Assembly (NCBI RefSeq): GCF_964194155.1
Contig: NC_135883.1
Location: 91,512,001 to 91,576,000, forward strand
From: Cetorhinus maximus
Taxonomy: Eukaryota
Reading direction: 5' to 3'
Length of the DNA stretch: 64,000 nucleotides
Below are positions 1-64,000 of this stretch, piece after piece. Made by a program: the position numbers and the translations under genes. The notes below the pieces were generated by a model. The model did no database searches. It had not been told where the DNA came from and saw nothing but the letters and a program-made list of their open reading frames with translations. Each line of letters begins with the position of its first letter. The stretch's first letter is position 1.

Positions 1-1274
1 GCCTTTCCTTGCGGAGAGAATTTATTGACTTTGTCCCATGTGAACACTCCTCACCCACACCCAGTGCCCCAGCTATTCTCATTTATATATGTTCAAATAC
101 CCATCACCTGTTTTCCTTAATGATGTATTTGACATTAACAAACCTTAACAATGTAATTGATAAGACATTAACAGCGACCTGCTATTTGAAGCAGTGATGG
201 AAACCATTGCAGGACATTAATGTTGTGCCATGTGAAGCTCCAGTCCTTTGCTATTTCTTTCAAAATCATACAGGACATTAATAGCATGGAAAATCAACCC
301 ACCTAACCAGCAGAGAGCAAACAACAAGCTGCAATATGTTACAAAGTGGGAATAACACAAAACATTGTTCATTAAAGAATGAACTAGCTTTCAGCCCTTG
401 TAGCAACAAGTGTAACTAGAATATTGTACAAATTCCGAAGAAAATAAATGTCTCTCACAATAGAAACAATAGTTATTCTTGTTAAAGGGGCGTTGGCACT
501 TCAATAGATTGTTTCCAGTCAGGTCAATTCCTGGAAAAAACTGATCTAAAAATTGCACTGCCGGCATGCTGTGCCCCAGGGTACAGTTTGTGCAGATGAT
601 ATAACTGTTGAACTATGAACTTTTATAAAGTGCTTTTTAAAGTTTGAGCTGTGAGGATGCACCCCCTTTTATGCTCTTGCTAGTTCCATACTTCCCTTGC
701 TCCACCCTCAACTGCCCCCATCTACATCTGAGGGGGCAAGGCAATCTAGTCCCATGCTATCCAAAAACAATTCTTGTGGGGTCTTAATGAGGCATGTGCA
801 GACAAAGTGAGATGGCCGTCTTAGTTGGTAGCTCCCTGAGCATTATTCCATCCTGTTTCATTTGTGAACCTGCGTATCTCAATGTTACTATGCTCAATAC
901 ATTTCTGATGTTTGAAAATACTTCTTGGGAATCTGAGCAAGCGTTTGACGTATTCAGTCAACTAAATACACAATTCTAATTTCGCACAATAAGTCACCTT
1001 GATCCAAAATAAACTATAGCATTTTGTGGAAAAAACAAATAACTCCAGCCTAATTTCTATATTGTTTTATCCTCTGAAGTGTCAGATGGCCAAATTGATT
1101 ACATTCAAATTAAATTCTGAATTCCTGTATAAACATTAAAGGAATTTTAAAGAGATATTGTTCAATTAAGGGGGTCGGGCTAGAGGTTGGGTGGGGGTGG
1201 TGGTGGTGAGGGTGATGGTTCTAGGTAATTCCATTCCTGGAAAAGTCATAAACAACAAATTCCCAAATCTTGGC

Positions 1275-1435
1275 TGAAAGAAAAGCAGAAAATTCTGGAA
1301 ATGCTCAGCGGGTCTGGCAGCATCTATGGGGGATGCACCTCTCCACAGATGCTGCCAAACTTGCTGGAAATTACCAGCACTTACTGTTTTTTTTTCAGAT
1401 TTCCAGCATCCATAGTATTTTCCTTTTATCTTATC
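1275..1435. repeat. Two Penelope-like terminal repeat fragments in inverted orientation
   Basis: ctggaaatgctcagcgggtctggcagcatct is followed by its approximate reverse complement agatgctgccaaacttgctggaaattaccag. The same motif recurs at about 40150. Confidence 0.5.
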
Positions 1436-2875
1436 TGAAAGATGTTGCTGGTGAGGGAATTGTACTGTAACCAATATTGCATTTATTACTGTTTGAGCTA
1501 ATTTTTGTTCTATTATTTTAATTTGTATTAAATGAAAATATTCTATAGTAACGCCTAGGATCATCAAACAGTAACAATGGAGCTTTCTTTGTTTATAAAC
1601 GCCTCAATTTTTGTCTCATAAGGCATTTACTTGGATGCTGTCTTTACCTTCCACCGCATTTGGTGTGCTGACCTGATTGTATGTATATAATGATGACATT
1701 ATCAAAAATAGATTCACTGTAACTCAGGAAAGAGAAAGAGTCAGATTATTATTTAATTCCTGTGTGGGTATACACATCTTCAGAACAATCTCTTGGCTGC
1801 ATGTGCACACAATCGTTCTTGTTTTGAAAATGTTCTTTTTTTTGGCCCAATGGTTGTGCTTAAGGGTCTTTGATGTTTTTCAGCATTTTATGTCTTTAAC
1901 AGAATAACAGATATAACAGTTAAATATTTTACATTTAACGTTGATATCAACCAACTAAATAAATACATATAAGATGAAAACTCATGGCACTTCTGGCATG
2001 TTCCTGCTGTAACTTTGATGGGAACATGTACCAGAATGGCTTGAAATTAGTCCAGGAGCCAAATACACTGGGCCATCAATTGGTGGTCCTGAGGCTTACA
2101 ATTGAAACCTTGACCCTAAAGATTTTGCATCTTTTTGTCCACTTTGTAAGGCACGCAAAAGGACACAACTCTTATTCCTGGGGAGCCCAATACCCTCTTT
2201 GGAACAGGCAACCTGTGTTACAGTATATGGCATGGTGTCCCACCATTGCCACAGTTGCTAAGGGACCTTCTCCTGACCTGCGAATTTTGGCACTGGTGGG
2301 ACATTCCTGTGCTCACTTTGGGATGTAGCTAGTATAGACTTTTGGCTGATCCCCATTTAAAGCTGCTAAAGAATATTTTTAATGCTGCATGCTTGAGATG
2401 TGAACAAATCTCTCTTACAAAGAAATATTATCATTTCAGTGGGAAGTTTTTACATAGCTTTATTTTAATGATTGTCCACAACTATGACATGAATTATGAT
2501 TACTTGTTTTATTTGTATTTGTCTACCTTTTTACCTGTCTGCCTGTCTATGTATCTGTCTAACCTATCTATCTATCTCAGAGATTATGCACAGTGATCTG
2601 CTGTAGCACAAACTTTTTAAAAATGGAACTTTGGCATTATCAGCTTAACTTTCTGGCTCTTAATTTTTATGAAGAGGAGTATCTTTTAGTGGTAGATTAG
2701 TGATGGAATAATACCATTGTATGACAGATTGATGATGGTGCTCTCCTCAATTCACATTAGCTGCGGGAATTAACTTGCAAGGAATGAAAATCACTAATGT
2801 AAAGTTTGCACACAAAATGATAACCTCTCCAGCATTTTGGACATTAATTTCATCTCTCCATCAGTATGGATTATG

Positions 2876-3059
2876 GGGGTAGAAATTTGTCTCAGATGGT
2901 GGCGTAAACTGATGGTATTGATCTATCGCCTGTTATACGCAGCGCTTAATATTAATTTCCATTGTGGTCAATGGATTTAAATGTCAGGCGATGTGTACAA
3001 TAGGCAGCCGATCAAATAGCGTCCATTTTGGGCCATCGTCTGAGATGAATTTCTACCCC
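2876..3059. mobile_element. Palindromic MITE (~185 bp)
   Basis: Left end ggggtagaaatttgtctcagatggtggc pairs with right end gccatcgtctgagatgaatttctacccc, and imperfect pairing continues inward. Confidence 0.75.
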
Positions 3060-3699
3060 AGAATTTCAATATTTTTTTTGAAAGACAGGACAAAGTAGGA
3101 ATGTTAATTTGTTAAATCCGTGCAGGTTTGGTACTGTTCGGTAGTATCCTGCAATGTAAATGTAATCTTCTGATTTAACAGCTGCAATCTGATCATGTTA
3201 ATCATACTCATTGATGTTAGTTTCAAAGTGCTGAGGTAGACCACAGCCTCCATTTGCATTGATTCACATCCTGAATGAGACAATGATAATAAAAATCTCA
3301 ATGTACTTGGAAAATCCATATCCTGTGTGAGTCTTCCATTTCAGTACCATCAGATTGGTAAGTGCATGCTGCCTGAACCACGAGTCAGCTTTTGGGATTT
3401 GCAGAAGCTATTGAGTTACAAAAGCAATCCGTTTACAGCTAAGCTTCTGCCATTTTGACCTCTGCAAGAACAGTGTGTTGCTTCTATATTTCATAATTAC
3501 AGGACATTATCTTTTGCAGTATTTTTACACTCTTACTAAAATCTCACCAGCTGTCTGCAGTAAATGAAAACATTCTGAATCATTTATACAGAAAGGTACA
3601 GCAGGAGGCAAGTTTCGGGTTGAGCTAGGCTATCTTTCATTGTTTTGCAGCCCTGATGGCCTTTTGCCTATTCTGTTAAGAGTGAAAGGGCTATTTTGG

Positions 3700-3812
3700 T
3701 AGGTGTACCTATACCACATGGACTGCAGAGGTTCAAGCTCACCATCAATAAATGGGCAATAAATGCTATCCCAGCCAGTGAAGCCCACATCCCATGAATG
3801 AATAAAAAAAAA
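3700..3812 (+). mobile_element. 3' tail fragment of the second LINE family
   Basis: gggcaataaatgct...gcccacatcccatgaatgaataaaaaaa, the same tail as at 14280-14342 and 31130-31186. Confidence 0.7.
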
Positions 3813-4180
3813 TATTTGGATGATTGACTACATATTGTGCATAAGAAGCCATGTGAAACTAATAGGTATAGTCATTAGAACAGTGCATTTGTTTCATATC
3901 TCTCCTCCTTTATTTTGTTTTCTATTAAACCAAATTCTTAAAACCAGTAAAATAAAGGCAATATTTACCCATTTTATTGTAAGGCTGCTTTGAACTTACT
4001 ATGTGTAACATATACTTTAGTAATATATAATTACATAGGAAGTACAATATGGGTGAAATTAGCAGTTAGCCTGTAAAATATAGAGGGAATTCATGCAACC
4101 AGAAAAACAAAGCTTGTGGCAAGTGTTCGCAGATAAAAGGGCATATCAGTCCCATGGAGAATTTTACAGCCTGACTCTCT

Positions 4181-4887
4181 GGGCAGAATTTTCTGCCTGC
4201 CAAGCAGGCAGGCCTGACCCAGTCTCCGGCGGGTGGGGAGCCAAACCCTGCTGGAGAAGCGGGCCCTGCCGCCATTTTAAGTGGGCGGGCCAATTAAGGT
4301 CAGCCCAGTGTGATGTCCGCCGGGAAGCGCTATGTGCTTCCTGTGTGGGCGGGGGGGATTCCCCAAATGCGACAGTGTGCTCTTTCGCGTATGCATACGA
4401 AAGAGCGCACATCTCCCTGAGGCTAAGTGCTGCCTCAGGGAGATTGCTGATAGTTCTAAAAACATTAAAAATAAAGAAAAAAAAATCCTTAACATGTTCC
4501 CCTCATGTGACAATGTCACACGAGATGGGACATGTTCATAATTGACACCAAAATTTTATTAAACTTTTTAAATCCCTACATGAAACCTCATCCCGCCGGT
4601 GGATGAGGTTTCATGTTTTTTCTATTCCCCGCCAGGGTTCCTGGCCTGCCCACCAACATTAAGGTTGGACGGGCAGGTCCTTTAATTGTTTTAATGATCC
4701 TGTCAATGGCCTCAATTGGCCATTGACAGGTTGGCGGGCGCACAGCTGATTTTGCTGCGTCCCTGCCTTCCTGAAGATTTAAATGGGGCAGGATGACATC
4801 GGGGGCTCCCCCCAACGTCATCCCGCGTCATTTCACACGTCGATGAGCAGGCCCCACCCCCTGCTCGCTGACAGCAAAATTCAGCTC
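4181..4887 (+). mobile_element. PIF/Harbinger-type MITE, copy 1
   Basis: TIRs gggcagaattttctg and cagcaaaattcagctc with a 3-bp TSD (TCT). Closely similar to 61493-62077 and, inverted, to 41507-42164. Confidence 0.85.
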
Positions 4888-7567
4888 TCTGGCTCCAATA
4901 CCTATTACAACATTGTCATATTGGCTACCAGGAAAAGGCAATGGTCTAGCATAACATTCTTTAAAGATTTTTGTTTACTAAATTAATTTTAATTACTATT
5001 TTATATATATTTGGTATAACTATGACCTGCTGGTGGTACAACAAATCAGGGCAAGAGGGCACAGGTTATGAAGGGCAAATTTAGGAAATATTTCTTTATG
5101 CAGAGGATGATCAAAAGCTGCAGCAGGTTGGCAAGTAGGGTAGTTGAAGGGAACGTAGTGCACTCATTTAAGAAAAAGCTCAACACTGCAATAGGAAGTT
5201 TAGCATTCTGAAAGGAACAAATGAGCTTCAAACTCCACACGTCCATGATGACATTCAGCTGTGCCTTAATAGCTGCAGAGACAGCTTCCTGTTAGCTTCA
5301 ATTGATACAAGCATTTTAAAAGGTTTTCCAGGTTATTTTTAAACGTACATTGTTCATTTAAAATTATTTATGGGTAATAGCCAGTTAGTGTAATAGTTGT
5401 AAGCAGAGATTCCTTCTGCCTCTTTAGTTGATATTGTAATTAATAAAACTTTTCACAATCACAGCAGATTTTTAGTTTTGTTTACGGCCATGTGCAACTT
5501 CTTGGGACCCTAAGTGAAAATATTTTATGTTATTTTCTGTTGAACCAACAAATTAAATAGTTTTGAGGGTTAAAGTAGACAAATGGTACCTCGGGCCTCA
5601 GCACTTAAAAAACGGGTGCTCTGAGTTCCTAGGCCAATGTCCCTTAAAGCTTGCCTTTAAAGTTATAGCAAAAGCATTGCTTCATTGTTTGAATTGTTTT
5701 ATGGAATTAACTGATTTTCAATTGTGCCCACATTCAGTTTAAATGAAACCGCCTGTAAAAAGGAAAAAAAATAAAACTGTGTTTTTCCAGACATTGATTT
5801 CTCTAAAAGTCAACTCATTAAAAATATGTGCAACACTTAAAGGAGTAAATACTTTACACCGAAAATAATCACCTCCTTTAATTTTTTGTTGGTATACTCA
5901 CACTTGTCATGTGAACCTGACTCCCCAAAGGGATTGATAGAATAAGTACTCAGTTAATTGTATAGCTTTTGATTGTGTAGCTTATGCATTTGCATGGTTC
6001 GAGCAGAGAGAGAACTGAATAGATTGTGTTGTTTTGATTGTGCACACCCAGCAGATCTCCAACAGAAAGAAATTCAATGCCGTTTTTCTTGGCTTTGGGG
6101 CTTTATCAACTGAATCGTTCAGTCATAAGGCAGGCCAGTTCAGAAAAATTTTGCTTTGCAAAGCATTAAAAATCAAAAGAAATTTTTGCAGTATTCCAGT
6201 GAACCCTACCAGTATTCCAACAAATTGTTTGGGCTATTTTTACCCTCCCAAAACTTAGGGCCTCATTTTGACTGCGCAATAATATGAAATGGATGATAGT
6301 GGGAGGAATCTTGTGGAGCTCCGAAAGTGGAGAAACAAGGTGGGCCAGGGCACTTAATTGTGTGGGAGGCAATATGTCAGCATCCCGACATTGGGATGAA
6401 AGTTGGGAAATGAATTGACAGTGGATTAAAGGTGGATCATGGCTCATGATGCCAAGTCCTGGGAACCTATTTTTAATGCATTAGCATGTCATGCATACTG
6501 ATTAACGCCAGATTAAACTGTACATTTCCAATTAAGTTGGCAGCAAACAAAAAACATGTGCCTTCAGATTCATGAATAGTTAAAGATGGCATGCAGCAGG
6601 TAAGGTAATCTTCCTGGGGTTTTCGGAGTGAGTAGGAGCTGCTTTTCTTGTTGGACTGGTGAGAGGAGGCTGAGCTGTTGTATTGAGCTCAGATGGTGGC
6701 TGTCTAGGGATGTCAGGGCATGGTTGTGCATCAGAGGGAAGTTAGGTTGTGGTAGCCTTAAGCTGGGTGGGGCATGGCTGTCTGAGGGAGGAATGTTGGG
6801 TCTTGGAGGCCCTAAGAAGGGTCACGGGGGAGGGAGCTGGATTACAGAGGGAAGGTCGATCTCTACCATAGGCAACTCGAGCATATGGAGGGGAGATCAA
6901 GGGTGATTGAGGGGAGGTGAATGGCAAGGTTGGAGAGCGAGGGGAATCGAGGACAGGTCAAGGGTGATAGCGAGAAGGTCGAGAATAATGGTTGGCAGGT
7001 CATGGGTGACGGGGAACAGGTCCAGGGTGCTGGGGCAGCTCAATGGTGATGGGGGAGATGCTGTAGGTTGACAGTTAGTTAGGGGTGATGATGGGTAGCT
7101 CGAGAGTTAGAAGAGAGAAGGCAGTGTTAGGGTGATGGAGGGAGAGTTGAAGGTGTTAGAGGGAGCATCAAAGGTGACTGAGGGAGGGTGCAGGATGATG
7201 GCTCACAAATCCAGTGTCAGAATGGGAGCATCCAGGGACATAGCTGCCACAGCAGAAACAGGTAACTGGACACCAATTCGAGGAGGAAGTTGGCTACGGC
7301 GGTGTGGGTAAAGACCAGAGTGTGCAACATCGTCTGATTTCCACCTCAAGAAATGTTGATGTGGACCTGTCACCCCATCTGGCACACTCCCTCCAGACCC
7401 AACCTACAGGCCCACAACTTCTAGCATCCAGAAGGGAAAAGACTTCAGGTCCTTGGCATGAACAAGCCTATTTCCATGGTCCTGTCAAAGCCCCACCCAC
7501 TTCTGCCTTGGAAAGAGGTTGCAAATGACTCAGTCGCAATAGGTCCAATCCTTGAAGAACTCTGTGT

Positions 7568-8677
7568 TGTCATGATGATGTGACTTGTGGATGAGTGGTA
7601 TTAATCTTTAATTTATTTGGCTGATCAAACATATATTGAACTGTTTAAAAAGGACTTTTAAAAAAGCAAATAAAGACACTGACTTAAGATGGCTGCCACA
7701 AATCACCTGCTGATGTTAAGAACTACTTCAAAAGATTTACAGAAAATGTATTGGAACTCACATTTGCATTTCTATAAGGCTACCTCTCAAGTAGAGACAG
7801 AAAGCCTACCAGGACAATAGCTATGTGGAAAGGTGTTTTTCCTATCTCATCAAGATGGATAATGAATCATTCAGAAGCTATTGGCTGGAACATTGTAGGC
7901 CAATGGATAATATCCACAATCTGTTCGGACATCAGCTAAGCAAATACCTTCTGAAATCATTATGGGGAGAGAGGTCATATGACTAGAGAAACCATGTTTG
8001 AAATCTCTTTTAATACAGTATGTGGGCTGCTTAAACAGTAATCTGGAGTAAACCTGCCAATGGGACAGTAATACTCTCCCATTCTTCTTCTCTCCAAAGT
8101 TAAGACTCAATTTCTGTTACAGTTTAAAAATCCAGCACAGAGATAGTGAATTTCCATCGCAAGGAACCTCCGGTGAAAAAAAATCACTGACTTCTGGAAA
8201 AGACGGATTACATTTTAAAGAAAAATTGTCTCCGGCAATTGCAGTTTTACATGGGCTTCAATTCCTGGAATTTCATGATCACTATGGAGAAAAATCTTCT
8301 GCAGCCACAGATACCAGTAAAGGAACCATCAGCAGTGAATTCTCAATGTTTTAGCTTTTAGCATTGAATTTTAATTACCATATAACTTGTAAATTTTGCA
8401 AGCTTGTGCATGTGTGTGCTGCGAAGGTCGAGATGTGGGTTTACCTTTTTAGATTTTTAAATATCTTTAAGTAGGTGGGTTTTTAACTCAATAAAGGCAA
8501 ACCCCTTTTTGTTTTGAACTTAAGAAAGCCTGCCAGACTAGTTTCAACACAAATGGTTAAGCACTGACATTGAGTAAATACCTTCATCCTTACAAATTCA
8601 CAAAACCCCTGTTACAGTCAGACTTAGAGTGGTAAACAAGGGGAATCATTTTTACCCCTCTTCATGTGGTTGTAACA
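7568..8677 (+). mobile_element. Solo LTR (Gypsy-like)
   Basis: Starts TGTCATGA and ends TTGTAACA. It has a 4-bp TSD GTGT on both sides (7564-7567, 8678-8681), an internal AATAAA at about 8490, and a length of about 1.1 kb. Confidence 0.75.
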
Positions 8678-9396
8678 GTGTTCACCTACAAAATATGGAA
8701 TATCTCAGCTGCAGATGTTGCTGAGATAACAGCTTCTGAGGCTGATAAGGGGGTGAGCAACATAGACTGGCTTGCCAATGAGGTTTCAATCTCCTGACCT
8801 AACAAAGGTTGACAAACATACAAACCACCATATGTTAAGAAACTCAGATTTGCCAATACTTCAGAGGTGCAATAATAAATAGTGTGTCCATAAGCCCACA
8901 TCAGCCATCATGGAATTTCAACGAAGTGCCAAGCCCTTAAAAGCCTCCATTTGGTTTCAAAAGCCCCAAAAAAACCATTCCACATACATGAATAAAGTGC
9001 TCAAACTATATATTTACATTTATATAAACTTCCAATGTCATAAAAATATTGGACACCTTTGTGCCATTAGAAAGTTTGTCCCTTGCTCTTTCTGCCACTA
9101 TGCTTTGCTACGAACTTGACAGCCTCAGCTGGAGGCAGCCTGCTGAGTGCTATGCCCCATTACCTGAGGTGACCTTGGCGGCTGTCCACTGGGTGACCAA
9201 TGTCTAGAGGCCTCCAGCCTGCTTGGAGTCTCCTGCACAGGTACAGGTGCACCCTTGATGCACCACCTACTGGAGGCACTGGGATCACTGGCAGTGAGTA
9301 GGTGGAGCAGCAATTCACCCTTGCAGCAGCCTGAGATGGCCATCAGGGTGGATTTCTGGTGCCCCCCCCCACTCCTGCCCACCCCCTGCACCAGTC

Positions 9397-9883
9397 GGTT
9401 TACCTGACTGATTCCTGGGATGGCGGGACTGACATAATTGGAAAGATTGAGTCGATTAGGATTATATTTGCTGGAGTTCAGAAGAATGAGGGGGAATCTC
9501 ATAGAAACCTATAAAATTCTAACAGGACTAGATAGGGTTGATGCAGGAAGGATGTTCCTGATGGTGGGGGAGTCCAGAACCAGGGGTTACAGTCTGAGGA
9601 TACAGGGTAGACCATTTAGGACTGAGATGAGGAGAAATTTCTTCACCCAGAGAGTAGTGAGCCTGTGGAATTCGCTACCACAGGAAGTAGTTGAGACCAA
9701 AACATTGTATGTTTTCAAGAAGGAGTTAGATATAGCGCTCGGGGCAAAAGGGATTAAAGGATATAGGGAGAAAGTGGGATCAGGCTATTGAGTTGGATGA
9801 TCAGCCATGACCATAGTGAATAGTGGAGCAGGCTCGAAGGGCTGAATGGCCTACTTCTGCTCCTAGTTTCTTTGTTTCTATGT
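9397..9883 (+). mobile_element. CR1/HER1-type LINE 3' fragment
   Basis: The ORF2 C-terminus (ERLSRLGLY..RRMRGNLIETYKIL...FFTQRVVSLWNSLP) is followed by the 3' UTR aatggcctacttctgctcct. Confidence 0.85.
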
Positions 9884-10659
9884 ACACAATAGCACTTCCT
9901 GACTCCAGGAGAAGGGGCACCTGGAGGGGTGGGGGGGGCTGTCGAGGTGCCTTATCTCCCTCTCACATATGCAATGGTGTATGGAGCCCATGGCCAGAGC
10001 AACAGAATGCTGGTCCAAGAGTACATCTGGCATTCTGCTGAACCTGGCTCTCCATGGCGCTCAACGACCTCTCCATGGAGGAAGCCATGCGCTCGCATGC
10101 TGGAGCCACGACAGAACTCATGACTTGGATGGACTCTTCCACTATTCACCTCAACGCTGCACACATCCTTTGGCATCTCTGCCAGATGTTCTTGTCGCTG
10201 CATTTCCAGTAGTTTTCTTGAGGCTGTATCCAGAAGCATGTCATCATTTTGGGGCTGGCCTCCAGTCATTGCTGACTCTCACATCAGCTGCTGCAACATG
10301 CCTGTGATGTATTCACCAGTTTATGATCCCGAGCCTAATCACGTATGCACGCCCACCAAGGTGACTGTCTCTGCACTGGTGGAGGGTGCAGGGGAATGAT
10401 GTGACAGTGCATCATCTGAGTGTTCTGTGTCATCATCCTCAGAGGTGGAGTTCTGGCTTGCTGCAGACTCTGTGCAACGTGTCTCCTGACTGCAAGGACC
10501 TGTAGTGAAGAACACAAAGAACTAGTTTGAGGTTATGCAGAATCCCTGTTCTCAGTGCAGTGTCATGCCTGTGTTCTGTATGCCCAGTTCTTGACATCAG
10601 GTTAGAGACATCCTCACTCTGTTGTTGACACTCTGGCCTTGCTCTGTACAACTGAGCAT

Positions 10660-11305
10660 CCACTCTGCTCCCCGCAAGTTCAATCAACTCCTCCTCCTCA
10701 GGGGTCAATATGTGGAGCTGGGGCCACTGCCTCTAATCTTCAAGTGCTCCCTGGTGTTATGCACTCTTTTGTAAAATAAAGCAGACAGAAGGATTGAGTA
10801 TTACCTCAATAGCAAATCCCTTTAAAAGCATGCAGAGATGACAGCTCATGTCACCTTCCTATTTAGTGTTCCACACATGCACTCTCCTGTAACTGGTACA
10901 ACTTTCACAGCATGATCTGGCTCCCATATATTCAGTCCACATGTTCCATCTGGTGCTGAGCCCTAGAACCCAAATGCCTGCTTGGCAAAGCGCTCCACTC
11001 CCACGTTTGCATTGCCTGATGCTCTTACGAGTGCCACTTTTCAGAATCTGCAATGTGCCACTTACTCTTGCAGAGTGCAGGAGGTCATTGACCCTTTTGC
11101 AGCATTGGATCCAGTTCCAGTTGTGGACCCCGCCACTGCTCACCTCCACTGTAACCTCTGCCCAGGCCACCATGGTCAGACGGGAGGGTCTCCTGCCACC
11201 ATCGCTGGGAAACAGGGCCTCCCGCTGTTCCAGGATGGCCTGGAAGAGAGCTTGCAGGGAGGCATCACTAAACTCTGGGGCCACTCGCCCTCTGCGCTGA
11301 GCCAC
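10660..11305 (-). pseudogene. Harbinger Myb/SANT-like DNA-binding protein remnant (two exons)
   Basis: APEFSDASLQAL...LFP...AWAEV...WIQCCKRVNDL fits the Myb/SANT-like (NAIF1/Harbinger ORF) pattern. A GTAAGT donor lies at 11065 and a downstream segment encodes LTPEEEELIELAG. The start is non-ATG and the frame looks degraded. Confidence 0.7.
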
Positions 11306-13380
11306 TCTAAATGGGGTGACAGCAAGTTATTGGGATCCACAGGTGGGCAGGGGTGGCAGCAGTTCCAGTTTTAAATCCTCCACTCAGAAAGCAGAATGAT
11401 ACTGCCGGCTTGCAGGGAGTGGATGCCTGTCTTGGTGCTGTTTAAATATGGTGCGCGGACCTTTGACACTGTGCGGTGATGGCAGGGTCAGTGACTTTCT
11501 GCCTGCCCCTGCCGCCCAGGCCCTTCGACTGTGCATAGCTAATTGGCTGGCAGCTGCGTGACTGCGTGTGGACAGATGTCCGCCTCCGAGCATAAGTCCC
11601 ACTCACTTCCAATTCCACCGTCGGGACACTGACCCCTGCAACAAGATTCCGCCCATTGAGTCAGTGGAAATAAAAATCGAGAGAGATGTGAAACAGGCTT
11701 CTAATTCTCTGTGGTCCGTTTTACACCTTTGCACAAAGTCACAATCACTGCAAACATCTCTTTTAGTGCTCTTAAAGCCAACAAAAGATTGAGTCCCAAA
11801 TTGAATGGACAATGTTTGGACAGCGTGTGTTTGTCTCAAAGATCGAGCCATTGTTGCTGTATCATATAACCAATCAGTCACTCTAAATTATCTGTAGAAA
11901 TCAAAAGAAAAGCTATTGTTTCCAAGGCTGTGTTGTTTTCAGACTATTGAAAATAAGTTAAAAATTAAGTTTTCCCTGAGGTGAGGTTTGTATGTGGTAT
12001 ATAAGATTAAACCTTTCTAGAACAAATGTCCTGCTAACTTCACGCAGAATGTGCCTTTGTATCATATCCATATCATTGGTTTCGAATAGTAGCTTGTGTT
12101 CTTATTTCATACATTTTTTGAGAAGGAAATAAGGTATCATTGTCCTGTAACAAAACACATGCAATCCATGGATTGCCAAAATGCATTGCCTAATCATTTA
12201 GCAGCATATTATTATGCACAATACTCATTTTCCCCCAAATTAATATCCATTGCATGTGAGGGTTCAGTTTTGGTACCCAAGTTTATATTTGTCACACCTC
12301 AAACCTCTTTATGTTCCAATGTCAAAGGGCAGCTTTCAGTCTCTTCCAAATCCAGTGGTTATTAGAAAAGTCACTGTAAAAATGATTTATGCATAAGTCT
12401 GGTTTATAATTTGTTTTCTGCAAAATTTACTTTTTTAATAAAAATAAAGTGCCATGGCTTATGTCTTGATGAGTGTTTTACAATGGTTTACAGGCCTTGG
12501 AGCATTGTGTTGTGATTAACAAGTGTGGAAGGTCTTGTCTTGTCTTAACAATTTTGTTTGTGGGGGTCTGCTGACTCTCCCGTTCATTCAGTCTGTCGAT
12601 TTCTATCATTACAATCGCTTCTATCAAAGAGGAAACTAAACTATAAAACCCTTAATGTTTGAGTCGCATTTTAATAAACTCTGAGCATGAAATTTCAGGA
12701 GCTGGGGTGGGGGTAGAGGGGAAAGGTCATTTACAGGGGTCCTATGATTTGGGTGGAATGTGAATTCACTGGGCTGCCACGTGGAGCAGGAGAGTGTAGT
12801 TGGAGGTGCGGGCGTCACAGGCAAGTCTTTTGCTCGCCTCTTTAAATTGAGAATGTTGGAGGTATGCCCGGACCACTCTGAGAGTTCCAGTAGGCCATCA
12901 GGTCCTGTACTAGGTCTTATCAGGGAGGCCCCAAGAAAAGTTTTTGGCAAATGTAATCCATCCCAAAAGAGTTAAATTACCTAAAAATTAGTGACAACGA
13001 TTCCTTTACTTAAATTTTTAAAAATCCCAATTTCTCTTGATCCCAAAAGGGCCTCAGACACTGCCATCAGTGTGGAGCCTGTTGCAAATACCTTCTTAGA
13101 TTCACTGTCATCAGTTGTTGTTGTAAATAGATCCTCCACACTTTGCATGCTGGAGTAGACTCACATTGCTTATTATCTATATGCCATTTTGTAACCCAGG
13201 GGTGGAACATTAAGTCCCCTTATGATCAAACTGGATATTTATGTCTTTCCTATTTACATCTTTGTGTCTTTCCAATATTCTCAAAAGTGGTTCGTGAAAA
13301 TGCCTAGGAGTAAATTTACCTCTCCCCTTCCTGAGAGCAATGAACTGGCAGAAAGGATGGCAGCCTCTTGTAGAATGTCC

Positions 13381-14342
13381 TGGGCCCAAACCACCTTCAG
13401 CTGCTTCATCAATGATCTTCCTTCCATCATAAGGTCAGAAGTGGGGATGTTCGCTGATGATTGCACAATGGTCAGCACCATTTGTGACTCTGCCGAAACT
13501 GAAGCTGTCCATGTTCAAATACAGCAAGACCTGGACAATATCCAGGCTTGGGCTGAGAAGTGGCAAGTAACATTTGCGTCACACAAGTGCCAAGCAATGA
13601 CCATCTCCAACAAGAGAGAATCCAACCATCGCCCCTTGACATTCACTGAATCCCCCACTATAAACATCCTGGGGGTTACCATTGACCAGATACTGAACTG
13701 GACTAGCCATATAAATATGTGGCTACACGAGCACGTCAGAAGCTAGGAATCCTGTGGTGAGTAGCTCACCTCCTGACTTCCCAAAGCCTGTCCACCATCT
13801 ACAAGCCACAAGTCGGGAATGCGATGGAATACTCTCCACTTGCCTGGATGAGTGCAGCTCCAACAACACTCAAGAAGCTTGACACCAACTAGGCTAAAGC
13901 AGCCTCCTTGATTGGCACCATATCAACAAACATTCAGTCCCTCCACCACAGACACACGGTTGCAGCAGTGTGTACCATCTATAAGATGCACTGAAGGAAT
14001 TCACCAAAGCTCCTTCAACAGCATCTTCCAAACCCACGACCACTACCATCTAGAAGGACAAGGGCAGCAGACAGAAGGGAACACCACCACCTGGAAGCTC
14101 CCCCCCCAAGCCACTCACCATCCTGACTTGGAAACTTGGAAATATATTGCCATTCCTTCACTGTCACTGGGTCAAAATCCTGGAACTCCCTCGCTAACAG
14201 CACTGTGGGTGTACCTACACCACATGGACTGCAGCTGTTCAAGAAGGCAGCTCACCACCACTTTCTCAAGGGCAGTTAGGGATGGGCAATAAATGCTGGC
14301 CTAACCAGTGACACTCATATCCCGTGAACGAATAAAAAAAAA
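13381..14342 (+). mobile_element. 5'-truncated LINE of the second family (RT core to A tail), inserted in a palindromic MITE (13307-14450)
   Basis: FSCFINDLPSIIRSEVGMFADDCT RT motif, family tail and A-run. The flanks ggagtaaatttacctctcccc and ggggaaagttaaaatttacccc are inverted ends. Confidence 0.8.
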
Positions 14343-14950
14343 CGATACACTTTTCAATCCATTGAAATCAATGGCATGAAGATCAGGAAAGTTCTACATT
14401 AGGCGATCCTGCCAGATCACAGTCCAGGTGGGGAAAGTTAAAATTTACCCCTTTGTAAGATGAGTCCTGATATGAATCACTAAGCTGTTTAATTTCCATA
14501 CAGAGCATCAGTTATGATTGGATTTGTTTAATTTGATCAGTAATAATATAAAAATAATAAACACACCACACTCTCACCATGTACATGACTTAAAAGAAAT
14601 AACTTACTACCTTTTCTGTGCTCACTTTCTGATTCTCACCAATTCTTGCTGTTGAGGGTTTCTGTTAAGAGCTAGGCTGACTGCCTGTGTCTCTATCTTA
14701 TTTCAATGTGTTCACAAACTGAAAGAAGGGCCTATAGCAGACACCCACTGCCAAGTGCCAGAGTCAAAGTGCTTCCCAGTGCAACAGCAACAATTTGCAT
14801 TTACATAGGGCCTTTTACATAGTAAAGTATCCCAATAGGTGTGAGGCATTTATTGATTTCTAACAGAAGCCAATACACTCCTAATTGCTTGCAGTACTGG
14901 GGGAAATCATCATTTTAACCACCTTTTGTCTCAGCGCTTTTTTATGTATA

Positions 14951-15359
14951 CCGTAAATTGTGGCATATAAGTCAAAATGGCATATAGGGTGGCCGGCCCC
15001 CAAAAATTATATATTTGCTTATACTTGGTGTATAAGTCGATCCTGCTTTTCAGCCATGACATGCTTTAGCCACATTAGCATTTAGCCTCAATTTTGTACC
15101 CGACAAATGCATGCTTTACTTACTGGTTTCTTATAACTAGGCACAAGGGATCAAACAGGTGATACGGGCTATGTTGCAAAGATGCATGGGAGTTTAAGAC
15201 ATGCCCACGCTTTGTGTCAGATGCCAATGACATTTCAAAATGGTGACCACCTACGCTCACACTAGCAATTCACTTTTATACAGGGCTTATAAATCGACCC
15301 CTTTTTTTGGATGGATTTTTCAAGGCATCAGAGATTGACTTACACGCGAACATCTATGG
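14951..15359. mobile_element. Tc1/mariner (pogo-like) MITE
   Basis: TA|CCGTAAATTGTGGCATATAAGTC ... GACTTACACGCGAACATCTATGG|TA gives imperfect TIRs and a TA TSD, with repeated tataagtcga subterminal motifs. Confidence 0.65.
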
Positions 15360-17145
15360 TACATGCATTCACTTTTACTCAAGACCTCAACATTTAAAAG
15401 TCACTTTTCTTTTCAAAGTCCTGCTATGTAAAAAGGTCCTCAAGCACGGCGCACCCAAATAATTGTGGGTAGTTTGGCCTAACTATGTAAATGTGCCTGT
15501 TGCTGTGATTTTGAGCAAGATGCATGCATGTCAACAGAATGAGACTCTCAGAATTGTGTGCTCTATTTTTGTTACATAACATACAGATACATGATTCTTT
15601 AAGCCTGAATGTTACACAATGTCATGATATAATTATATTGACAATTAGATTTCAAGGCTACTGTCTTCATGAACAAGTGTTTAGGAAATCTTTCCTTATT
15701 TGTTTGCAGACACATGTTGTAATGTCTTGTATCATGTTGTACCTCAGATATCTCTGTGCCAAAAATAACACACGATTCATCTGATTGTTTCCTCCCCACC
15801 AAAAGCAAAAAGATTGGACAAACATTTTTCTGACCATAACAGTGTAATGATACTGTTTGGATAAACTAAATGTAATTGCAACATAATTATGATGCTATTA
15901 TGATATGGGAAGACCCACAGAGAACTTAGTTTTTTTGAAGAAGTAGTCATACCAGATTTAGCTATTTAAGTGCATATTGACAAAATTGTTAGAATATTAT
16001 TGGTATGCCTTCGCAGGCTATTTAGGAAGTGATGACAGGATGACAAACTCCTTCCTACTTCAGTGCTCCTAGATTGTAAGCAGATCCCTCCCTCTAACCC
16101 AGGTCAGTGGGTCAGGACCAGAGAGCTAAATAATAGTGGGATAGCTATTTGTGGACAAGTTTAGTAATTATAGCATAAATTTGACTAGGCTGCACACTAT
16201 TCGTTACATTAAGATGTTATCTGGGCAGAATGTCATATAAATTGTTCAGGAAACACAAAAATAATAAGTCAGGGTCTGCTGGGAAAATAATAGTTTAATG
16301 TGCACACTATTATTTCCATTTAAATAACCAAGCAATTTGTGGCGAGGAAGAGATAGGCTGTGAGTTGTGAATTGTCCGAAGTTGCTGGATGATTTCCACA
16401 GCTCACCGTCAACCTCACTTGAGTTTCAGAAAATTGCTGCATTTACATGTTTTTACCAATTCAACTTGTTGGTTGTTGCAGAAGGTTAGGGCTGGTACTT
16501 AACAGCATAATGAGGTTTACGTTCCTGTAATGCCACTCAACCTTGGAGGCTTGGGATGGAAATAAATAATTCAAAACATGGAGTCTTGTTCCTGCAGGTA
16601 GTAAATTGTCCTTTGAGGTGATTTAAATCCAAAATGTTTACTTTTTAAAAAACTTCTTTCTCTCTCTTAATCCAACCTTTCTTCCTCGCCCTTTATTTCT
16701 CTTTCTGTACCTGATTAACTCGTATTCATCCTATTTCTGTCTCTGTCATTCCTCTGTTACCTCTGGACTTGATTATTCTAATGCACTCCTGGCCAGCCTC
16801 CCACGTCCCACCTTGCCTGAATTTGAGGCCATCCAAACCTCGATTGCCCATAAATCTCTTTGGTTCAGGGGATATCCTGTTGGTCCCGCAATTAAAGTCA
16901 CAGATCCCTGGACCTCATTGGGCCATTATCAACTCACTCATGGAAAATAATGTTCCAGCTGAAGGCTGAGGGAAAAGTCGAACTAACAAGGCATGTCACA
17001 AATTGCCCCACCAGCAAAATAATCATTATAATTTCAATAGTTCTTTCTTTGTATGACGATCTGTATGGAAAAATTCCTCGGTACCTGTTAGGTTGACACT
17101 TGCTTTGATTGGCCCTTCAAGGATAACGGTGCTTCATATTTTTGC

Positions 17146-17705
17146 AACAATAACTTGCATTTATATAGCACCTTTAACATAATAGAACATCCCAAGGTGC
17201 TTCAGAGGAGCATTGTAAAACATTAAATAAGCTGCATAAGGAGATAGATGACCAAAAACTTGGTCAAATAAGGAGGTTTTAAGGGGCATCATGAGGCATG
17301 GAGGAGGGATAGAGAGAGAAAGGTTGAGAGAGGCAATTCCAGAATGTAGGGCCTTGGCAGCTGAATGCATGGCTACCAATGGTGGAGTGATTAAAATCGG
17401 GGATACTCAAGAGGCCTGAATTAGAGCAGTGCAGATAATTCAGAGGTTTGTGGAGCTGGAGGGGAGAGGCTATGGACGAATTTTGTAAACAAGGATGAGA
17501 CTTCAGGCATTGCATAAACAGGAGGCAATGTATGTTAGTGAACATTAGATGATGGATGAACAGGACTTGGTGTAGCCTAGGAGAAGGGCGATCGAGATTT
17601 GGATGACCCCAAGTTCAGGCAGGGTGGGACGTGGGAGGCTGACCAGGAGCGCATTAGAATAATCAGGTCCACAGGTAACAAAAGCATGAATGTGCATTTC
17701 AGCTG
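17146..17705 (-). mobile_element. L2-like LINE 3' fragment
   Basis: The minus strand ends ...cttgggatgttctattatgttaaaggtgctatataaatgcaagttattgttg. Related tails occur at about 14790, 21600, 37100, 45400 and 59930. Confidence 0.6.
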
Positions 17706-18126
17706 ATTCAATCATTGGTTATTTAAATTGTATAATTTGTATCTCAGCAAATTCTAAATTAATTTTCTAACAATAGAGTTCTTCCAGCGACACTGTGGGC
17801 AAATAAACTGTAATGCCTAAATGTGCATGAACAAGTTTAATTAACAAGAGGCATGTATGAGATGCCTTGCTCCTGCAATATCTATCATATTAATTCAAAC
17901 ATGTTGTTTGAGTCATATTATGGTGCTATTTTCCACATTGTTACAGTCCTGCACCATCTTACCTACAATTTCCGTTATTCTGCATATTAGCTGATCTCTT
18001 TGCTCATCAGCAGAGCTGTCTGCATCTCTTTTACTCTATTTTTGCCACTCCCTTTTTACCATGCTGTTTTTCTTCCACTTGCCAAGGCTTTTTCTCTCTA
18101 CAGCCCTCACAGATCTTGACATCATA

Positions 18127-18830
18127 GGGATGGATTTTATGCTTTCCCCGCTAAAAAGCTGGAGTGGAGTCCCACCCACTGTCCCCACCCCCATACCCCC
18201 CCCCCCCCCCCCCATTCCCCCCGTACCCCGTTTCCCCCGCAGCCATTTACTGATTGATTTGTTGTAATAGGCTGAAGGTGGGATTTCTAACCTTCAGGAA
18301 CAGCAAGTCCCGCCTCAGAGCGCTGCTGGCCAATCAGATGCCAGCACCTCCCCAGTACCAGCAATGCTACTGGGAGCGGTGCAAAGTGTTTGGGGGCCTT
18401 GCAGGAGCATGCTGGCAGGCCCCGTCAAGGGGGATGATGGTTGCTGTTTGAAAGGCCATGGGGGGAGGAGAACCTTGGTGGGGATAACGCTTTGGGAAGT
18501 CCCTCTGATGGGCCCAGGGGACATAGTAATGAAGGAAACCCCCTCTCCGCCACTCACCACCAGCCCACGCAGGAAACCTACTGGACTGGCCACTTGGCAT
18601 GAACCTCTTCTGCCGTTGGTTAAATCCCAGTGGCAGCGGCACCACCAACCTCATGGAGGATGAAGTCTTAAGTGGGCATTAATTGCCCACTTAAGGGCCT
18701 CAGTTGACCCACTGGCAGGCAGGGGCCACCCTTGCTGCTGGTAAAATTGCAGTGGAGGCAGGGGCAGGTTGGTAGGCAGTGGGCAGGCTGACCATTAGAT
18801 TTTATGTGTCCCTGCCTTTAAATCCACTAG
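18127..18830. mobile_element. Degenerate GC-rich Harbinger-like non-autonomous element
   Basis: Starts gggatggattttatg and contains the internal palindrome cttaagtgggcattaattgcccacttaag, similar to motifs in the other MITEs. Confidence 0.45.
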
Positions 18831-20114
18831 CAGATTGCTTTTGCTTTTACTCATTCGTCCCTTTGTTATCTAAGAAAAATGGGCAGAGTCATTTTTCAAA
18901 AAGATCTACATGACCTTGTTGTGAGCTGGTTAGAGTTTCTATGGCAACAGTCGTGGGTACTGCTGTAAATATTCTTTTTCAGCTAATATGTTTGCATATT
19001 TAGAATAGTTAGTTGACCTAATTCAATTCCTGGAAATTGCTCTATCACCCATGCTGACTGAGACATTGGAGGCATGTGTTTCTCTTTAAATGCTTTCTTG
19101 TTTTCCATGATAAAGTAATGTCCTAAGGCATGGACTAAAGCCCTCGGCTCCCTTGTGTTACCAACTGAGACACACCATCTGTGCTTTCTCGGAGAGTCTC
19201 CCTTGTGCCTTATTTTCTGTCACGGTACTGCCTGTTCTCTAGAGGCTTGAAACATAGGCCCAGATCTTCGCAGGGACAGGAGGATTGCCAGCTCCGCAGA
19301 CCCGCTGGAATTAGAAGTGGTGAGTGGTCGGAGACAAGCCCAGTGGGGATCGATGTCTCAGGCACAGATAAAAAGTGAGCCTTCTGAAAGGCCCATTTGG
19401 GAGGTTGGTTGTTAATAGTGAACCTGAGCCTGGAGGGGACTTTATTGCCTTATCAGGTTGAGTGTCAAAGATACAAAAGTGAATGAGAGCATTGTAACCT
19501 GAATGGCTCCCAACCCTTTTCGCTTTACATTTTTATTCCTAGAATGCCACACTGAGGGCACATGGGGGGGGAAAGGATGGGTCCAGCTGCCCCATGCTTT
19601 TGTGACCAGGACCTCCACCTACGCACTCACCCACCTACTTACCCACTTACTTCACCCACCCTACCCACTCTACACGCTTACCCACCTCACCCACTTATAT
19701 ACCTTTCTACCCATCTCACCCACCCCACCCACTTACCCCACAAACCTCATCGACGCTACCCAGCTACCCACCTCATCCAGCCTATCCACTTACCATTCAC
19801 TCATTCATCCACTCACCCATTCACTAACATTGAAAGACTGGACATGTACACTTACCATTTGGCTGCTAGTTCTGTAAAAAAAAAAAGTGTGTGTCCTGTC
19901 TCCCCTAACTCTGCTCTGGGAAAGCCAGGCTCTGAAGGTCCCGGAAGAAATGCAGAGCAGTGTCAAGTCGGCGAAATTTACAAGTGCAATGACAATCCCA
20001 CATTTATTGCCGCTGCTGAGAAGATCCAGGGCATTATGTCCAGAAAAAGGCCACCCAAGTTGGCATTTCATTCTTGTGTCTTCTGCTTGAATGTGAGGTT
20101 ATTCACCTTGGTTA

Positions 20115-20884
20115 TAAGAATAGAGAAAGCATAATATTTTCCAAATGGTGTGAAACTTGTAAATGTTGATGCTCAGAGAGACTTGAGTATACTTGTACAA
20201 AGAACACAAAAATTAGCACGCAGATAAAGCAAACAATTAGGAAAGCAAATGGCATGTTGGTCTTTATTGCAAGGGGATTGGAGTATAAGAATAAAGAAGT
20301 TTTGCTACAATTGTAGAGCTTTGCTAAGACCACATCTAGATTAGTGTGTGCAGCTTTAGCCTCCATATTTAAGGAAGAATATACTTGCATTGGAGGCAGT
20401 ACAGCAAAGATCCACTAGATTGATCCTTGGGATAATGTCCTGTGATGAGAGGCTGAGTAAATTGGGTCTGTTTTCTCTGGAGTTTAGAAGAATGACAGGT
20501 GGTCTCATTGAAACATTCAAGATTATGAAGTGGCTTGACAGGGTAGATACTGATAGGTTGTTTTCCTAACTGCGAAATCTAGAACAAGGGGACACGGTTT
20601 CAGAGTAAGGGGCCGGTCATTTAGGACTGAGATGAGGTGAAATTTCTTCACTCAAAGGGTTGTGAATCTTTGGAATTCTCTACCCCAGAAGGTTGTGGAT
20701 GCACCATCATTGAATATATTTAAGGCTGAGATAGACAGATTTTTGGTCTCTCAGGAAATCAAGGGTTACGGGAATGGGTGGGAAAATGGAGTTGAAGCCC
20801 AAGATCAATTATGATTATATTGAAAAGTGAAGTAAGCTCGAGGGGCCGTATGGTTTTCTCTTGCTCCCATTTCATATGTTCTTA
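20115..20884 (+). mobile_element. CR1/HER1-type LINE 3' fragment
   Basis: Decayed ORF2 C-terminus and 3' UTR, similar to 55850-56650. Confidence 0.8.
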
Positions 20885-21409
20885 GAGCCTCAAGTGCGTT
20901 ATTGTGTTTTATGCCTTAGAGATAAGCAGAGATGACACATATCAGTTTCTATATGTGAACAGGACTTTATTGCAAAAACGTTTTAAAAATGTCTGCACCT
21001 ACTACCTTACTTTCAGTTTCTCTTTCTCTGGAACCATACCTATAGGCTTAACTATTAGCACACGGCATAGAAAAAAGGTCAACAGGCACACACAACCAAA
21101 CACTGAACAATTGAACACAACAGGCATTACATGCAGACCAATACCTGATTGACTTGTCCTTTCTCATGGAAGCAGCAAAAGGCTTGATAGAGCACAGAAG
21201 GAAGACAAAGGAGATAGGATAATCTTACTTGGCTCCTGATTTTATTGAAACACTTTCCGATTTTCACCCCTTGATTAATGCTACGCTACTGATGGCTGTT
21301 CCCTCCCCAACTCCATTTTTGAGAGCATGTCCATCTTGCTTGTCTGTGATATTCTATCAAAGGTCTTTTCTTGGTCCAAGGTGATGAAATAGGTGTCAAC
21401 TCTCTGCAC

Positions 21410-21662
21410 ATTATTGTGCATTCAGCTGCCTTGGTCCAAAGCTCTGGAATTCCCTCCCTATACCTCTCCACCTCTCTACCTTGCTTTCTTCCTTTAAGTC
21501 TATCCTTAAAATCTATCTCTTTGATCAAGCTTTTGGTCATCTGACCTAATATCTCCATATCAAGCTCAGTGTCATATTTTCTTTTATAATGCCTCTGTGA
21601 AGCATCTTGGGATGTTTTATTACATAAAAGGCGTGATATAAGCATGAGTTGTTGTTGTTGTT
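21410..21662 (+). mobile_element. L2-like LINE 3' tail
   Basis: ctctggaattccctccct...gtgaagcatcttgggatgttttattacataaaaggc...(gtt)n. Confidence 0.6.
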
Positions 21663-22290
21663 ATCCTTGAGGATTGGAAGGCTATCTGAGGTCTTTCCAG
21701 ATATGGCACTGGACTGATCTGGGTGGATTACCAGTTCCACAGCAGACAAGACTCGATTGGAGATGACTTGGACAGAATTTTGAATTCCGTGTTAAACAGT
21801 GTAACGGGCTGTCAATTTCTGATCTCTTCTCTCTCCCCTTTCTAATTGTCGATGAGGGTGATGTTGCGTACACATTGATTAGACAGAGCGTGTTTTTGTA
21901 CAGGACATATCCTTTGAGGAGGAACCACCTCCTTGACTTTGTTGATGGTAAAGTTGACTCACTGCCGCAGAATACTCAGACTGGAGATTGGCAACCATTG
22001 CCTTCTGACCAGCTTGATGGCCCATGGTGGCCACCATCGCAACAACTGCTGGTAGGTGTGATAAGCTTTGCTTCTGCAAGAACAGCAGGTCAGCCTTGAC
22101 CTTGGTGAGACAACAGAGTTGAAACACATTGCTTAGTTTACACTAATAATATTGATAGACGCATTCTTTAAACCCACTGAGAAAAAATGGTCGTCCAAAG
22201 TCCCATCACAGAAGTCAGTTCTGGTGTTCCCAGCCCTTAGATCTGTTCCTGCATTCCCAAGGTCTGCATGAACTGTTTCACTATATCCAG
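21663..22290 (-). mobile_element. L1/Tx1-clade RT remnant
   Basis: The minus-strand peptide ELVIHPDQSSAISGKTSDSLPILKD resembles the Tx1/L1 RT 'IHPDQ' region. It is heavily decayed. Confidence 0.5.
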
Positions 22291-24319
22291 GCTGAGATGA
22301 CGCACACCAGTTTCTGTATGTGCACAGGACTTAATTGCAAAAACTTTTTAAAAATGTCTGTACCTACTAGCTTACTTTCAGTTTCTCTTTCTCTATAACC
22401 ACACCCATAGGCTTCACTAATAGCACACAGAATAGAGAACAGTCAACAGACACACACAATCAAACACCAAACCATTGAACACAACAGTCTTAGTCTCTCT
22501 GGGGATTCTGTTCTGCTAGATTGACGTTGGCAGTGTCTTGTAAGGAAGACCCTCGGCAGTTTTATGCTGTGAAGATTGATGATGGCTTTTTCCTAAGATG
22601 TTCTGCATCTGTGGTCATGTTGTTACTGGCTCCCAAGAGCTGGTTTTTGCTCTTTATGTCACTGCTCCCAGTGGTTAGAGCCATGAGAAGGCAAGGATGT
22701 GGAAATACATGATGGCTCACAAGAAATTAAATTTCAATACCAACTTGCCACCTTAAAGTTACCAAGATAGATTTAGCATGTAAATTGGTCATTAACAGCA
22801 CCACCTTCAGGCATAAATAGTATTGCAGATACATATTGACATTTCCACAATTTTTTTTACTAAACAGTAGTTGACATAGGAATTTTTAATGCATTTTGTA
22901 ATGAGATGGTACAACTCATTAACCTTTTTTTATGATAGATAAGTGTGATAGATATAGATATTACTAAAATCCAGCAAAATAAATAACATTTCATATTTTT
23001 CTTCTTAACTGCAGTAAGGAAAGTTCTCAAGTAATCCTTTATTGTAATCATTGTAAACAAGTGAGAGACCACTTTGTAGTTGCCCTTTTAAAAATATTTT
23101 TATAAATCTTGTATCAATAGATTTATGTTAGAAGTATCATTTTTTCAAAGGTGGGAGTACTTTACTTCAGAGTTCCATCAGAAAATAGAGGCTGAATTTT
23201 ATATGGCGGCAGGGATCCTGCCCCCTGCTGTAAATGTCGGGGGCGATCTCACCTCCATTTGGCCAGTTGCCCCACAGCCATTGGATGGTTAATTGGCTTG
23301 TGGTGGGATTTCCTCTTCCATCACTAAGGCAGCATTTCATGCCATTTCAGGTTGGCCTGAGTGCATTAGCAGTCAATCACATAGTTTAGGACTGGCATTA
23401 CATGTAGGGCCAGGCTAGGTAGGGGTGGTGGATTCCTTCCTTGAAAGACATTAAATTAACCTGTAATGTTTTTAGGAGAGACCAGAGCTTTCATGGCCAT
23501 TTCTTTGGAGTGAGACTACAGATAGCCGGATTTATTGAATTCAATTTTGTAAATTGTACTTGGTTATAAATTTACAACCTGGTGCTAGTGCCATATTCAC
23601 CAGGTTATCGTACTTAGAGTGGAGTGTTCACACATCAGTCTGAACCTGTCAGTGCACAAGTCATGAATTCGTATGCTGGGGATTTCCTTGGGACTTTTCT
23701 CATTTGTTTACACCTTGGATACAAAAACAAAGTTTCCACTGAACTTCTGACAAAATTACGACAACAGAGTGGGAGAAGGCCTAAGGCAGTGCTTCCCAAA
23801 GTTTTCCCTACTGTGACCTCATTTTAATACTTGAAAACTGGTATGACCCCTGACTGAGAGTGGGGGGCCAGGGAAGGTGCGGGCGGAGGAGAGTTGTTGA
23901 GCAGAGGGAGGAGTTGTTGAGCAAGGGTGAGTTTGTTGATCAGGGACAAATGGTTTTGTCCATGATAGTTTTGAAGACTCAGATCGACCCCAGAGCTAAG
24001 AATCATGTGAGCATCTGTAAGGGAGCCTCGACACCGATCCAAGGACTGTCCCATCATTCGCCACAGCACACATTCAAAATAACTCTACCAATATAAGCGT
24101 ATCCAAGGAAGCCCGCTATTAGGCAATCAGAGTGCAGAACTGAAAGGCCAATCAGGGCACTGAAAGAATGACCAAACTGGACAGTGAAAAGCTGTCCCAT
24201 TAACGAACCATTTGGGGGAAAAAAAATAATATCCTGACCAGAGACCCCACTCAATTGTCGCCATTTCTGCCTCAAAGCTTGTGAACCCAAACGATCAGCC
24301 AGCGACCCCTCCTCCAGCG

Positions 24320-26678
24320 ACCCGACTCCTACAAGAGAGGGGGTGGTCCTGAACTTAATTTTAGGGAATGAAGCCGGGCAAGTGGTAGAGGTATCAATGG
24401 GGGAGCATTTTGCAGATAGTGATCATAACTCCGTTAGTTTCATGGTTGTTATGGAAAAGGACAAGGATGGGCCAGAAATCAGAGTTCTAAATTGGGGGAA
24501 GGGCTGATTTTAATAATATCACATATGATTTGGCCAGAGTGGACTGGGAGCAGCTACATTTAGGTAAATTTGCGTCAGCAGTGGGACTCATTCCAAAAGG
24601 AAATAGGCAGAGTACAGGGCCAACATATTCCAGTAAAGACAAAGGGTGGGACCAACAAATCCAGGGAACCTTGGATGTTGAGGGATACACAGGATTGGAT
24701 AAAGAGAAAAAGGGAGGTTTATGGCAGATACCGAGGGCTCAAAACAGTGGAAGCCCTGAAGGAGTATAGAATGTGTAGGGGGAAACTTAAAAAGGAAATT
24801 AGGAGAGCAAAAAGGGGGCATGAAAAAATATTGGCAGGTAAAATAAAGGAAAATCCAAAGTTATTTTACAAGTACATTAAGGACAAGCACATTAACTAGG
24901 GAAAGGACCATTAAGGACCATAGTGGTAATTTGTGTGTGGAGCCAGAAGACGTAGGTAGGGTTCTAAATGAATACTTTGTGTCAGTGTTCACAAGTGAGA
25001 GGGACAATGTGGGTATGGAAATCAGGCAAAAGGACTGTGATATAATTAAAGAAATTAGCATAGAAAGGGAGGAGGTTCTAACTAGTCTGGCAGGCTTAAA
25101 AGTAGATAAATCTTCAGGCCCGGATGAAATGTATTCCAGGCTGTTGAGTGAGGCAAGGGAGGAGATAGCAGGAGCGCTGGCAATAATTTTCAATACCTCT
25201 CTGGCCATATGAGAGGTGCCAGAGGACTGGAGGACAGCCAATATGGTACCATTATTCAAGAAGGGAGGAAGGGATAAACCAGGGAACTACAGGCCAGTCA
25301 TTCTAGCCTCAATGGCAGGGAAACTATTGGAAGCAATTCTGAGGGACAAAAGTAATCTACACTTGGAGAGGCAGGGATTAATCAAGGACAGTCAGCATGG
25401 TTGTGTTAAGGGGAGGTCATGTCTGACCAATTTGATTGAATTTTTCGAAGAGGTGACCAGGTGTGTAGATGAGGGCAATGCATTTGACGTAGTCTACTTG
25501 GACTTCAGCAAGGCTTTTGATAAGGTCCTGCATGGGAGACCGATAACAAGGCCTATGGGATCCAAGCTAATTTGGCAAATTGGATCCAGAATTGGCTGAG
25601 TGGCAGGAAGCAGCGATGATGATCAACCAGGTGATGGTTGAGGGGTATTTTTGTGACTGGATACCTGTGTCCAGTGGGGTTCCACAGGGATAGGTGCTGG
25701 GTCCCTTGCTGTTTGTGGCATATATAAACGATTCAGACTTGAATGTAGGAGGGTTGATCAGTAAGTTCGTAGATGATACAAAAATTGGTGGGGTGGTAAA
25801 TAGTGAGGAGGATAGCCTTAGATTACAGGAGGATATAGGCAGGCTGGTCAGATGGGCTGATCAGTGGCAAATGGAATTTAATCCGATAAGTGTGAGGTGA
25901 TGCACTTGGGCAGGACAAACAAGGCATGGGAATATACGATGAATGGAAGGACCCTGGGAAGTACCGAGGATCAGAGGGACCTTGGTGTACATGTCCACCG
26001 ATCCCTTAAGGTAGCCGGACAGGTGGATAAGGTGGTTAAGAAGGCATTTGGGATACTTTTCTTTATTAGGTGAGGCATAGAATATAAGAGCAGGGAGGTT
26101 ATGCTGGAACTGTATAAAACGCTGGTTAGGCCACAGCTAGAGTATTGTGTGCAGTTCTAGAATCCTCATTATAGGAAGGATATGATTGCATTAGAGAGTG
26201 CAGAGGAGATTTACAAGGATGTTACCTGGGCTGGAGAGTTTTAGTTATGAGGAGGGATTGGATAGACTAGGGTTATTTTCCCTGGAGCAGAGGAGATTGA
26301 GAGGGGACATGATTGAGGTGTATAAAATTATGAGGGGCATAGATAGGGTAGACAGGAAGGAACGTTTCCCCTTGGTGGAGGGATCAATAACCAGGGGGCA
26401 TAGATTCATAGTAAGGGGCAGGAGGTTTAGAGGGGATGTGAGGAAGAATATTTTCAGAGGGTGGTGGGAATCTGGAACTGTCTGAAAGGGTGGTAGAGGC
26501 AGAAACGCTCATAACATTTAAGAAGTATTTGGATGTGCACTTGCGTTGCCATGGCATACAAGGCTATGGGCCTAGTGCTGGAAAATGGGATTAGAATAGT
26601 TAGGTACTTGTTTGACCGGTGCAAACTCGATGGGCCGAAGGGCCATTTTCTGTGCTGTAGACCTCTATGACTCTATGA
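24320..26678 (+). mobile_element. 5'-truncated CR1 LINE (ORF2 remnant ~2.3 kb)
   Basis: Frameshifted ORF2 with PEDWRTAN.VPLFKKG...GNYRPV, KGRSCLTNLIEFFEEVT, VYLDFSKAFDKV, SKFVDDTK and RRLRGDMIEVYKIM, then a 3' UTR with a (ctatgact) tail. Confidence 0.92.
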
Positions 26679-28009
26679 CCCCAACTTTACCCATGGTTTG
26701 GGAAACCCGCCGTAAGGAAACTCCTGATGATAGTTTTAGCCATGTTCGCAGGGGACCTGTAAAGAAAGGGCAGGCACTTTGCAATAAATGAAGAGCTAAA
26801 GGGAGAACCATCTCTGCTGCTGGACATCTCCTGGTGATCATCAGAAGAGTAATGTTGGAAGAAGCCAGGCTGCTCACTCACTTACTGGGCAGGGAAATCA
26901 TCAGCACCATTTATCTCAAATTGCTTAACACTGTGAGCATTTGAGGGATAATCTAACAAGGGAAGGGATGATCGGGAAAAAAAATCAACATATTTTTATA
27001 AAAAGTGAGCTTCCTTACCAATTATGATGGAGAAAGTGAGATTTGGATGCATAATTTATAATTGTAACTACCTGTCTGTTAATAGTAAAGCAAAAATGAT
27101 GACCTACATTCAGACGCTAGAGTAATGCCAATGGAGCAATTTATGCCTGTCTCCTTCCTTGGCAACCGTGGCTCAGCTGAACTCGGCAGGGACTTATTTA
27201 TTAGATGCTTCTTCTCCAGCCAATAAAGTTAGTGGAATGTAAATCAAGGGAGCTGTCAGAGTTTAGTTAAACCCACTAACGAAGATAGATCTGTCTATGC
27301 CACAGCGAGTAATTTCTGATCTAGGTGACTGAAAATTTCATCATCACAGACCAAAATTAAATCATCAATTATAATCAGTGAAAGTAGAATAAGGAGAAGT
27401 TTTAACCTAAAAGATTTCAATTGAAGTGAAAAGGTCATTGTCCATTGTGTGAAAGGATTAGCCACATGAAGAACTAAGTTATTGACTAACATATTCTGCA
27501 ATAAATTTGACACAGGGTGAGGTGTACAATAAAATCCATGTTATTGCTACTTGCTTTTAAGCCCTGTAAAGCAAGAAGTGATTAATACACCTGAGTAATT
27601 GTGCAGCAATGGGTTTATTAATGTGCATAAAGTAGGGGAAGGGATTACACACTTGTTTGTTTCTTTCTTACTTAAATAACAACAGTTGAATGAAGAATTC
27701 CTCTCAGGAGTATGTGTAGCAGCATCACCAATGGGGTTCATAATTATTTCCTCTGATTGCTATACCTAATCTTTATGAGCATACTTACCACTTGACTATA
27801 AAAGCTAATTTGCATAAAAGGGAGAGAGAATAGAAATTCACTAGAATGGTACCAGGATTATCAAGAAAGATTCACAAATTGGGTGTTTTTTTTTTGGAAA
27901 TGTTAAAGGGTATCTAACAGGTTTCTAACTTAAAAGATGTTCAGTGGATAAATACATTTCTACTGGTTGGACAATTATCATGGACTCGGGATTATTACCA
28001 GGAGGTGAT

Positions 28010-31000
28010 GGGGAGGCAGTGGTGTAGTGGTATTGTCGCTGGACTAGTAATCCAGTGACCCAGGGTTCAAAACCCGCCACAGTAATAGAAATCTGCAATT
28101 AAAAGTAGAACGATGACCATTGTTAACTGTTGCAAAAACACAACTGGTTCACTAATGCCCTTTAGGGAAGGAAATCTGCCGTCCTTAACAGGCCTGGTCT
28201 GGCATACCTGTGACTCCAGATCCAAAGCAATGTGGTTGACTCTTAAATGCCCTCTGAAATGGCCTAGCAAGCCACTCAGTTGTAAGAAACTGCTACAAAG
28301 TCACAAAAAAGGAAATGAAACTGGACGGACAACCTGGCATCAACCTAGGTACCGGAAATGACAACGGCAAACTCAACCCTGTTGTCCCTGCAAAATCCTC
28401 CTTACTAACATCTGGGGGCTCGTGCCAAAGGTGGGAGAGCTGTCTCAAAGACTAGTCAAGCAACAGCCTGACATAGTCACCCTCACGGTATCATACCTTA
28501 CAGCTAATGCCCCAGACACCACCATCACCATCCTTGGTTATGTGCTGTCCCACCAGCAGGACAGATCCCGCAGAGGTGGTATACAGTCAGGAGGGAGTTG
28601 CCCTGGGAGTTCTCAACATCGACTCCAGACCCCATGAAGTCTCATGGCATCAGGTCAAACGTGGGCAAGGAAACCTCCTGCTGATTACCACGTACCGCCC
28701 CCACCCCCCTCAGCTGATGAATCAGTGCTCCTCCATGTTGAACACCACTTGGAGGAAGCACTGAGGGTGGCAAGTGTGCAGAATTTACTCTGGGTGGGGA
28801 ACTTCAATATCCATCACCAAGAGTGGCTCGGTAGCAGCACTACTGGCTGAGTCCCAAATGACATAGCTGCTAGACTGGGTCTGCGGCAGGTGGTGAGGGA
28901 ACCAACAGAGGGAAAAACATACATGACCTCATCCTCAATAACCTGCCTGCCGCAGGTGCATCTGCCCATGATGGTATCGGTAGGAGTGACCACCACACAG
29001 TCATTGTGGAGATGAAGTCCCACCTTCACATTGAGGATACCCTCCATCGTGTTGTGTGGCATTACCATCGTGCTAAATGGAATAGATTTCGTACAGATCT
29101 AGCAACTCAAGTCTGGGCATCCATGAGGCACTGTGGGCCATCAGCAGCAGCAGAATTGTACTCGAACACAATCTGTAACCTCATGGCCCGGCATATCCCC
29201 CACTCTACTATTACCATCAAGCCAGGGAATCAACCCTGGTTCAATGAAGAGTGCCTGAGGGCATGCCAGGAGCAGCAACAGGCATACCTAAAAATGAGGT
29301 GTCAACCTGGTGAAGCCAAACAGCATAAGCAGCAAGTGATGGAGAGAGCTAAGCGATCCCACAACCAATGGATCAAATCTAAGCTCTGCAGTCCTGCCAC
29401 ATCCAGTCGTAAATGGTAGTGACCAATTAAACAACTCACTGGAGGAGGAGGCTCCACAAATATCCACATTCTCAATGACAGAGGAGCACAGCACATCAGT
29501 GCAAAAGATAAGGCTGAAGCATTTGCTATAATCTTCAGCCTGAAGTGCAGAATGGATGATCCATCTCGGCCTCCTCCGGAGGTCCCCAGCATCACAGATG
29601 CCAGTCTTCAGCCAATTCGATTCACTCCACATGATATCAAGAAACAGCTGAAGGCACTGGATACTGCAAAGGCTGTGGGCCCTGACAATATTCCTGCAAT
29701 AGTGCTGAAGACTTGTGCTCCAGAACTTGCTGCGCCCCTGGCCAAGCTGTTCCAGTGCAGCTACAATACTGGCATCTACCCCGCTATAAGGAAAATTGCC
29801 CAGGTATGTACTGTGCACAAAAAGCAGGACAAATCCAGCCTGCCCCATCAGTCTACTTTCGATCATCAGTAAAGTAACGGAAGGGGTCATCAACAGTGCT
29901 ATCAAGCGGCACTTGCTTAGCAATAACCTACTCACTAGTGCCCAGTTTGGGTTCCGCCAGGGCACCCAGCTCCTCACCTCATTACAGCCTTGGTTCAAAC
30001 ACGGACAAAACAGCTGTACTCGAGGTGAGGTGAGAGCGACTGCCCTTGACATCAAGCCCGCATTTGACAGGGTGTGGCATCAAGGAGCCCCAGCAAAACT
30101 GGAGTCAATGGGAATAAGGGCAAAAAATCTCCACTGGTTTGAGTCATACCTAGCAGAAAGGAATATGGTTGTGGTTGTTGGAGGTTAGTCATCTCAGCTC
30201 CAAGACATCACTGCAGGAGTTCCTCAGGGTAGTGTCCTCAGCCCAACCATCTTCAGCTGCTTTATCAATGACCTTCCTTCCATCATAAGGTCAGAAGTGA
30301 GAATGTTCACTGATGATTGTACAATGTTTAACACCATTTGCAACTCCTCAGATACTGAAGCAGTCCATGTCCAAATGCAGGAAGACCAGGACAATATTCA
30401 GGCTTGGGCTGACAAGTGGCAAGTAATATTCACACCACACAAGTGTCAGGCAATGACAATCTCCAACAAGGGAGAATCCAACCATCACCCTTTGATGTTC
30501 AATGGCATTACCATCACTGAATCCACCACTATCAACATCCTGGGGGTTACCATGGACCAGAACTGGACTAGCTATATAAATACTGTGGCTACAAGAGCAG
30601 GTCAGAGGCTAGGAATCCTGTGATGAGTAACCGACCTCCTGACTCCCCAAAACTTGTTCACCATCAACAAGGCAGAAGTCAGGAGTGTGATGGAATACTT
30701 TTACTTCCCTGGATGAATGCAGCTCCCACAACATTCAAGAAGCTTGACACTGTCCAGGACAAAGCAGCCCACTTGATTGGCACAAACATTTACTCCTCCA
30801 CCACCAATGCACAGTAACAGCAGTGTGTACCATCTACACGCTGCACTGCAGGAATTCACCAAGGCTCCTTCGACAGCAGCTTCCAAACCCACGACCTCTA
30901 CCATTCAGAAGAACAAGGGCAGCAGATAGCTGGGAACACAACCACCTGCAAGTTCCCCTCCAGGTCACTCATCATCCTAACTTGGAAATATATCGCCATT

Positions 31001-31186
31001 CTTTCACTGTTGCTGGGTCAAAACCCTGGAACTCCCTTCCCAACAGCATTGTGGGTGTACGTATAGCAAATGGACTGCAGCGGTTCAAAAAGGCAGCTCA
31101 CCACCAACTTCTGAAGGGCAACTAGGGACGGGCAATAAATACTGGCCCAGCCAGCGAAGCCCACATCTCATGAATGAATAAAAAAA
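28010..31186 (+). mobile_element. Near full-length EN-RT LINE (second family, CR1/L2-group-like) with a tRNA-like 5' head
   Basis: APE endonuclease remnants (QQPDIVTLT, LLITTYRP, WVGNFNIHHQEWLG), RT remnants (GPDNIP, ALDIKPAFDRVWH, MFTDDCT), a 3' tail and an A-run. There is no room for an ORF1. It splits an older CR1 3' fragment (~27830-28009 and ~31187-31420). Confidence 0.88.
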
Positions 31187-31529
31187 GGAGAATGAAAGTG
31201 GAAAAGTTGTTGAGTGGGGTTATTGGAACATGGAATGCTTTACCACAAGTGGCTGTAGAGGTAGGAACAAACACACCATTTTAAAAGGATTAATAAGTAT
31301 TTGCAAAGGAACAATAGAAAGGATTGCACAGGAAAAGCAGGATAAAGAAATGAGAGTAGATAGCTTCAGTTGAAGAGTTAACACAGTGCAATGAGCCAAC
31401 CAGCCTCCTTCTGTACTTTATTGTCTTTGGTTGCCTTATCATTTGAGACAGCCTTGGGCAAGTCTCATCTCCTGGGTAAATTCATTCATAACCTTCCATC
31501 ACATCCTAATTATTTCCATTATGGAATTG

Positions 31530-31730
31530 GAATTTTATCGTTGTTCATTCACTGTCGCTGGGTCAAAATCCTGGAACTCCCTTCCTAACAGTGCTGTGGG
31601 TGTACCTACACCAGATGGACTGCAGCGGTTCAAGAAGGCAGCTCACCATCACCATCTCAAGGGCATTAAGAATGGGTAACAAACACTGGCTTAGCCAGCG
31701 GTGCCCACATCCCATGAACAATTTTTAAAA
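31530..31730 (+). mobile_element. 3' tail fragment of the second LINE family
   Basis: cactgtcgctgggtcaaaatcctggaactccc...gcccacatcccatga. Confidence 0.75.
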
Positions 31731-32785
31731 AGATACTATCCTGGCAACGTATTTTTACAAATGTTGCACCATATAGGTGTTGGATGTGTCATGTGGTGAT
31801 AAACAAATGCCAATCCCGTTGCAGTAAAACCTGTAGATTAAGAATTTAGGAACTTTCTGAAAATAGTTTTACTTTCTCTGAGAAAATATATTTTCTTTTT
31901 GCAGATAACATTTTGATGGATTTTATCTCATGTTTTAGTTTCTGGGGTAGTGGAGTTGTAAGGAGCACATAACTGATTTCTTGCAGGAGAGTCACTAAGG
32001 AATAGTAACTATTTTTAAATAATATACAGCACTTTAACCCTTGAATGATTGATATTCTCCCTAGTTTTTTGCAACGAGGATGTAAGAAGTGGGGTAGGGG
32101 GTGGGCTTGCGAAGAGGATCAGAGTTATTTGAAGCTCCTATTGTAACACAAGGATGCGGGAATTGAGGCCGGTGGCGATCCATCCACCGACTCCACCCCG
32201 ACCCCATTGCGGATCAATTCCCAGGCCACACTAGCATGCAGTAGTGATGACCTCTTTGCCACACTAGCATGCAGCAATGCTTACTCCTGGGCCACACTAG
32301 CATTCAGCAATGCTGACTCTCAGGCCACACTAGCATGCAGCAATGCTGACCAACAGGCCACACTAGCATGCAGCAATGCTGACCAACAGGCCACACTAGC
32401 ATGCAGCAATGCTTACTCCTGGGCCACACTAGCATGCAGCAATGCTGACCAACAGGCCACACTAGCATGCAGCAATGCTGACCAACAGGCCACACTAGCA
32501 TGCAGCAATGCTGACCAACAGGCCACACTAGCATGCAGCAATGCTTACTCCTGGGCCACACTAGCATGCAGCAATGCTGACTCTCAGGCCACACTAGCAT
32601 GCAGCAATGCTGACCAACAGGCCACACTAGCATGCAGCAATGCTGACTCCCGGGCTACACCAGTATGCTGCAATGCTGACCCCCCGGGCCATACCAGCTT
32701 GCAGCAATGCTGACTCCTGATCCAAACAAGCATGCGGCAATGCTGACTCCTGGGCTACACTAGCATGTGGCAATGCTGACTCCCA

Positions 32786-33066
32786 GGTCACAGAGTAAAG
32801 GGAAGACCTTTTAGAACAGAGATGAGGAGAAACTTCTTTAGCCAGAGAGTGGTGAATCTATGGAATTCATTGCCACAGAAGGCTGTGGAGGCCAGGTCAT
32901 TGAGTGTATTTAAGACCGAGGTAGATAGGTTCTTGATTGGTAACAGGATCAAAGGTTACGGGGAGAAGGCGGGAGAATGGGGTTGAGAAACTTATCAGCC
33001 ATGATTGAATGGCGGAGCAGACTCGATGGGCTGAATGGCCTAATTTCTGCTCCTATGTCTTATGGT
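32786..33066 (+). mobile_element. CR1/HER1 3' end inside the minisatellite (copy A)
   Basis: gagatgaggagaaacttc...aatggcctaatttctgctcctatgtcttatgg. Confidence 0.85.
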
Positions 33067-34282
33067 GATCCCCAGGCCACACTAGCATGCAGAAACGCTG
33101 ACTCCTAGGCCACACTAGCATGCGGCAATGGTGACTCCTGGGCCACACTAGTATGCAGCAATGGTGACTTCTAGGCCACACTAGTATGTAGCAATGCTGA
33201 CTCCCGGGTCACACTAGCATGCAGCAATGCTGACTTCTAGGCCACACTATCATGCAGCAATGCTGACTCCTGGGCTACACCAGCAATGGTGACTTCTAGG
33301 CCACACTATCATGCAGCAATGCTGACTCCTGGGTCACACCAGCATGCCGCAATGCTGACTCCTGGGCTACACCAGCAATGGTGACTTCTAGGCCACACTA
33401 GCATGCAGCAATGCTGACTCCTGGGTCACACCAGCATGCAGCAATGCTGACCCCCAGGCCACACCAGCATGCAGCAATGCTGATTCCCAGGCCACACTAG
33501 CGTGCAGCTATGCTAACTCGTGGGCCACACCTGCATGCAGCAATGATGACTCCTGGGCCACACCTGCGTGCAGCAATGCTGACTCCTGGGCCACACCTGC
33601 ATGCAGCAATGATGACTCTCAGGCCACACTAGCATGCAGCAATGCTGACCAACAGGCCACACTAGCATGCAGCAATGATGACTCTCAGGCCACACTAGCA
33701 TGCAGCAATGCTGACCAACAGGCCACATTAGCATGCAGCAATGCTGACTCCTGGGCCACACTAGCATGCAGCAATGCTGACCCCCAGTCCTCTCTAGCAT
33801 GCAGCAATGCTGACTCCCGGGCCACACCAGCACGCGGCAATGCTGACTCCCAGGCCACACCAGCATGCAGCAATGCTGACTCCCAGGCCACACCAGCATG
33901 CAGCAATGCTGACCCCTGGGCCACACTAGCATGCAGCAATGCTTACTCCTGGGCCACACTAGCCTGCAACAATGCTTAGCCCCGGGCCACACCAGCATAC
34001 AGTAATGCTGACTCCCGGGCCACACTAGCATGCAGCAATGCTGACTCTCAGGCCACACTAGCATGCAGCAATGCTGACCACCAGGCCAAACTAGCATGCA
34101 GCAATGCTGATCAACAGGCCACACTAGCATGCAGCAACGCTGACTCCCGGGCTACACCAGTATGCTGCAATGCTGACCCCCCGGGCCATACCAGCTTGCA
34201 GCAATGCTGACTCCTGATCCAAACAAGCATGCGGCAATGCTGACTCCTGGGCCACACTAGCGTGTGGCAATGCTGACTCCCA

Positions 34283-34563
34283 GGCCACAGAGTAAGGGGA
34301 AGACCTTTTAGAACAGAGATGAGGAGAAACTTCTGTAGCCAGAGAGTGGTGAATCTATGGAATTCATTGCCACAGAAGGCTGTGGAGGCCAGGTCATTGA
34401 GTGTATTTAAGACCGAGATAGATAGGTTCTTGATTGGTAACAGGATCAAAGGTTACGGGGAGAAGGCGGGAGAATGGGGTTGATAAACTTATCAGCCATG
34501 ATTGAATGGCAGAGCAGACTCGATGGGCCGAATGGCCTAATTTCTGCTCCTATGTCTTATGGT
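34283..34563 (+). mobile_element. CR1/HER1 3' end inside the minisatellite (copy B)
   Basis: Near-identical to copy A with the same breakpoints, about 1497 bp downstream. Confidence 0.85.
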
Positions 34564-37500
34564 GACCCCCAGGCCACACTAACATGCAGAAACGCTGACT
34601 CCTAGGCCACACTAGCATGCGGCAATGGTGACTCCTGGGCCACACTAGTATGCGGCAATGGTGACTCCTGGGCCACACTAGCATGCGGCAATGGTGACTC
34701 CTGGGTCACACTAGCATGCGGCAATGCTGACTCCTGGGCTACACCAGCATGCAGCATTGGTGACTTCTAGGCCACACTAGCATGCAGCAATGCTGACTCC
34801 TGGGTCACACCAGCATGCAGCAATGCTGACTCCCAGGCCACACTAGCATGCGGCAATGCAAACTCGCGGGCCATACCTGCATGCAGCAATGCTGACTCTC
34901 AGGCCACACTAGCATGCGGCAATGCTGACCAACAGGCCACACTAGCATGCAGCAATGCTGACTCCCCGGCCACACTAGCATGCAGCAATGTTGACCAACA
35001 GGCCACACTAGCATGCAGCAATGCTGACCAACAGGCCACACTAGCATGCTGCAATGCTGACCCCTGGGCCACACTAGCATGCAGCAATGCTGACTCCCGG
35101 GTCACACCAGCATGCAGCAACGCTGATTCCCGGGCCACACTAGCATGCAGCAATGCTGATTCCCGGGCCACACCAGCATGCAGCAATGCTGACTCCCAGG
35201 CCACACTAGCATGCTGCAATGCTGACCCCTGGGCCACACTAGCATGCAGCAATGCTGACTCCCTGGTCACACTAGCATGCAGCAATGCTGACTCCCAGGC
35301 CACACCAGCACGCGGCAATGCTGACTCCCAGGCCACACCAGCACGCGGCAATGCTGACTCCCAGGCCACACCAGCACGCGGCAATGCAATCTCCTGCTTA
35401 AAACCAAATGTAATTATGTCACAGCTGGTGGTCTGGAGTTGAAATTTGTAAATTGTATGAGGTGGTGGGGGTTGTTGCGGGGCATAGTGGTCCGGCCGTT
35501 GCTGGACTTGCAGGGAAATTATCACCAGCAAAGTAAACGAGCAATAGGGATGGGGCGGGGGTTGACTGGATAGTCCATGATTGGGAGAGGGCTTCTGCTC
35601 AGGCCGCAGAGGCCCAAATTATCCTTGTGGGGCCAAGAGGATTAATGACATTGATCTGGAGCTCCTGTGCCCAGGTTACAGCCTGACACAAGCTTTTGCT
35701 AGTGGCTTTGAGATTGTATGGGTCTTGGTTGGAGCTGTTATAATTGAATGCATGTCCTGATGACCTCCTGGGCCATTTGCTGGTAGCTGACAGGCCCTCT
35801 TCTGCTGGGCGGGGTGACTATCAGCTCCATGGAGGTGACCTCCCTGCAGCCATCCACGGGTCCTATGGAGCTGGAGGAACTGCTTGCCTGGCCCCTCTGG
35901 TTTTAAATTTTTCACTTACCTGCCTGACGGCACCTCCAATTTTGGACACTCTCTTGTTCTTTGACCTGCCTCAGCAGCACCCACTGGGAGCTGCTGAGGT
36001 TATAGAGAGTTGACCCTCTGATTGGATCAGCAGCATCCAGCTCCCACCTGCACCTGATAATTAGATGGCGAGTCTGTAGGTGGCCAAATAGGAAGCTGCT
36101 TCCAGGAAAATTGCTGAGCCAGTCCAACCACTTGCAAGGGAGGGCTTGAGACCCTCATTTGGTCCTGATTTTGGGATCCTGAAGCCCATGGGAAAATCCT
36201 GCCCAAGGTTTCATATTTTCAGGTTCAAAGAATTGAGTTTCATGCCTAATTCGTTTGCTCCAAACTTCCCTATTTCAGATAACATTCTTTCAGGGCTTCA
36301 CTTACCATGGATTATAAGCACAGACATAGATGTTTCCAATTCAATGTAAGGGACTCAGGGAGTGCTTTAAGATGCAATGGAAAGTCAAATTGTTCCCTGG
36401 CCAATTATCTACTAAAACCTTTGTAAGACAAAGTCTTACATCAGACATTAGATGTTGTTTTGGCATCTGTATTTCATCTATTTCTCTGGTTAGATAAAAC
36501 AGCAGATGTTTTTGATATTTGTTCTGTACTTGTTTTCAATCCCTGCCTGGCGTATTGCTAAGGAATGAAACTAAATACAACACAAAGAAGCACAATATCA
36601 GCTGCAAGTATATATCTGAGACCAAAATTGGTTCTGTCGATTATCTTACAGTGTCTCTTATTCTTGTCTTCCACTGTGGGGGAGCTGGGGGTGGAGGTTG
36701 CAGACTTTCAACTCTAGATAACATAGAACCTAAGGCAGTGGTGTAATGGCAGCTTTAGAACTGGTTTATTACACATTATGTGCAGGTGTCAAGGCATTCT
36801 CCCCCAGCTCATTTTTATTTTTGACACTTTGGCATATTTTTCAGCATTTTGAAATAAACCTTTGAGAAACATATATGTAAGTATTTTTAATGTGTTTAGT
36901 CTACATAGGAGAATATATCCCACTAAGCTGAACAAAAAAAGATGGTGAATTATGTGTCTAATGGCAATCTGCTATTAACATCCTGCCCAACACCTATCTT
37001 TGAACCATCACCAGGGAAAGCAGATTAATTTTAGTACTTATTGTCACGTAACTATAGTCGCTGACCTTAAAGTAATGTGCTGTGTTCTTTGAGGTGTTTC
37101 TGAGAGATGTGATAAGGTTCTTTATAAATTTAAGCCTTTCTTTTTAGATACACAAGAGGATGGAAATTGGTTTGCTTTGAGTCTATTTTCCTGGCATAAA
37201 TTGGGTGTAAAGCATTTAGCAGTGGGCTGGCCTGTGTTGAATCCACATAGGTGTTGATCCTACTGCTAAATTTGTGGGGCCCATTCATCAGGTCTCTGGT
37301 CTTAGGCCTGAGAATTTGTTACTAGGGACCTAACAACTGTTGAAGAATCCCTTGTGGAAATGAATCAGTGATGAGTAGAGCAACCATCAGGTCAGGGTTT
37401 TTCCAATGGATAACAAAAGATATGTTTCTGAAGTATTTTTAAAAAATTCCTCCCTGTGGATCCAGGATATACAGGAGGGGTCCCCCAGCTCCAACGCTGT

Positions 37501-40139
37501 TGTTATCGTTTTCTCCCGCCCTGGCTCACAACACCAACCCCGCGCCCCCCCCCCACTTCATTAGCCCATTTCAACTTTCCTTCCTAGGACTTACCGGAGG
37601 GCCGTTGCCTACAAGGCAGACAGTGCAACATTAATGGTTCCCCTTGTGCAAACTGCCTATAGAGGTATGACCAGTACATGCAGCTCACCCTCAGTAAGCC
37701 CCAAGACCAATTTGCATTAAACTTGGGCCTCTTTGTTGGATTATGTGCTCCCTGTACAGTGCTTGAGCCAAGAGCCTGCCCAGACAAATATTTGCCCTGT
37801 TATATGTGTCCATTGCACATTATTGAAAAGTAGACCATTATTGGGCAATAAAATGTTAGAATTGCATTCTTTCACTTTTGCAACTTCAGTTTAAATCAAT
37901 GGCAGACTCAAAGGAAGGACATCTGCTACCTGTTATATGTTAAAATAAGTTCAGAAAGTCTCAACCTAGCTTCCTGTTGATAATTATCAACAGCACAGAA
38001 TTGCTCACGTTCTGGCTTAAAACTTGTGAACCTCAGCAAGAACATCAAAATGTCTGAGATCCCATATTGCAGTAGAATACCAAGGCTGAGCAGCATTGTT
38101 GAAGTAGAGGGAGCTTTTCCTGGCATCTGCCCATGCTACAGCTGGCCCAGGATGGTGACAGTGGATGGCAAAAATAGGAAGGTGGTGTATTCCCACGCAT
38201 AGGCTTCCTTTGTCTTAACACACACAAGACAAATGTCACAAATCGTAAAGAGAAAAGTAGAAACTGGGCCTTTTGTTTATCTTACAATAGAGCATTTCAA
38301 CGCAGAAAGCCTCTTTCTTTTCAAAATCTCAGTACTGCTTGGATTTATTCTATTTGGCATTTTTGCTCACAAAGTCATGGGACTTTGAGCAGTTGCTAAT
38401 TCAGAGAAGTCTTTCATTTTTGAATTAGCAAGTCCAATAGAATGCGGATGTTGTAGGCTGGCCCAGGCTGAATACTTTCATTATCAGTTTTTATGGGAAT
38501 TTTTTTTTGGTCCATCAATACAATATTTCAAACCAGTTAAAACGAGAAACGTATTACATGCACCCAGAATATAATGCATCAAAAGCTCCTGTGTGGTGGA
38601 AGATGCTGGTGTAAGTGCCAGCATGTGATATTTAGCACTGACTCTGATGGAGTTTGCAGGATGGTCGAGTTTATTTCGGGAGGGAGCCTGTGCTACTCGG
38701 GCTGCATGTCAGGTACTGAATAGCCCCTGCATATTGGGCAATTTGGCAGCTGCTGCTTTCTCTTCTGGGATGTTAATGGGAAAAATAATGGCAATATATG
38801 TGGTCTTGCCAGTGTTGCCTGTGCCCTGAGAACAAATGTAAAGAAATATAACACAATGATTGTCTGTTTAATCCCATTATTTTTAATATTAACCAAAACT
38901 GAGCTTACCCGGGTCTTTGTTTTGACAGACCTTGAATGGATTTTAAACTTTTGAAGCAATATTTTCATTTTGGTACCTTTTCCCTGAGAGCTTTTTTCAT
39001 AAGCAAAATGTGGTATTCATCAATTATTAAAATCGATTAATTGCCAAGACTGTCTTATCTGTCATAATTATAATATGCTAATGAGTACTGCTAGTCATTA
39101 ATTATTCTTGATGCTGAATAAATGCAGGGCTGTCAATGAGACTTTTAAATTTTGCCTTTAGCTACATAAAGATTCTTATACCCCATGACTTAGCCCCTCT
39201 AGTAAGAGCAAATTTGGTCTTGATTCTGAAACAAAAGAGGAAAATATAACTGGAAGCAGATTTAGGAAGATGGAAGTTGTCCCTCGTGTTTGCAGCACGA
39301 GGCCCTAGAAATTTTATTGGCAGGGCCTCACCTCCATGCCGCCAGTCAGCTTCCCACACAAATGGACGGGAATGGCTAACTGGCTAGCCGGTGGGAGCAA
39401 AGGTTCGGCCAGCAGGAGGCCGCTGATCAGCATGAAAAGGAAGGCAAGTCGGCAAGAAGCTAAGTCTCATGGAGGGGGTTTTATCAATGGCTGGAGCAGC
39501 TTCCCCACTCAGGCTAGAGTCCAATTTCTAGTCAGGGGCCTAGTGATGTCATTAGACTCCAGTCTGAATGTTTAATGAAGAACCACGCTGGTTTCAAGGA
39601 GTGCCTTTGACGTCTGCTCAGAAGAGCAGGTTATAATCACGATTGGTACAATGTGGGCAGGATATAAGCGGCTAAGTCACCCGGATGAATCCAGCTGCAT
39701 AATTAATACTTTTCACCAGGTGGATAAAATTATTCTAAAGACTTCATGGAACAGATTTACAAATGACAACAGGAGGCCTGGTGGATTAGTTTATTTTTAC
39801 ATGGATGAGCTAGGATATGCTGAATGCCTTTGCACATCCTCATTTGTCTTTTGATCTTGAATTTAGGATCTGGGTACTTTGCCAAGACTGCAGCTTTTTT
39901 CTAGCTGGGTGAGCTAAGATTGCCTGAATGGTCTTCCCCATCAGTATTTTTCTTGCAATTTTCTGCTAAAGAGTCTTAAAACTAATTTAATCCCCCATTA
40001 ATATTGCTCATTTGCTGCTAATGACACACATGAAGTTGACAGCACACGTACGATAAATATAAATCCAGTCATGCAGTAGATATTTTTCAATGTTGTTTTG
40101 GCACTCACTCGGCTTTCGGTTCAAACAGCAAACGATGTA

Positions 40140-40270
40140 TTAAAATAAAAGAAAAAATGCTGGAAATGCTCAGCAGATCTGGCAGCATCTGTGGAGAGAG
40201 AAACAGGGTTAACGTTTCAAGTCCGTATGACTCTCCTTCAGAGCTAACGAGAGATAGAAATGGGATGGAT
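40140..40270. repeat. Penelope-like terminal fragment
   Basis: aaatgctggaaatgctcagcagatctggcagcatctgtggagagagaaacag, the same motif as at 1275-1435. Confidence 0.5.
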
Positions 40271-40679
40271 CATCAAATCCACACTTTAAATGGGACAGAC
40301 TAAAGTCAGAGCTAGCACCCAAAACTTGTACCTCATCCTCTCATACGGCTGGTGCAGGCCCTCTACACTCTCCATCGAGCTAGGGTTGACCTTCTGGCTT
40401 TATGGGAATGTCACTGTCACTGGGTCAAAATCCTGGAGCTCCCTCTCTAACAGCACTGTGAGTGTTCCTACACCACAGGGACTGTAGCAATTCAAGAAGG
40501 CAGCTCACCACCACCTTCTCAAGGGCAATTAGGGATGGGCAATGAATGCTTGACCCAGCCAATGATGCCCATATCCCATTAATGAATTAAAATAAAAGTA
40601 TTGAGAGATGTATTGATCCAAGCGATAACAGATAGTGATGGTAAATTCTACTGCTCTCAATGGTCCAGAGTGCCTCATG

Positions 40680-41188
40680 GGTTCATTTTTGTAGGAAGAA
40701 TGCGGAGAGACAATATAAAGTATGCGGTACAGCTCTAAAGTGTGTGCAGGAGCAGAGGGACCTGGGTGTATATTTGTATAAGTCATTAAAGGTGGCAGGA
40801 CAGGTGGAAAGAGCAGTTAATAAAGCATACAGTATCCTAGGCTTTATTAATAGGGGCATAGAGTGCAAGAGCAAGGAGATTATGCTGAGCTTGTATAGGA
40901 CACTAGTCGGACCTCAGCTGGAGTATTGTGTACAGTTCTGGGTGCCATACTTTAGGAAGGATGTGAACTCATTGGAGAGAGTGCAGAAGAGATTTACAAG
41001 AATGGTTCCAGGGATGAGAAACTTCAGTTATGAAGATAGATTGGAGAGGTTGGGACTGTTCTCCTTGGAGAGGGGAAGGCTAAGGGGAGATTTGGTAGAG
41101 GTGTTCGAAATCATGAGGGGCTGGATGGAGTAGATAGGGAGAAACTGTTCCCGTTTGTAAAAGGATCGAGAATGAGAGGGCACAGATC
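40680..41188 (+). mobile_element. CR1 LINE ORF2 C-terminal fragment
   Basis: EQRDLGV...LYRTLVGPQLEYCVQFW...ERVQKRFTRM...RLRGDL. Confidence 0.88.
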
Positions 41189-43200
41189 ACTGTACACAAT
41201 ACTCCAGCTGAGGTCCAACTAGTATCCTATACAAGTTCAGCATAACCTCCTTGCTCTTGCACTCTATGCCCCTATTAATAAAGTCTAGGATACTGTATGC
41301 TTTATTAACTGCTCTCCACCTGTCCTGCCTCCTTTAATGACTTATGCAGATATACCCAGGTCCCTCTGCTCCTGCACACCCTTTAGAGTTGTACCCCTTA
41401 CTTTACATTGTCTCTCCATGTTCTTCCCACCAAAATGAATCACCTCACATTTCTCAGCATTGAACTTCATCTGCCACCTATCTGCCCACTCCACCAACTT
41501 GCCTATGGGAAGAATTTTCCTGTCGGTGAGCGGGGGCGGGGCCCGCTCGCTGACGCGTAAAATGTCGCGCGGTGATGTTGGGCGGGCGTCCAGACATCAC
41601 CGCGCGCCATTTAGGCGACTGTGCACCCACCGAACTGTCAAAGGCCTCTTAAGGCCATTAACAAAGTAATTAAAGCTGTTAAGAAAGCTACCTGTCCAAT
41701 CTTAAGGTTGGGGGGCAGGCAAAGAGCCCAGGAGGCCTTCGCACTTTTCATGAAACCTCATCCACGGCGGGCTGAGGTTTCATGAAGGGTTCATTAATTA
41801 AATAAAATTTTTTGAAAAAATTAATGGACATGTCCCAGCTCATGTGACAGTTTCACATGAGGGGTCATGTCCTTAAAATTTTTTTTAACCTTTATTACAT
41901 TTTTCACAGCTTAAACTAATCTCCCTGAGGCACCCCTGGGGAGATTTCTGTGCTTTTTCATGCACATGCGTGTAAGAGCACAGGCCTCAACTCAGGGAAT
42001 CCCCCCCGCCTGCACAGGGAGCACTCAGTGCTTCCGGGTGAGCGTCACGCTGTGCGGGCCTTAGTTGGCTGGCCCACGTAAAATGGCGGCGCGCACCCAA
42101 TTGGCGGTGTCGATCGGGTTTGTGCTCCCCACACAACCGCCCCGACGGGGGGCAAATTCAGCCCTATGTCCATTTGAAGTTCTACACTTCCTCCTCACAG
42201 TTTTACAATGCTTCTAAGTTTTGTATCATCTGCAAACTTTGAAATTGTCCCCTGCACATCAAGATCTAGATCATTAATATATATCAGGAAAAGTAAGGGT
42301 CCCAATACCGACCCCTGGGGAACTCCACTATAAACCTTCCTCCAACCTGAAAAATACCCATTAACTAACACTCGCTGTTTCCTATTACCCAGCTAATTTT
42401 GTACCCATGTTGCTACTGTCCCCTTTATTCCATGAGCTATAACTTTGCTCACAAGTCTGCTGTGTGGCATTGTATCGAATGCCTTTTGGAATCCATGTAC
42501 ACCCCACATCAATAACATTGCCCTCATCAACCTTCTCTGTTACCTCTTCAAAAAACTCCACCAAGTTAGTTAAACACGTTTTCCCCTTAAGAAATCCATG
42601 CTGGCTCTTCCTAGTCAACCCGCCTTTTGCCATGTGACTATTAATTCTATCGCAAATAATTGTTTCTAGAAGCTTCCCCCTGACTGGTCTGTAATTGCTG
42701 GACTTATCCTGACAACGGTTTTTGAACAAGCACGTAATATTTGCAGTTCTCCAGTCCTCTGGCACCTCCCCTGAGTCTAGGGGAGACTGAAAGATTATGG
42801 CCAGTGCCCCAGCAATTTCTACTCTCACTTCCTTCTATATCCTTGGACGCGTCTCATCCAGTCCTGGTGCCTTGTCAATTTTAATTACCAACAGTTTATC
42901 AAAGACCTGCTCCTTATCAATTTTGACCCCCTTCCAGTGACAGTTTCCTGCTCTGTCACCATGCCCTGGGCAGCATCTGCTTCCTTGGTAAAGACAGACG
43001 CAAAGTATTTATTTAGCACCTCAGCCATGCCCCCTGCCTCCATGTGTTAATTCCCTTTTTGGTCCCTAATCGGCCCTACTCCTCCTTTTACCACTCTTTT
43101 CCTATTTGTGCACTTATAGAAGACTTTGGGATTCCCCTTTTTGTTGGCTGCCAGTCTTTTCTCATAATCCCCCCTTGCCTCTGTTATATGCTTCTTCACC
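41189..43200 (-). mobile_element. CR1 LINE ORF2 fragment, minus strand, interrupted by a MITE
   Basis: PEDWRTAN, SQHGFLKGKTCLTNLVEFFEEVT and the RT core on the minus strand. Its left part is the reverse complement of about 40685-40935. Confidence 0.88.
41507..42164 (-). mobile_element. PIF/Harbinger-type MITE, copy 2 (inverted)
   Basis: TIRs gggaagaatttt and caaattcagccc with a 3-bp TSD (TAT). The CR1 sequence resumes on both sides. Confidence 0.85.
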
Positions 43201-43554
43201 TCCCCCAATTAAGTTGGAGGGCGGAAGGGGCTGACGTAGGATTCCCGGCCACTGGCGGCAGGATGCCAGTTAATGCCAGTATGCTGGATCTCTCATGGGT
43301 ACATTGCCACCAGCTGCCACTGCTCCCACACACACTGGTGGCATGAAAAGCTGCCAGTCTCTAATTGGCCAGCAGCTCTCAGCAGGCGGGACTTTCGCTG
43401 CTGGGGCCCTCAGTCAAGGGGAAGGCCCAACGATAGCCACCTAAATGCTTAAAGTGCACTTGATTCCGTCGAGCCTCCCCCAGGGACTGACAGGGGTTCC
43501 CCGCCAGTTTTCCAATCAATGGCAAGACCCCTGTTGGCTTGACAAAATTCCGGT

Positions 43555-44760
43555 CAATGTTGTAGTTGTTGGAAGCTAATCATTGCATCTCCAGGCCATC
43601 AGTTCCACAGGCAAGCAACATGAATCCAACCATCTTCAGTTGTTAAATGAATAATGTTCCCACCATCATAATATCAGGACTGTTTGCCAATAAAAATTCC
43701 AGTGATCAGCTCCAATCCAGTGCTACACAGGATTGGTAGCGTAATAAGCTGTGCTACTGGACTAGTAATTCCGAGCTCTACACTCTGTTGAAATCCCACC
43801 ATGGTAATTTGTTAATTTGAATTCAGTTAAAAAATAATATGTAAATTTTAAAACGTTGGCATGAGTATAAAACTGATATGAAGCTGTCCAATTGTCATAA
43901 ATATCCAATTGATTTAGCAGCATCCCTTTGAAAAGAAACATGTTTCCTTACCCAGTCTGACGATATATGACTCCAGTCCCACATCAGCATGATTGACTCT
44001 TAAGTGGCTCATCAAGCTTGACACAATCCATAACAGAACAATTCACCATATCAGTTACAGGGCAACTAGAGTTAATGCCAGCCTTGTGAGTGACGTCAAC
44101 ATCCAAGGAATTAATTAAAAAACCTCGATCAGTAGAAAGCCATTGCCCCCCAACCTTCAATGGCACCACCATCACTGAGTCTCCCATCATTGACATAATT
44201 GCCGTTGACCAGAAGTTTAACTGGGCCAGTCATATCAGCATTATGGGAAAAGGCTGTGTGCTCAATTCCTGACCCCCTCAAAGCCTTTCCTCCTTCTACA
44301 AGGTCCATCTTTAAAGTATGGCAGAATACCTGTCTGGGAGAATGCAGTTGCAATGATACTCAAGAAACTTGACATCATCCAGAACAAAGTAGCTTTCTTG
44401 ATCAGTCCTTCTACCACTGGACTCAATATCCAGCCCTTCCATCACTGTAGTGTGCCCTGTGGCTGTAGTGTGTAGGATCTACAGGATACATAGGACCTCC
44501 CTCATGCACAACTTCTCTCACCAAGAGCAAACAGCGACAGTGTTACGGGAATAACACCACCTCCAAGTTTCCCTCCAAATTGCACACCATCATTTCTTGG
44601 ACATTGCTTCATTGTCATGGTTCAATATGCTGCATGGGAGCACCCCAAGGATTATAGCATTTGAAGGAGAAGGCCCACTATTTCCTTGTCAGGGTAATTA
44701 CAGAAGGGTGTTAATTATTGCCTTGCTGGTGTCATTGGCATCCCAACAAGAGGAAAGAAT
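43555..44760 (+). mobile_element. Old, decayed second-family LINE fragment with a nested tRNA-headed SINE (~43730-44121)
   Basis: RT-like remnants lie on both sides. The nested piece has ctactggactagtaat...gaaatcccacc, ccttacccagtctg..tgactccagtcccac and the family tail plus A-run. Confidence 0.55.
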
Positions 44761-45759
44761 CACTCCTTTTCCTGTTCTAATAACAACTTTGTGACTGACC
44801 TTGCGTTATTGTCATTGGGCTTCAGAGCTGTTTTGTAGCAAATTTAATGTGATATTTGGATGGTAAATAGAGGCTGGGTATATTTTTATTATTGGTGTAT
44901 TTATGATTCAGAACAAAGATTGCAACTTTTTTCTCACAAACAGTATTGAAATTGATTCTATGAAATACACAGGCTGCAGATATAAAATTAAAGCAGTGAA
45001 ACACCACTGTGTGGTGTATGAGGTAATTAAAGCAATCCCAATTAGAAATGTGGCAAATGTTTAGACCGAGATATTTCTACTATGGGAGACTTTTCCTACC
45101 CACTGAAACACATGATGTGCCTTTCTGCTGCTGCACGGTATCTTATATGAAACAAAGGAAGCACAGTTCTTCACTGTACCAATAAACCACAAAGGAACAA
45201 GCAACACATCAGTGCAAAGGAGACTTGTTCATTAAGTCTGCCAGTTTCTGGGTTTTTTTTAATTTCATCATTTGGGACCCATTATGACATTTAACCAATT
45301 GACTGATGTCATAACAGCAAATTGGTTGCTGTATTTTCCTGCATTATAACAATAATTGCACTTCAAAAGTATTTAATTGGCTGTAAAGAGCTTTGGGACA
45401 CCCCGAGGAGGTGAAACGTGCTACATAAATGCAAGTTCTTTCCCTTTAATCAGTTACAGTATTCAAATAGTGTGGTAAGGCCACTCATTTTGACAAGTAC
45501 AAATGAGGGGGAGGATAGGAGCTAGGATCATTACTAGTATTCTGGATTTTAATTTGCTACTGATGAAATTTCACCCAAACTCTTTGTAACCAGAATGATT
45601 AATGCGATGTGACACAGACAGAAATGAAAAAAAGTTCAGAGAAATCTGATTTCAGAGCTTAATTTCCCTTGATAGAGCATGATGCAATGCATTCACATTA
45701 ATTTACTTTGTGTCTTATTTTCCTCCAATTGATTGCCTTTTCATTTTAAACAAGTTAAC

Positions 45760-47618
45760 TTCTTTTCAATTCTTTCACGGGATGTGGACGTCGCTGGCTA
45801 GGCCAACATTTATTGCCCATCCCTAATTGCCCTTGAGAAGGTGGTGGTGAGCTGCCTTCTTGAACAGCTGCAGTCCATATGGTGTAGGTACACACACAGT
45901 GCTGTTAGGGAGGGAGTTCCGGGATTTTGACCCAGCGACAGTGAAGGAATGGCGATATATTTCCAAGTCAGGATGGTGTCTGGCTTGGAGGGGAACTTGC
46001 AAGTTGTGGTGTCTCCATGCACCTGCTGCCTTTGTCCTTCTAGGTGGTAGAGATCTCTGGTTTGGAATGTGCTATTGGAGAAGCTCTGGTAATTTGCAGC
46101 AGTGCGTTTCTAGATGGTATACACTGCTGCCGCTGTGTGTCGGTGGTGCAGGGAGTGAATGTTTAACACGGTGGATGGGGTACCAATCAAGTGGGTTGCT
46201 ATGTCCTGGATGGTGTCCAGCTTCTTGAGTGTTGTTAGAGCTACATTCATCCAGGCAAGTCTAGAGTATTCCATCACACTCTTGCCTTGTGACTTGTAGA
46301 TGGTGGACAGGCTTTGGGGAGTCAGAAGGTGAGTCACTCAGTGCAGAATTCACAGCCTCTGGCCTGCTCTTGTAGCAGAGTATTTGTTCGCTGGTCCAGT
46401 TTCTGGTCAATGGCAACCCCCGGGATGTTGATAGTGGGGGATGGTAATGCTATTGAATGTCAAGGGGCAGTGGTTAGATTCTCTCTTGTTGGGGATGGTC
46501 ATTGCCTCCACTTGTGTGGCACGAATGTTATTTGCCACTTATTAGTTGCAGGTCTGGCTGCATGTGGACATGGACTACTTTAGTGACTGAGGAGTTGTGA
46601 ATGGTGCTGACCATTGTGCAATCATCAGTGAATATCCCCACTTCTGACCTTGTGATGGAAGGAAGGTCATTGATGAAGCAGCTGAAGATGGTTGGGCCTA
46701 GGACATTACCTGAGGAACTCCTGTGGTGATGTCCTGGAACTGAGATGATTGACCTCCAACAACCACAACCTTCTTCCTTGGTGCTCAGTATGACTCCAAT
46801 TATTGCAGGCTTTTCCCTCTGCTTCCAGTTTTACTAGGGCTCCTTGATGCCACACTCTGACAAATGCTGCCTTGATGTCAAGGGCAGTCACTCTCACCCC
46901 ACCCTGGGGGTTCAGCACATATGTCCATCGTTGGATGAAGGCTGTAATCAGGTCAGGAGCTGAGTGGCTCTGGCGGAACCCAGACCAACCATTAGTGAGC
47001 AGGTTATTGCTGAGTATGTACCACTTGATAGAACTGTCAGTGATTCCTTCCATCACTTTGCTGATGATCAAGAGTAGACTGATGGGGCGGTAGTTGGCCA
47101 GGTTGTATTTGTCCTGCTTTTTGCGGACAGGACATACCTGGGCAATTTTCCACATTGCCAAGTAGATGCTTGTGTAGTAGCTGTACTGGAATAGCTTGGC
47201 TCGGTGCCAAGCTAGTTCTGGAGCACAAGTCTTCAGTACTATTGCTGGAATATTGTCAGGGCCCATAGCCTTTGCAGTATCCAGTGCCTTCAGACATTTC
47301 TTGATATCATGTGGAATTAAGTGAATTGGCTAAAGACTGGCATCTGTGATGCTGGGGACCTCGGGTGAAGGCCAAGATGGATCACCTACTCAGCAATTCT
47401 GGCTGAAGATTGTTGCGAATGTTTCAGCCTTATCTTTTGAACTGATGTGCTGGGCCCTCCCATTATTGAAGATGGGGATATTTGTGGAGCCTCTTCCTCC
47501 TGTTATTTGTTTAATTGTCCACCACCATTCGTGACTGGATGTGGCAAAACTGCAGAGCTTAGATCTGATCCATTGGCTGTGGGATCGCTTAGCTCTGTCT
47601 ATTGCTTGCTGCTTCCGC
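45760..47618 (-). mobile_element. 5'-truncated second-family LINE, minus strand
   Basis: GPDNIPAIVLKTCAPELA, ANYRPISLL and ALDIKAAFVRVWH, with the tail at 45760-45850. Confidence 0.9.
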
Positions 47619-48559
47619 TAACTAATAACTATAAAGATTGCACAGAGAAGTGTTGAACAGTGCGCTACCAGGAATTTAAAAAGCCTGGCACCCAGTTTAC
47701 ATTACAGAGGTAGATCTAGACTTTGTGTGACAGTGTGAAACGAGAAATACTGAGTCGACAGTGTGTTTTACATCCCTCCTGTTGTCTTCAACAGAAATAA
47801 AAGATCCACCAATTAAAGATCAGGCCCACTAAGCAATAGGACCGTATAGTTACGTCGTGACATATAATACTTTTGATATATATTAGGAAGGAATAGAATA
47901 CTATCAAATGATTTTTCTGTCTTGGAATTAATTTGTACAACATAAGTTAATAGTTATTTATGCTGAGAAAACATTGATCATGCTTTCATTTCTTATATAG
48001 TAAATATTTTTAAGAACCTATTTTTATATATATATTTTATGTTTTTTTACTAATATCAAATATCAAAAAAAAAATACAACTTTTCTCTGATATGCTGAAA
48101 ATTGCTGAAAGACCCGATAGAACTAATTGGAATAGCAGGCAGCCCTTGTGCTGGTGCTTTTAGTTGAACAAAGCAGCAGTTCCTAGCCTAAACACCAGAG
48201 GGCATTCCTAACCAGCAATGCGACAGGATTAACGTAGCCTAGCCTGCAATTTCTAAATATTGTACTGGGAATGAAGGCCTATTACAGAATATGTTATATA
48301 CATTTTTCTTAAAAAGATCATAGAAAATACATTTTAACCAGTATGCTGTTAGCGCGTTGTTAATATTTCCTTCCTCCGGCCTTTTAATCTTTAAATCTCT
48401 CACTCCCTCCTCACTTTACTATGCCCTGTTCACAAAGGTTGGCAGGGAAGTCAGTGTTGTGAGTTGGATTTTCCTCTGATTTTTTTTCCTGCCTTTTACA
48501 CTTGACAAATACCATGGCTTAATTTCCTCTTTCATCAAACAGCCATGTTCTTGTGTTCG

Positions 48560-49370
48560 TATAAGGATCAACAGATTTTTAGGTACTAAGGGAATGAAAG
48601 GACATGGGGATTATGTGAGAAGGTGGAGTAGGGGTAGAAGATTGAGCATGATTTTGTAGAATGGTGGAGCAGGTTTGAAGATCCAAAAGGCCTCATTGAG
48701 CCCCTATTTTTTATGTTCTTAACGAAAAGTAGGAACTCACTGCATGGAACATATAAGTAGGAATGGACCATTCAGCTCTTCATGCCTGTTCTGCCTATGG
48801 AGATCAAGGGTGTAAGCCAGTTACATAGGAACATATAGAGATAGGAGACTGCTGATCCACATGAGCCTGTTCTACCATTCACTATCATGGCTGATCAGTG
48901 ACCTAATTCCACATGCCTGCTTTTTCCCCAGATCTCTTAATAACTTTGGTTAACCTATCAATATATCAGAAATCTATCACTCTCAGAGTTAAAATGAACC
49001 TGGTGTCACCTACCATTTGTGGAAGAGGGTTCCAGGCGTCTACCACCTTTTGCATCAGGATGTCTTTCCTATCTTCACCCCTGAAATGCTTGGCTCTAAT
49101 TTTTAGGCCGTCTCCTAGATTTCTCAGCCAGGGGAAATAGTTCCTTTCTATCTATCCTATTAGTTCCCCTTAATATCTTGAAAACTTTGACCAAATTACA
49201 CTTAACGTTCTAAATTCTAGGATTTAAAACTTGGTTTGTGTAATTTCTCCTTTTAATTTAACCCTTGGAGTCCAATTATTAATTTAGTATATCTACACTG
49301 CACTCCCTCAAAAACTAATATATCATAAGGTGTGCTGCCCAGAACGAACAGAGTATACTAGGTATGATCC
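48560..49370. mobile_element. Cluster of decayed CR1 3' ends (plus strand 48560-48720, minus strand ~48830-49370)
   Basis: 3' UTR motifs similar to the other CR1 copies in the window. Confidence 0.55.
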
Positions 49371-49608
49371 ACGTTAACTTTGTTATTAGTTATTTAGTTA
49401 TTAGTTATTTCCAATAGTTTATGAAGTTACTGGAAATGATTTTGATTTCTTCAGTTAATTAGCCTTTAACAAAGTTATGTTTATTACATGTATGTTCCTG
49501 TAAAGACACCCTTTTTAAAGCTGAAGTCCTTCAAAGTGTCCTGTTTTCAATGGTAGTGAAGTTTCCCCTGCTGTTCCAATTAATTGAGTTTGTTCTCTCT
49601 CTCTCTAG

Positions 49609-50426
49609 ACCACTCAAGCTCAAGTGGCATCTCATCCTTCAAACCAAACAGACCTCAGATTACCATCCCCACAGCCCATGTCATGCCTTCCACCTCCAAC
49701 TCTTCATCAACTAGACCAAGACATCAGGACAAAACTGCCTGTGCTAAATGTAATATATCCCTGACACTGCCTGGCAAGCCAAAAAACTTTATTGCACCCA
49801 AAGCTTCTTTAGACATGAAGGACCCCAGACCCATCAGGAAATGGTCATCACTCTCCAAACTCATTGGTGCAGGGAAGTGTAACCCTGAGTGTGAGGCTAC
49901 TGGGAATGTGGATTCTGTAAACAGTATGGCAGATCTATCCAACTGCAATGTGGAGCCATGCACTTATGGAGTAAATGAGCTGGATATTTTTACATATCAC
50001 AATATGAATCATTTGAGAACTGAAGACACAAAGAGTTGGGGTACATGTACCAAAGAGCCCACCCAGAACCAGTCTTCAATTTCCATTGGGCAATACAGAT
50101 TTGAGAATTTTTATAAAGGTGCTGGGGACTCTTCTTTTCCAACTACCACACCCAGCAAAAACCACTTAGATTTAACGTTCAGTGCCTTACGTGCCACCAA
50201 GCCAACCTCAGATGACTGGGAGGCTTCTGGACAAAGACAGAGTTTTATGTCGATGAAACACCAACCTGTTTGTGGGGCTACAGCACCATCATCCCTGAGG
50301 ACACAGTTGTGGCTTAGTGACCAGATGCAAACCAATTCTCTTGACTTCAGACCTGCTGAAGAATCATGTGATTGTCAACACAAGCACCAGCTGGAACAGC
50401 TGAGACAGGAAACTGACCCAATACAG
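49609..50426 (+). CDS. CEP85L: Large internal coding exon of centrosomal protein 85-like (probably the equivalent of mammalian exon 3)
   Basis: Polypyrimidine tract plus AG acceptor (tctctctctctag|AC) at 49607-8 and CAG|GTAAGC donor at 50426/7, with an open frame of 818 nt (phase 1 in, phase 0 out). The translation has motifs I recall from CEP85L: DHSSSSG..SFKP, PTAHVMPS, SLDMKDPRPIRKWSSLSKL, DLTFSAL, LRTQLWLSDQ. Confidence 0.93.
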
Positions 50427-51775
50427 GTAAGCATTAAAAAGAAAATATTGTTTCTATACTGGTTCATCCAAGCAATGGGTCTGGCCTATATTCAAATCAT
50501 ACTAATGATTGAACACTCAGCATCAGGAATTTATGTGTCAGAGGGGTTTCTTGTGCTAAAAAAAAGATTCATAATGCAGTGGCCCATCTGTTCGTAGAGC
50601 ACCTAGTTCAGTAATTGTAAAGCTGGCAGCAAGTAGAAGCAGTTTGTCAAAACTCCCTTTGACATCTTTACAATTACTCAGTGTGGGCCATACTCAGTAG
50701 GGGGATATCTTTATAAGTTCTCTCATTAATTGCACACTTCAGAGCAAATCAAAACAAGCTTGTTGTTAGCCTTTGGCTAGGTGACTTATGATCACTATCA
50801 TACCTGGTGTTATAGACAAGCTGCTCCATGGGCAGGTAAGACCTTGATTTAGGATCTTTTGTCATTGGAAATGCAATGGGGAAATGTAACCAAGGAAACT
50901 ATTCTGCAAGGGACTTTGGCATTTTTGTGTGCAGAGGTTGTTGGGCTATGACCATCAGTGAAACAATAACTTCATCATATCACTGATTGGTGCTAAAAAT
51001 GTTTTCAGTCTTCTCCATTTCTTTCCTAGAAGCTAATATATGTTGACATACAGTTCTACTGGTGTAAATCCAGCTCTACAGTACTTTGTCCACATGATCT
51101 GATTGATGGCTGAGACTGTTTAGTGAGTGTTCACAAGCTACTCATCTGTGAAGAGCATCTCTGGAAAGCTTGTTCCTCTCCTCACTGGAATGTAGCTTTG
51201 CCCAGCAGTCACTCAGGATTGGGAACCCTAGCTGTGTTCCTTCCATAGTCCCGAAGCCAATCATACTGCCCTTACTACAGTTTGAGATCAGGTTCAGCTC
51301 AGTGAGAAAATGCCCAGCATCTATCCAGAACCATTCAAGAGTCTGTACGGTTCAGTAACCACACCACGTGGTGCATTTATGTACAGACACATTGGGGAGC
51401 TACAAATTTGTTACATTTATTGTGGGTTTGAATAAACCTGTGTAGTTTTCAGAACAGCTGATGAATGGTTGTTCCGGCATCTCAGCCTCCTAAGAACTGC
51501 CTGATACAGTAAGCATCATCTGAATAACATTTAGTTTTGATTTATGTCCTGCAACTGGATCTTAAATAATTTAATGCCATCAGTAAGTATGATAGATAGA
51601 CCAATGAAAATCTGTAATCTGCTTGGATTAAACCAGAAGTAAAAAAAAACTGAGTACTTTGTTCAAATTCAAAATTCCACCTGAAGCTACCAGAAACATA
51701 GATAGGCAAGTGACAGAGAGGGTCCATGGCTGGTCAGCAATAATCAACAGCATGAAGATTAATATTTAAGAAATT

Positions 51776-52908
51776 GGGCTAGATTTTTGCTACCAAGGTG
51801 TAGCTCAAGTCAGGAAATTTTCCAACTCAGCAGACTTGCCTCAGTTTAAAATATCAAATAGTGCAACTTTCACTTCAGGGAGGTGAGTGTGAAATGGAGT
51901 CAGGCCCATCAACCCCAGAAGAAGATCCAAGGTGGCCACAGGGGCAGGCGAGTGCCGCGGTGGGCTCATTACAAGGCCTGCTCTGTTCCTCTGGGACTCC
52001 CAGTTGTAATAAAGGCAGTTAGGCCCTCTAGCTCTGATCCCTCACACCCCTCACATCCAAACCATTCCCCAAGGCCCCTCATACCCTTCATGCCAACTCA
52101 ATGCCAACTCATGCCCCCCCCCCCCACACCCCCCACCCCCCAGCCACTCTCCATGACCCCTCATACTCTCCATGCCAACGAACCATGTAATAACAATGCC
52201 TGGGTTTCCACCTGTCCTCATTGTGTATGCTTGGCTAAGAGCCCAGTCCAATAAAGCATGAATACGGTAGGGATTCTGTTTTGACAAATGAATTGTTGAC
52301 TTTGATTGATTGACATCTTTAAGTAGTCATAATAAATTGTTCTTTCTGTGAATATTTATTTGGAAAAGGTTAAGAAATGTGAAGTATTTGAAGCCTCTGC
52401 TATTGAAATTTTGTAATGGCCTGTCTGATTGATACCTTTATAGGGTTGTAGGAATAGCAGATTTTTTTCAACGAACATTTCTGAATGTTTTTTTTCCTCA
52501 GCATTTCCACACTTGTCATTGTTATTATATAGTTCGTTGGTTTTGTACATAGTGCACACAGGGTGAATGGGTACGGAAGGAGCATGAATTGCCATTGAAT
52601 TAGCCTGAAGAGTTTGAGAGGCTATGGGGAGTAGCAGGGGGGCATGAGTTGGCATTGAGTTGGCATGGAGAGTATGAAGGGCCAAGAGGAATGGCTGAGG
52701 GGCATAGGTGAAACCTTTTGAAGTTGCCTTTAAAAAGTTCTCAAATCCAGACTATGGTTCACGACTCCTCTGTGGGGCTGTGAACCACGAGTCATGAAGA
52801 AGTTGGCCACACTCCATGAAAATTGTGGGGAGCTAGGAGATGCCTAGCAGTTCCCCCACCATTTTCAAATGGCTCTGTAGTTGTCCCAACTCAGTAAAAA
52901 TCTGGCCT
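51776..52908. mobile_element. Fold-back Harbinger-like non-autonomous element
   Basis: Termini gggctagattttt and aaaaatctggcct, with internal inverted arms catgccaactcaatgccaactcatgcccc (~52090) and ggggcatgagttggcattgagttggcatg (~52640). Confidence 0.55.
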
Positions 52909-54959
52909 CTTGTGTCCGGTCTAGTTTGCATTACAGCTTAGCAAGGCAGAAGCAACTGTTGTTATCTGTCCTCCAAGGACAGTTAATGAAGGTGCAACCA
53001 TTATAAAACTACAGAGATTAATTGTTGTTGTACTTTTATCCATTAACTGATTAATAAATCCACATGACAGTTTATAGGTTAGGCATTGTGTTTATTCACC
53101 AAATTCTGAGATTGAGAAGGAACCTGAGTGCATGTAATCTAACCATAAGATTACATCCAGTAAAGAGTATTTAACCCCTTGAATGGCTACAAATGATGTA
53201 GACATGAGATCGCTAGAGGTGCTCTTCTGGCCATAGGGGTTTTGAGTTCAACCAAGGGGTCTGAGACACTGAATCTGAAAAAAAAAAATCTGATGTAAAA
53301 TCCCAACAAAAAAGGAGAGAAAACAAAGAAAAATCAGATCTCCCAGTGGCTGGACCCACGGACAACAAAGTGAATTATCGTCAGCACTGCTTGTGCAGGG
53401 CAGATCAGATCTCAATGCTCCTCATCTTCCTTGTTGTTTAAAACACGCAGATGAGCAACGACATTTAGATAACTTACTAAAATTAGAATGATGAATGATG
53501 TAAATTTTAATGTTGAACAGCAGAGATTGCTACAAAAATTCTAGAGTGAATCAGGTGACATCCATGTGAAATCTTTTTTCACATCGCCATCTGCTCTTAA
53601 TTGTGACATTATTTCTGTGAAATGTGAAAAAGCTATAGAGTTGTAGTGTGATATAAATAACTTTGTCATAGAAACACAAGAATCACTTAAAAGTCAAAAA
53701 GTAGCACATACAAATGGACAAGATGTTCACTGTGGTGGGCAGTGAGATTTCTCCTGTCAGCTCTGCTTATTAAGTAAGTATCAACTTCTCACACATATAG
53801 CTGCCATAATGAAAGCACAGTGAGATCCACATATAAAAGATGTCTTGTTGGAAGAATGCCATGGCCTCAGTTGCTGTTCACATTTAATGTTTTCAATGAC
53901 CTCATCAGCAATTGCAGGCTCAATAAAAATACTCACAGAAATAAACAGAGCGGGCCAAGGGAGTCAAAATGAATCATTATGAGACCAAAGGAATTGACTT
54001 TATTGTGGCTGTGCTGGTGCGAGCTCTCCAGCTGGAGTTAACAGTGGCAGTTTTAGACTTCCACCTGAAATGGACGGCAGAACAGGCACACTGCCCGCCT
54101 GAAGGAGGCTGAACTGTTTGACGGCTTGGAGCTGCCAAGTGGGCATCTCACTGCAACTTTCTGGCTGTGGGATGGCTGGAACTCTCTTAGCTCCCACACT
54201 GTGCTGGCCTCCAGGGTAGGGAAAGGGGTGGAAGGGAAGGGAGAGGGGATGCCATGTGAGTGCATCTGCTCCTCTCAGCTCTATAAAAAATAAAAATGTC
54301 AAAGTTTGTTTCGCATATTGTTGAGTGTTAGCAATAAACATATTAATGTGCATATGAAACTGCTCTGTCAGTATTTGTTTGCAATTTGATATGTTTGTTA
54401 AATTTCTGGGCATAACACATGTTAATTAGTTTATTGCGGATTTCAGTGTGTACAACCCAATAAACTCCAATACTTTCCTTTTTAATATTCCCCTTTGTTT
54501 TTCCATTGCAGAAATAAGACACATTAAAAATGACATGCAAACCATTTTAGTATGATTTTATTCTACGTTAATATACAAAGTGCCACCATTTTTCCTAACA
54601 TGGAATAACCCCAGGAATAAACATAAATCTCTGCAGTTATCTCTTGACCTGGAAATTGTCATATCATCTTGAATGTAGTCACATGGATGACAGATTCAAT
54701 CAACATGGACTGAATTTACTGGATTGGATTGCATCCTGATGTTGGCCTTAATTTCGGGTCAGGAACCTGGATGTGGCCATGGAGTGGTGTCAGTTGCAAC
54801 CTTCCTGGAGGCAGTTGATTATAAAGTCATCTCTGTGACCCCCTATCCAATAGTCCTGATGGGTGGACCAGGTAAGCGGAAGGCCCAATAGGAGGAGCTG
54901 CGGCAACTGATAGTCCCTTTGGGAGAGATGGAAGATGCTGAAGCAGGCAGGAAATCAAA

Positions 54960-56650
54960 AGGGTGTCCAACCCAGGGGCTAAAAGGACCGATGAAATTAA
55001 GGAAATTAATATCAACAGAGAAAAAGTATTGGAGGAACTGTTCTGTCGGTATTTAATTGCAATTAAATACTGACAAATCTAACAAATCCCTGTCTACACC
55101 CTAGGGCTCCAAAAGAGGTAACTGCAGAGATAATGAATATGACTTGACAACATTCCTTGAATTTGGGAACAGTCCCATTAGATTGGAAGTTGGAAAATAT
55201 TACACCACTTTTTAAGAAGGGGAGAGAAAATTGTGAACTGCAGGCAGGTTAGCCTAACATCAGTTGCTGAGAAAATGCTGGAATCTATTATTAACAAAGC
55301 CTTAACAATGTACTTAGAAAAGCATATTATGATTAGAACAAGTCAATATGGTTTTATTAAAGGGAAGTCTTGTTTGACAAATTTATTAGAGTTTTTTGAG
55401 GATGTAACCAGGAAGATAGATAAAGGGGAGCCAGTAGATGTCGTCTACCTGGATTTTCAAAAGGCATTCAGTAAGGTGCGACATAAAAGGTTACTAGGAA
55501 AGATATGAGCTTATGGAGTGGGGGTAATATTTTAGCATGGATAGAGAACTGGTTAATGGATAGAAAGCAGAGAGTGGGCATAAATGGGGCTTTTTCAAGC
55601 TAGCAGGCAACGAATAGTAGAGTGCCGCAAGGATCAGTGTTAGACTCTCAGATATTTTCAATCTATATTAATGACTTAGATGAAGAGACAGAGAGTAATG
55701 TATCTAAGTTTGCTGATGATACCAAGCTAGGTGGAAAGGTAAGCTGTGGGGAGGACACAGAGAGGCTGCAAAGAGATGGAGACAGGTTAGGTGAGTGGGC
55801 AACAAGATGACTTATGGAGTAGAATGAAGAGAAATGTGAAGTTATTCACTTTGGTCATAAGAATAGAAAAGCAGAATATTTTTAAAAATGTTTGAAACTT
55901 CTAAGTGTTGAACTTCAAAGAGACTTGGGTGTGCCCATACAAGGAACGCAGAAAGTGAGTATACAGATGCAGCAAACAAGTAGGAAAAACAAATGGCATG
56001 TTGGCCTTTATTGCAAGGTGATTGGAGTACAAGAATCCAGAAGTCTTGCCACAATTGTACAGGGTTTTGGTGAGACCACATCTGGAATACTGTGTGCTGT
56101 TTTCGTCTCCACATTTAAGAAAGGATATACTTACATTGGAGGCAGCACAGTGAAGGTTCACTAAATTTGTCCCTAGGATGGGTGGGGGGGTGGGGTGCGG
56201 GCTTTTGGGGGGTGGTTGTCCTATGATGAGAAGCTGAGTAAATTGGGCCCATAATCTCTGGAGTTTAGAAAAATGAGAAGCAATCTCATTGAAACCTAAA
56301 AAATCCTGAAGAGACTTGATAGGGTAGACGCTGAGAGATTGTTTTTGCCAGTCAGAGAATCTAGAACACGGGGGCACAGTCTCAGAATAAGGGGCTGATC
56401 ATTTAGTACTGGGATGAGATGAAATTTCTTCACTCAATGGATTGTGAATAATTGGAATTCTCTACCCCAGAGGGTTGTGCGTGCTCCATGCTTAAGGCTG
56501 GGATGGACAGATCAGGGAATTAAGGGATATGGGGAGTGGGTGGGAAAATGGAGTTGAAGTCCAAAGTCAGCCATGATCATACTGAATGGCAGAGTAGACT
56601 TGATGGGCCGTATGGTCTTCTCCTGCTCCTGTTTCTTGTGTTCTTGTACG
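54960..56650 (+). mobile_element. 5'-truncated CR1 LINE
   Basis: KGKSCLTNLLEFFEDVT, VYLDFQKAF, PQGSVL and SKFADDTK motifs, plus the CR1 3' UTR. Confidence 0.9.
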
Positions 56651-59423
56651 TTCTGAAGCATTGGGAAAAATTAAAAACGACTTGTGGTCATAGCTGTCAG
56701 GCCACCAGTGTGGAGGGGGCACACCTCCACAGCAAGGTTTGCGGCTTTGGCTGTGTCTGTCACATCCCATAGCGGGTCTATACTGGGGTGATTGAATGGA
56801 GGCTTTGGTGGCAACCCCACCTCCCCCCCACCACTCCCCTTCCCCCAGTCTGTTGCCAGGGTGTTGCCTTTAGTTAAAGGCTAGACTCCAGACTCACCCG
56901 TGGCCTACCTTCTGTCAGGAAGATTGTGGCAGTGTCATTAACGTTGCCCCAATTGGTCCATTAATGGACATGTTTGGCTACCCACTGCTGCTGGATTTCC
57001 TGGAGGTGGGAACATATTGGATAGCTGATCCGATGTGTTATTTTTCTTTGCTCCTGGTCTCACCTCCTAACCCATCTCTGTGGGACCGGGAATAATCAGG
57101 CTCATAAATTTCTCCCAATCTTGACAAATTTTACAATTATAAATACAGAGTAGAATGAGTTGCCTAAGAAGAAACCATTTATTGATCAGAGATACAGGAG
57201 TTAAAAGAGTGAAATTTTGCACTTTGATTGTATCTAAATTCTAGTTGCTCAGGGAAAGTTAACATGGTGACAAATACTCCATCTGTTGTAGTTAGAATTT
57301 CCTGAGCATTATTTTTAAAAATTTAATTTCTTTGAAAACGTGAAGTGATGATGTCATGTTGACACACATGACCAGGGTTGACAAACCTTGGAAAGCGTTA
57401 CAAATTTGAAGCAATAGGATAATTCCTCAATACCTCAAATTTGGAGAAACAACTTGCATAGTGTGAGCATTGGTCATTTCTGCACTGGAAAATGATAGGC
57501 TTACTGCTTGTGTTTTTCCAGTGCTCATTTGCAGCATGTGAGGCATCTTGCCATGGGTGAGGATCAGAAATCTACTCTTGTTAACTCCTTAATGTATAGC
57601 CTTAACCTGCACCTCCCAGTGTTTACACAGAGACAATCCAATTCCCTATTAGCAGTGCCACCAATTGTGGAAGCCTAGACTTTGGCAGCCATGCTGTAAA
57701 ATAAGTGGTATCAAAATTAAATGAGGCTGTGCCTAAAGGCTATCCCCTCCAAAGACAACAGCCATAAATGGCAAATATAAATGCTGCTTACCTACATAGG
57801 CTAGTAAGTATAATGCCCTTCCCATTACTGGCTGCAGTGTCTTTCCCACCTATCAAAGAAGGTCTGCTAGCCAGAAACGAAATTACAAAATGCAAGTTTC
57901 AGGTGAGATCACAAGTATATTTGTGCAAATGCTACTTCGTTGTTTCTCTGATGCTAAGGAATTTATCCCACAATATAAAAGGGGTAATTTCACAGTGCTG
58001 AAATACCCCCAGAATCCCACAGGATCTTTGGTATTCTCTTTGTGTAGTAATTTTACAATATCGAGCACATAAGGTAACATTCCTTCATTTCTATTGCGTG
58101 ACCTCTGAAAGCAACATAAACTACAAATACGTAAAATAAACCTCATAGTATTACACTGAGACTAGAAGTTTAGTAAGGAGTTCATGGGTTAAAATCTTAA
58201 GTTTATTTTTGAAGGTATCACATCAGCTAAACGGTTTCCTTATAGAAGTGTAATTTGCATTGCATATTAAGAAGATTTATTCAGGATGTGTTACCATGAA
58301 GTGCACTAAATTTAGTGAAGCAGGCACAAAGCTTGAGTTTTCCTGAATGTGATATTCTTGTGCCCTTTTAACCTGTTCAAATGAGGCAATCAGTGCACAC
58401 TCCAAATTGCACTTTAGTTTGTGTCTGAATTGTCTTATGGTTACACTGTTGGGGGAGCTCTGGCTTCAGAATATCAGTACAGTTAAAGTCACAGCTTGGA
58501 TGCCAAAGGGTTGACATAATTCTACATTCAGTTTATTATGTGAAAACATGGGTATTGTTAATTGCAATTGGAGTTTATCTTCTAATTGCTATTTACTCCA
58601 GGCTGAATCTACAGTGTAAGGCATTGTCTACATTATAGATAAGAGTGTTCAAACAAGAGTGGTATGAAATGTACACTGGAATAAATCTACTTGTTGCAGT
58701 CAAACACTACCTTTGTCCCAAGCTATTTCACAAATGAGGAAAATCATGATAACAAGGGTGGACATCAATCAGTGGGGGGAGAAATTAGGATGGATGACCA
58801 TCAGATTAAGCCTAGGACATCATTAGTGCACTGACATTTTCTTCCACCTTGACTGCTTGAATTTAATACTGGATCTCTGAACACCAAGTTTAAAAATTTC
58901 AGTAGAGTCCGATAGCGAATAGTGCTTACGACTTTTAGATGTGTAATGGTGCCATTCCTCACTAATGTCATTTTAAAAAGCATTTTAATGATCCATCTGG
59001 GCAAACAAACATATCTGAATGATACCCTTATGCTCTACAAATGATTAACCCGCTGATTATTGATTAGCTAATATCTATAAATTCTGTTTGCACGTATTTT
59101 CAATGTCATTGCGAAAGGAATAATTTCAGGTGATTTTGGAATTATTGAGGATATACCTCGAAAATAATCATATGTTCAAAACAGCTTTTGTATCTCTTAA
59201 ATGGTTTGTCCAGGAAGCAGTTGGTACATTTTAAAAACAGCAGTTATTGCAAAGGTCCTTGTAGACATTGAATGTTGTTTTCTCAGGTGTGTAGCGCAGT
59301 AGGTCTCAGATTAGTGGTTGCATTTTGATTGGATTTTTCTTCCCAGATCTGAAAGCAATAGTAGCTGCACATAGTCTTCAGGACATAACTCGAAAGTACA
59401 GAACTCAGCAGAAGAAAATAAAA

Positions 59424-59525
59424 TCACATGAGCTTAACAATAATAAACATTAATAACAACACAATGATAATTAGAAGGAAATTCAGAATCAGGCTGAACC
59501 CGCGGTTGTTTGCCAGAATATCCAT
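59424..59525 (-). CDS. 33-aa phospholamban/sarcolipin-family (regulin) micropeptide MDILANNRGFSLILNFLLIIIVLLLMFIIVKLM
   Basis: Hand translation gives ATG at 59525-59523 in strong Kozak context (GGA ATG G) and TGA at 59426-59424. Residues 12-33 align without gaps to human PLN 31-52 (13/22 identical by hand) and end at the same position. The ORF is antisense in the intron after the large CEP85L exon, the known PLN location. Confidence 0.85.
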   Translation of the reverse strand: MDILANNRGFSLILNFLLIIIVLLLMFIIVKLM

Positions 59526-61492
59526 TCCGTCTTTTGCCTTGCACCAGTTGGCCTTGATGGTGTGCTGTGAATTAATTTGTATGTCTCGTAGAAACTATTG
59601 GTGCCTCCTTATTTTCGTTGCCTGAAGCACCTATGTTTGGCATATCAACCTTCTGTCATCTTTTACTTTTCCATTTCCCTGTTGAATAAATAAATATTTC
59701 ATGAGGATTTCTACACAAGCACAAAGGATATGCTCCTAAAATTCTACTGTCTGTCACCTGATCCCAGAGAGAGACTTTAGACTTATTTACAACTAATAAC
59801 TACACTTCAAAATGTAACTTGCATTGCTTATGGTTTTTAAACTTTTGGTCATCTGCCCTGCTATCTTCTTCTATGCCATGGTGTAAAAGATGTTATTTTT
59901 TGTATCGCTCTTATTAAGTGCCTTTGGACGTTTTGTTATGGTAAAGCTGCTAATAAATACAAGTCATTGTTTATACCTGTTACACTTTGTTTAACATTTA
60001 TTAATGGCATTCTTTTTCCTGGGTCATATGCACTTGAGAATCAGAAGCCCTATTTAAATTCTAACCCAGCTCTACCAGCTAATCTTTTACATGGAATTGT
60101 TTTTCTTGCTCTCTCCCTCTCTCTCTTTCTCTTTCCTCCCCTCTCCCTACCCTACCACAATTCACCAAACAACATAATTAAGCACATTGATATAAATTTA
60201 ACCATTTTTAGGCTAAACCTCCGCTTGAATTGCTTTTCTTTTGGTCGAGAAAGCTTACTGAGGATGAAAAGTTAATGCTTTCCAGACACTGCTTCACTTG
60301 CTACCATATAAAGTAATTTGAAAGGGCTCGTGCTTGGAGTGGAGGTACTTTTTACTCTTCATAGGGAGCCGTCCAAAAAACAATTTTATATTTTATTTTT
60401 AAATGCGGATGGATGAAGACTTTGCCCATTTAGGGTAAAGTGTAAAGCATTCTTGTAGCTGAGTAAATAGGAAACATGCCATAATATGTAAAACATTCAT
60501 TGTATGTCTGCTTTCCAATAATAATAATATAGCATAACATTACTTAGGGTTTATATGCAAATATGGTGTTGTGTATGATTTAGTTTCTGTTCTCCCCAAG
60601 TAATGAATGAATATGTTTTTCTTGTAATTCTGAATTCTTTAGAGTTGCGTACAAGAGTCTGCAGTGATTCTTATTCACAGTTTGAGGATAAATGATGCAC
60701 TAGCAATAACATTCTGCTTTTCCTGCAATATGTTGGATGCATTGGCCCACAAAATTTCCCTCATATTTAGATGCACATTAACTCGGATGTAAAAAAAAAT
60801 CAAAGCTTCATTTTACTTTATCAAACCTTTGCATTACACTCCAGCTGGGGACAGTTGGTTATTTAATGTGAAAAGATTTTTGAACCAAAAAAAAGCTATT
60901 ATCACACACTATAAATTGGAGAGAGCAATATTTACTGTTCCATTAATGCTGCATCTAAAATAACATTCAATTTTTGTTGACGTCAAGCAGGTTGAATACA
61001 AATTATAGTTAATGCATTATAATCATATTGAGTATAATTATCAGCACTGTGTTTATATTGTAATTTCCAAAATAGAAATTGTAGTGGATGCATTGTTCCT
61101 TTTTAAATCCTCAAATTTTCCTCCTTCCTCATAAACAGTCTCTCCAAGGGTGCAGTTTTATGGGCGCTAATAACTGTCTGGTACCCTTCACAGAGTTATC
61201 AATCTGAAAAAGTAATGTTCATCAATGTTGAGGCTATCACAGTTGCTGCTCTCACCCAATTTCCATGCGCAGTCTTCTCGAAGGACAACAGGGGTCAAAG
61301 ACTAATGGCTTGAACCTGATTTGTCATCCTTTGTGAATATGGGTGCCACATTGGCCTTTTTTCTAATCTAATGGTACCTCATCACTGTCCAGTCAGTGAC
61401 TTCCTTGGAATAATTATTAATGTCTCACAAATCTCTTCCCTAGTCTCCTACAGCATTCTGGGAGAAATACTGTCTATTCCTGTGGATTTATT

Positions 61493-62077
61493 GGGCAGAA
61501 TTTTCTGCCTACCGGGCGGGCGGGCCCGACCCAATCTCCAGCAGGCGGGGAGCCGAACCCTGCCGGAGAAGCGGACCCTGCTGCCATTTTAAGTGGGCGG
61601 GCCAATTAAGGCCCACCCAGCGTGACACCCGGCGGGAAGCGCTATGCGCTTCCTGTGCGAACAGGGTGGGGGGTGGGGGGGAGTTCCCCAAAAGTGAGAG
61701 TGCGCTCTTTCGCGCATGCGCACGAGAGAACACACGTCTCCCTGAGGCTAAGTGCTGCCTCAGGGAGATCACAGACAGTTGAATAAACATTAAAAATAGA
61801 GAAAAAAAATCCTTAACATGTCCCCCTCATGTGACAATGTCACACGAGATGAGACATGTTAATAAATTTCATTAAAATTTTATTCAACTTTTTAAATCCC
61901 TACATGAAACCTCATCCCGCCGGTGGATCTCACAGCTGATCTCGCTATGCCCCCGCCTTCCTGAAGATTTAAATGGGACGGGATAGCGTCGGGGGTTCCG
62001 CCCAATGTCATCCCGCGTCATTTTGCGCGTCGGCGAGCGGGCCCCGCCCCCTGCTCGCCAATGGCGAAATTCAGCCC
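61493..62077 (+). mobile_element. PIF/Harbinger-type MITE, copy 3 (internal deletion relative to copy 1)
   Basis: TIRs gggcagaattttc and gaaattcagccc with a 3-bp TSD (ATT). It is inserted in a decayed minus-strand CR1 (~61180-62460). Confidence 0.88.
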
Positions 62078-62494
62078 ATTGTTTCTGACCCATTTAAACC
62101 TGAAAAGACTTCCATTTCATTTATATTGAAGGCATTAATTTTCCCAAGGTTTTAATTCCATTTGGGGAAGGCATGTGCTCGTATTTTCTCTTGTGAAAAC
62201 ATGGAGGAAGTTATCAATGGGAATATTTACTGTGTCCACTCTCTGCTTCAAATTTGTATACATCTTTAACCTCTCTAAGCCCTTCTTTGACTGCCTTCTT
62301 ACTGTTAAAATAATGAAAGTTTTTTTTTGTCGTTCTGCTCTATGTCTGTGGCTAAGCTGATCTCTTTTCTCCTCTCCTTGCCATTTTGGACTGTTTTTAC
62401 ATGATCTTATATTCATCCCATTGAACCTTTTCTATAGAATTTGTAGAGGTAATTTTCTCTTGATTTCATTTTGTATTTGTTTACAAATCTATTT

Positions 62495-63300
62495 AGGTCC
62501 AGATTTCTGTCCCCGGGAAATCTCCAGAACCTTCCTCGCAGGTTGAATTCTCAGTCGGGGGGTGGGGTTGGGGGTTGCGGGGTTCCGAGCTGAAACAGGA
62601 GTTGGGGCGGGCAGTCCTGGAACGAACGTGCAGGTGCGGAGGCTGCTGGGCACAAGGCCTGTCTCCGTCCTCCGGCACTGTGTTTAAATAGATTAAAATA
62701 AATAATAGAATAAAAACATTCTTCTAGCCCTCACCCCACCTCACCCCACACTCCCATGCCCCAGCCATGCTAAACTCTGCCAACCCATGCCCCCCCCCCA
62801 ATGGCCCCTATATCCCCATGCCAAACCTTGCCCCCACTCACCACCTGTGGCTCACGTACTCCCATGCCAACTTAGTGTCAACTCATGCCAACCCATGTCC
62901 CCATCCACTACCCTTTGCTCTTACCCCATCCATGCCAAGTCATCTCGTATCCTTGGACAGTTTTGACACTTCCTGGATAGCTTTGACAGGTTTGACACTT
63001 CCTGGACCGCTTTGAAACGTTCTCAACAGTGACAGTTTGACAGCTTTGACTCTTCCTCGATAGCTTTGGCAGGTTTGACAGTTGGACAGCTCCTTAATAG
63101 CTCCTTGACAGCTGGACAGCTCCTTAACAGTTCCTTGATAGCTGGACAGCTCTTTGACAGCTTGACTGTTCTAATGATTTTGTGCATAATCGTGTTCACT
63201 TTTAACAATCTCGAAGGGCGCCTTATGTCTCCCAAATGTGTCCCAGGACCCTATCCAAAGGGGTACCTTGGTTATTCAAACACATCCACCAAGTTCAGAT
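62495..63300. repeat. Non-autonomous element with catgccaac motifs and a ~27-bp tandem tract (~62950-63170)
   Basis: Repeated gacagctccttaatagctccttgacagctg units. It shares motifs with 51776-52908. Confidence 0.5.
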
Positions 63301-63329
63301 CTACTCTTAGCTGTTCTATTTTGTACACT

Positions 63330-64000
63330 CAGCCCCATCAGTCTACTCTCGATCGTCAGTAAAGTAATGGAAGGGGTCATCAACAGCGCTAGCTAGCGGA
63401 ACTTGCTTAGCAATAACCTGCTCACTGACACCCAGTTTGGGTTCCACCAGGACCACTCAGCTCCTGACCTCATTACAGCCTTGTTCAAACATGGACAAAA
63501 GAGCTGAACTCCTGAGGTGAACTGAGAATGACTGCCCTTGACATGAAGGCAGCATTTGCTAGAGTGTGGCATCAAGAAGCCCTAGCAAAACTGAAGTCAA
63601 TGAGAATCAGGGGGAAATCTCTCTGCTGGTTGGAGTCATACCTAGCAGAAAGGAAGATGGTTGTGGTTGTTGGAGGTTTGTTATCTCAGCTCCAGGACAT
63701 CACTGCAGGAGTTCCTCAGGGTAGTGTCCTTGGCCCAACCATCTTCAGCTGCTTCATCAATGACCTTCCTTCCATCATAAGGTCAGAAGTGGGGATGTTT
63801 GCTGATGATTGCACAATGTTCAGCACCATTCGTAACTCCTCAGATACTGAAGCAGTCCATGTCCAAATACAGCAAGACCTGGATGATATCCAGGCTTGGG
63901 CTGACAAGTGGTAAGTAACATTTATGCCAAGCAAGTGTCAGACAATGACCATCTCCAACAAGAGAGAATCTAACCATCATCTTTGATGTTCAATGGCATT
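63330..64000 (+). mobile_element. Second-family LINE RT fragment, running off the window
   Basis: ALDMKAAFARVWH and [20 protein letters not shown]...MFADDCT. Confidence 0.9.

Follow-up and report, generated by a model that had tools for sequence, protein, structure and literature searches.

Within the analysed window, a stretch of 64,000 nucleotides from Cetorhinus maximus, a minus-strand open reading frame (ORF) specifies a 33-residue peptide that is a third member of the phospholamban (PLN)/sarcolipin family. It is real and old, and not recognised so far. Taken as a whole, the evidence is best explained, with what we regard as moderate likelihood, by a third ancient jawed-fish regulin encoded in an additional last exon of PLN. 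The features concerned are given below in window coordinates unless stated otherwise; X6, X9, X11 and X16 are runs from organisms B, A, C and D, respectively.

Window 59424-59525, minus strand: ORF of the 33-residue PLN/sarcolipin-family peptide (translation, Pfam, PDB comparison, relatives, indel-free contigs).
Window 59526-59678, minus strand: upstream 153 nt of the terminal exon (covered by contigs of X6 to 59677 and of X9 to 59653).
Window 59679-59700, minus strand: predicted splice acceptor, a T-rich tract and CAG with the AG at 59680-59679 (sequence; X6 fit ending at 59677).
Window 58100-59423, minus strand: 3' UTR, minimum extent (continuous in X6 and X9, two pieces in X11, one piece in X16).
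Window 49609-50426, plus strand: large host-gene exon with AG/GT borders, 9.0 kb from the peptide ORF.
L020 1633-1830, minus strand: candidate PLN promoter and exon 1 (two CAGCTG, CCAAT, TATAAAT, an ATG-free exon and a strong GAG/GTAAGA donor at C5:91607633).

The peptide and its relatives

The ORF was translated as MDILANNRGFSLILNFLLIIIVLLLMFIIVKLM (33 residues, then TGA; 59424-59525 with the stop included), which confirmed the unlisted minus-strand frame proposed in the first-pass annotation. That annotation was also right about the strong start context (G at −3 and G at +4) and about the absence of an upstream in-frame ATG, as the stop-to-stop frame spans 59424-59594 and its single ATG is the start of the ORF itself. 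The window has 441 ATG-initiated ORFs of 25-60 codons, and this was the only one with a strongly hydrophobic 19-mer (hydropathy >=2.5) or the pattern L..NF..I...L. The peptide, at fewer than 100 residues, has a single predicted C-terminal transmembrane helix (19-residue hydropathy of 3.47 from residue 12).

The top Pfam family for the peptide was Phospholamban (PF04272), at 17.3 bits (E 0.0033) against a cut-off of 25; none of the 10 peptide-family members scanned reached this cut-off, and eight of nine relatives listed the family weakly. Only two PDB matches were obtained, sarcolipin and PLN, each weak (E 0.23 and 0.29). Compared with PLN chain 1zll_A, whose structure is solved, the peptide was identical at the positions of L31, N34, F35, I38, L42, I48 and V49, so that the previously claimed identity of inhibitory residues stands for this peptide; I48 is no family trait, position 48 being I in two of 13 rows and L in 11. 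A profile of five shark PLNs placed the peptide third among 9,652 frames (E 0.0019), behind PLN and sarcolipin.

Both of these relatives were located in the same genome. Outside the window, 13 kb upstream of the ORF and in the same orientation, a full 52-residue PLN with RRAS16 lies at G000:C5:91584645-91584800 (profile score 100.3 bits over positions 1-52); the shark PLN sequence P0002 is XP_078398321.1, labelled phospholamban of Cetorhinus maximus. For sarcolipin (PF05366), the sole match over the cut-off was at C7:53360853-53360942 (P0003), and the peptide ORF was not among the six matches listed. The peptide shares 14 of 33 residues with the neighbouring PLN and 9 of 29 with shark sarcolipin, and its in-register nucleotide identity to PLN is just 42 of 99; given such low identities it is no recent copy of either. 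In the shark PLN itself (C5:91584642-91584800, L002 1498-1656, minus strand), Ala17 replaces the CaMKII-site Thr in all five cartilaginous-fish rows, and position 49 at the end of the helix is Arg or Lys in four of the five, a position at which the short peptide keeps Val.

With PLN the peptide shares a transmembrane helix in register, a C-terminus at position 52, residues L31, N34, F35, L37, I38, L42 and L44, and locus and strand. It differs from PLN in being without the cytoplasmic helix, the RRxS/T site and the cysteines, in forming a separate clade, and in its own invariant traits, R-G ahead of the helix and V-K at 49-50. Its length, M-D start, L-N-F, Met at 45 and V-K at 49-50 resemble sarcolipin, whereas the luminal S-Y-Q-Y/E tail is missing and only 9 of 27 positions are identical. 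Orthology with PLN was rejected, since RRxS/T occurs in none of the 13 family rows, no in-frame ATG lies upstream and the PLN coding exon is another exon 13 kb away; orthology with sarcolipin was rejected as well, since the tail R/K-S-Y-Q-Y/E is missing (the peptide ends V-K-L-M) and the true sarcolipin is on C7.

A phmmer search of 1.84 billion representatives returned two matches. A word-index search with the 56-residue frame alone gave one candidate and none that scored, and profiles were needed for matches: seven of 1,994 longer and five of 4,818 near-length candidates matched. The exact peptide sequence was absent from the protein collection, and the ESM Atlas held one nameless cluster for it at 0.76, under the useful level. 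Besides the query, 12 clusters carry the peptide (near-duplicate cluster mates P0012 and P0018 were excluded from the counts), five of them from the bony fishes Aldrovandia, Albula, Conger, Electrophorus and Anguilla. All 12 have a 32-33-residue unit with an M-D start and a K-L/M-M/L end in register, and the residues above the Met vary freely. Over 27 positions the query is identical to its relatives at 18-25, to shark PLNs at 12-15 and to sarcolipin at 9. Across all 13 rows, 12 columns do not vary (in PLN numbering, L23, R27, G28, L31, N34, F35, L37, I38, L42, L44, V49 and K50). Neither RRxS/T nor a cysteine occurs in any of the 13 rows, in line with the earlier claim that the RRAS/PKA site is absent. 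Three rows continue past the peptide end with Trp, which may reflect TGA decoded by a prokaryotic gene caller. P0021 and P0023 form a divergent pair with V-L-A-F at 43-46, and their upstream residues diverge about 22 codons above the Met in a splice-like manner. The ORF is very probably a conserved coding ORF.

In a tree of 28 shared columns with sarcolipin left out, the 13 short peptides were split from eight PLNs with support of 100/100, to be read with the small number of columns and a bootstrap that was not fully settled. A shark-only duplication, in which the shark peptides were held with the shark PLNs, was rejected (p-AU 4.6e-6). The split and this rejection together place the duplication before the divergence of cartilaginous and bony fishes. 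No tetrapod was among the named matches, the search being too weak to prove loss.

The exon, its transcripts and the phospholamban gene

Of the 22 runs listed, none is recorded as RNA and 18 are guessed to be RNA. Their contigs carry neither strand nor tissue; those of four runs were aligned to L025:600-8000 (window position = L025 + 57500). A 2,816-letter contig of X6 fits window 58100-59677 at ~97% identity and has 1,210 letters beyond the compared stretch, and a 1,780-letter contig of X9 fits 58100-59653 at ~97% identity. Each has two one-base gaps, at 59045 and 59537, both outside the ORF. The base missing at 59537 lies 12 nt above the ATG and puts the upstream frame out of register in both contigs, which supports a start at the ATG of the ORF. 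In X16, one piece covers 75 ORF bases; it shows 23 substitutions in all and two gaps, the latter again outside the ORF; X11, a near letter-for-letter match to this genome, gave two 3' UTR pieces only, with the ORF not covered. Several candidate poly(A) hexamers occur in the 3' UTR region. The X6 fit ends at 59677, one base short of the exon start at 59678 predicted from the AG, and is followed by 30 further non-fitting letters, which are probably a branch remainder in a graph of 31-letter words. A plus-strand reading of this end was rejected, the GT after 59677 being missing. The peptide exon thus appears to be transcribed, and spliced at the minus-strand acceptor.

Three upstream ATGs (59674, 59659 and 59643) are present in the 5' part of the terminal exon and could lower translation of the ORF. 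The PLN-start-like ATG-GAA-AAG at 59674 was rejected as the remnant of a PLN head, being 149 nt from the ORF rather than 57 and running into an immediate stop. A CAC-rich stretch lies at 59555-59572 (minus strand), ~40 nt above the peptide ATG, and the elopomorph linkers (P0011, P0013, P0014 and P0015) have a common T-A-P-S at a similar distance above the Met; together these hint at a conserved 5' element.

The large exon that the first-pass annotation had placed about 9 kb before the ORF was found at that distance. We take it from its motifs and synteny to be an exon of CEP85L; a CC4_CEP85 match (38.3 bits) at G000:C5:91773994, ~200 kb further along this strand, supports the name. Pfam and the ESM Atlas gave no name for the exon itself, the Atlas listing peptidase C13 look-alikes at 0.81, under the useful level. 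The peptide exon, PLN exon 2 (CDS C5:91584642-91584800) and the candidate PLN exon 1, 23 kb further upstream of the PLN coding exon, are all antisense to and downstream of the host exon. The window also contains a long tandem array of ~33-36-nt units at 32147-35618, with open frames rich in ATLACSNAD and HCCMLVWP on opposite strands, a dispersed 130-nt repeat at ~59838-59972, and decayed fragments at 13195-14292, 24491-26485, 28089-31125, 40645-47329, 55182-56398 and 63516-63914 that we take from their motifs to be LINE reverse transcriptase. Mammalian PLN is embedded in CEP85L (PMC13619452).

Gene models of Aldrovandia, Albula and Conger place the peptide directly after PLN. In the elopomorph models P0011, P0013 and P0014, labelled hypothetical, PLN is fused in frame to the peptide through linkers of 27-28 residues, and two of the three fit a donor within the last PLN codon. 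The Electrophorus form (XP_035379861.1) has the peptide without the PLN frame and is filed by RefSeq as PLN isoform X1, and an eel record, P0022, begins at the peptide Met. Existing database forms of the peptide are an uncharacterised 32-residue eel entry, one mis-extended RefSeq isoform and the three fused models.

In zebrafish, the accessible text of PMC9770155 and its preprint describes an alternative terminal exon 3 of pln that is heart-only and Rbpms2-dependent (43-fold drop in rbpms2-null embryos); it is joined to exon 2 and, by that account, lengthens PLN by five residues. That text makes no mention of a second ORF in exon 3. According to the PMC4568590 supplement, the exons of ENSDART00000141159 measure 91, 303 and 2,201 nt, and its CDS takes up 155 nt of exon 2 and 19 nt of exon 3. 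In the PMC9770155 supplement, the forward primer of the exon-3 probe ends in ATG GAT CT. This reads M-D-L, the start of every bony-fish family member, and the chance of such a match is ~0.0008 for a 20-mer, a rough and post hoc figure for a zebrafish link of eight nucleotides. The zebrafish small-ORF table includes PLNs of 52 and 57 residues and no such peptide under the motifs searched.

The shark PLN has an AT/GTAATT donor after the same 155 nt of CDS, overlapping the last codon and stop and of only moderate quality. Joined to the exon start at 59678, it predicts a 56-residue PLN ending EMEK-stop, with the short ORF 153 nt into the exon; this 56-residue form was not present among seven shark PLN cluster members. 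Tandem CAC motifs, presumably of the Rbpms2 type, were not enriched around shark splice sites. The likeness to zebrafish pln-203 (ENSDART00000141159, SFHGM tail) lies in the donor after 155 nt of CDS, the long downstream terminal exon and the primer ending; the difference is that exon 3 is treated in the accessible literature as five added residues only. We infer both that zebrafish exon 3 is the same exon as that of the shark and which exon joins it in sharks; if the two exons are the same, expression in zebrafish would be confined to the heart. The peptide ORF is probably an exon of the PLN gene (terminal exon 3), and a bicistronic arrangement with PLN is marginally favoured. The unannotated tandem paralogue that had been offered as one option on the first pass is supported, as an old one common to bony fishes, and the evidence further points to an extra PLN terminal exon.

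It is unlikely that the peptide belongs to a tandem gene distinct from PLN, with a promoter and first exon of its own, giving a SERCA inhibitor independent of PLN splicing. Such a gene is consistent with the X6 contig, in which no exon upstream of the peptide exon is visible, with a TATA-like and MEF2-like site 5.3 kb upstream (L017 948-980), and with the one-exon zebrafish transcript ENSDART00000132012, which in the data available shares reads with the exon-3 isoform. However, the Electrophorus form is filed within the PLN gene, and in zebrafish PLN exon 2 is joined to exon 3 from a donor position that the shark shares. A private first exon at L017 850-980 was rejected, as all four runs were without cover at L025 7269-8000, where absence of contigs is no proof, and no joint appeared. 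The site at L017 948-982, 5.3 kb above the peptide exon, is possibly a muscle enhancer; in it a perfect motif, which we take to be of the MEF2 type, adjoins a TATA-like palindrome rich in AT.

Predicted translation and action on SERCA

To inhibit SERCA, PLN places its transmembrane helix in the M2/M6/M9 groove, which depends on Asn34, and PKA acting at Ser16 relieves the inhibition; the cytoplasmic helix is required for an increase in Vmax (PMC8396278). In the peptide family, this Asn (Asn34/Asn11) and L31, F35, I38 and L42 are invariant in 13 of 13 rows. We take F35, I38 and L42 to be SERCA-face positions of PLN, and Leu31 is given as another in the descriptions available. Inhibition by sarcolipin is described there as dependent on its luminal tail, which the peptide is without.

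Terminal exon 3 of the PLN gene would act as follows. Use of the donor over the last codon and stop of PLN would add luminal residues to PLN (SFHGM in zebrafish, EMEK predicted in the shark), and the same exon-3 mRNA would carry the short ORF further down; a form joining exon 1 to exon 3 may produce the peptide alone. The tail-anchored single-helix peptide would enter the inhibitory groove of SERCA (M2/M6/M9) via L31, N34, F35, I38 and L42 and lower its calcium affinity. Since the RRxS/T site is missing, PKA would be unable to release the peptide, and its amount, tuned by splicing or expression, would therefore be the control. As the inhibitory helix of PLN is kept and the remainder is missing, a PKA-insensitive drop in calcium affinity would be its likeliest action. 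Adrenergic control in the animal as a whole is kept via the normal PLN. Translation of the peptide, SERCA binding and inhibition are what we infer from the sequence, and that the peptide is a SERCA regulin is distinctly probable; it may compete or co-assemble with PLN instead.

It is quite unlikely that the peptide binds SERCA or PLN without inhibiting, by DWORF-like competition or by zipper oligomers that alter the free PLN pool. Positions 37, 40, 44, 47 and 51, which we take to be the leucine/isoleucine zipper of PLN, are L, I, L, I and L in both the shark peptide and PLN, with L37 and L44 invariant, and neither the PLN cytoplasmic helix nor the sarcolipin tail is present, all of which would suit such an action. 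Zipper position 40 varies, however (I in four rows, V in six, L in two and M in one), and Asn34 is kept in 13 of 13 rows, unlike in DWORF, whose lack of inhibition is ascribed in the descriptions available to Pro15 in place of Asn34.

It is very improbable that the frame is translated solely within a fused PLN of two helices, as the C-terminal one. The in-frame joins of P0011, P0013 and P0014 over 27-28 residues would be such products, and in eels a genuine two-helix form may exist, but these elopomorph models are labelled hypothetical, the spliced frame stops after SFHGM in zebrafish and would stop after EMEK in the shark, the one-base loss at 59537 breaks the upstream frame in two other organisms, and the Met is invariant and opens the eel record P0022. 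A decayed PLN duplicate, a chance hydrophobic ORF or a truncated PLN orthologue is hardly credible: the score is under the Pfam cut-off and the sequence as such is absent from the protein collection, yet, although only 42 of 99 nt match PLN in register, sharks and teleosts alike retain the frame, start and stop, and the truncated orthologue put forward on the first pass falls with the full RRAS16-bearing PLN at C5.

Origin and place in the family

The PLN and sarcolipin loci each have SLC35F exons upstream on their own strand (at C5:92.10-92.30 Mb and C7:53.13-53.16 Mb, respectively), an arrangement consistent with duplication of a single ancestral block. The peptide may have arisen either as a tandem copy of the PLN exon or as the sister of sarcolipin. 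Identity and tree lengths place it nearer PLN than sarcolipin, whereas profile score, in a comparison with no outgroup, favours sarcolipin: with a profile built from the 12 relatives but not the query, the query scored 58.3 bits, sarcolipin 17.7 and PLN 10.9. The profile scan found no second peptide in C7:53320001-53400000 (the 80 kb surrounding sarcolipin) or in the rest of the 9,652 frames, and the eel peptide as query gave a single genome match, at this locus.

Drosophila sarcolamban, called poly- or bicistronic in PMC11475943, is alike in that short SERCA-regulating peptides of the same family are concerned. It differs in that its peptides are described as redundant, whereas the shark would make a phosphorylatable long and a short one by alternative splicing, as proposed here. 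Tentatively, the ancestral PLN of jawed vertebrates may have made long and short regulins from one unit in the manner of fly sarcolamban; the short ORF would be sarcolipin's sister copy, retained on the PLN chromosome when the genome duplicated, the Rbpms2 splice in the fish heart would give a bicistronic mRNA with a PKA-proof brake, and mammals would have lost the exon. If this is true, the rbpms2-null calcium phenotype and the SFHGM isoform have been interpreted unaware that a whole peptide disappears with exon 3.

No description of the peptide was found in the literature searched, motif queries included, and subscription papers may bear on this. Two vertebrate descendants of the sarcolamban ancestor, PLN and sarcolipin, are commonly assumed; a third, kept since the split of sharks and bony fishes and probably inside the PLN gene, alters the history of the sarcolamban family. 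The peptide is a natural headless PLN with which to ask what the transmembrane helix does alone. Zebrafish is suited to testing this, as its exon 3 is heart-specific and is lost in rbpms2 mutants with calcium-handling defects, and the pln alleles of zebrafish cardiomyopathy models would leave the short peptide intact. The finding is also relevant to the way in which SERCA activity is set in fish hearts independently of adrenergic control.

Follow-up and report, generated by a model that had tools for sequence, protein, structure and literature searches.

To our knowledge, phospholamban (PLN) and sarcolipin (SLN) count as the sole two classical SERCA regulators of vertebrate muscle, with one product per gene. 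In PLN, residues N34, F35 and I38 point toward SERCA's inhibitory groove, and the variants L31A, N34A and I38A lose function (PMC11322925; PMC8396278). PLN 26-52 by itself was reported to inhibit and partly uncouple the pump (PMC7114604), and inhibition by SLN to require the luminal tail (PMC8396278). The groove is described as taking many hydrophobic peptides, and non-inhibitory PLN mutants bind it too (10.1101/2020.07.19.211243).

The window analysed here, a stretch of 64,000 nucleotides from the basking shark Cetorhinus maximus, contains a small open reading frame (ORF) downstream of PLN. Judged by its sequence, the encoded peptide lacks defining features of PLN and of SLN and carries those of a PLN/SLN-type regulin.

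A regulin-like open reading frame near the shark PLN gene

The ORF (P0002; 59424..59525, minus strand) comprises 33 codons, starts in the context GGA-ATG-G, ends with TGA and translates as MDILANNRGFSLILNFLLIIIVLLLMFIIVKLM. This small ORF with a single C-terminal membrane helix has the layout of the PLN/SLN-type regulins. Hydropathy and alignments place the transmembrane helix at residues 12-33, corresponding to PLN 31-52 (59424..59492, minus strand, TGA included in the span), and its mean hydropathy, 3.47 over the 19 residues from residue 12, is the highest among all six-frame segments of the window. The 11 preceding residues (59493..59525, minus strand) would be cytosolic, given the topology of PLN and SLN. 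The frame remains open for 23 codons before the ORF but offers no ATG. Because two related organisms also carry a 1-nt deletion at 59537 that breaks this extension, MD is the likely translation start.

The peptide is unannotated, and its exact sequence is absent from a collection of 15 billion proteins. A near-length word search returned nothing, and the ESM Atlas holds no match of at least 0.9; for the eel peptide, PLN ranks third there at 0.77, which serves as a lead only. Metagenome scans gave 464 pattern matches, none of them confirmed, and no match to a tight pattern. The peptide is single-copy, as a genome search found no second copy in the basking shark. A genome-wide search with PF04272 missed the peptide itself, so other divergent regulins may escape it too. 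On the strength of its sequence and conservation, the ORF is very probably a translated gene.

The true PLN coding exon is located 13.1 kb upstream on the same strand (G000:C5:91584645-91584800, within the span 91584642-91584800, minus; L001:1498-1656), and its product is the named basking shark phospholamban of the protein collection. This PLN keeps RRAS16, with Ala at position 17, a single Cys (41) and Arg at position 49, which is K or R in four sharks and V in the chimaera. The true SLN is found on a different chromosome (C7:53.36 Mb); its reading frame (L017:1495-1596) has two in-frame ATGs, giving 33 or 31 residues, and the C-terminus KSYQE.

A large exon of a CEP85-family host gene is present at 49609..50426 on the plus strand (tblastn to a CEP85-family copy on C22, E 2e-20), and a CC4_CEP85 exon follows 200 kb further on, on the same strand. 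The peptide exon and PLN thus lie antisense inside an intron of a CEP85L-like gene, downstream of exon 49609-50426. We take the host gene to be CEP85L, given PLN synteny. The synteny in question is that of mammalian PLN, which is reported to sit within CEP85L (PMC13619452). In the compact CEP85-family paralogue (G000:C22:78.84-78.86 Mb), 19 kb separate the large exon and the CC4 exon, compared with about 210 kb on C5; a search of 160 kb at this copy found no regulin.

Elsewhere, the window holds a long G+C-rich tandem array (32147-35618), whose unit measures about 30 nt and in which several frames stay open, a dispersed 430-nt repeat (4180-4604 and 61492-61928), and broken reverse-transcriptase-like fragments at 13195-14292, 24564-25599, 28874-31125, 46528-47329, 55182-56645 and 63332-64000, which are presumably of LINE type.

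Orthologues in cartilaginous and bony fishes

The orthologue set consists of P0011 with its near-identical cluster mate P0012, P0013 from Aldrovandia affinis, P0014 and P0015, and includes two named teleosts. P0011 and P0012 are encoded on transcript-sized contigs and are 88% identical to the shark peptide, with the stop codon at the same place read as W. Two orthologues were called with TGA as Trp, reading into the 3' UTR, and look like annotation errors. In P0013 (KAJ8396234.1), the last 32 residues (76-107) are 66% identical to the shark peptide, and the order in the gene model is PLN then peptide, as in the shark. The 107 residues of P0013, named 'phospholamban', look like PLN 1-48 and the peptide joined by the gene model, but may also be a real two-helix fusion. 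Two further orthologues are an uncharacterized Anguilla anguilla protein and a JGI protein. P0014 is labelled as a Zn-ribbon protein despite lacking Cys, which looks like an annotation error. A phmmer search of 1.84 billion representatives gave two matches at E up to 0.001, both among the orthologue set.

Twenty of the 33 positions are invariant in the five sequences that remain when P0012 is left out as a duplicate. Within the N-terminus these are M1, D2, L4, N6, N7, R8 and G9; the resulting NNRG motif is invariant in the peptide family and occurs in neither PLN nor SLN. All five have an 11-residue N-terminus without RRxS, five additional upstream residues being present in P0014 and nine in P0011, and this segment contains no conserved Ser or Thr. 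L12, N15 and F16 are invariant as well, forming LxxNF with Asn at the PLN34/SLN11 position. Presence in a shark and in teleosts suggests that the peptide already existed in the jawed-vertebrate ancestor.

The comparison with PLN and SLN that the first-pass annotation called for was made as an unrooted tree (12 sequences, 26 columns, one SLN), in which the peptide and its orthologues group together at UFBoot 95. Its proposal of a third vertebrate branch is supported, as the genome encodes separate PLN and SLN and the peptide has shark and teleost orthologues of its own.

Relationship of the helix to PLN and SLN

The same annotation had read the helix as a mosaic of PLN and SLN with an intact zipper and no cysteines. 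Against mammalian PLN and SLN chains, every listed residue match is correct (offset of 19 to PLN). The PLN zipper residues L37, I40, L44, I47 and L51 are kept as L18, I21, L25, I28 and L32, the cysteines C36, C41 and C46 are replaced by L17, V22 and F27, and LxLNF, LMF (LMW in SLN) and VK (VR in SLN) are found as claimed. The SLN tail is absent, since the ORF ends where PLN ends, with VKLM-stop in all five orthologues. Counted by hand, 13 of 21 residues agree with the mammalian PLN stretch. When residues 16-33 were shuffled 200,000 times, the exact zipper pattern appeared in 0.23% of cases and L or I at all five zipper positions in 5.3%; by sequence, the zipper match is part of a general PLN likeness and not separate evidence. 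Conservation of these residues among the orthologues is divided: zipper positions 37, 44 and 51 are invariant, position 40 is I in 3/5 and position 47 in 4/5, with V in the others, whereas the L-M-aromatic motif fails, its aromatic residue being L in 3/5.

The mosaic itself largely dissolves once non-mammalian PLN is considered and the helix proves PLN-like. The comparison with mammalian PLN is misleading, as shark PLN likewise has the L-M-aromatic motif and lacks two of the cysteines. M45 is present in four of six non-mammalian PLNs and position 46 is aromatic (Y46) in all six, while C36 and C46 are missing from all five cartilaginous-fish PLNs, so that among the PLN cysteines the loss of C41 alone is special to the peptide. 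Over the helix, the shark peptide is identical to five cartilaginous-fish PLNs at 12-15 of 22 positions versus 9 of 22 for shark SLN; for the teleost orthologues the values are 10-13 and 9-10 of 22. Seven columns (37, 38, 40, 42, 47, 51, 52) join the peptide to PLN against SLN, two (33, 50) join it to SLN against PLN, and four (29, 30, 32, 39) join PLN to SLN against the peptide. SLN-like features are thereby limited to L14, K31 and the short N-terminus.

Profile searches give low scores. With the Pfam Phospholamban model PF04272, the shark peptide alone reaches 17.3 bits (E 0.0033), P0014 14.6 and P0015 12.4 bits, all under the gathering cut-off of 25 bits, versus 100.3 bits for true PLN. The SLN model PF05366 has no match at E up to 10. 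A PDB search with the single sequence returned SLN at E 0.23 and PLN at E 0.29, and with the orthologue profile all six matches were PLN or SLN (E 0.2-9.5). In hhalign, the value is 94.5% to chimaera PLN versus 81.7% to SLN. A five-orthologue profile, scanned over 10,751 six-frame segments (294 kb) from regions picked to include PLN and SLN and with composition correction off, ranked SLN (19.7 bits) and PLN (19.0 bits) first after the peptide itself, the next segment scoring 14.5. No Pfam or PDB match to DWORF, myoregulin, endoregulin or another-regulin was obtained. Homology to PLN and SLN thus appears detectable; the scores are weak singly, and the locus backs them.

With PLN, the peptide shares the helix register, N34/F35/I38, the Leu/Ile zipper, the C-terminal end, the locus and probably exon 1 and the promoter, and chimaera PLN is identical at 15 of 22 helix positions. 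Unlike PLN, it has 33 instead of 52 residues and lacks the cytosolic helix, the RRxS16 site and Cys41; NNRG replaces the PLN linker, position 50 is K, and the Pfam score stays below the cut-off. With SLN it shares the short N-terminus from MD, LxLNF, LLM, VK and a paralogous SLC35F-linked locus, but it lacks the luminal R/KSYQx tail, Thr5, Trp23 and a PF05366 match, and has Asn and Ser/Asn at the acidic residues E2 and E7 that are reported to act in uncoupling by SLN (PMC7114604). Compared by description, sarcolambans too regulate SERCA with one helix, no tail and a similarly short chain, but the peptide has neither their WLL nor their Lys at the PLN Q29 position (10.1101/2020.07.19.211243). 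DWORF, myoregulin, endoregulin and another-regulin are also small-ORF single-helix SERCA partners; their descriptions differ from the peptide at the N34 position, which is Pro in DWORF, Lys in myoregulin and Asp in another-regulin (PMC8396278).

Origin of the peptide exon

The reading that we prefer, with a probability of about 0.62 for the explanation as a whole, makes the peptide a third jawed-vertebrate regulin of the PLN/SLN type, produced from an alternative last exon of PLN and acting as a SERCA inhibitor. The ORF is real and conserved, and the PLN coding exon lies 13 kb upstream of it on the same strand. The peptide exon would have been born when the PLN coding exon was duplicated, before sharks and bony fishes split, which is the simplest history suggested by the alignments; the identities of the peptide exon to PLN by codon position are 13, 17 and 8 of 23.

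The first-pass annotation had suggested that an ancestral regulin state may be preserved. This mostly did not survive, and only the idea that the short N-terminus is old persists, as an alternative that we regard as unlikely. It holds that the short form came first and that, after the exon duplication, PLN arose from one copy through gain of the phosphorylation domain, while the peptide copy retained its short N-terminus. SLN is also short, and the three sarcolambans studied are described as having 33-45 residues (10.1101/2020.07.19.211243). The peptide is nearer to PLN and SLN (12-15 and 9 of 22) than most PLNs are to SLN (7-9 of 22), and the 5' part of its exon contains no remnant of a PLN N-terminus (p 0.60), although such a remnant is not expected to survive so long and its absence says little. 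In the unrooted tree, however, the stem branch of the peptide (0.45) is longer than that of PLN (0.21), and the peptide has lost QE-F (PLN 29, 30, 32), which is common to shark PLN and SLN. It also lacks the WLL motif that sarcolambans and SLN are reported to have in common (10.1101/2020.07.19.211243); the peptide family has FII, LIL or LVL at this position, and I47 is common to the peptide and PLN.

Transcript structure

Four of 22 sequencing runs were examined as contigs; the runs are presumed to be RNA and carry no tissue record. Contig cover and the exon start define a terminal exon at 57897..59678 (minus strand) with a 153-nt 5' part, the ORF and a 3' UTR of about 1.5 kb. Cover extends over 57897-59653 in X9, over 56858-59677 in X6 and up to 59680 in X16, and is near zero beyond. 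The run from the basking shark itself covers 3' UTR pieces only, and the long contigs come from related organisms. All gaps listed for the X9 (2) and X6 (34 letters) contigs fall outside the ORF; the X16 contigs carry three gaps, and the evidence for an intact ORF covers X9 and X6 only.

At the poly(A) site (57897..57921, minus strand), AATATA is present at 57921-57916; about 20 nt after it, at 57897, the X9 contig ends in 22 untemplated A where the genome has three A. Cover extends 1 kb past this site (56858-57897) in the X6 contig and in several pieces from X9 and X11, suggesting a longer 3' UTR form. At the other end, contig cover stops at a 3' splice site (59679..59700, minus strand) with a U-rich tract and a CAG/G acceptor. 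Three upstream ORFs of 3, 4 and 23 codons (59572..59674, minus strand; ATG at 59674, 59659 and 59643) are contained in the 5' part of the exon, and these ATGs could dampen translation of the peptide. The first of them, MEK-stop, was considered as a remnant of the PLN N-terminus and rejected, its DNA likeness being at chance (p 0.60). The likeness of the exon UTRs to the PLN UTRs has p values of 0.06 and 0.14.

One X16 contig has a loose end that aligns with the final bases of PLN exon 1, located 36 kb upstream of the peptide exon and outside the window (G000:C5:91607633). Of 28 aligned columns 24 agree, a single 2-nt gap is needed, and the score of 35 was reached by none of 60 shuffles over 134 kb; the match extends to an AG/GTAAG donor, so that canonical sites are present at both ends of the junction. 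It was recovered by gapped search; ungapped and 3-mismatch pattern searches of the genome missed it on account of the 2-nt gap. The same donor is joined to the PLN coding exon in the Chiloscyllium gene model P0005. The first exon of PLN (L013:1633-1812, minus strand) is about 140 nt long, contains no ATG, and has CCAAT and TATAAAT just upstream. The X16 junction and the donor in common with P0005 make it probable that the peptide exon serves PLN as an alternative last exon. Splicing of exon 1 to the peptide exon would skip the PLN coding exon, as in the one X16 contig, and one promoter would then yield either PLN or the peptide; exon 1 is probably common to both transcripts.

The junction is found in one X16 contig from one run, at a depth of 3.85, and thus in one of the three contigs that reach the splice site. 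The X6 end is different and the X9 contig stops 25 nt short, which would also suit a separate tandem gene with its own promoter and only occasional read-through from exon 1. Poly(A) signals belonging to PLN itself are located 140-1,100 nt past the PLN stop codon, which fits such a gene pair. Past 59677 the X6 contig has 30 AT-rich letters, either another first exon or an artefact, and this loose end was left unmapped over 134 kb, where 27 of 60 shuffles scored as well. The single mapped junction is nevertheless canonical at both ends and no other upstream exon was identified, which leaves a separate gene distinctly unlikely.

The paralogous PLN and SLN loci

An SLC35F gene precedes both loci on the same strand, at C5 92.10-92.30 Mb for PLN and at C7 53.13-53.16 Mb for SLN, and the two are therefore paralogous segments. 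This arrangement raises the question of whether a long and a short exon were already paired before genome duplication, with the SLN locus keeping the short one only and the peptide being the sister of SLN. The location of both loci downstream of an SLC35F gene fits such a history, as do the short MD start, L14 and K31 that are common to the peptide and SLN, and the peptide-only profile, which rates SLN (19.7 bits) and PLN (19.0 bits) alike. The seven helix columns that join the peptide to PLN, versus two to SLN, speak against it, and so does the C-terminus L51-M52-stop, which is the same as in four of five full-length non-mammalian PLNs. A search of 160 kb around SLN found no second regulin. 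This sister relationship to SLN is accordingly improbable, and duplication within the PLN locus stays the preferred reading.

Predicted action on SERCA

In the preferred reading, the peptide would be tail-anchored in the sarcoplasmic reticulum, where L12, N15, F16, I19 and L23 (PLN 31, 34, 35, 38 and 42) would bind the M2/M6/M9 groove of SERCA and lower its apparent calcium affinity. Expression in muscle is expected from the PLN exon 1 in common. The presumed SERCA-facing positions 31, 34, 35, 38, 42, 45, 49 and 52 (PLN numbering), a partly subjective choice, are invariant in 8/8 cases, compared with 3/5 for the zipper and 0/3 for the former cysteine positions; the helical periodicity of the invariant columns is not significant (p 0.085). 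The peptide has no luminal tail but appears to keep the PLN-type helix, for which a tail is unneeded. From the conserved residues, a role as SERCA inhibitor looks likely, although the acceptance of many hydrophobic peptides and of non-inhibitory PLN mutants by the groove counts against it.

The single Ser of the shark peptide is Asn in teleosts, and Cys is absent. With neither a PKA site nor a conserved Ser/Thr or Cys, the peptide would not be released by adrenergic phosphorylation. RGFS was considered as a conserved kinase site and rejected, as S11 is N in 3/5 sequences. Heat production of the SLN type is not favoured, the equivalents of E2 and E7 being absent.

The dose of inhibitor would depend on which splice and poly(A) sites are used and on self-association through the Leu/Ile zipper, either of the peptide alone or in mixture with PLN. 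The first-pass description of an intact pentamer zipper holds for the residues, which do not establish a pentamer, since the Cys41 position is Val. In PLN, the C41L substitution is reported to give mainly tetramers (10.1101/701797), and SLN is described as keeping the zipper yet forming mostly dimers and trimers (PMC8748397). Position 41 is V or M in the peptide family. An oligomer of some size is likely on these grounds, whereas a pentamer specifically is doubtful.

The retained zipper face (L37, L44 and L51 invariant) and the likely co-expression with PLN, if the promoter is common, could also serve a modulator that does not inhibit the pump but, through weak groove binding or co-assembly with PLN, buffers or displaces PLN, with an effect like that of DWORF. 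Q29, replaced by F or L in the peptide, is a residue at which Q29A is reported as a loss-of-function change in PLN (PMC11322925). DWORF, however, has Pro at the N34 position (PMC8396278), where the peptide family has invariant Asn, Phe and Ile, and a purely modulatory role is quite improbable. That the exon is an untranslated or dead PLN copy in a non-coding transcript, as its lack of annotation, three upstream ATGs and score below the Pfam cut-off might suggest, is hardly credible given a protein conserved from shark to teleosts with conservative changes and a fixed start and stop.

Implications

No description of the peptide was found in the titles and abstract openings of the literature searched, and fish small-ORF tables or ribosome-profiling supplements might contain it; passages of PMC5684175 and PMC12185491 contain nothing on it. 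With odds slightly better than even, the PLN gene of cartilaginous and at least some ray-finned fishes would use last-exon choice to swap a 52-residue, PKA-switchable SERCA brake for a 33-residue brake beyond the reach of phosphorylation and cysteine modification, the latter representing an undescribed third PLN/SLN-type family missed by annotation. Such a family would be more than 400 million years old.

If this is true, the reading of fish cardiac calcium handling, of PLN expression data and of fish PLN knock-outs changes, as two peptides would be lost when exon 1 or the promoter is targeted, and splice choice would be an added means of tuning adrenergic control of the pump. The peptide would amount to a naturally occurring PLN that lacks the phosphorylation domain, a form studied so far as a truncation only, and would thereby test what this domain contributes. 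It would also provide a third sequence family for deciding between gain of the domain in PLN and its loss in the short regulins.
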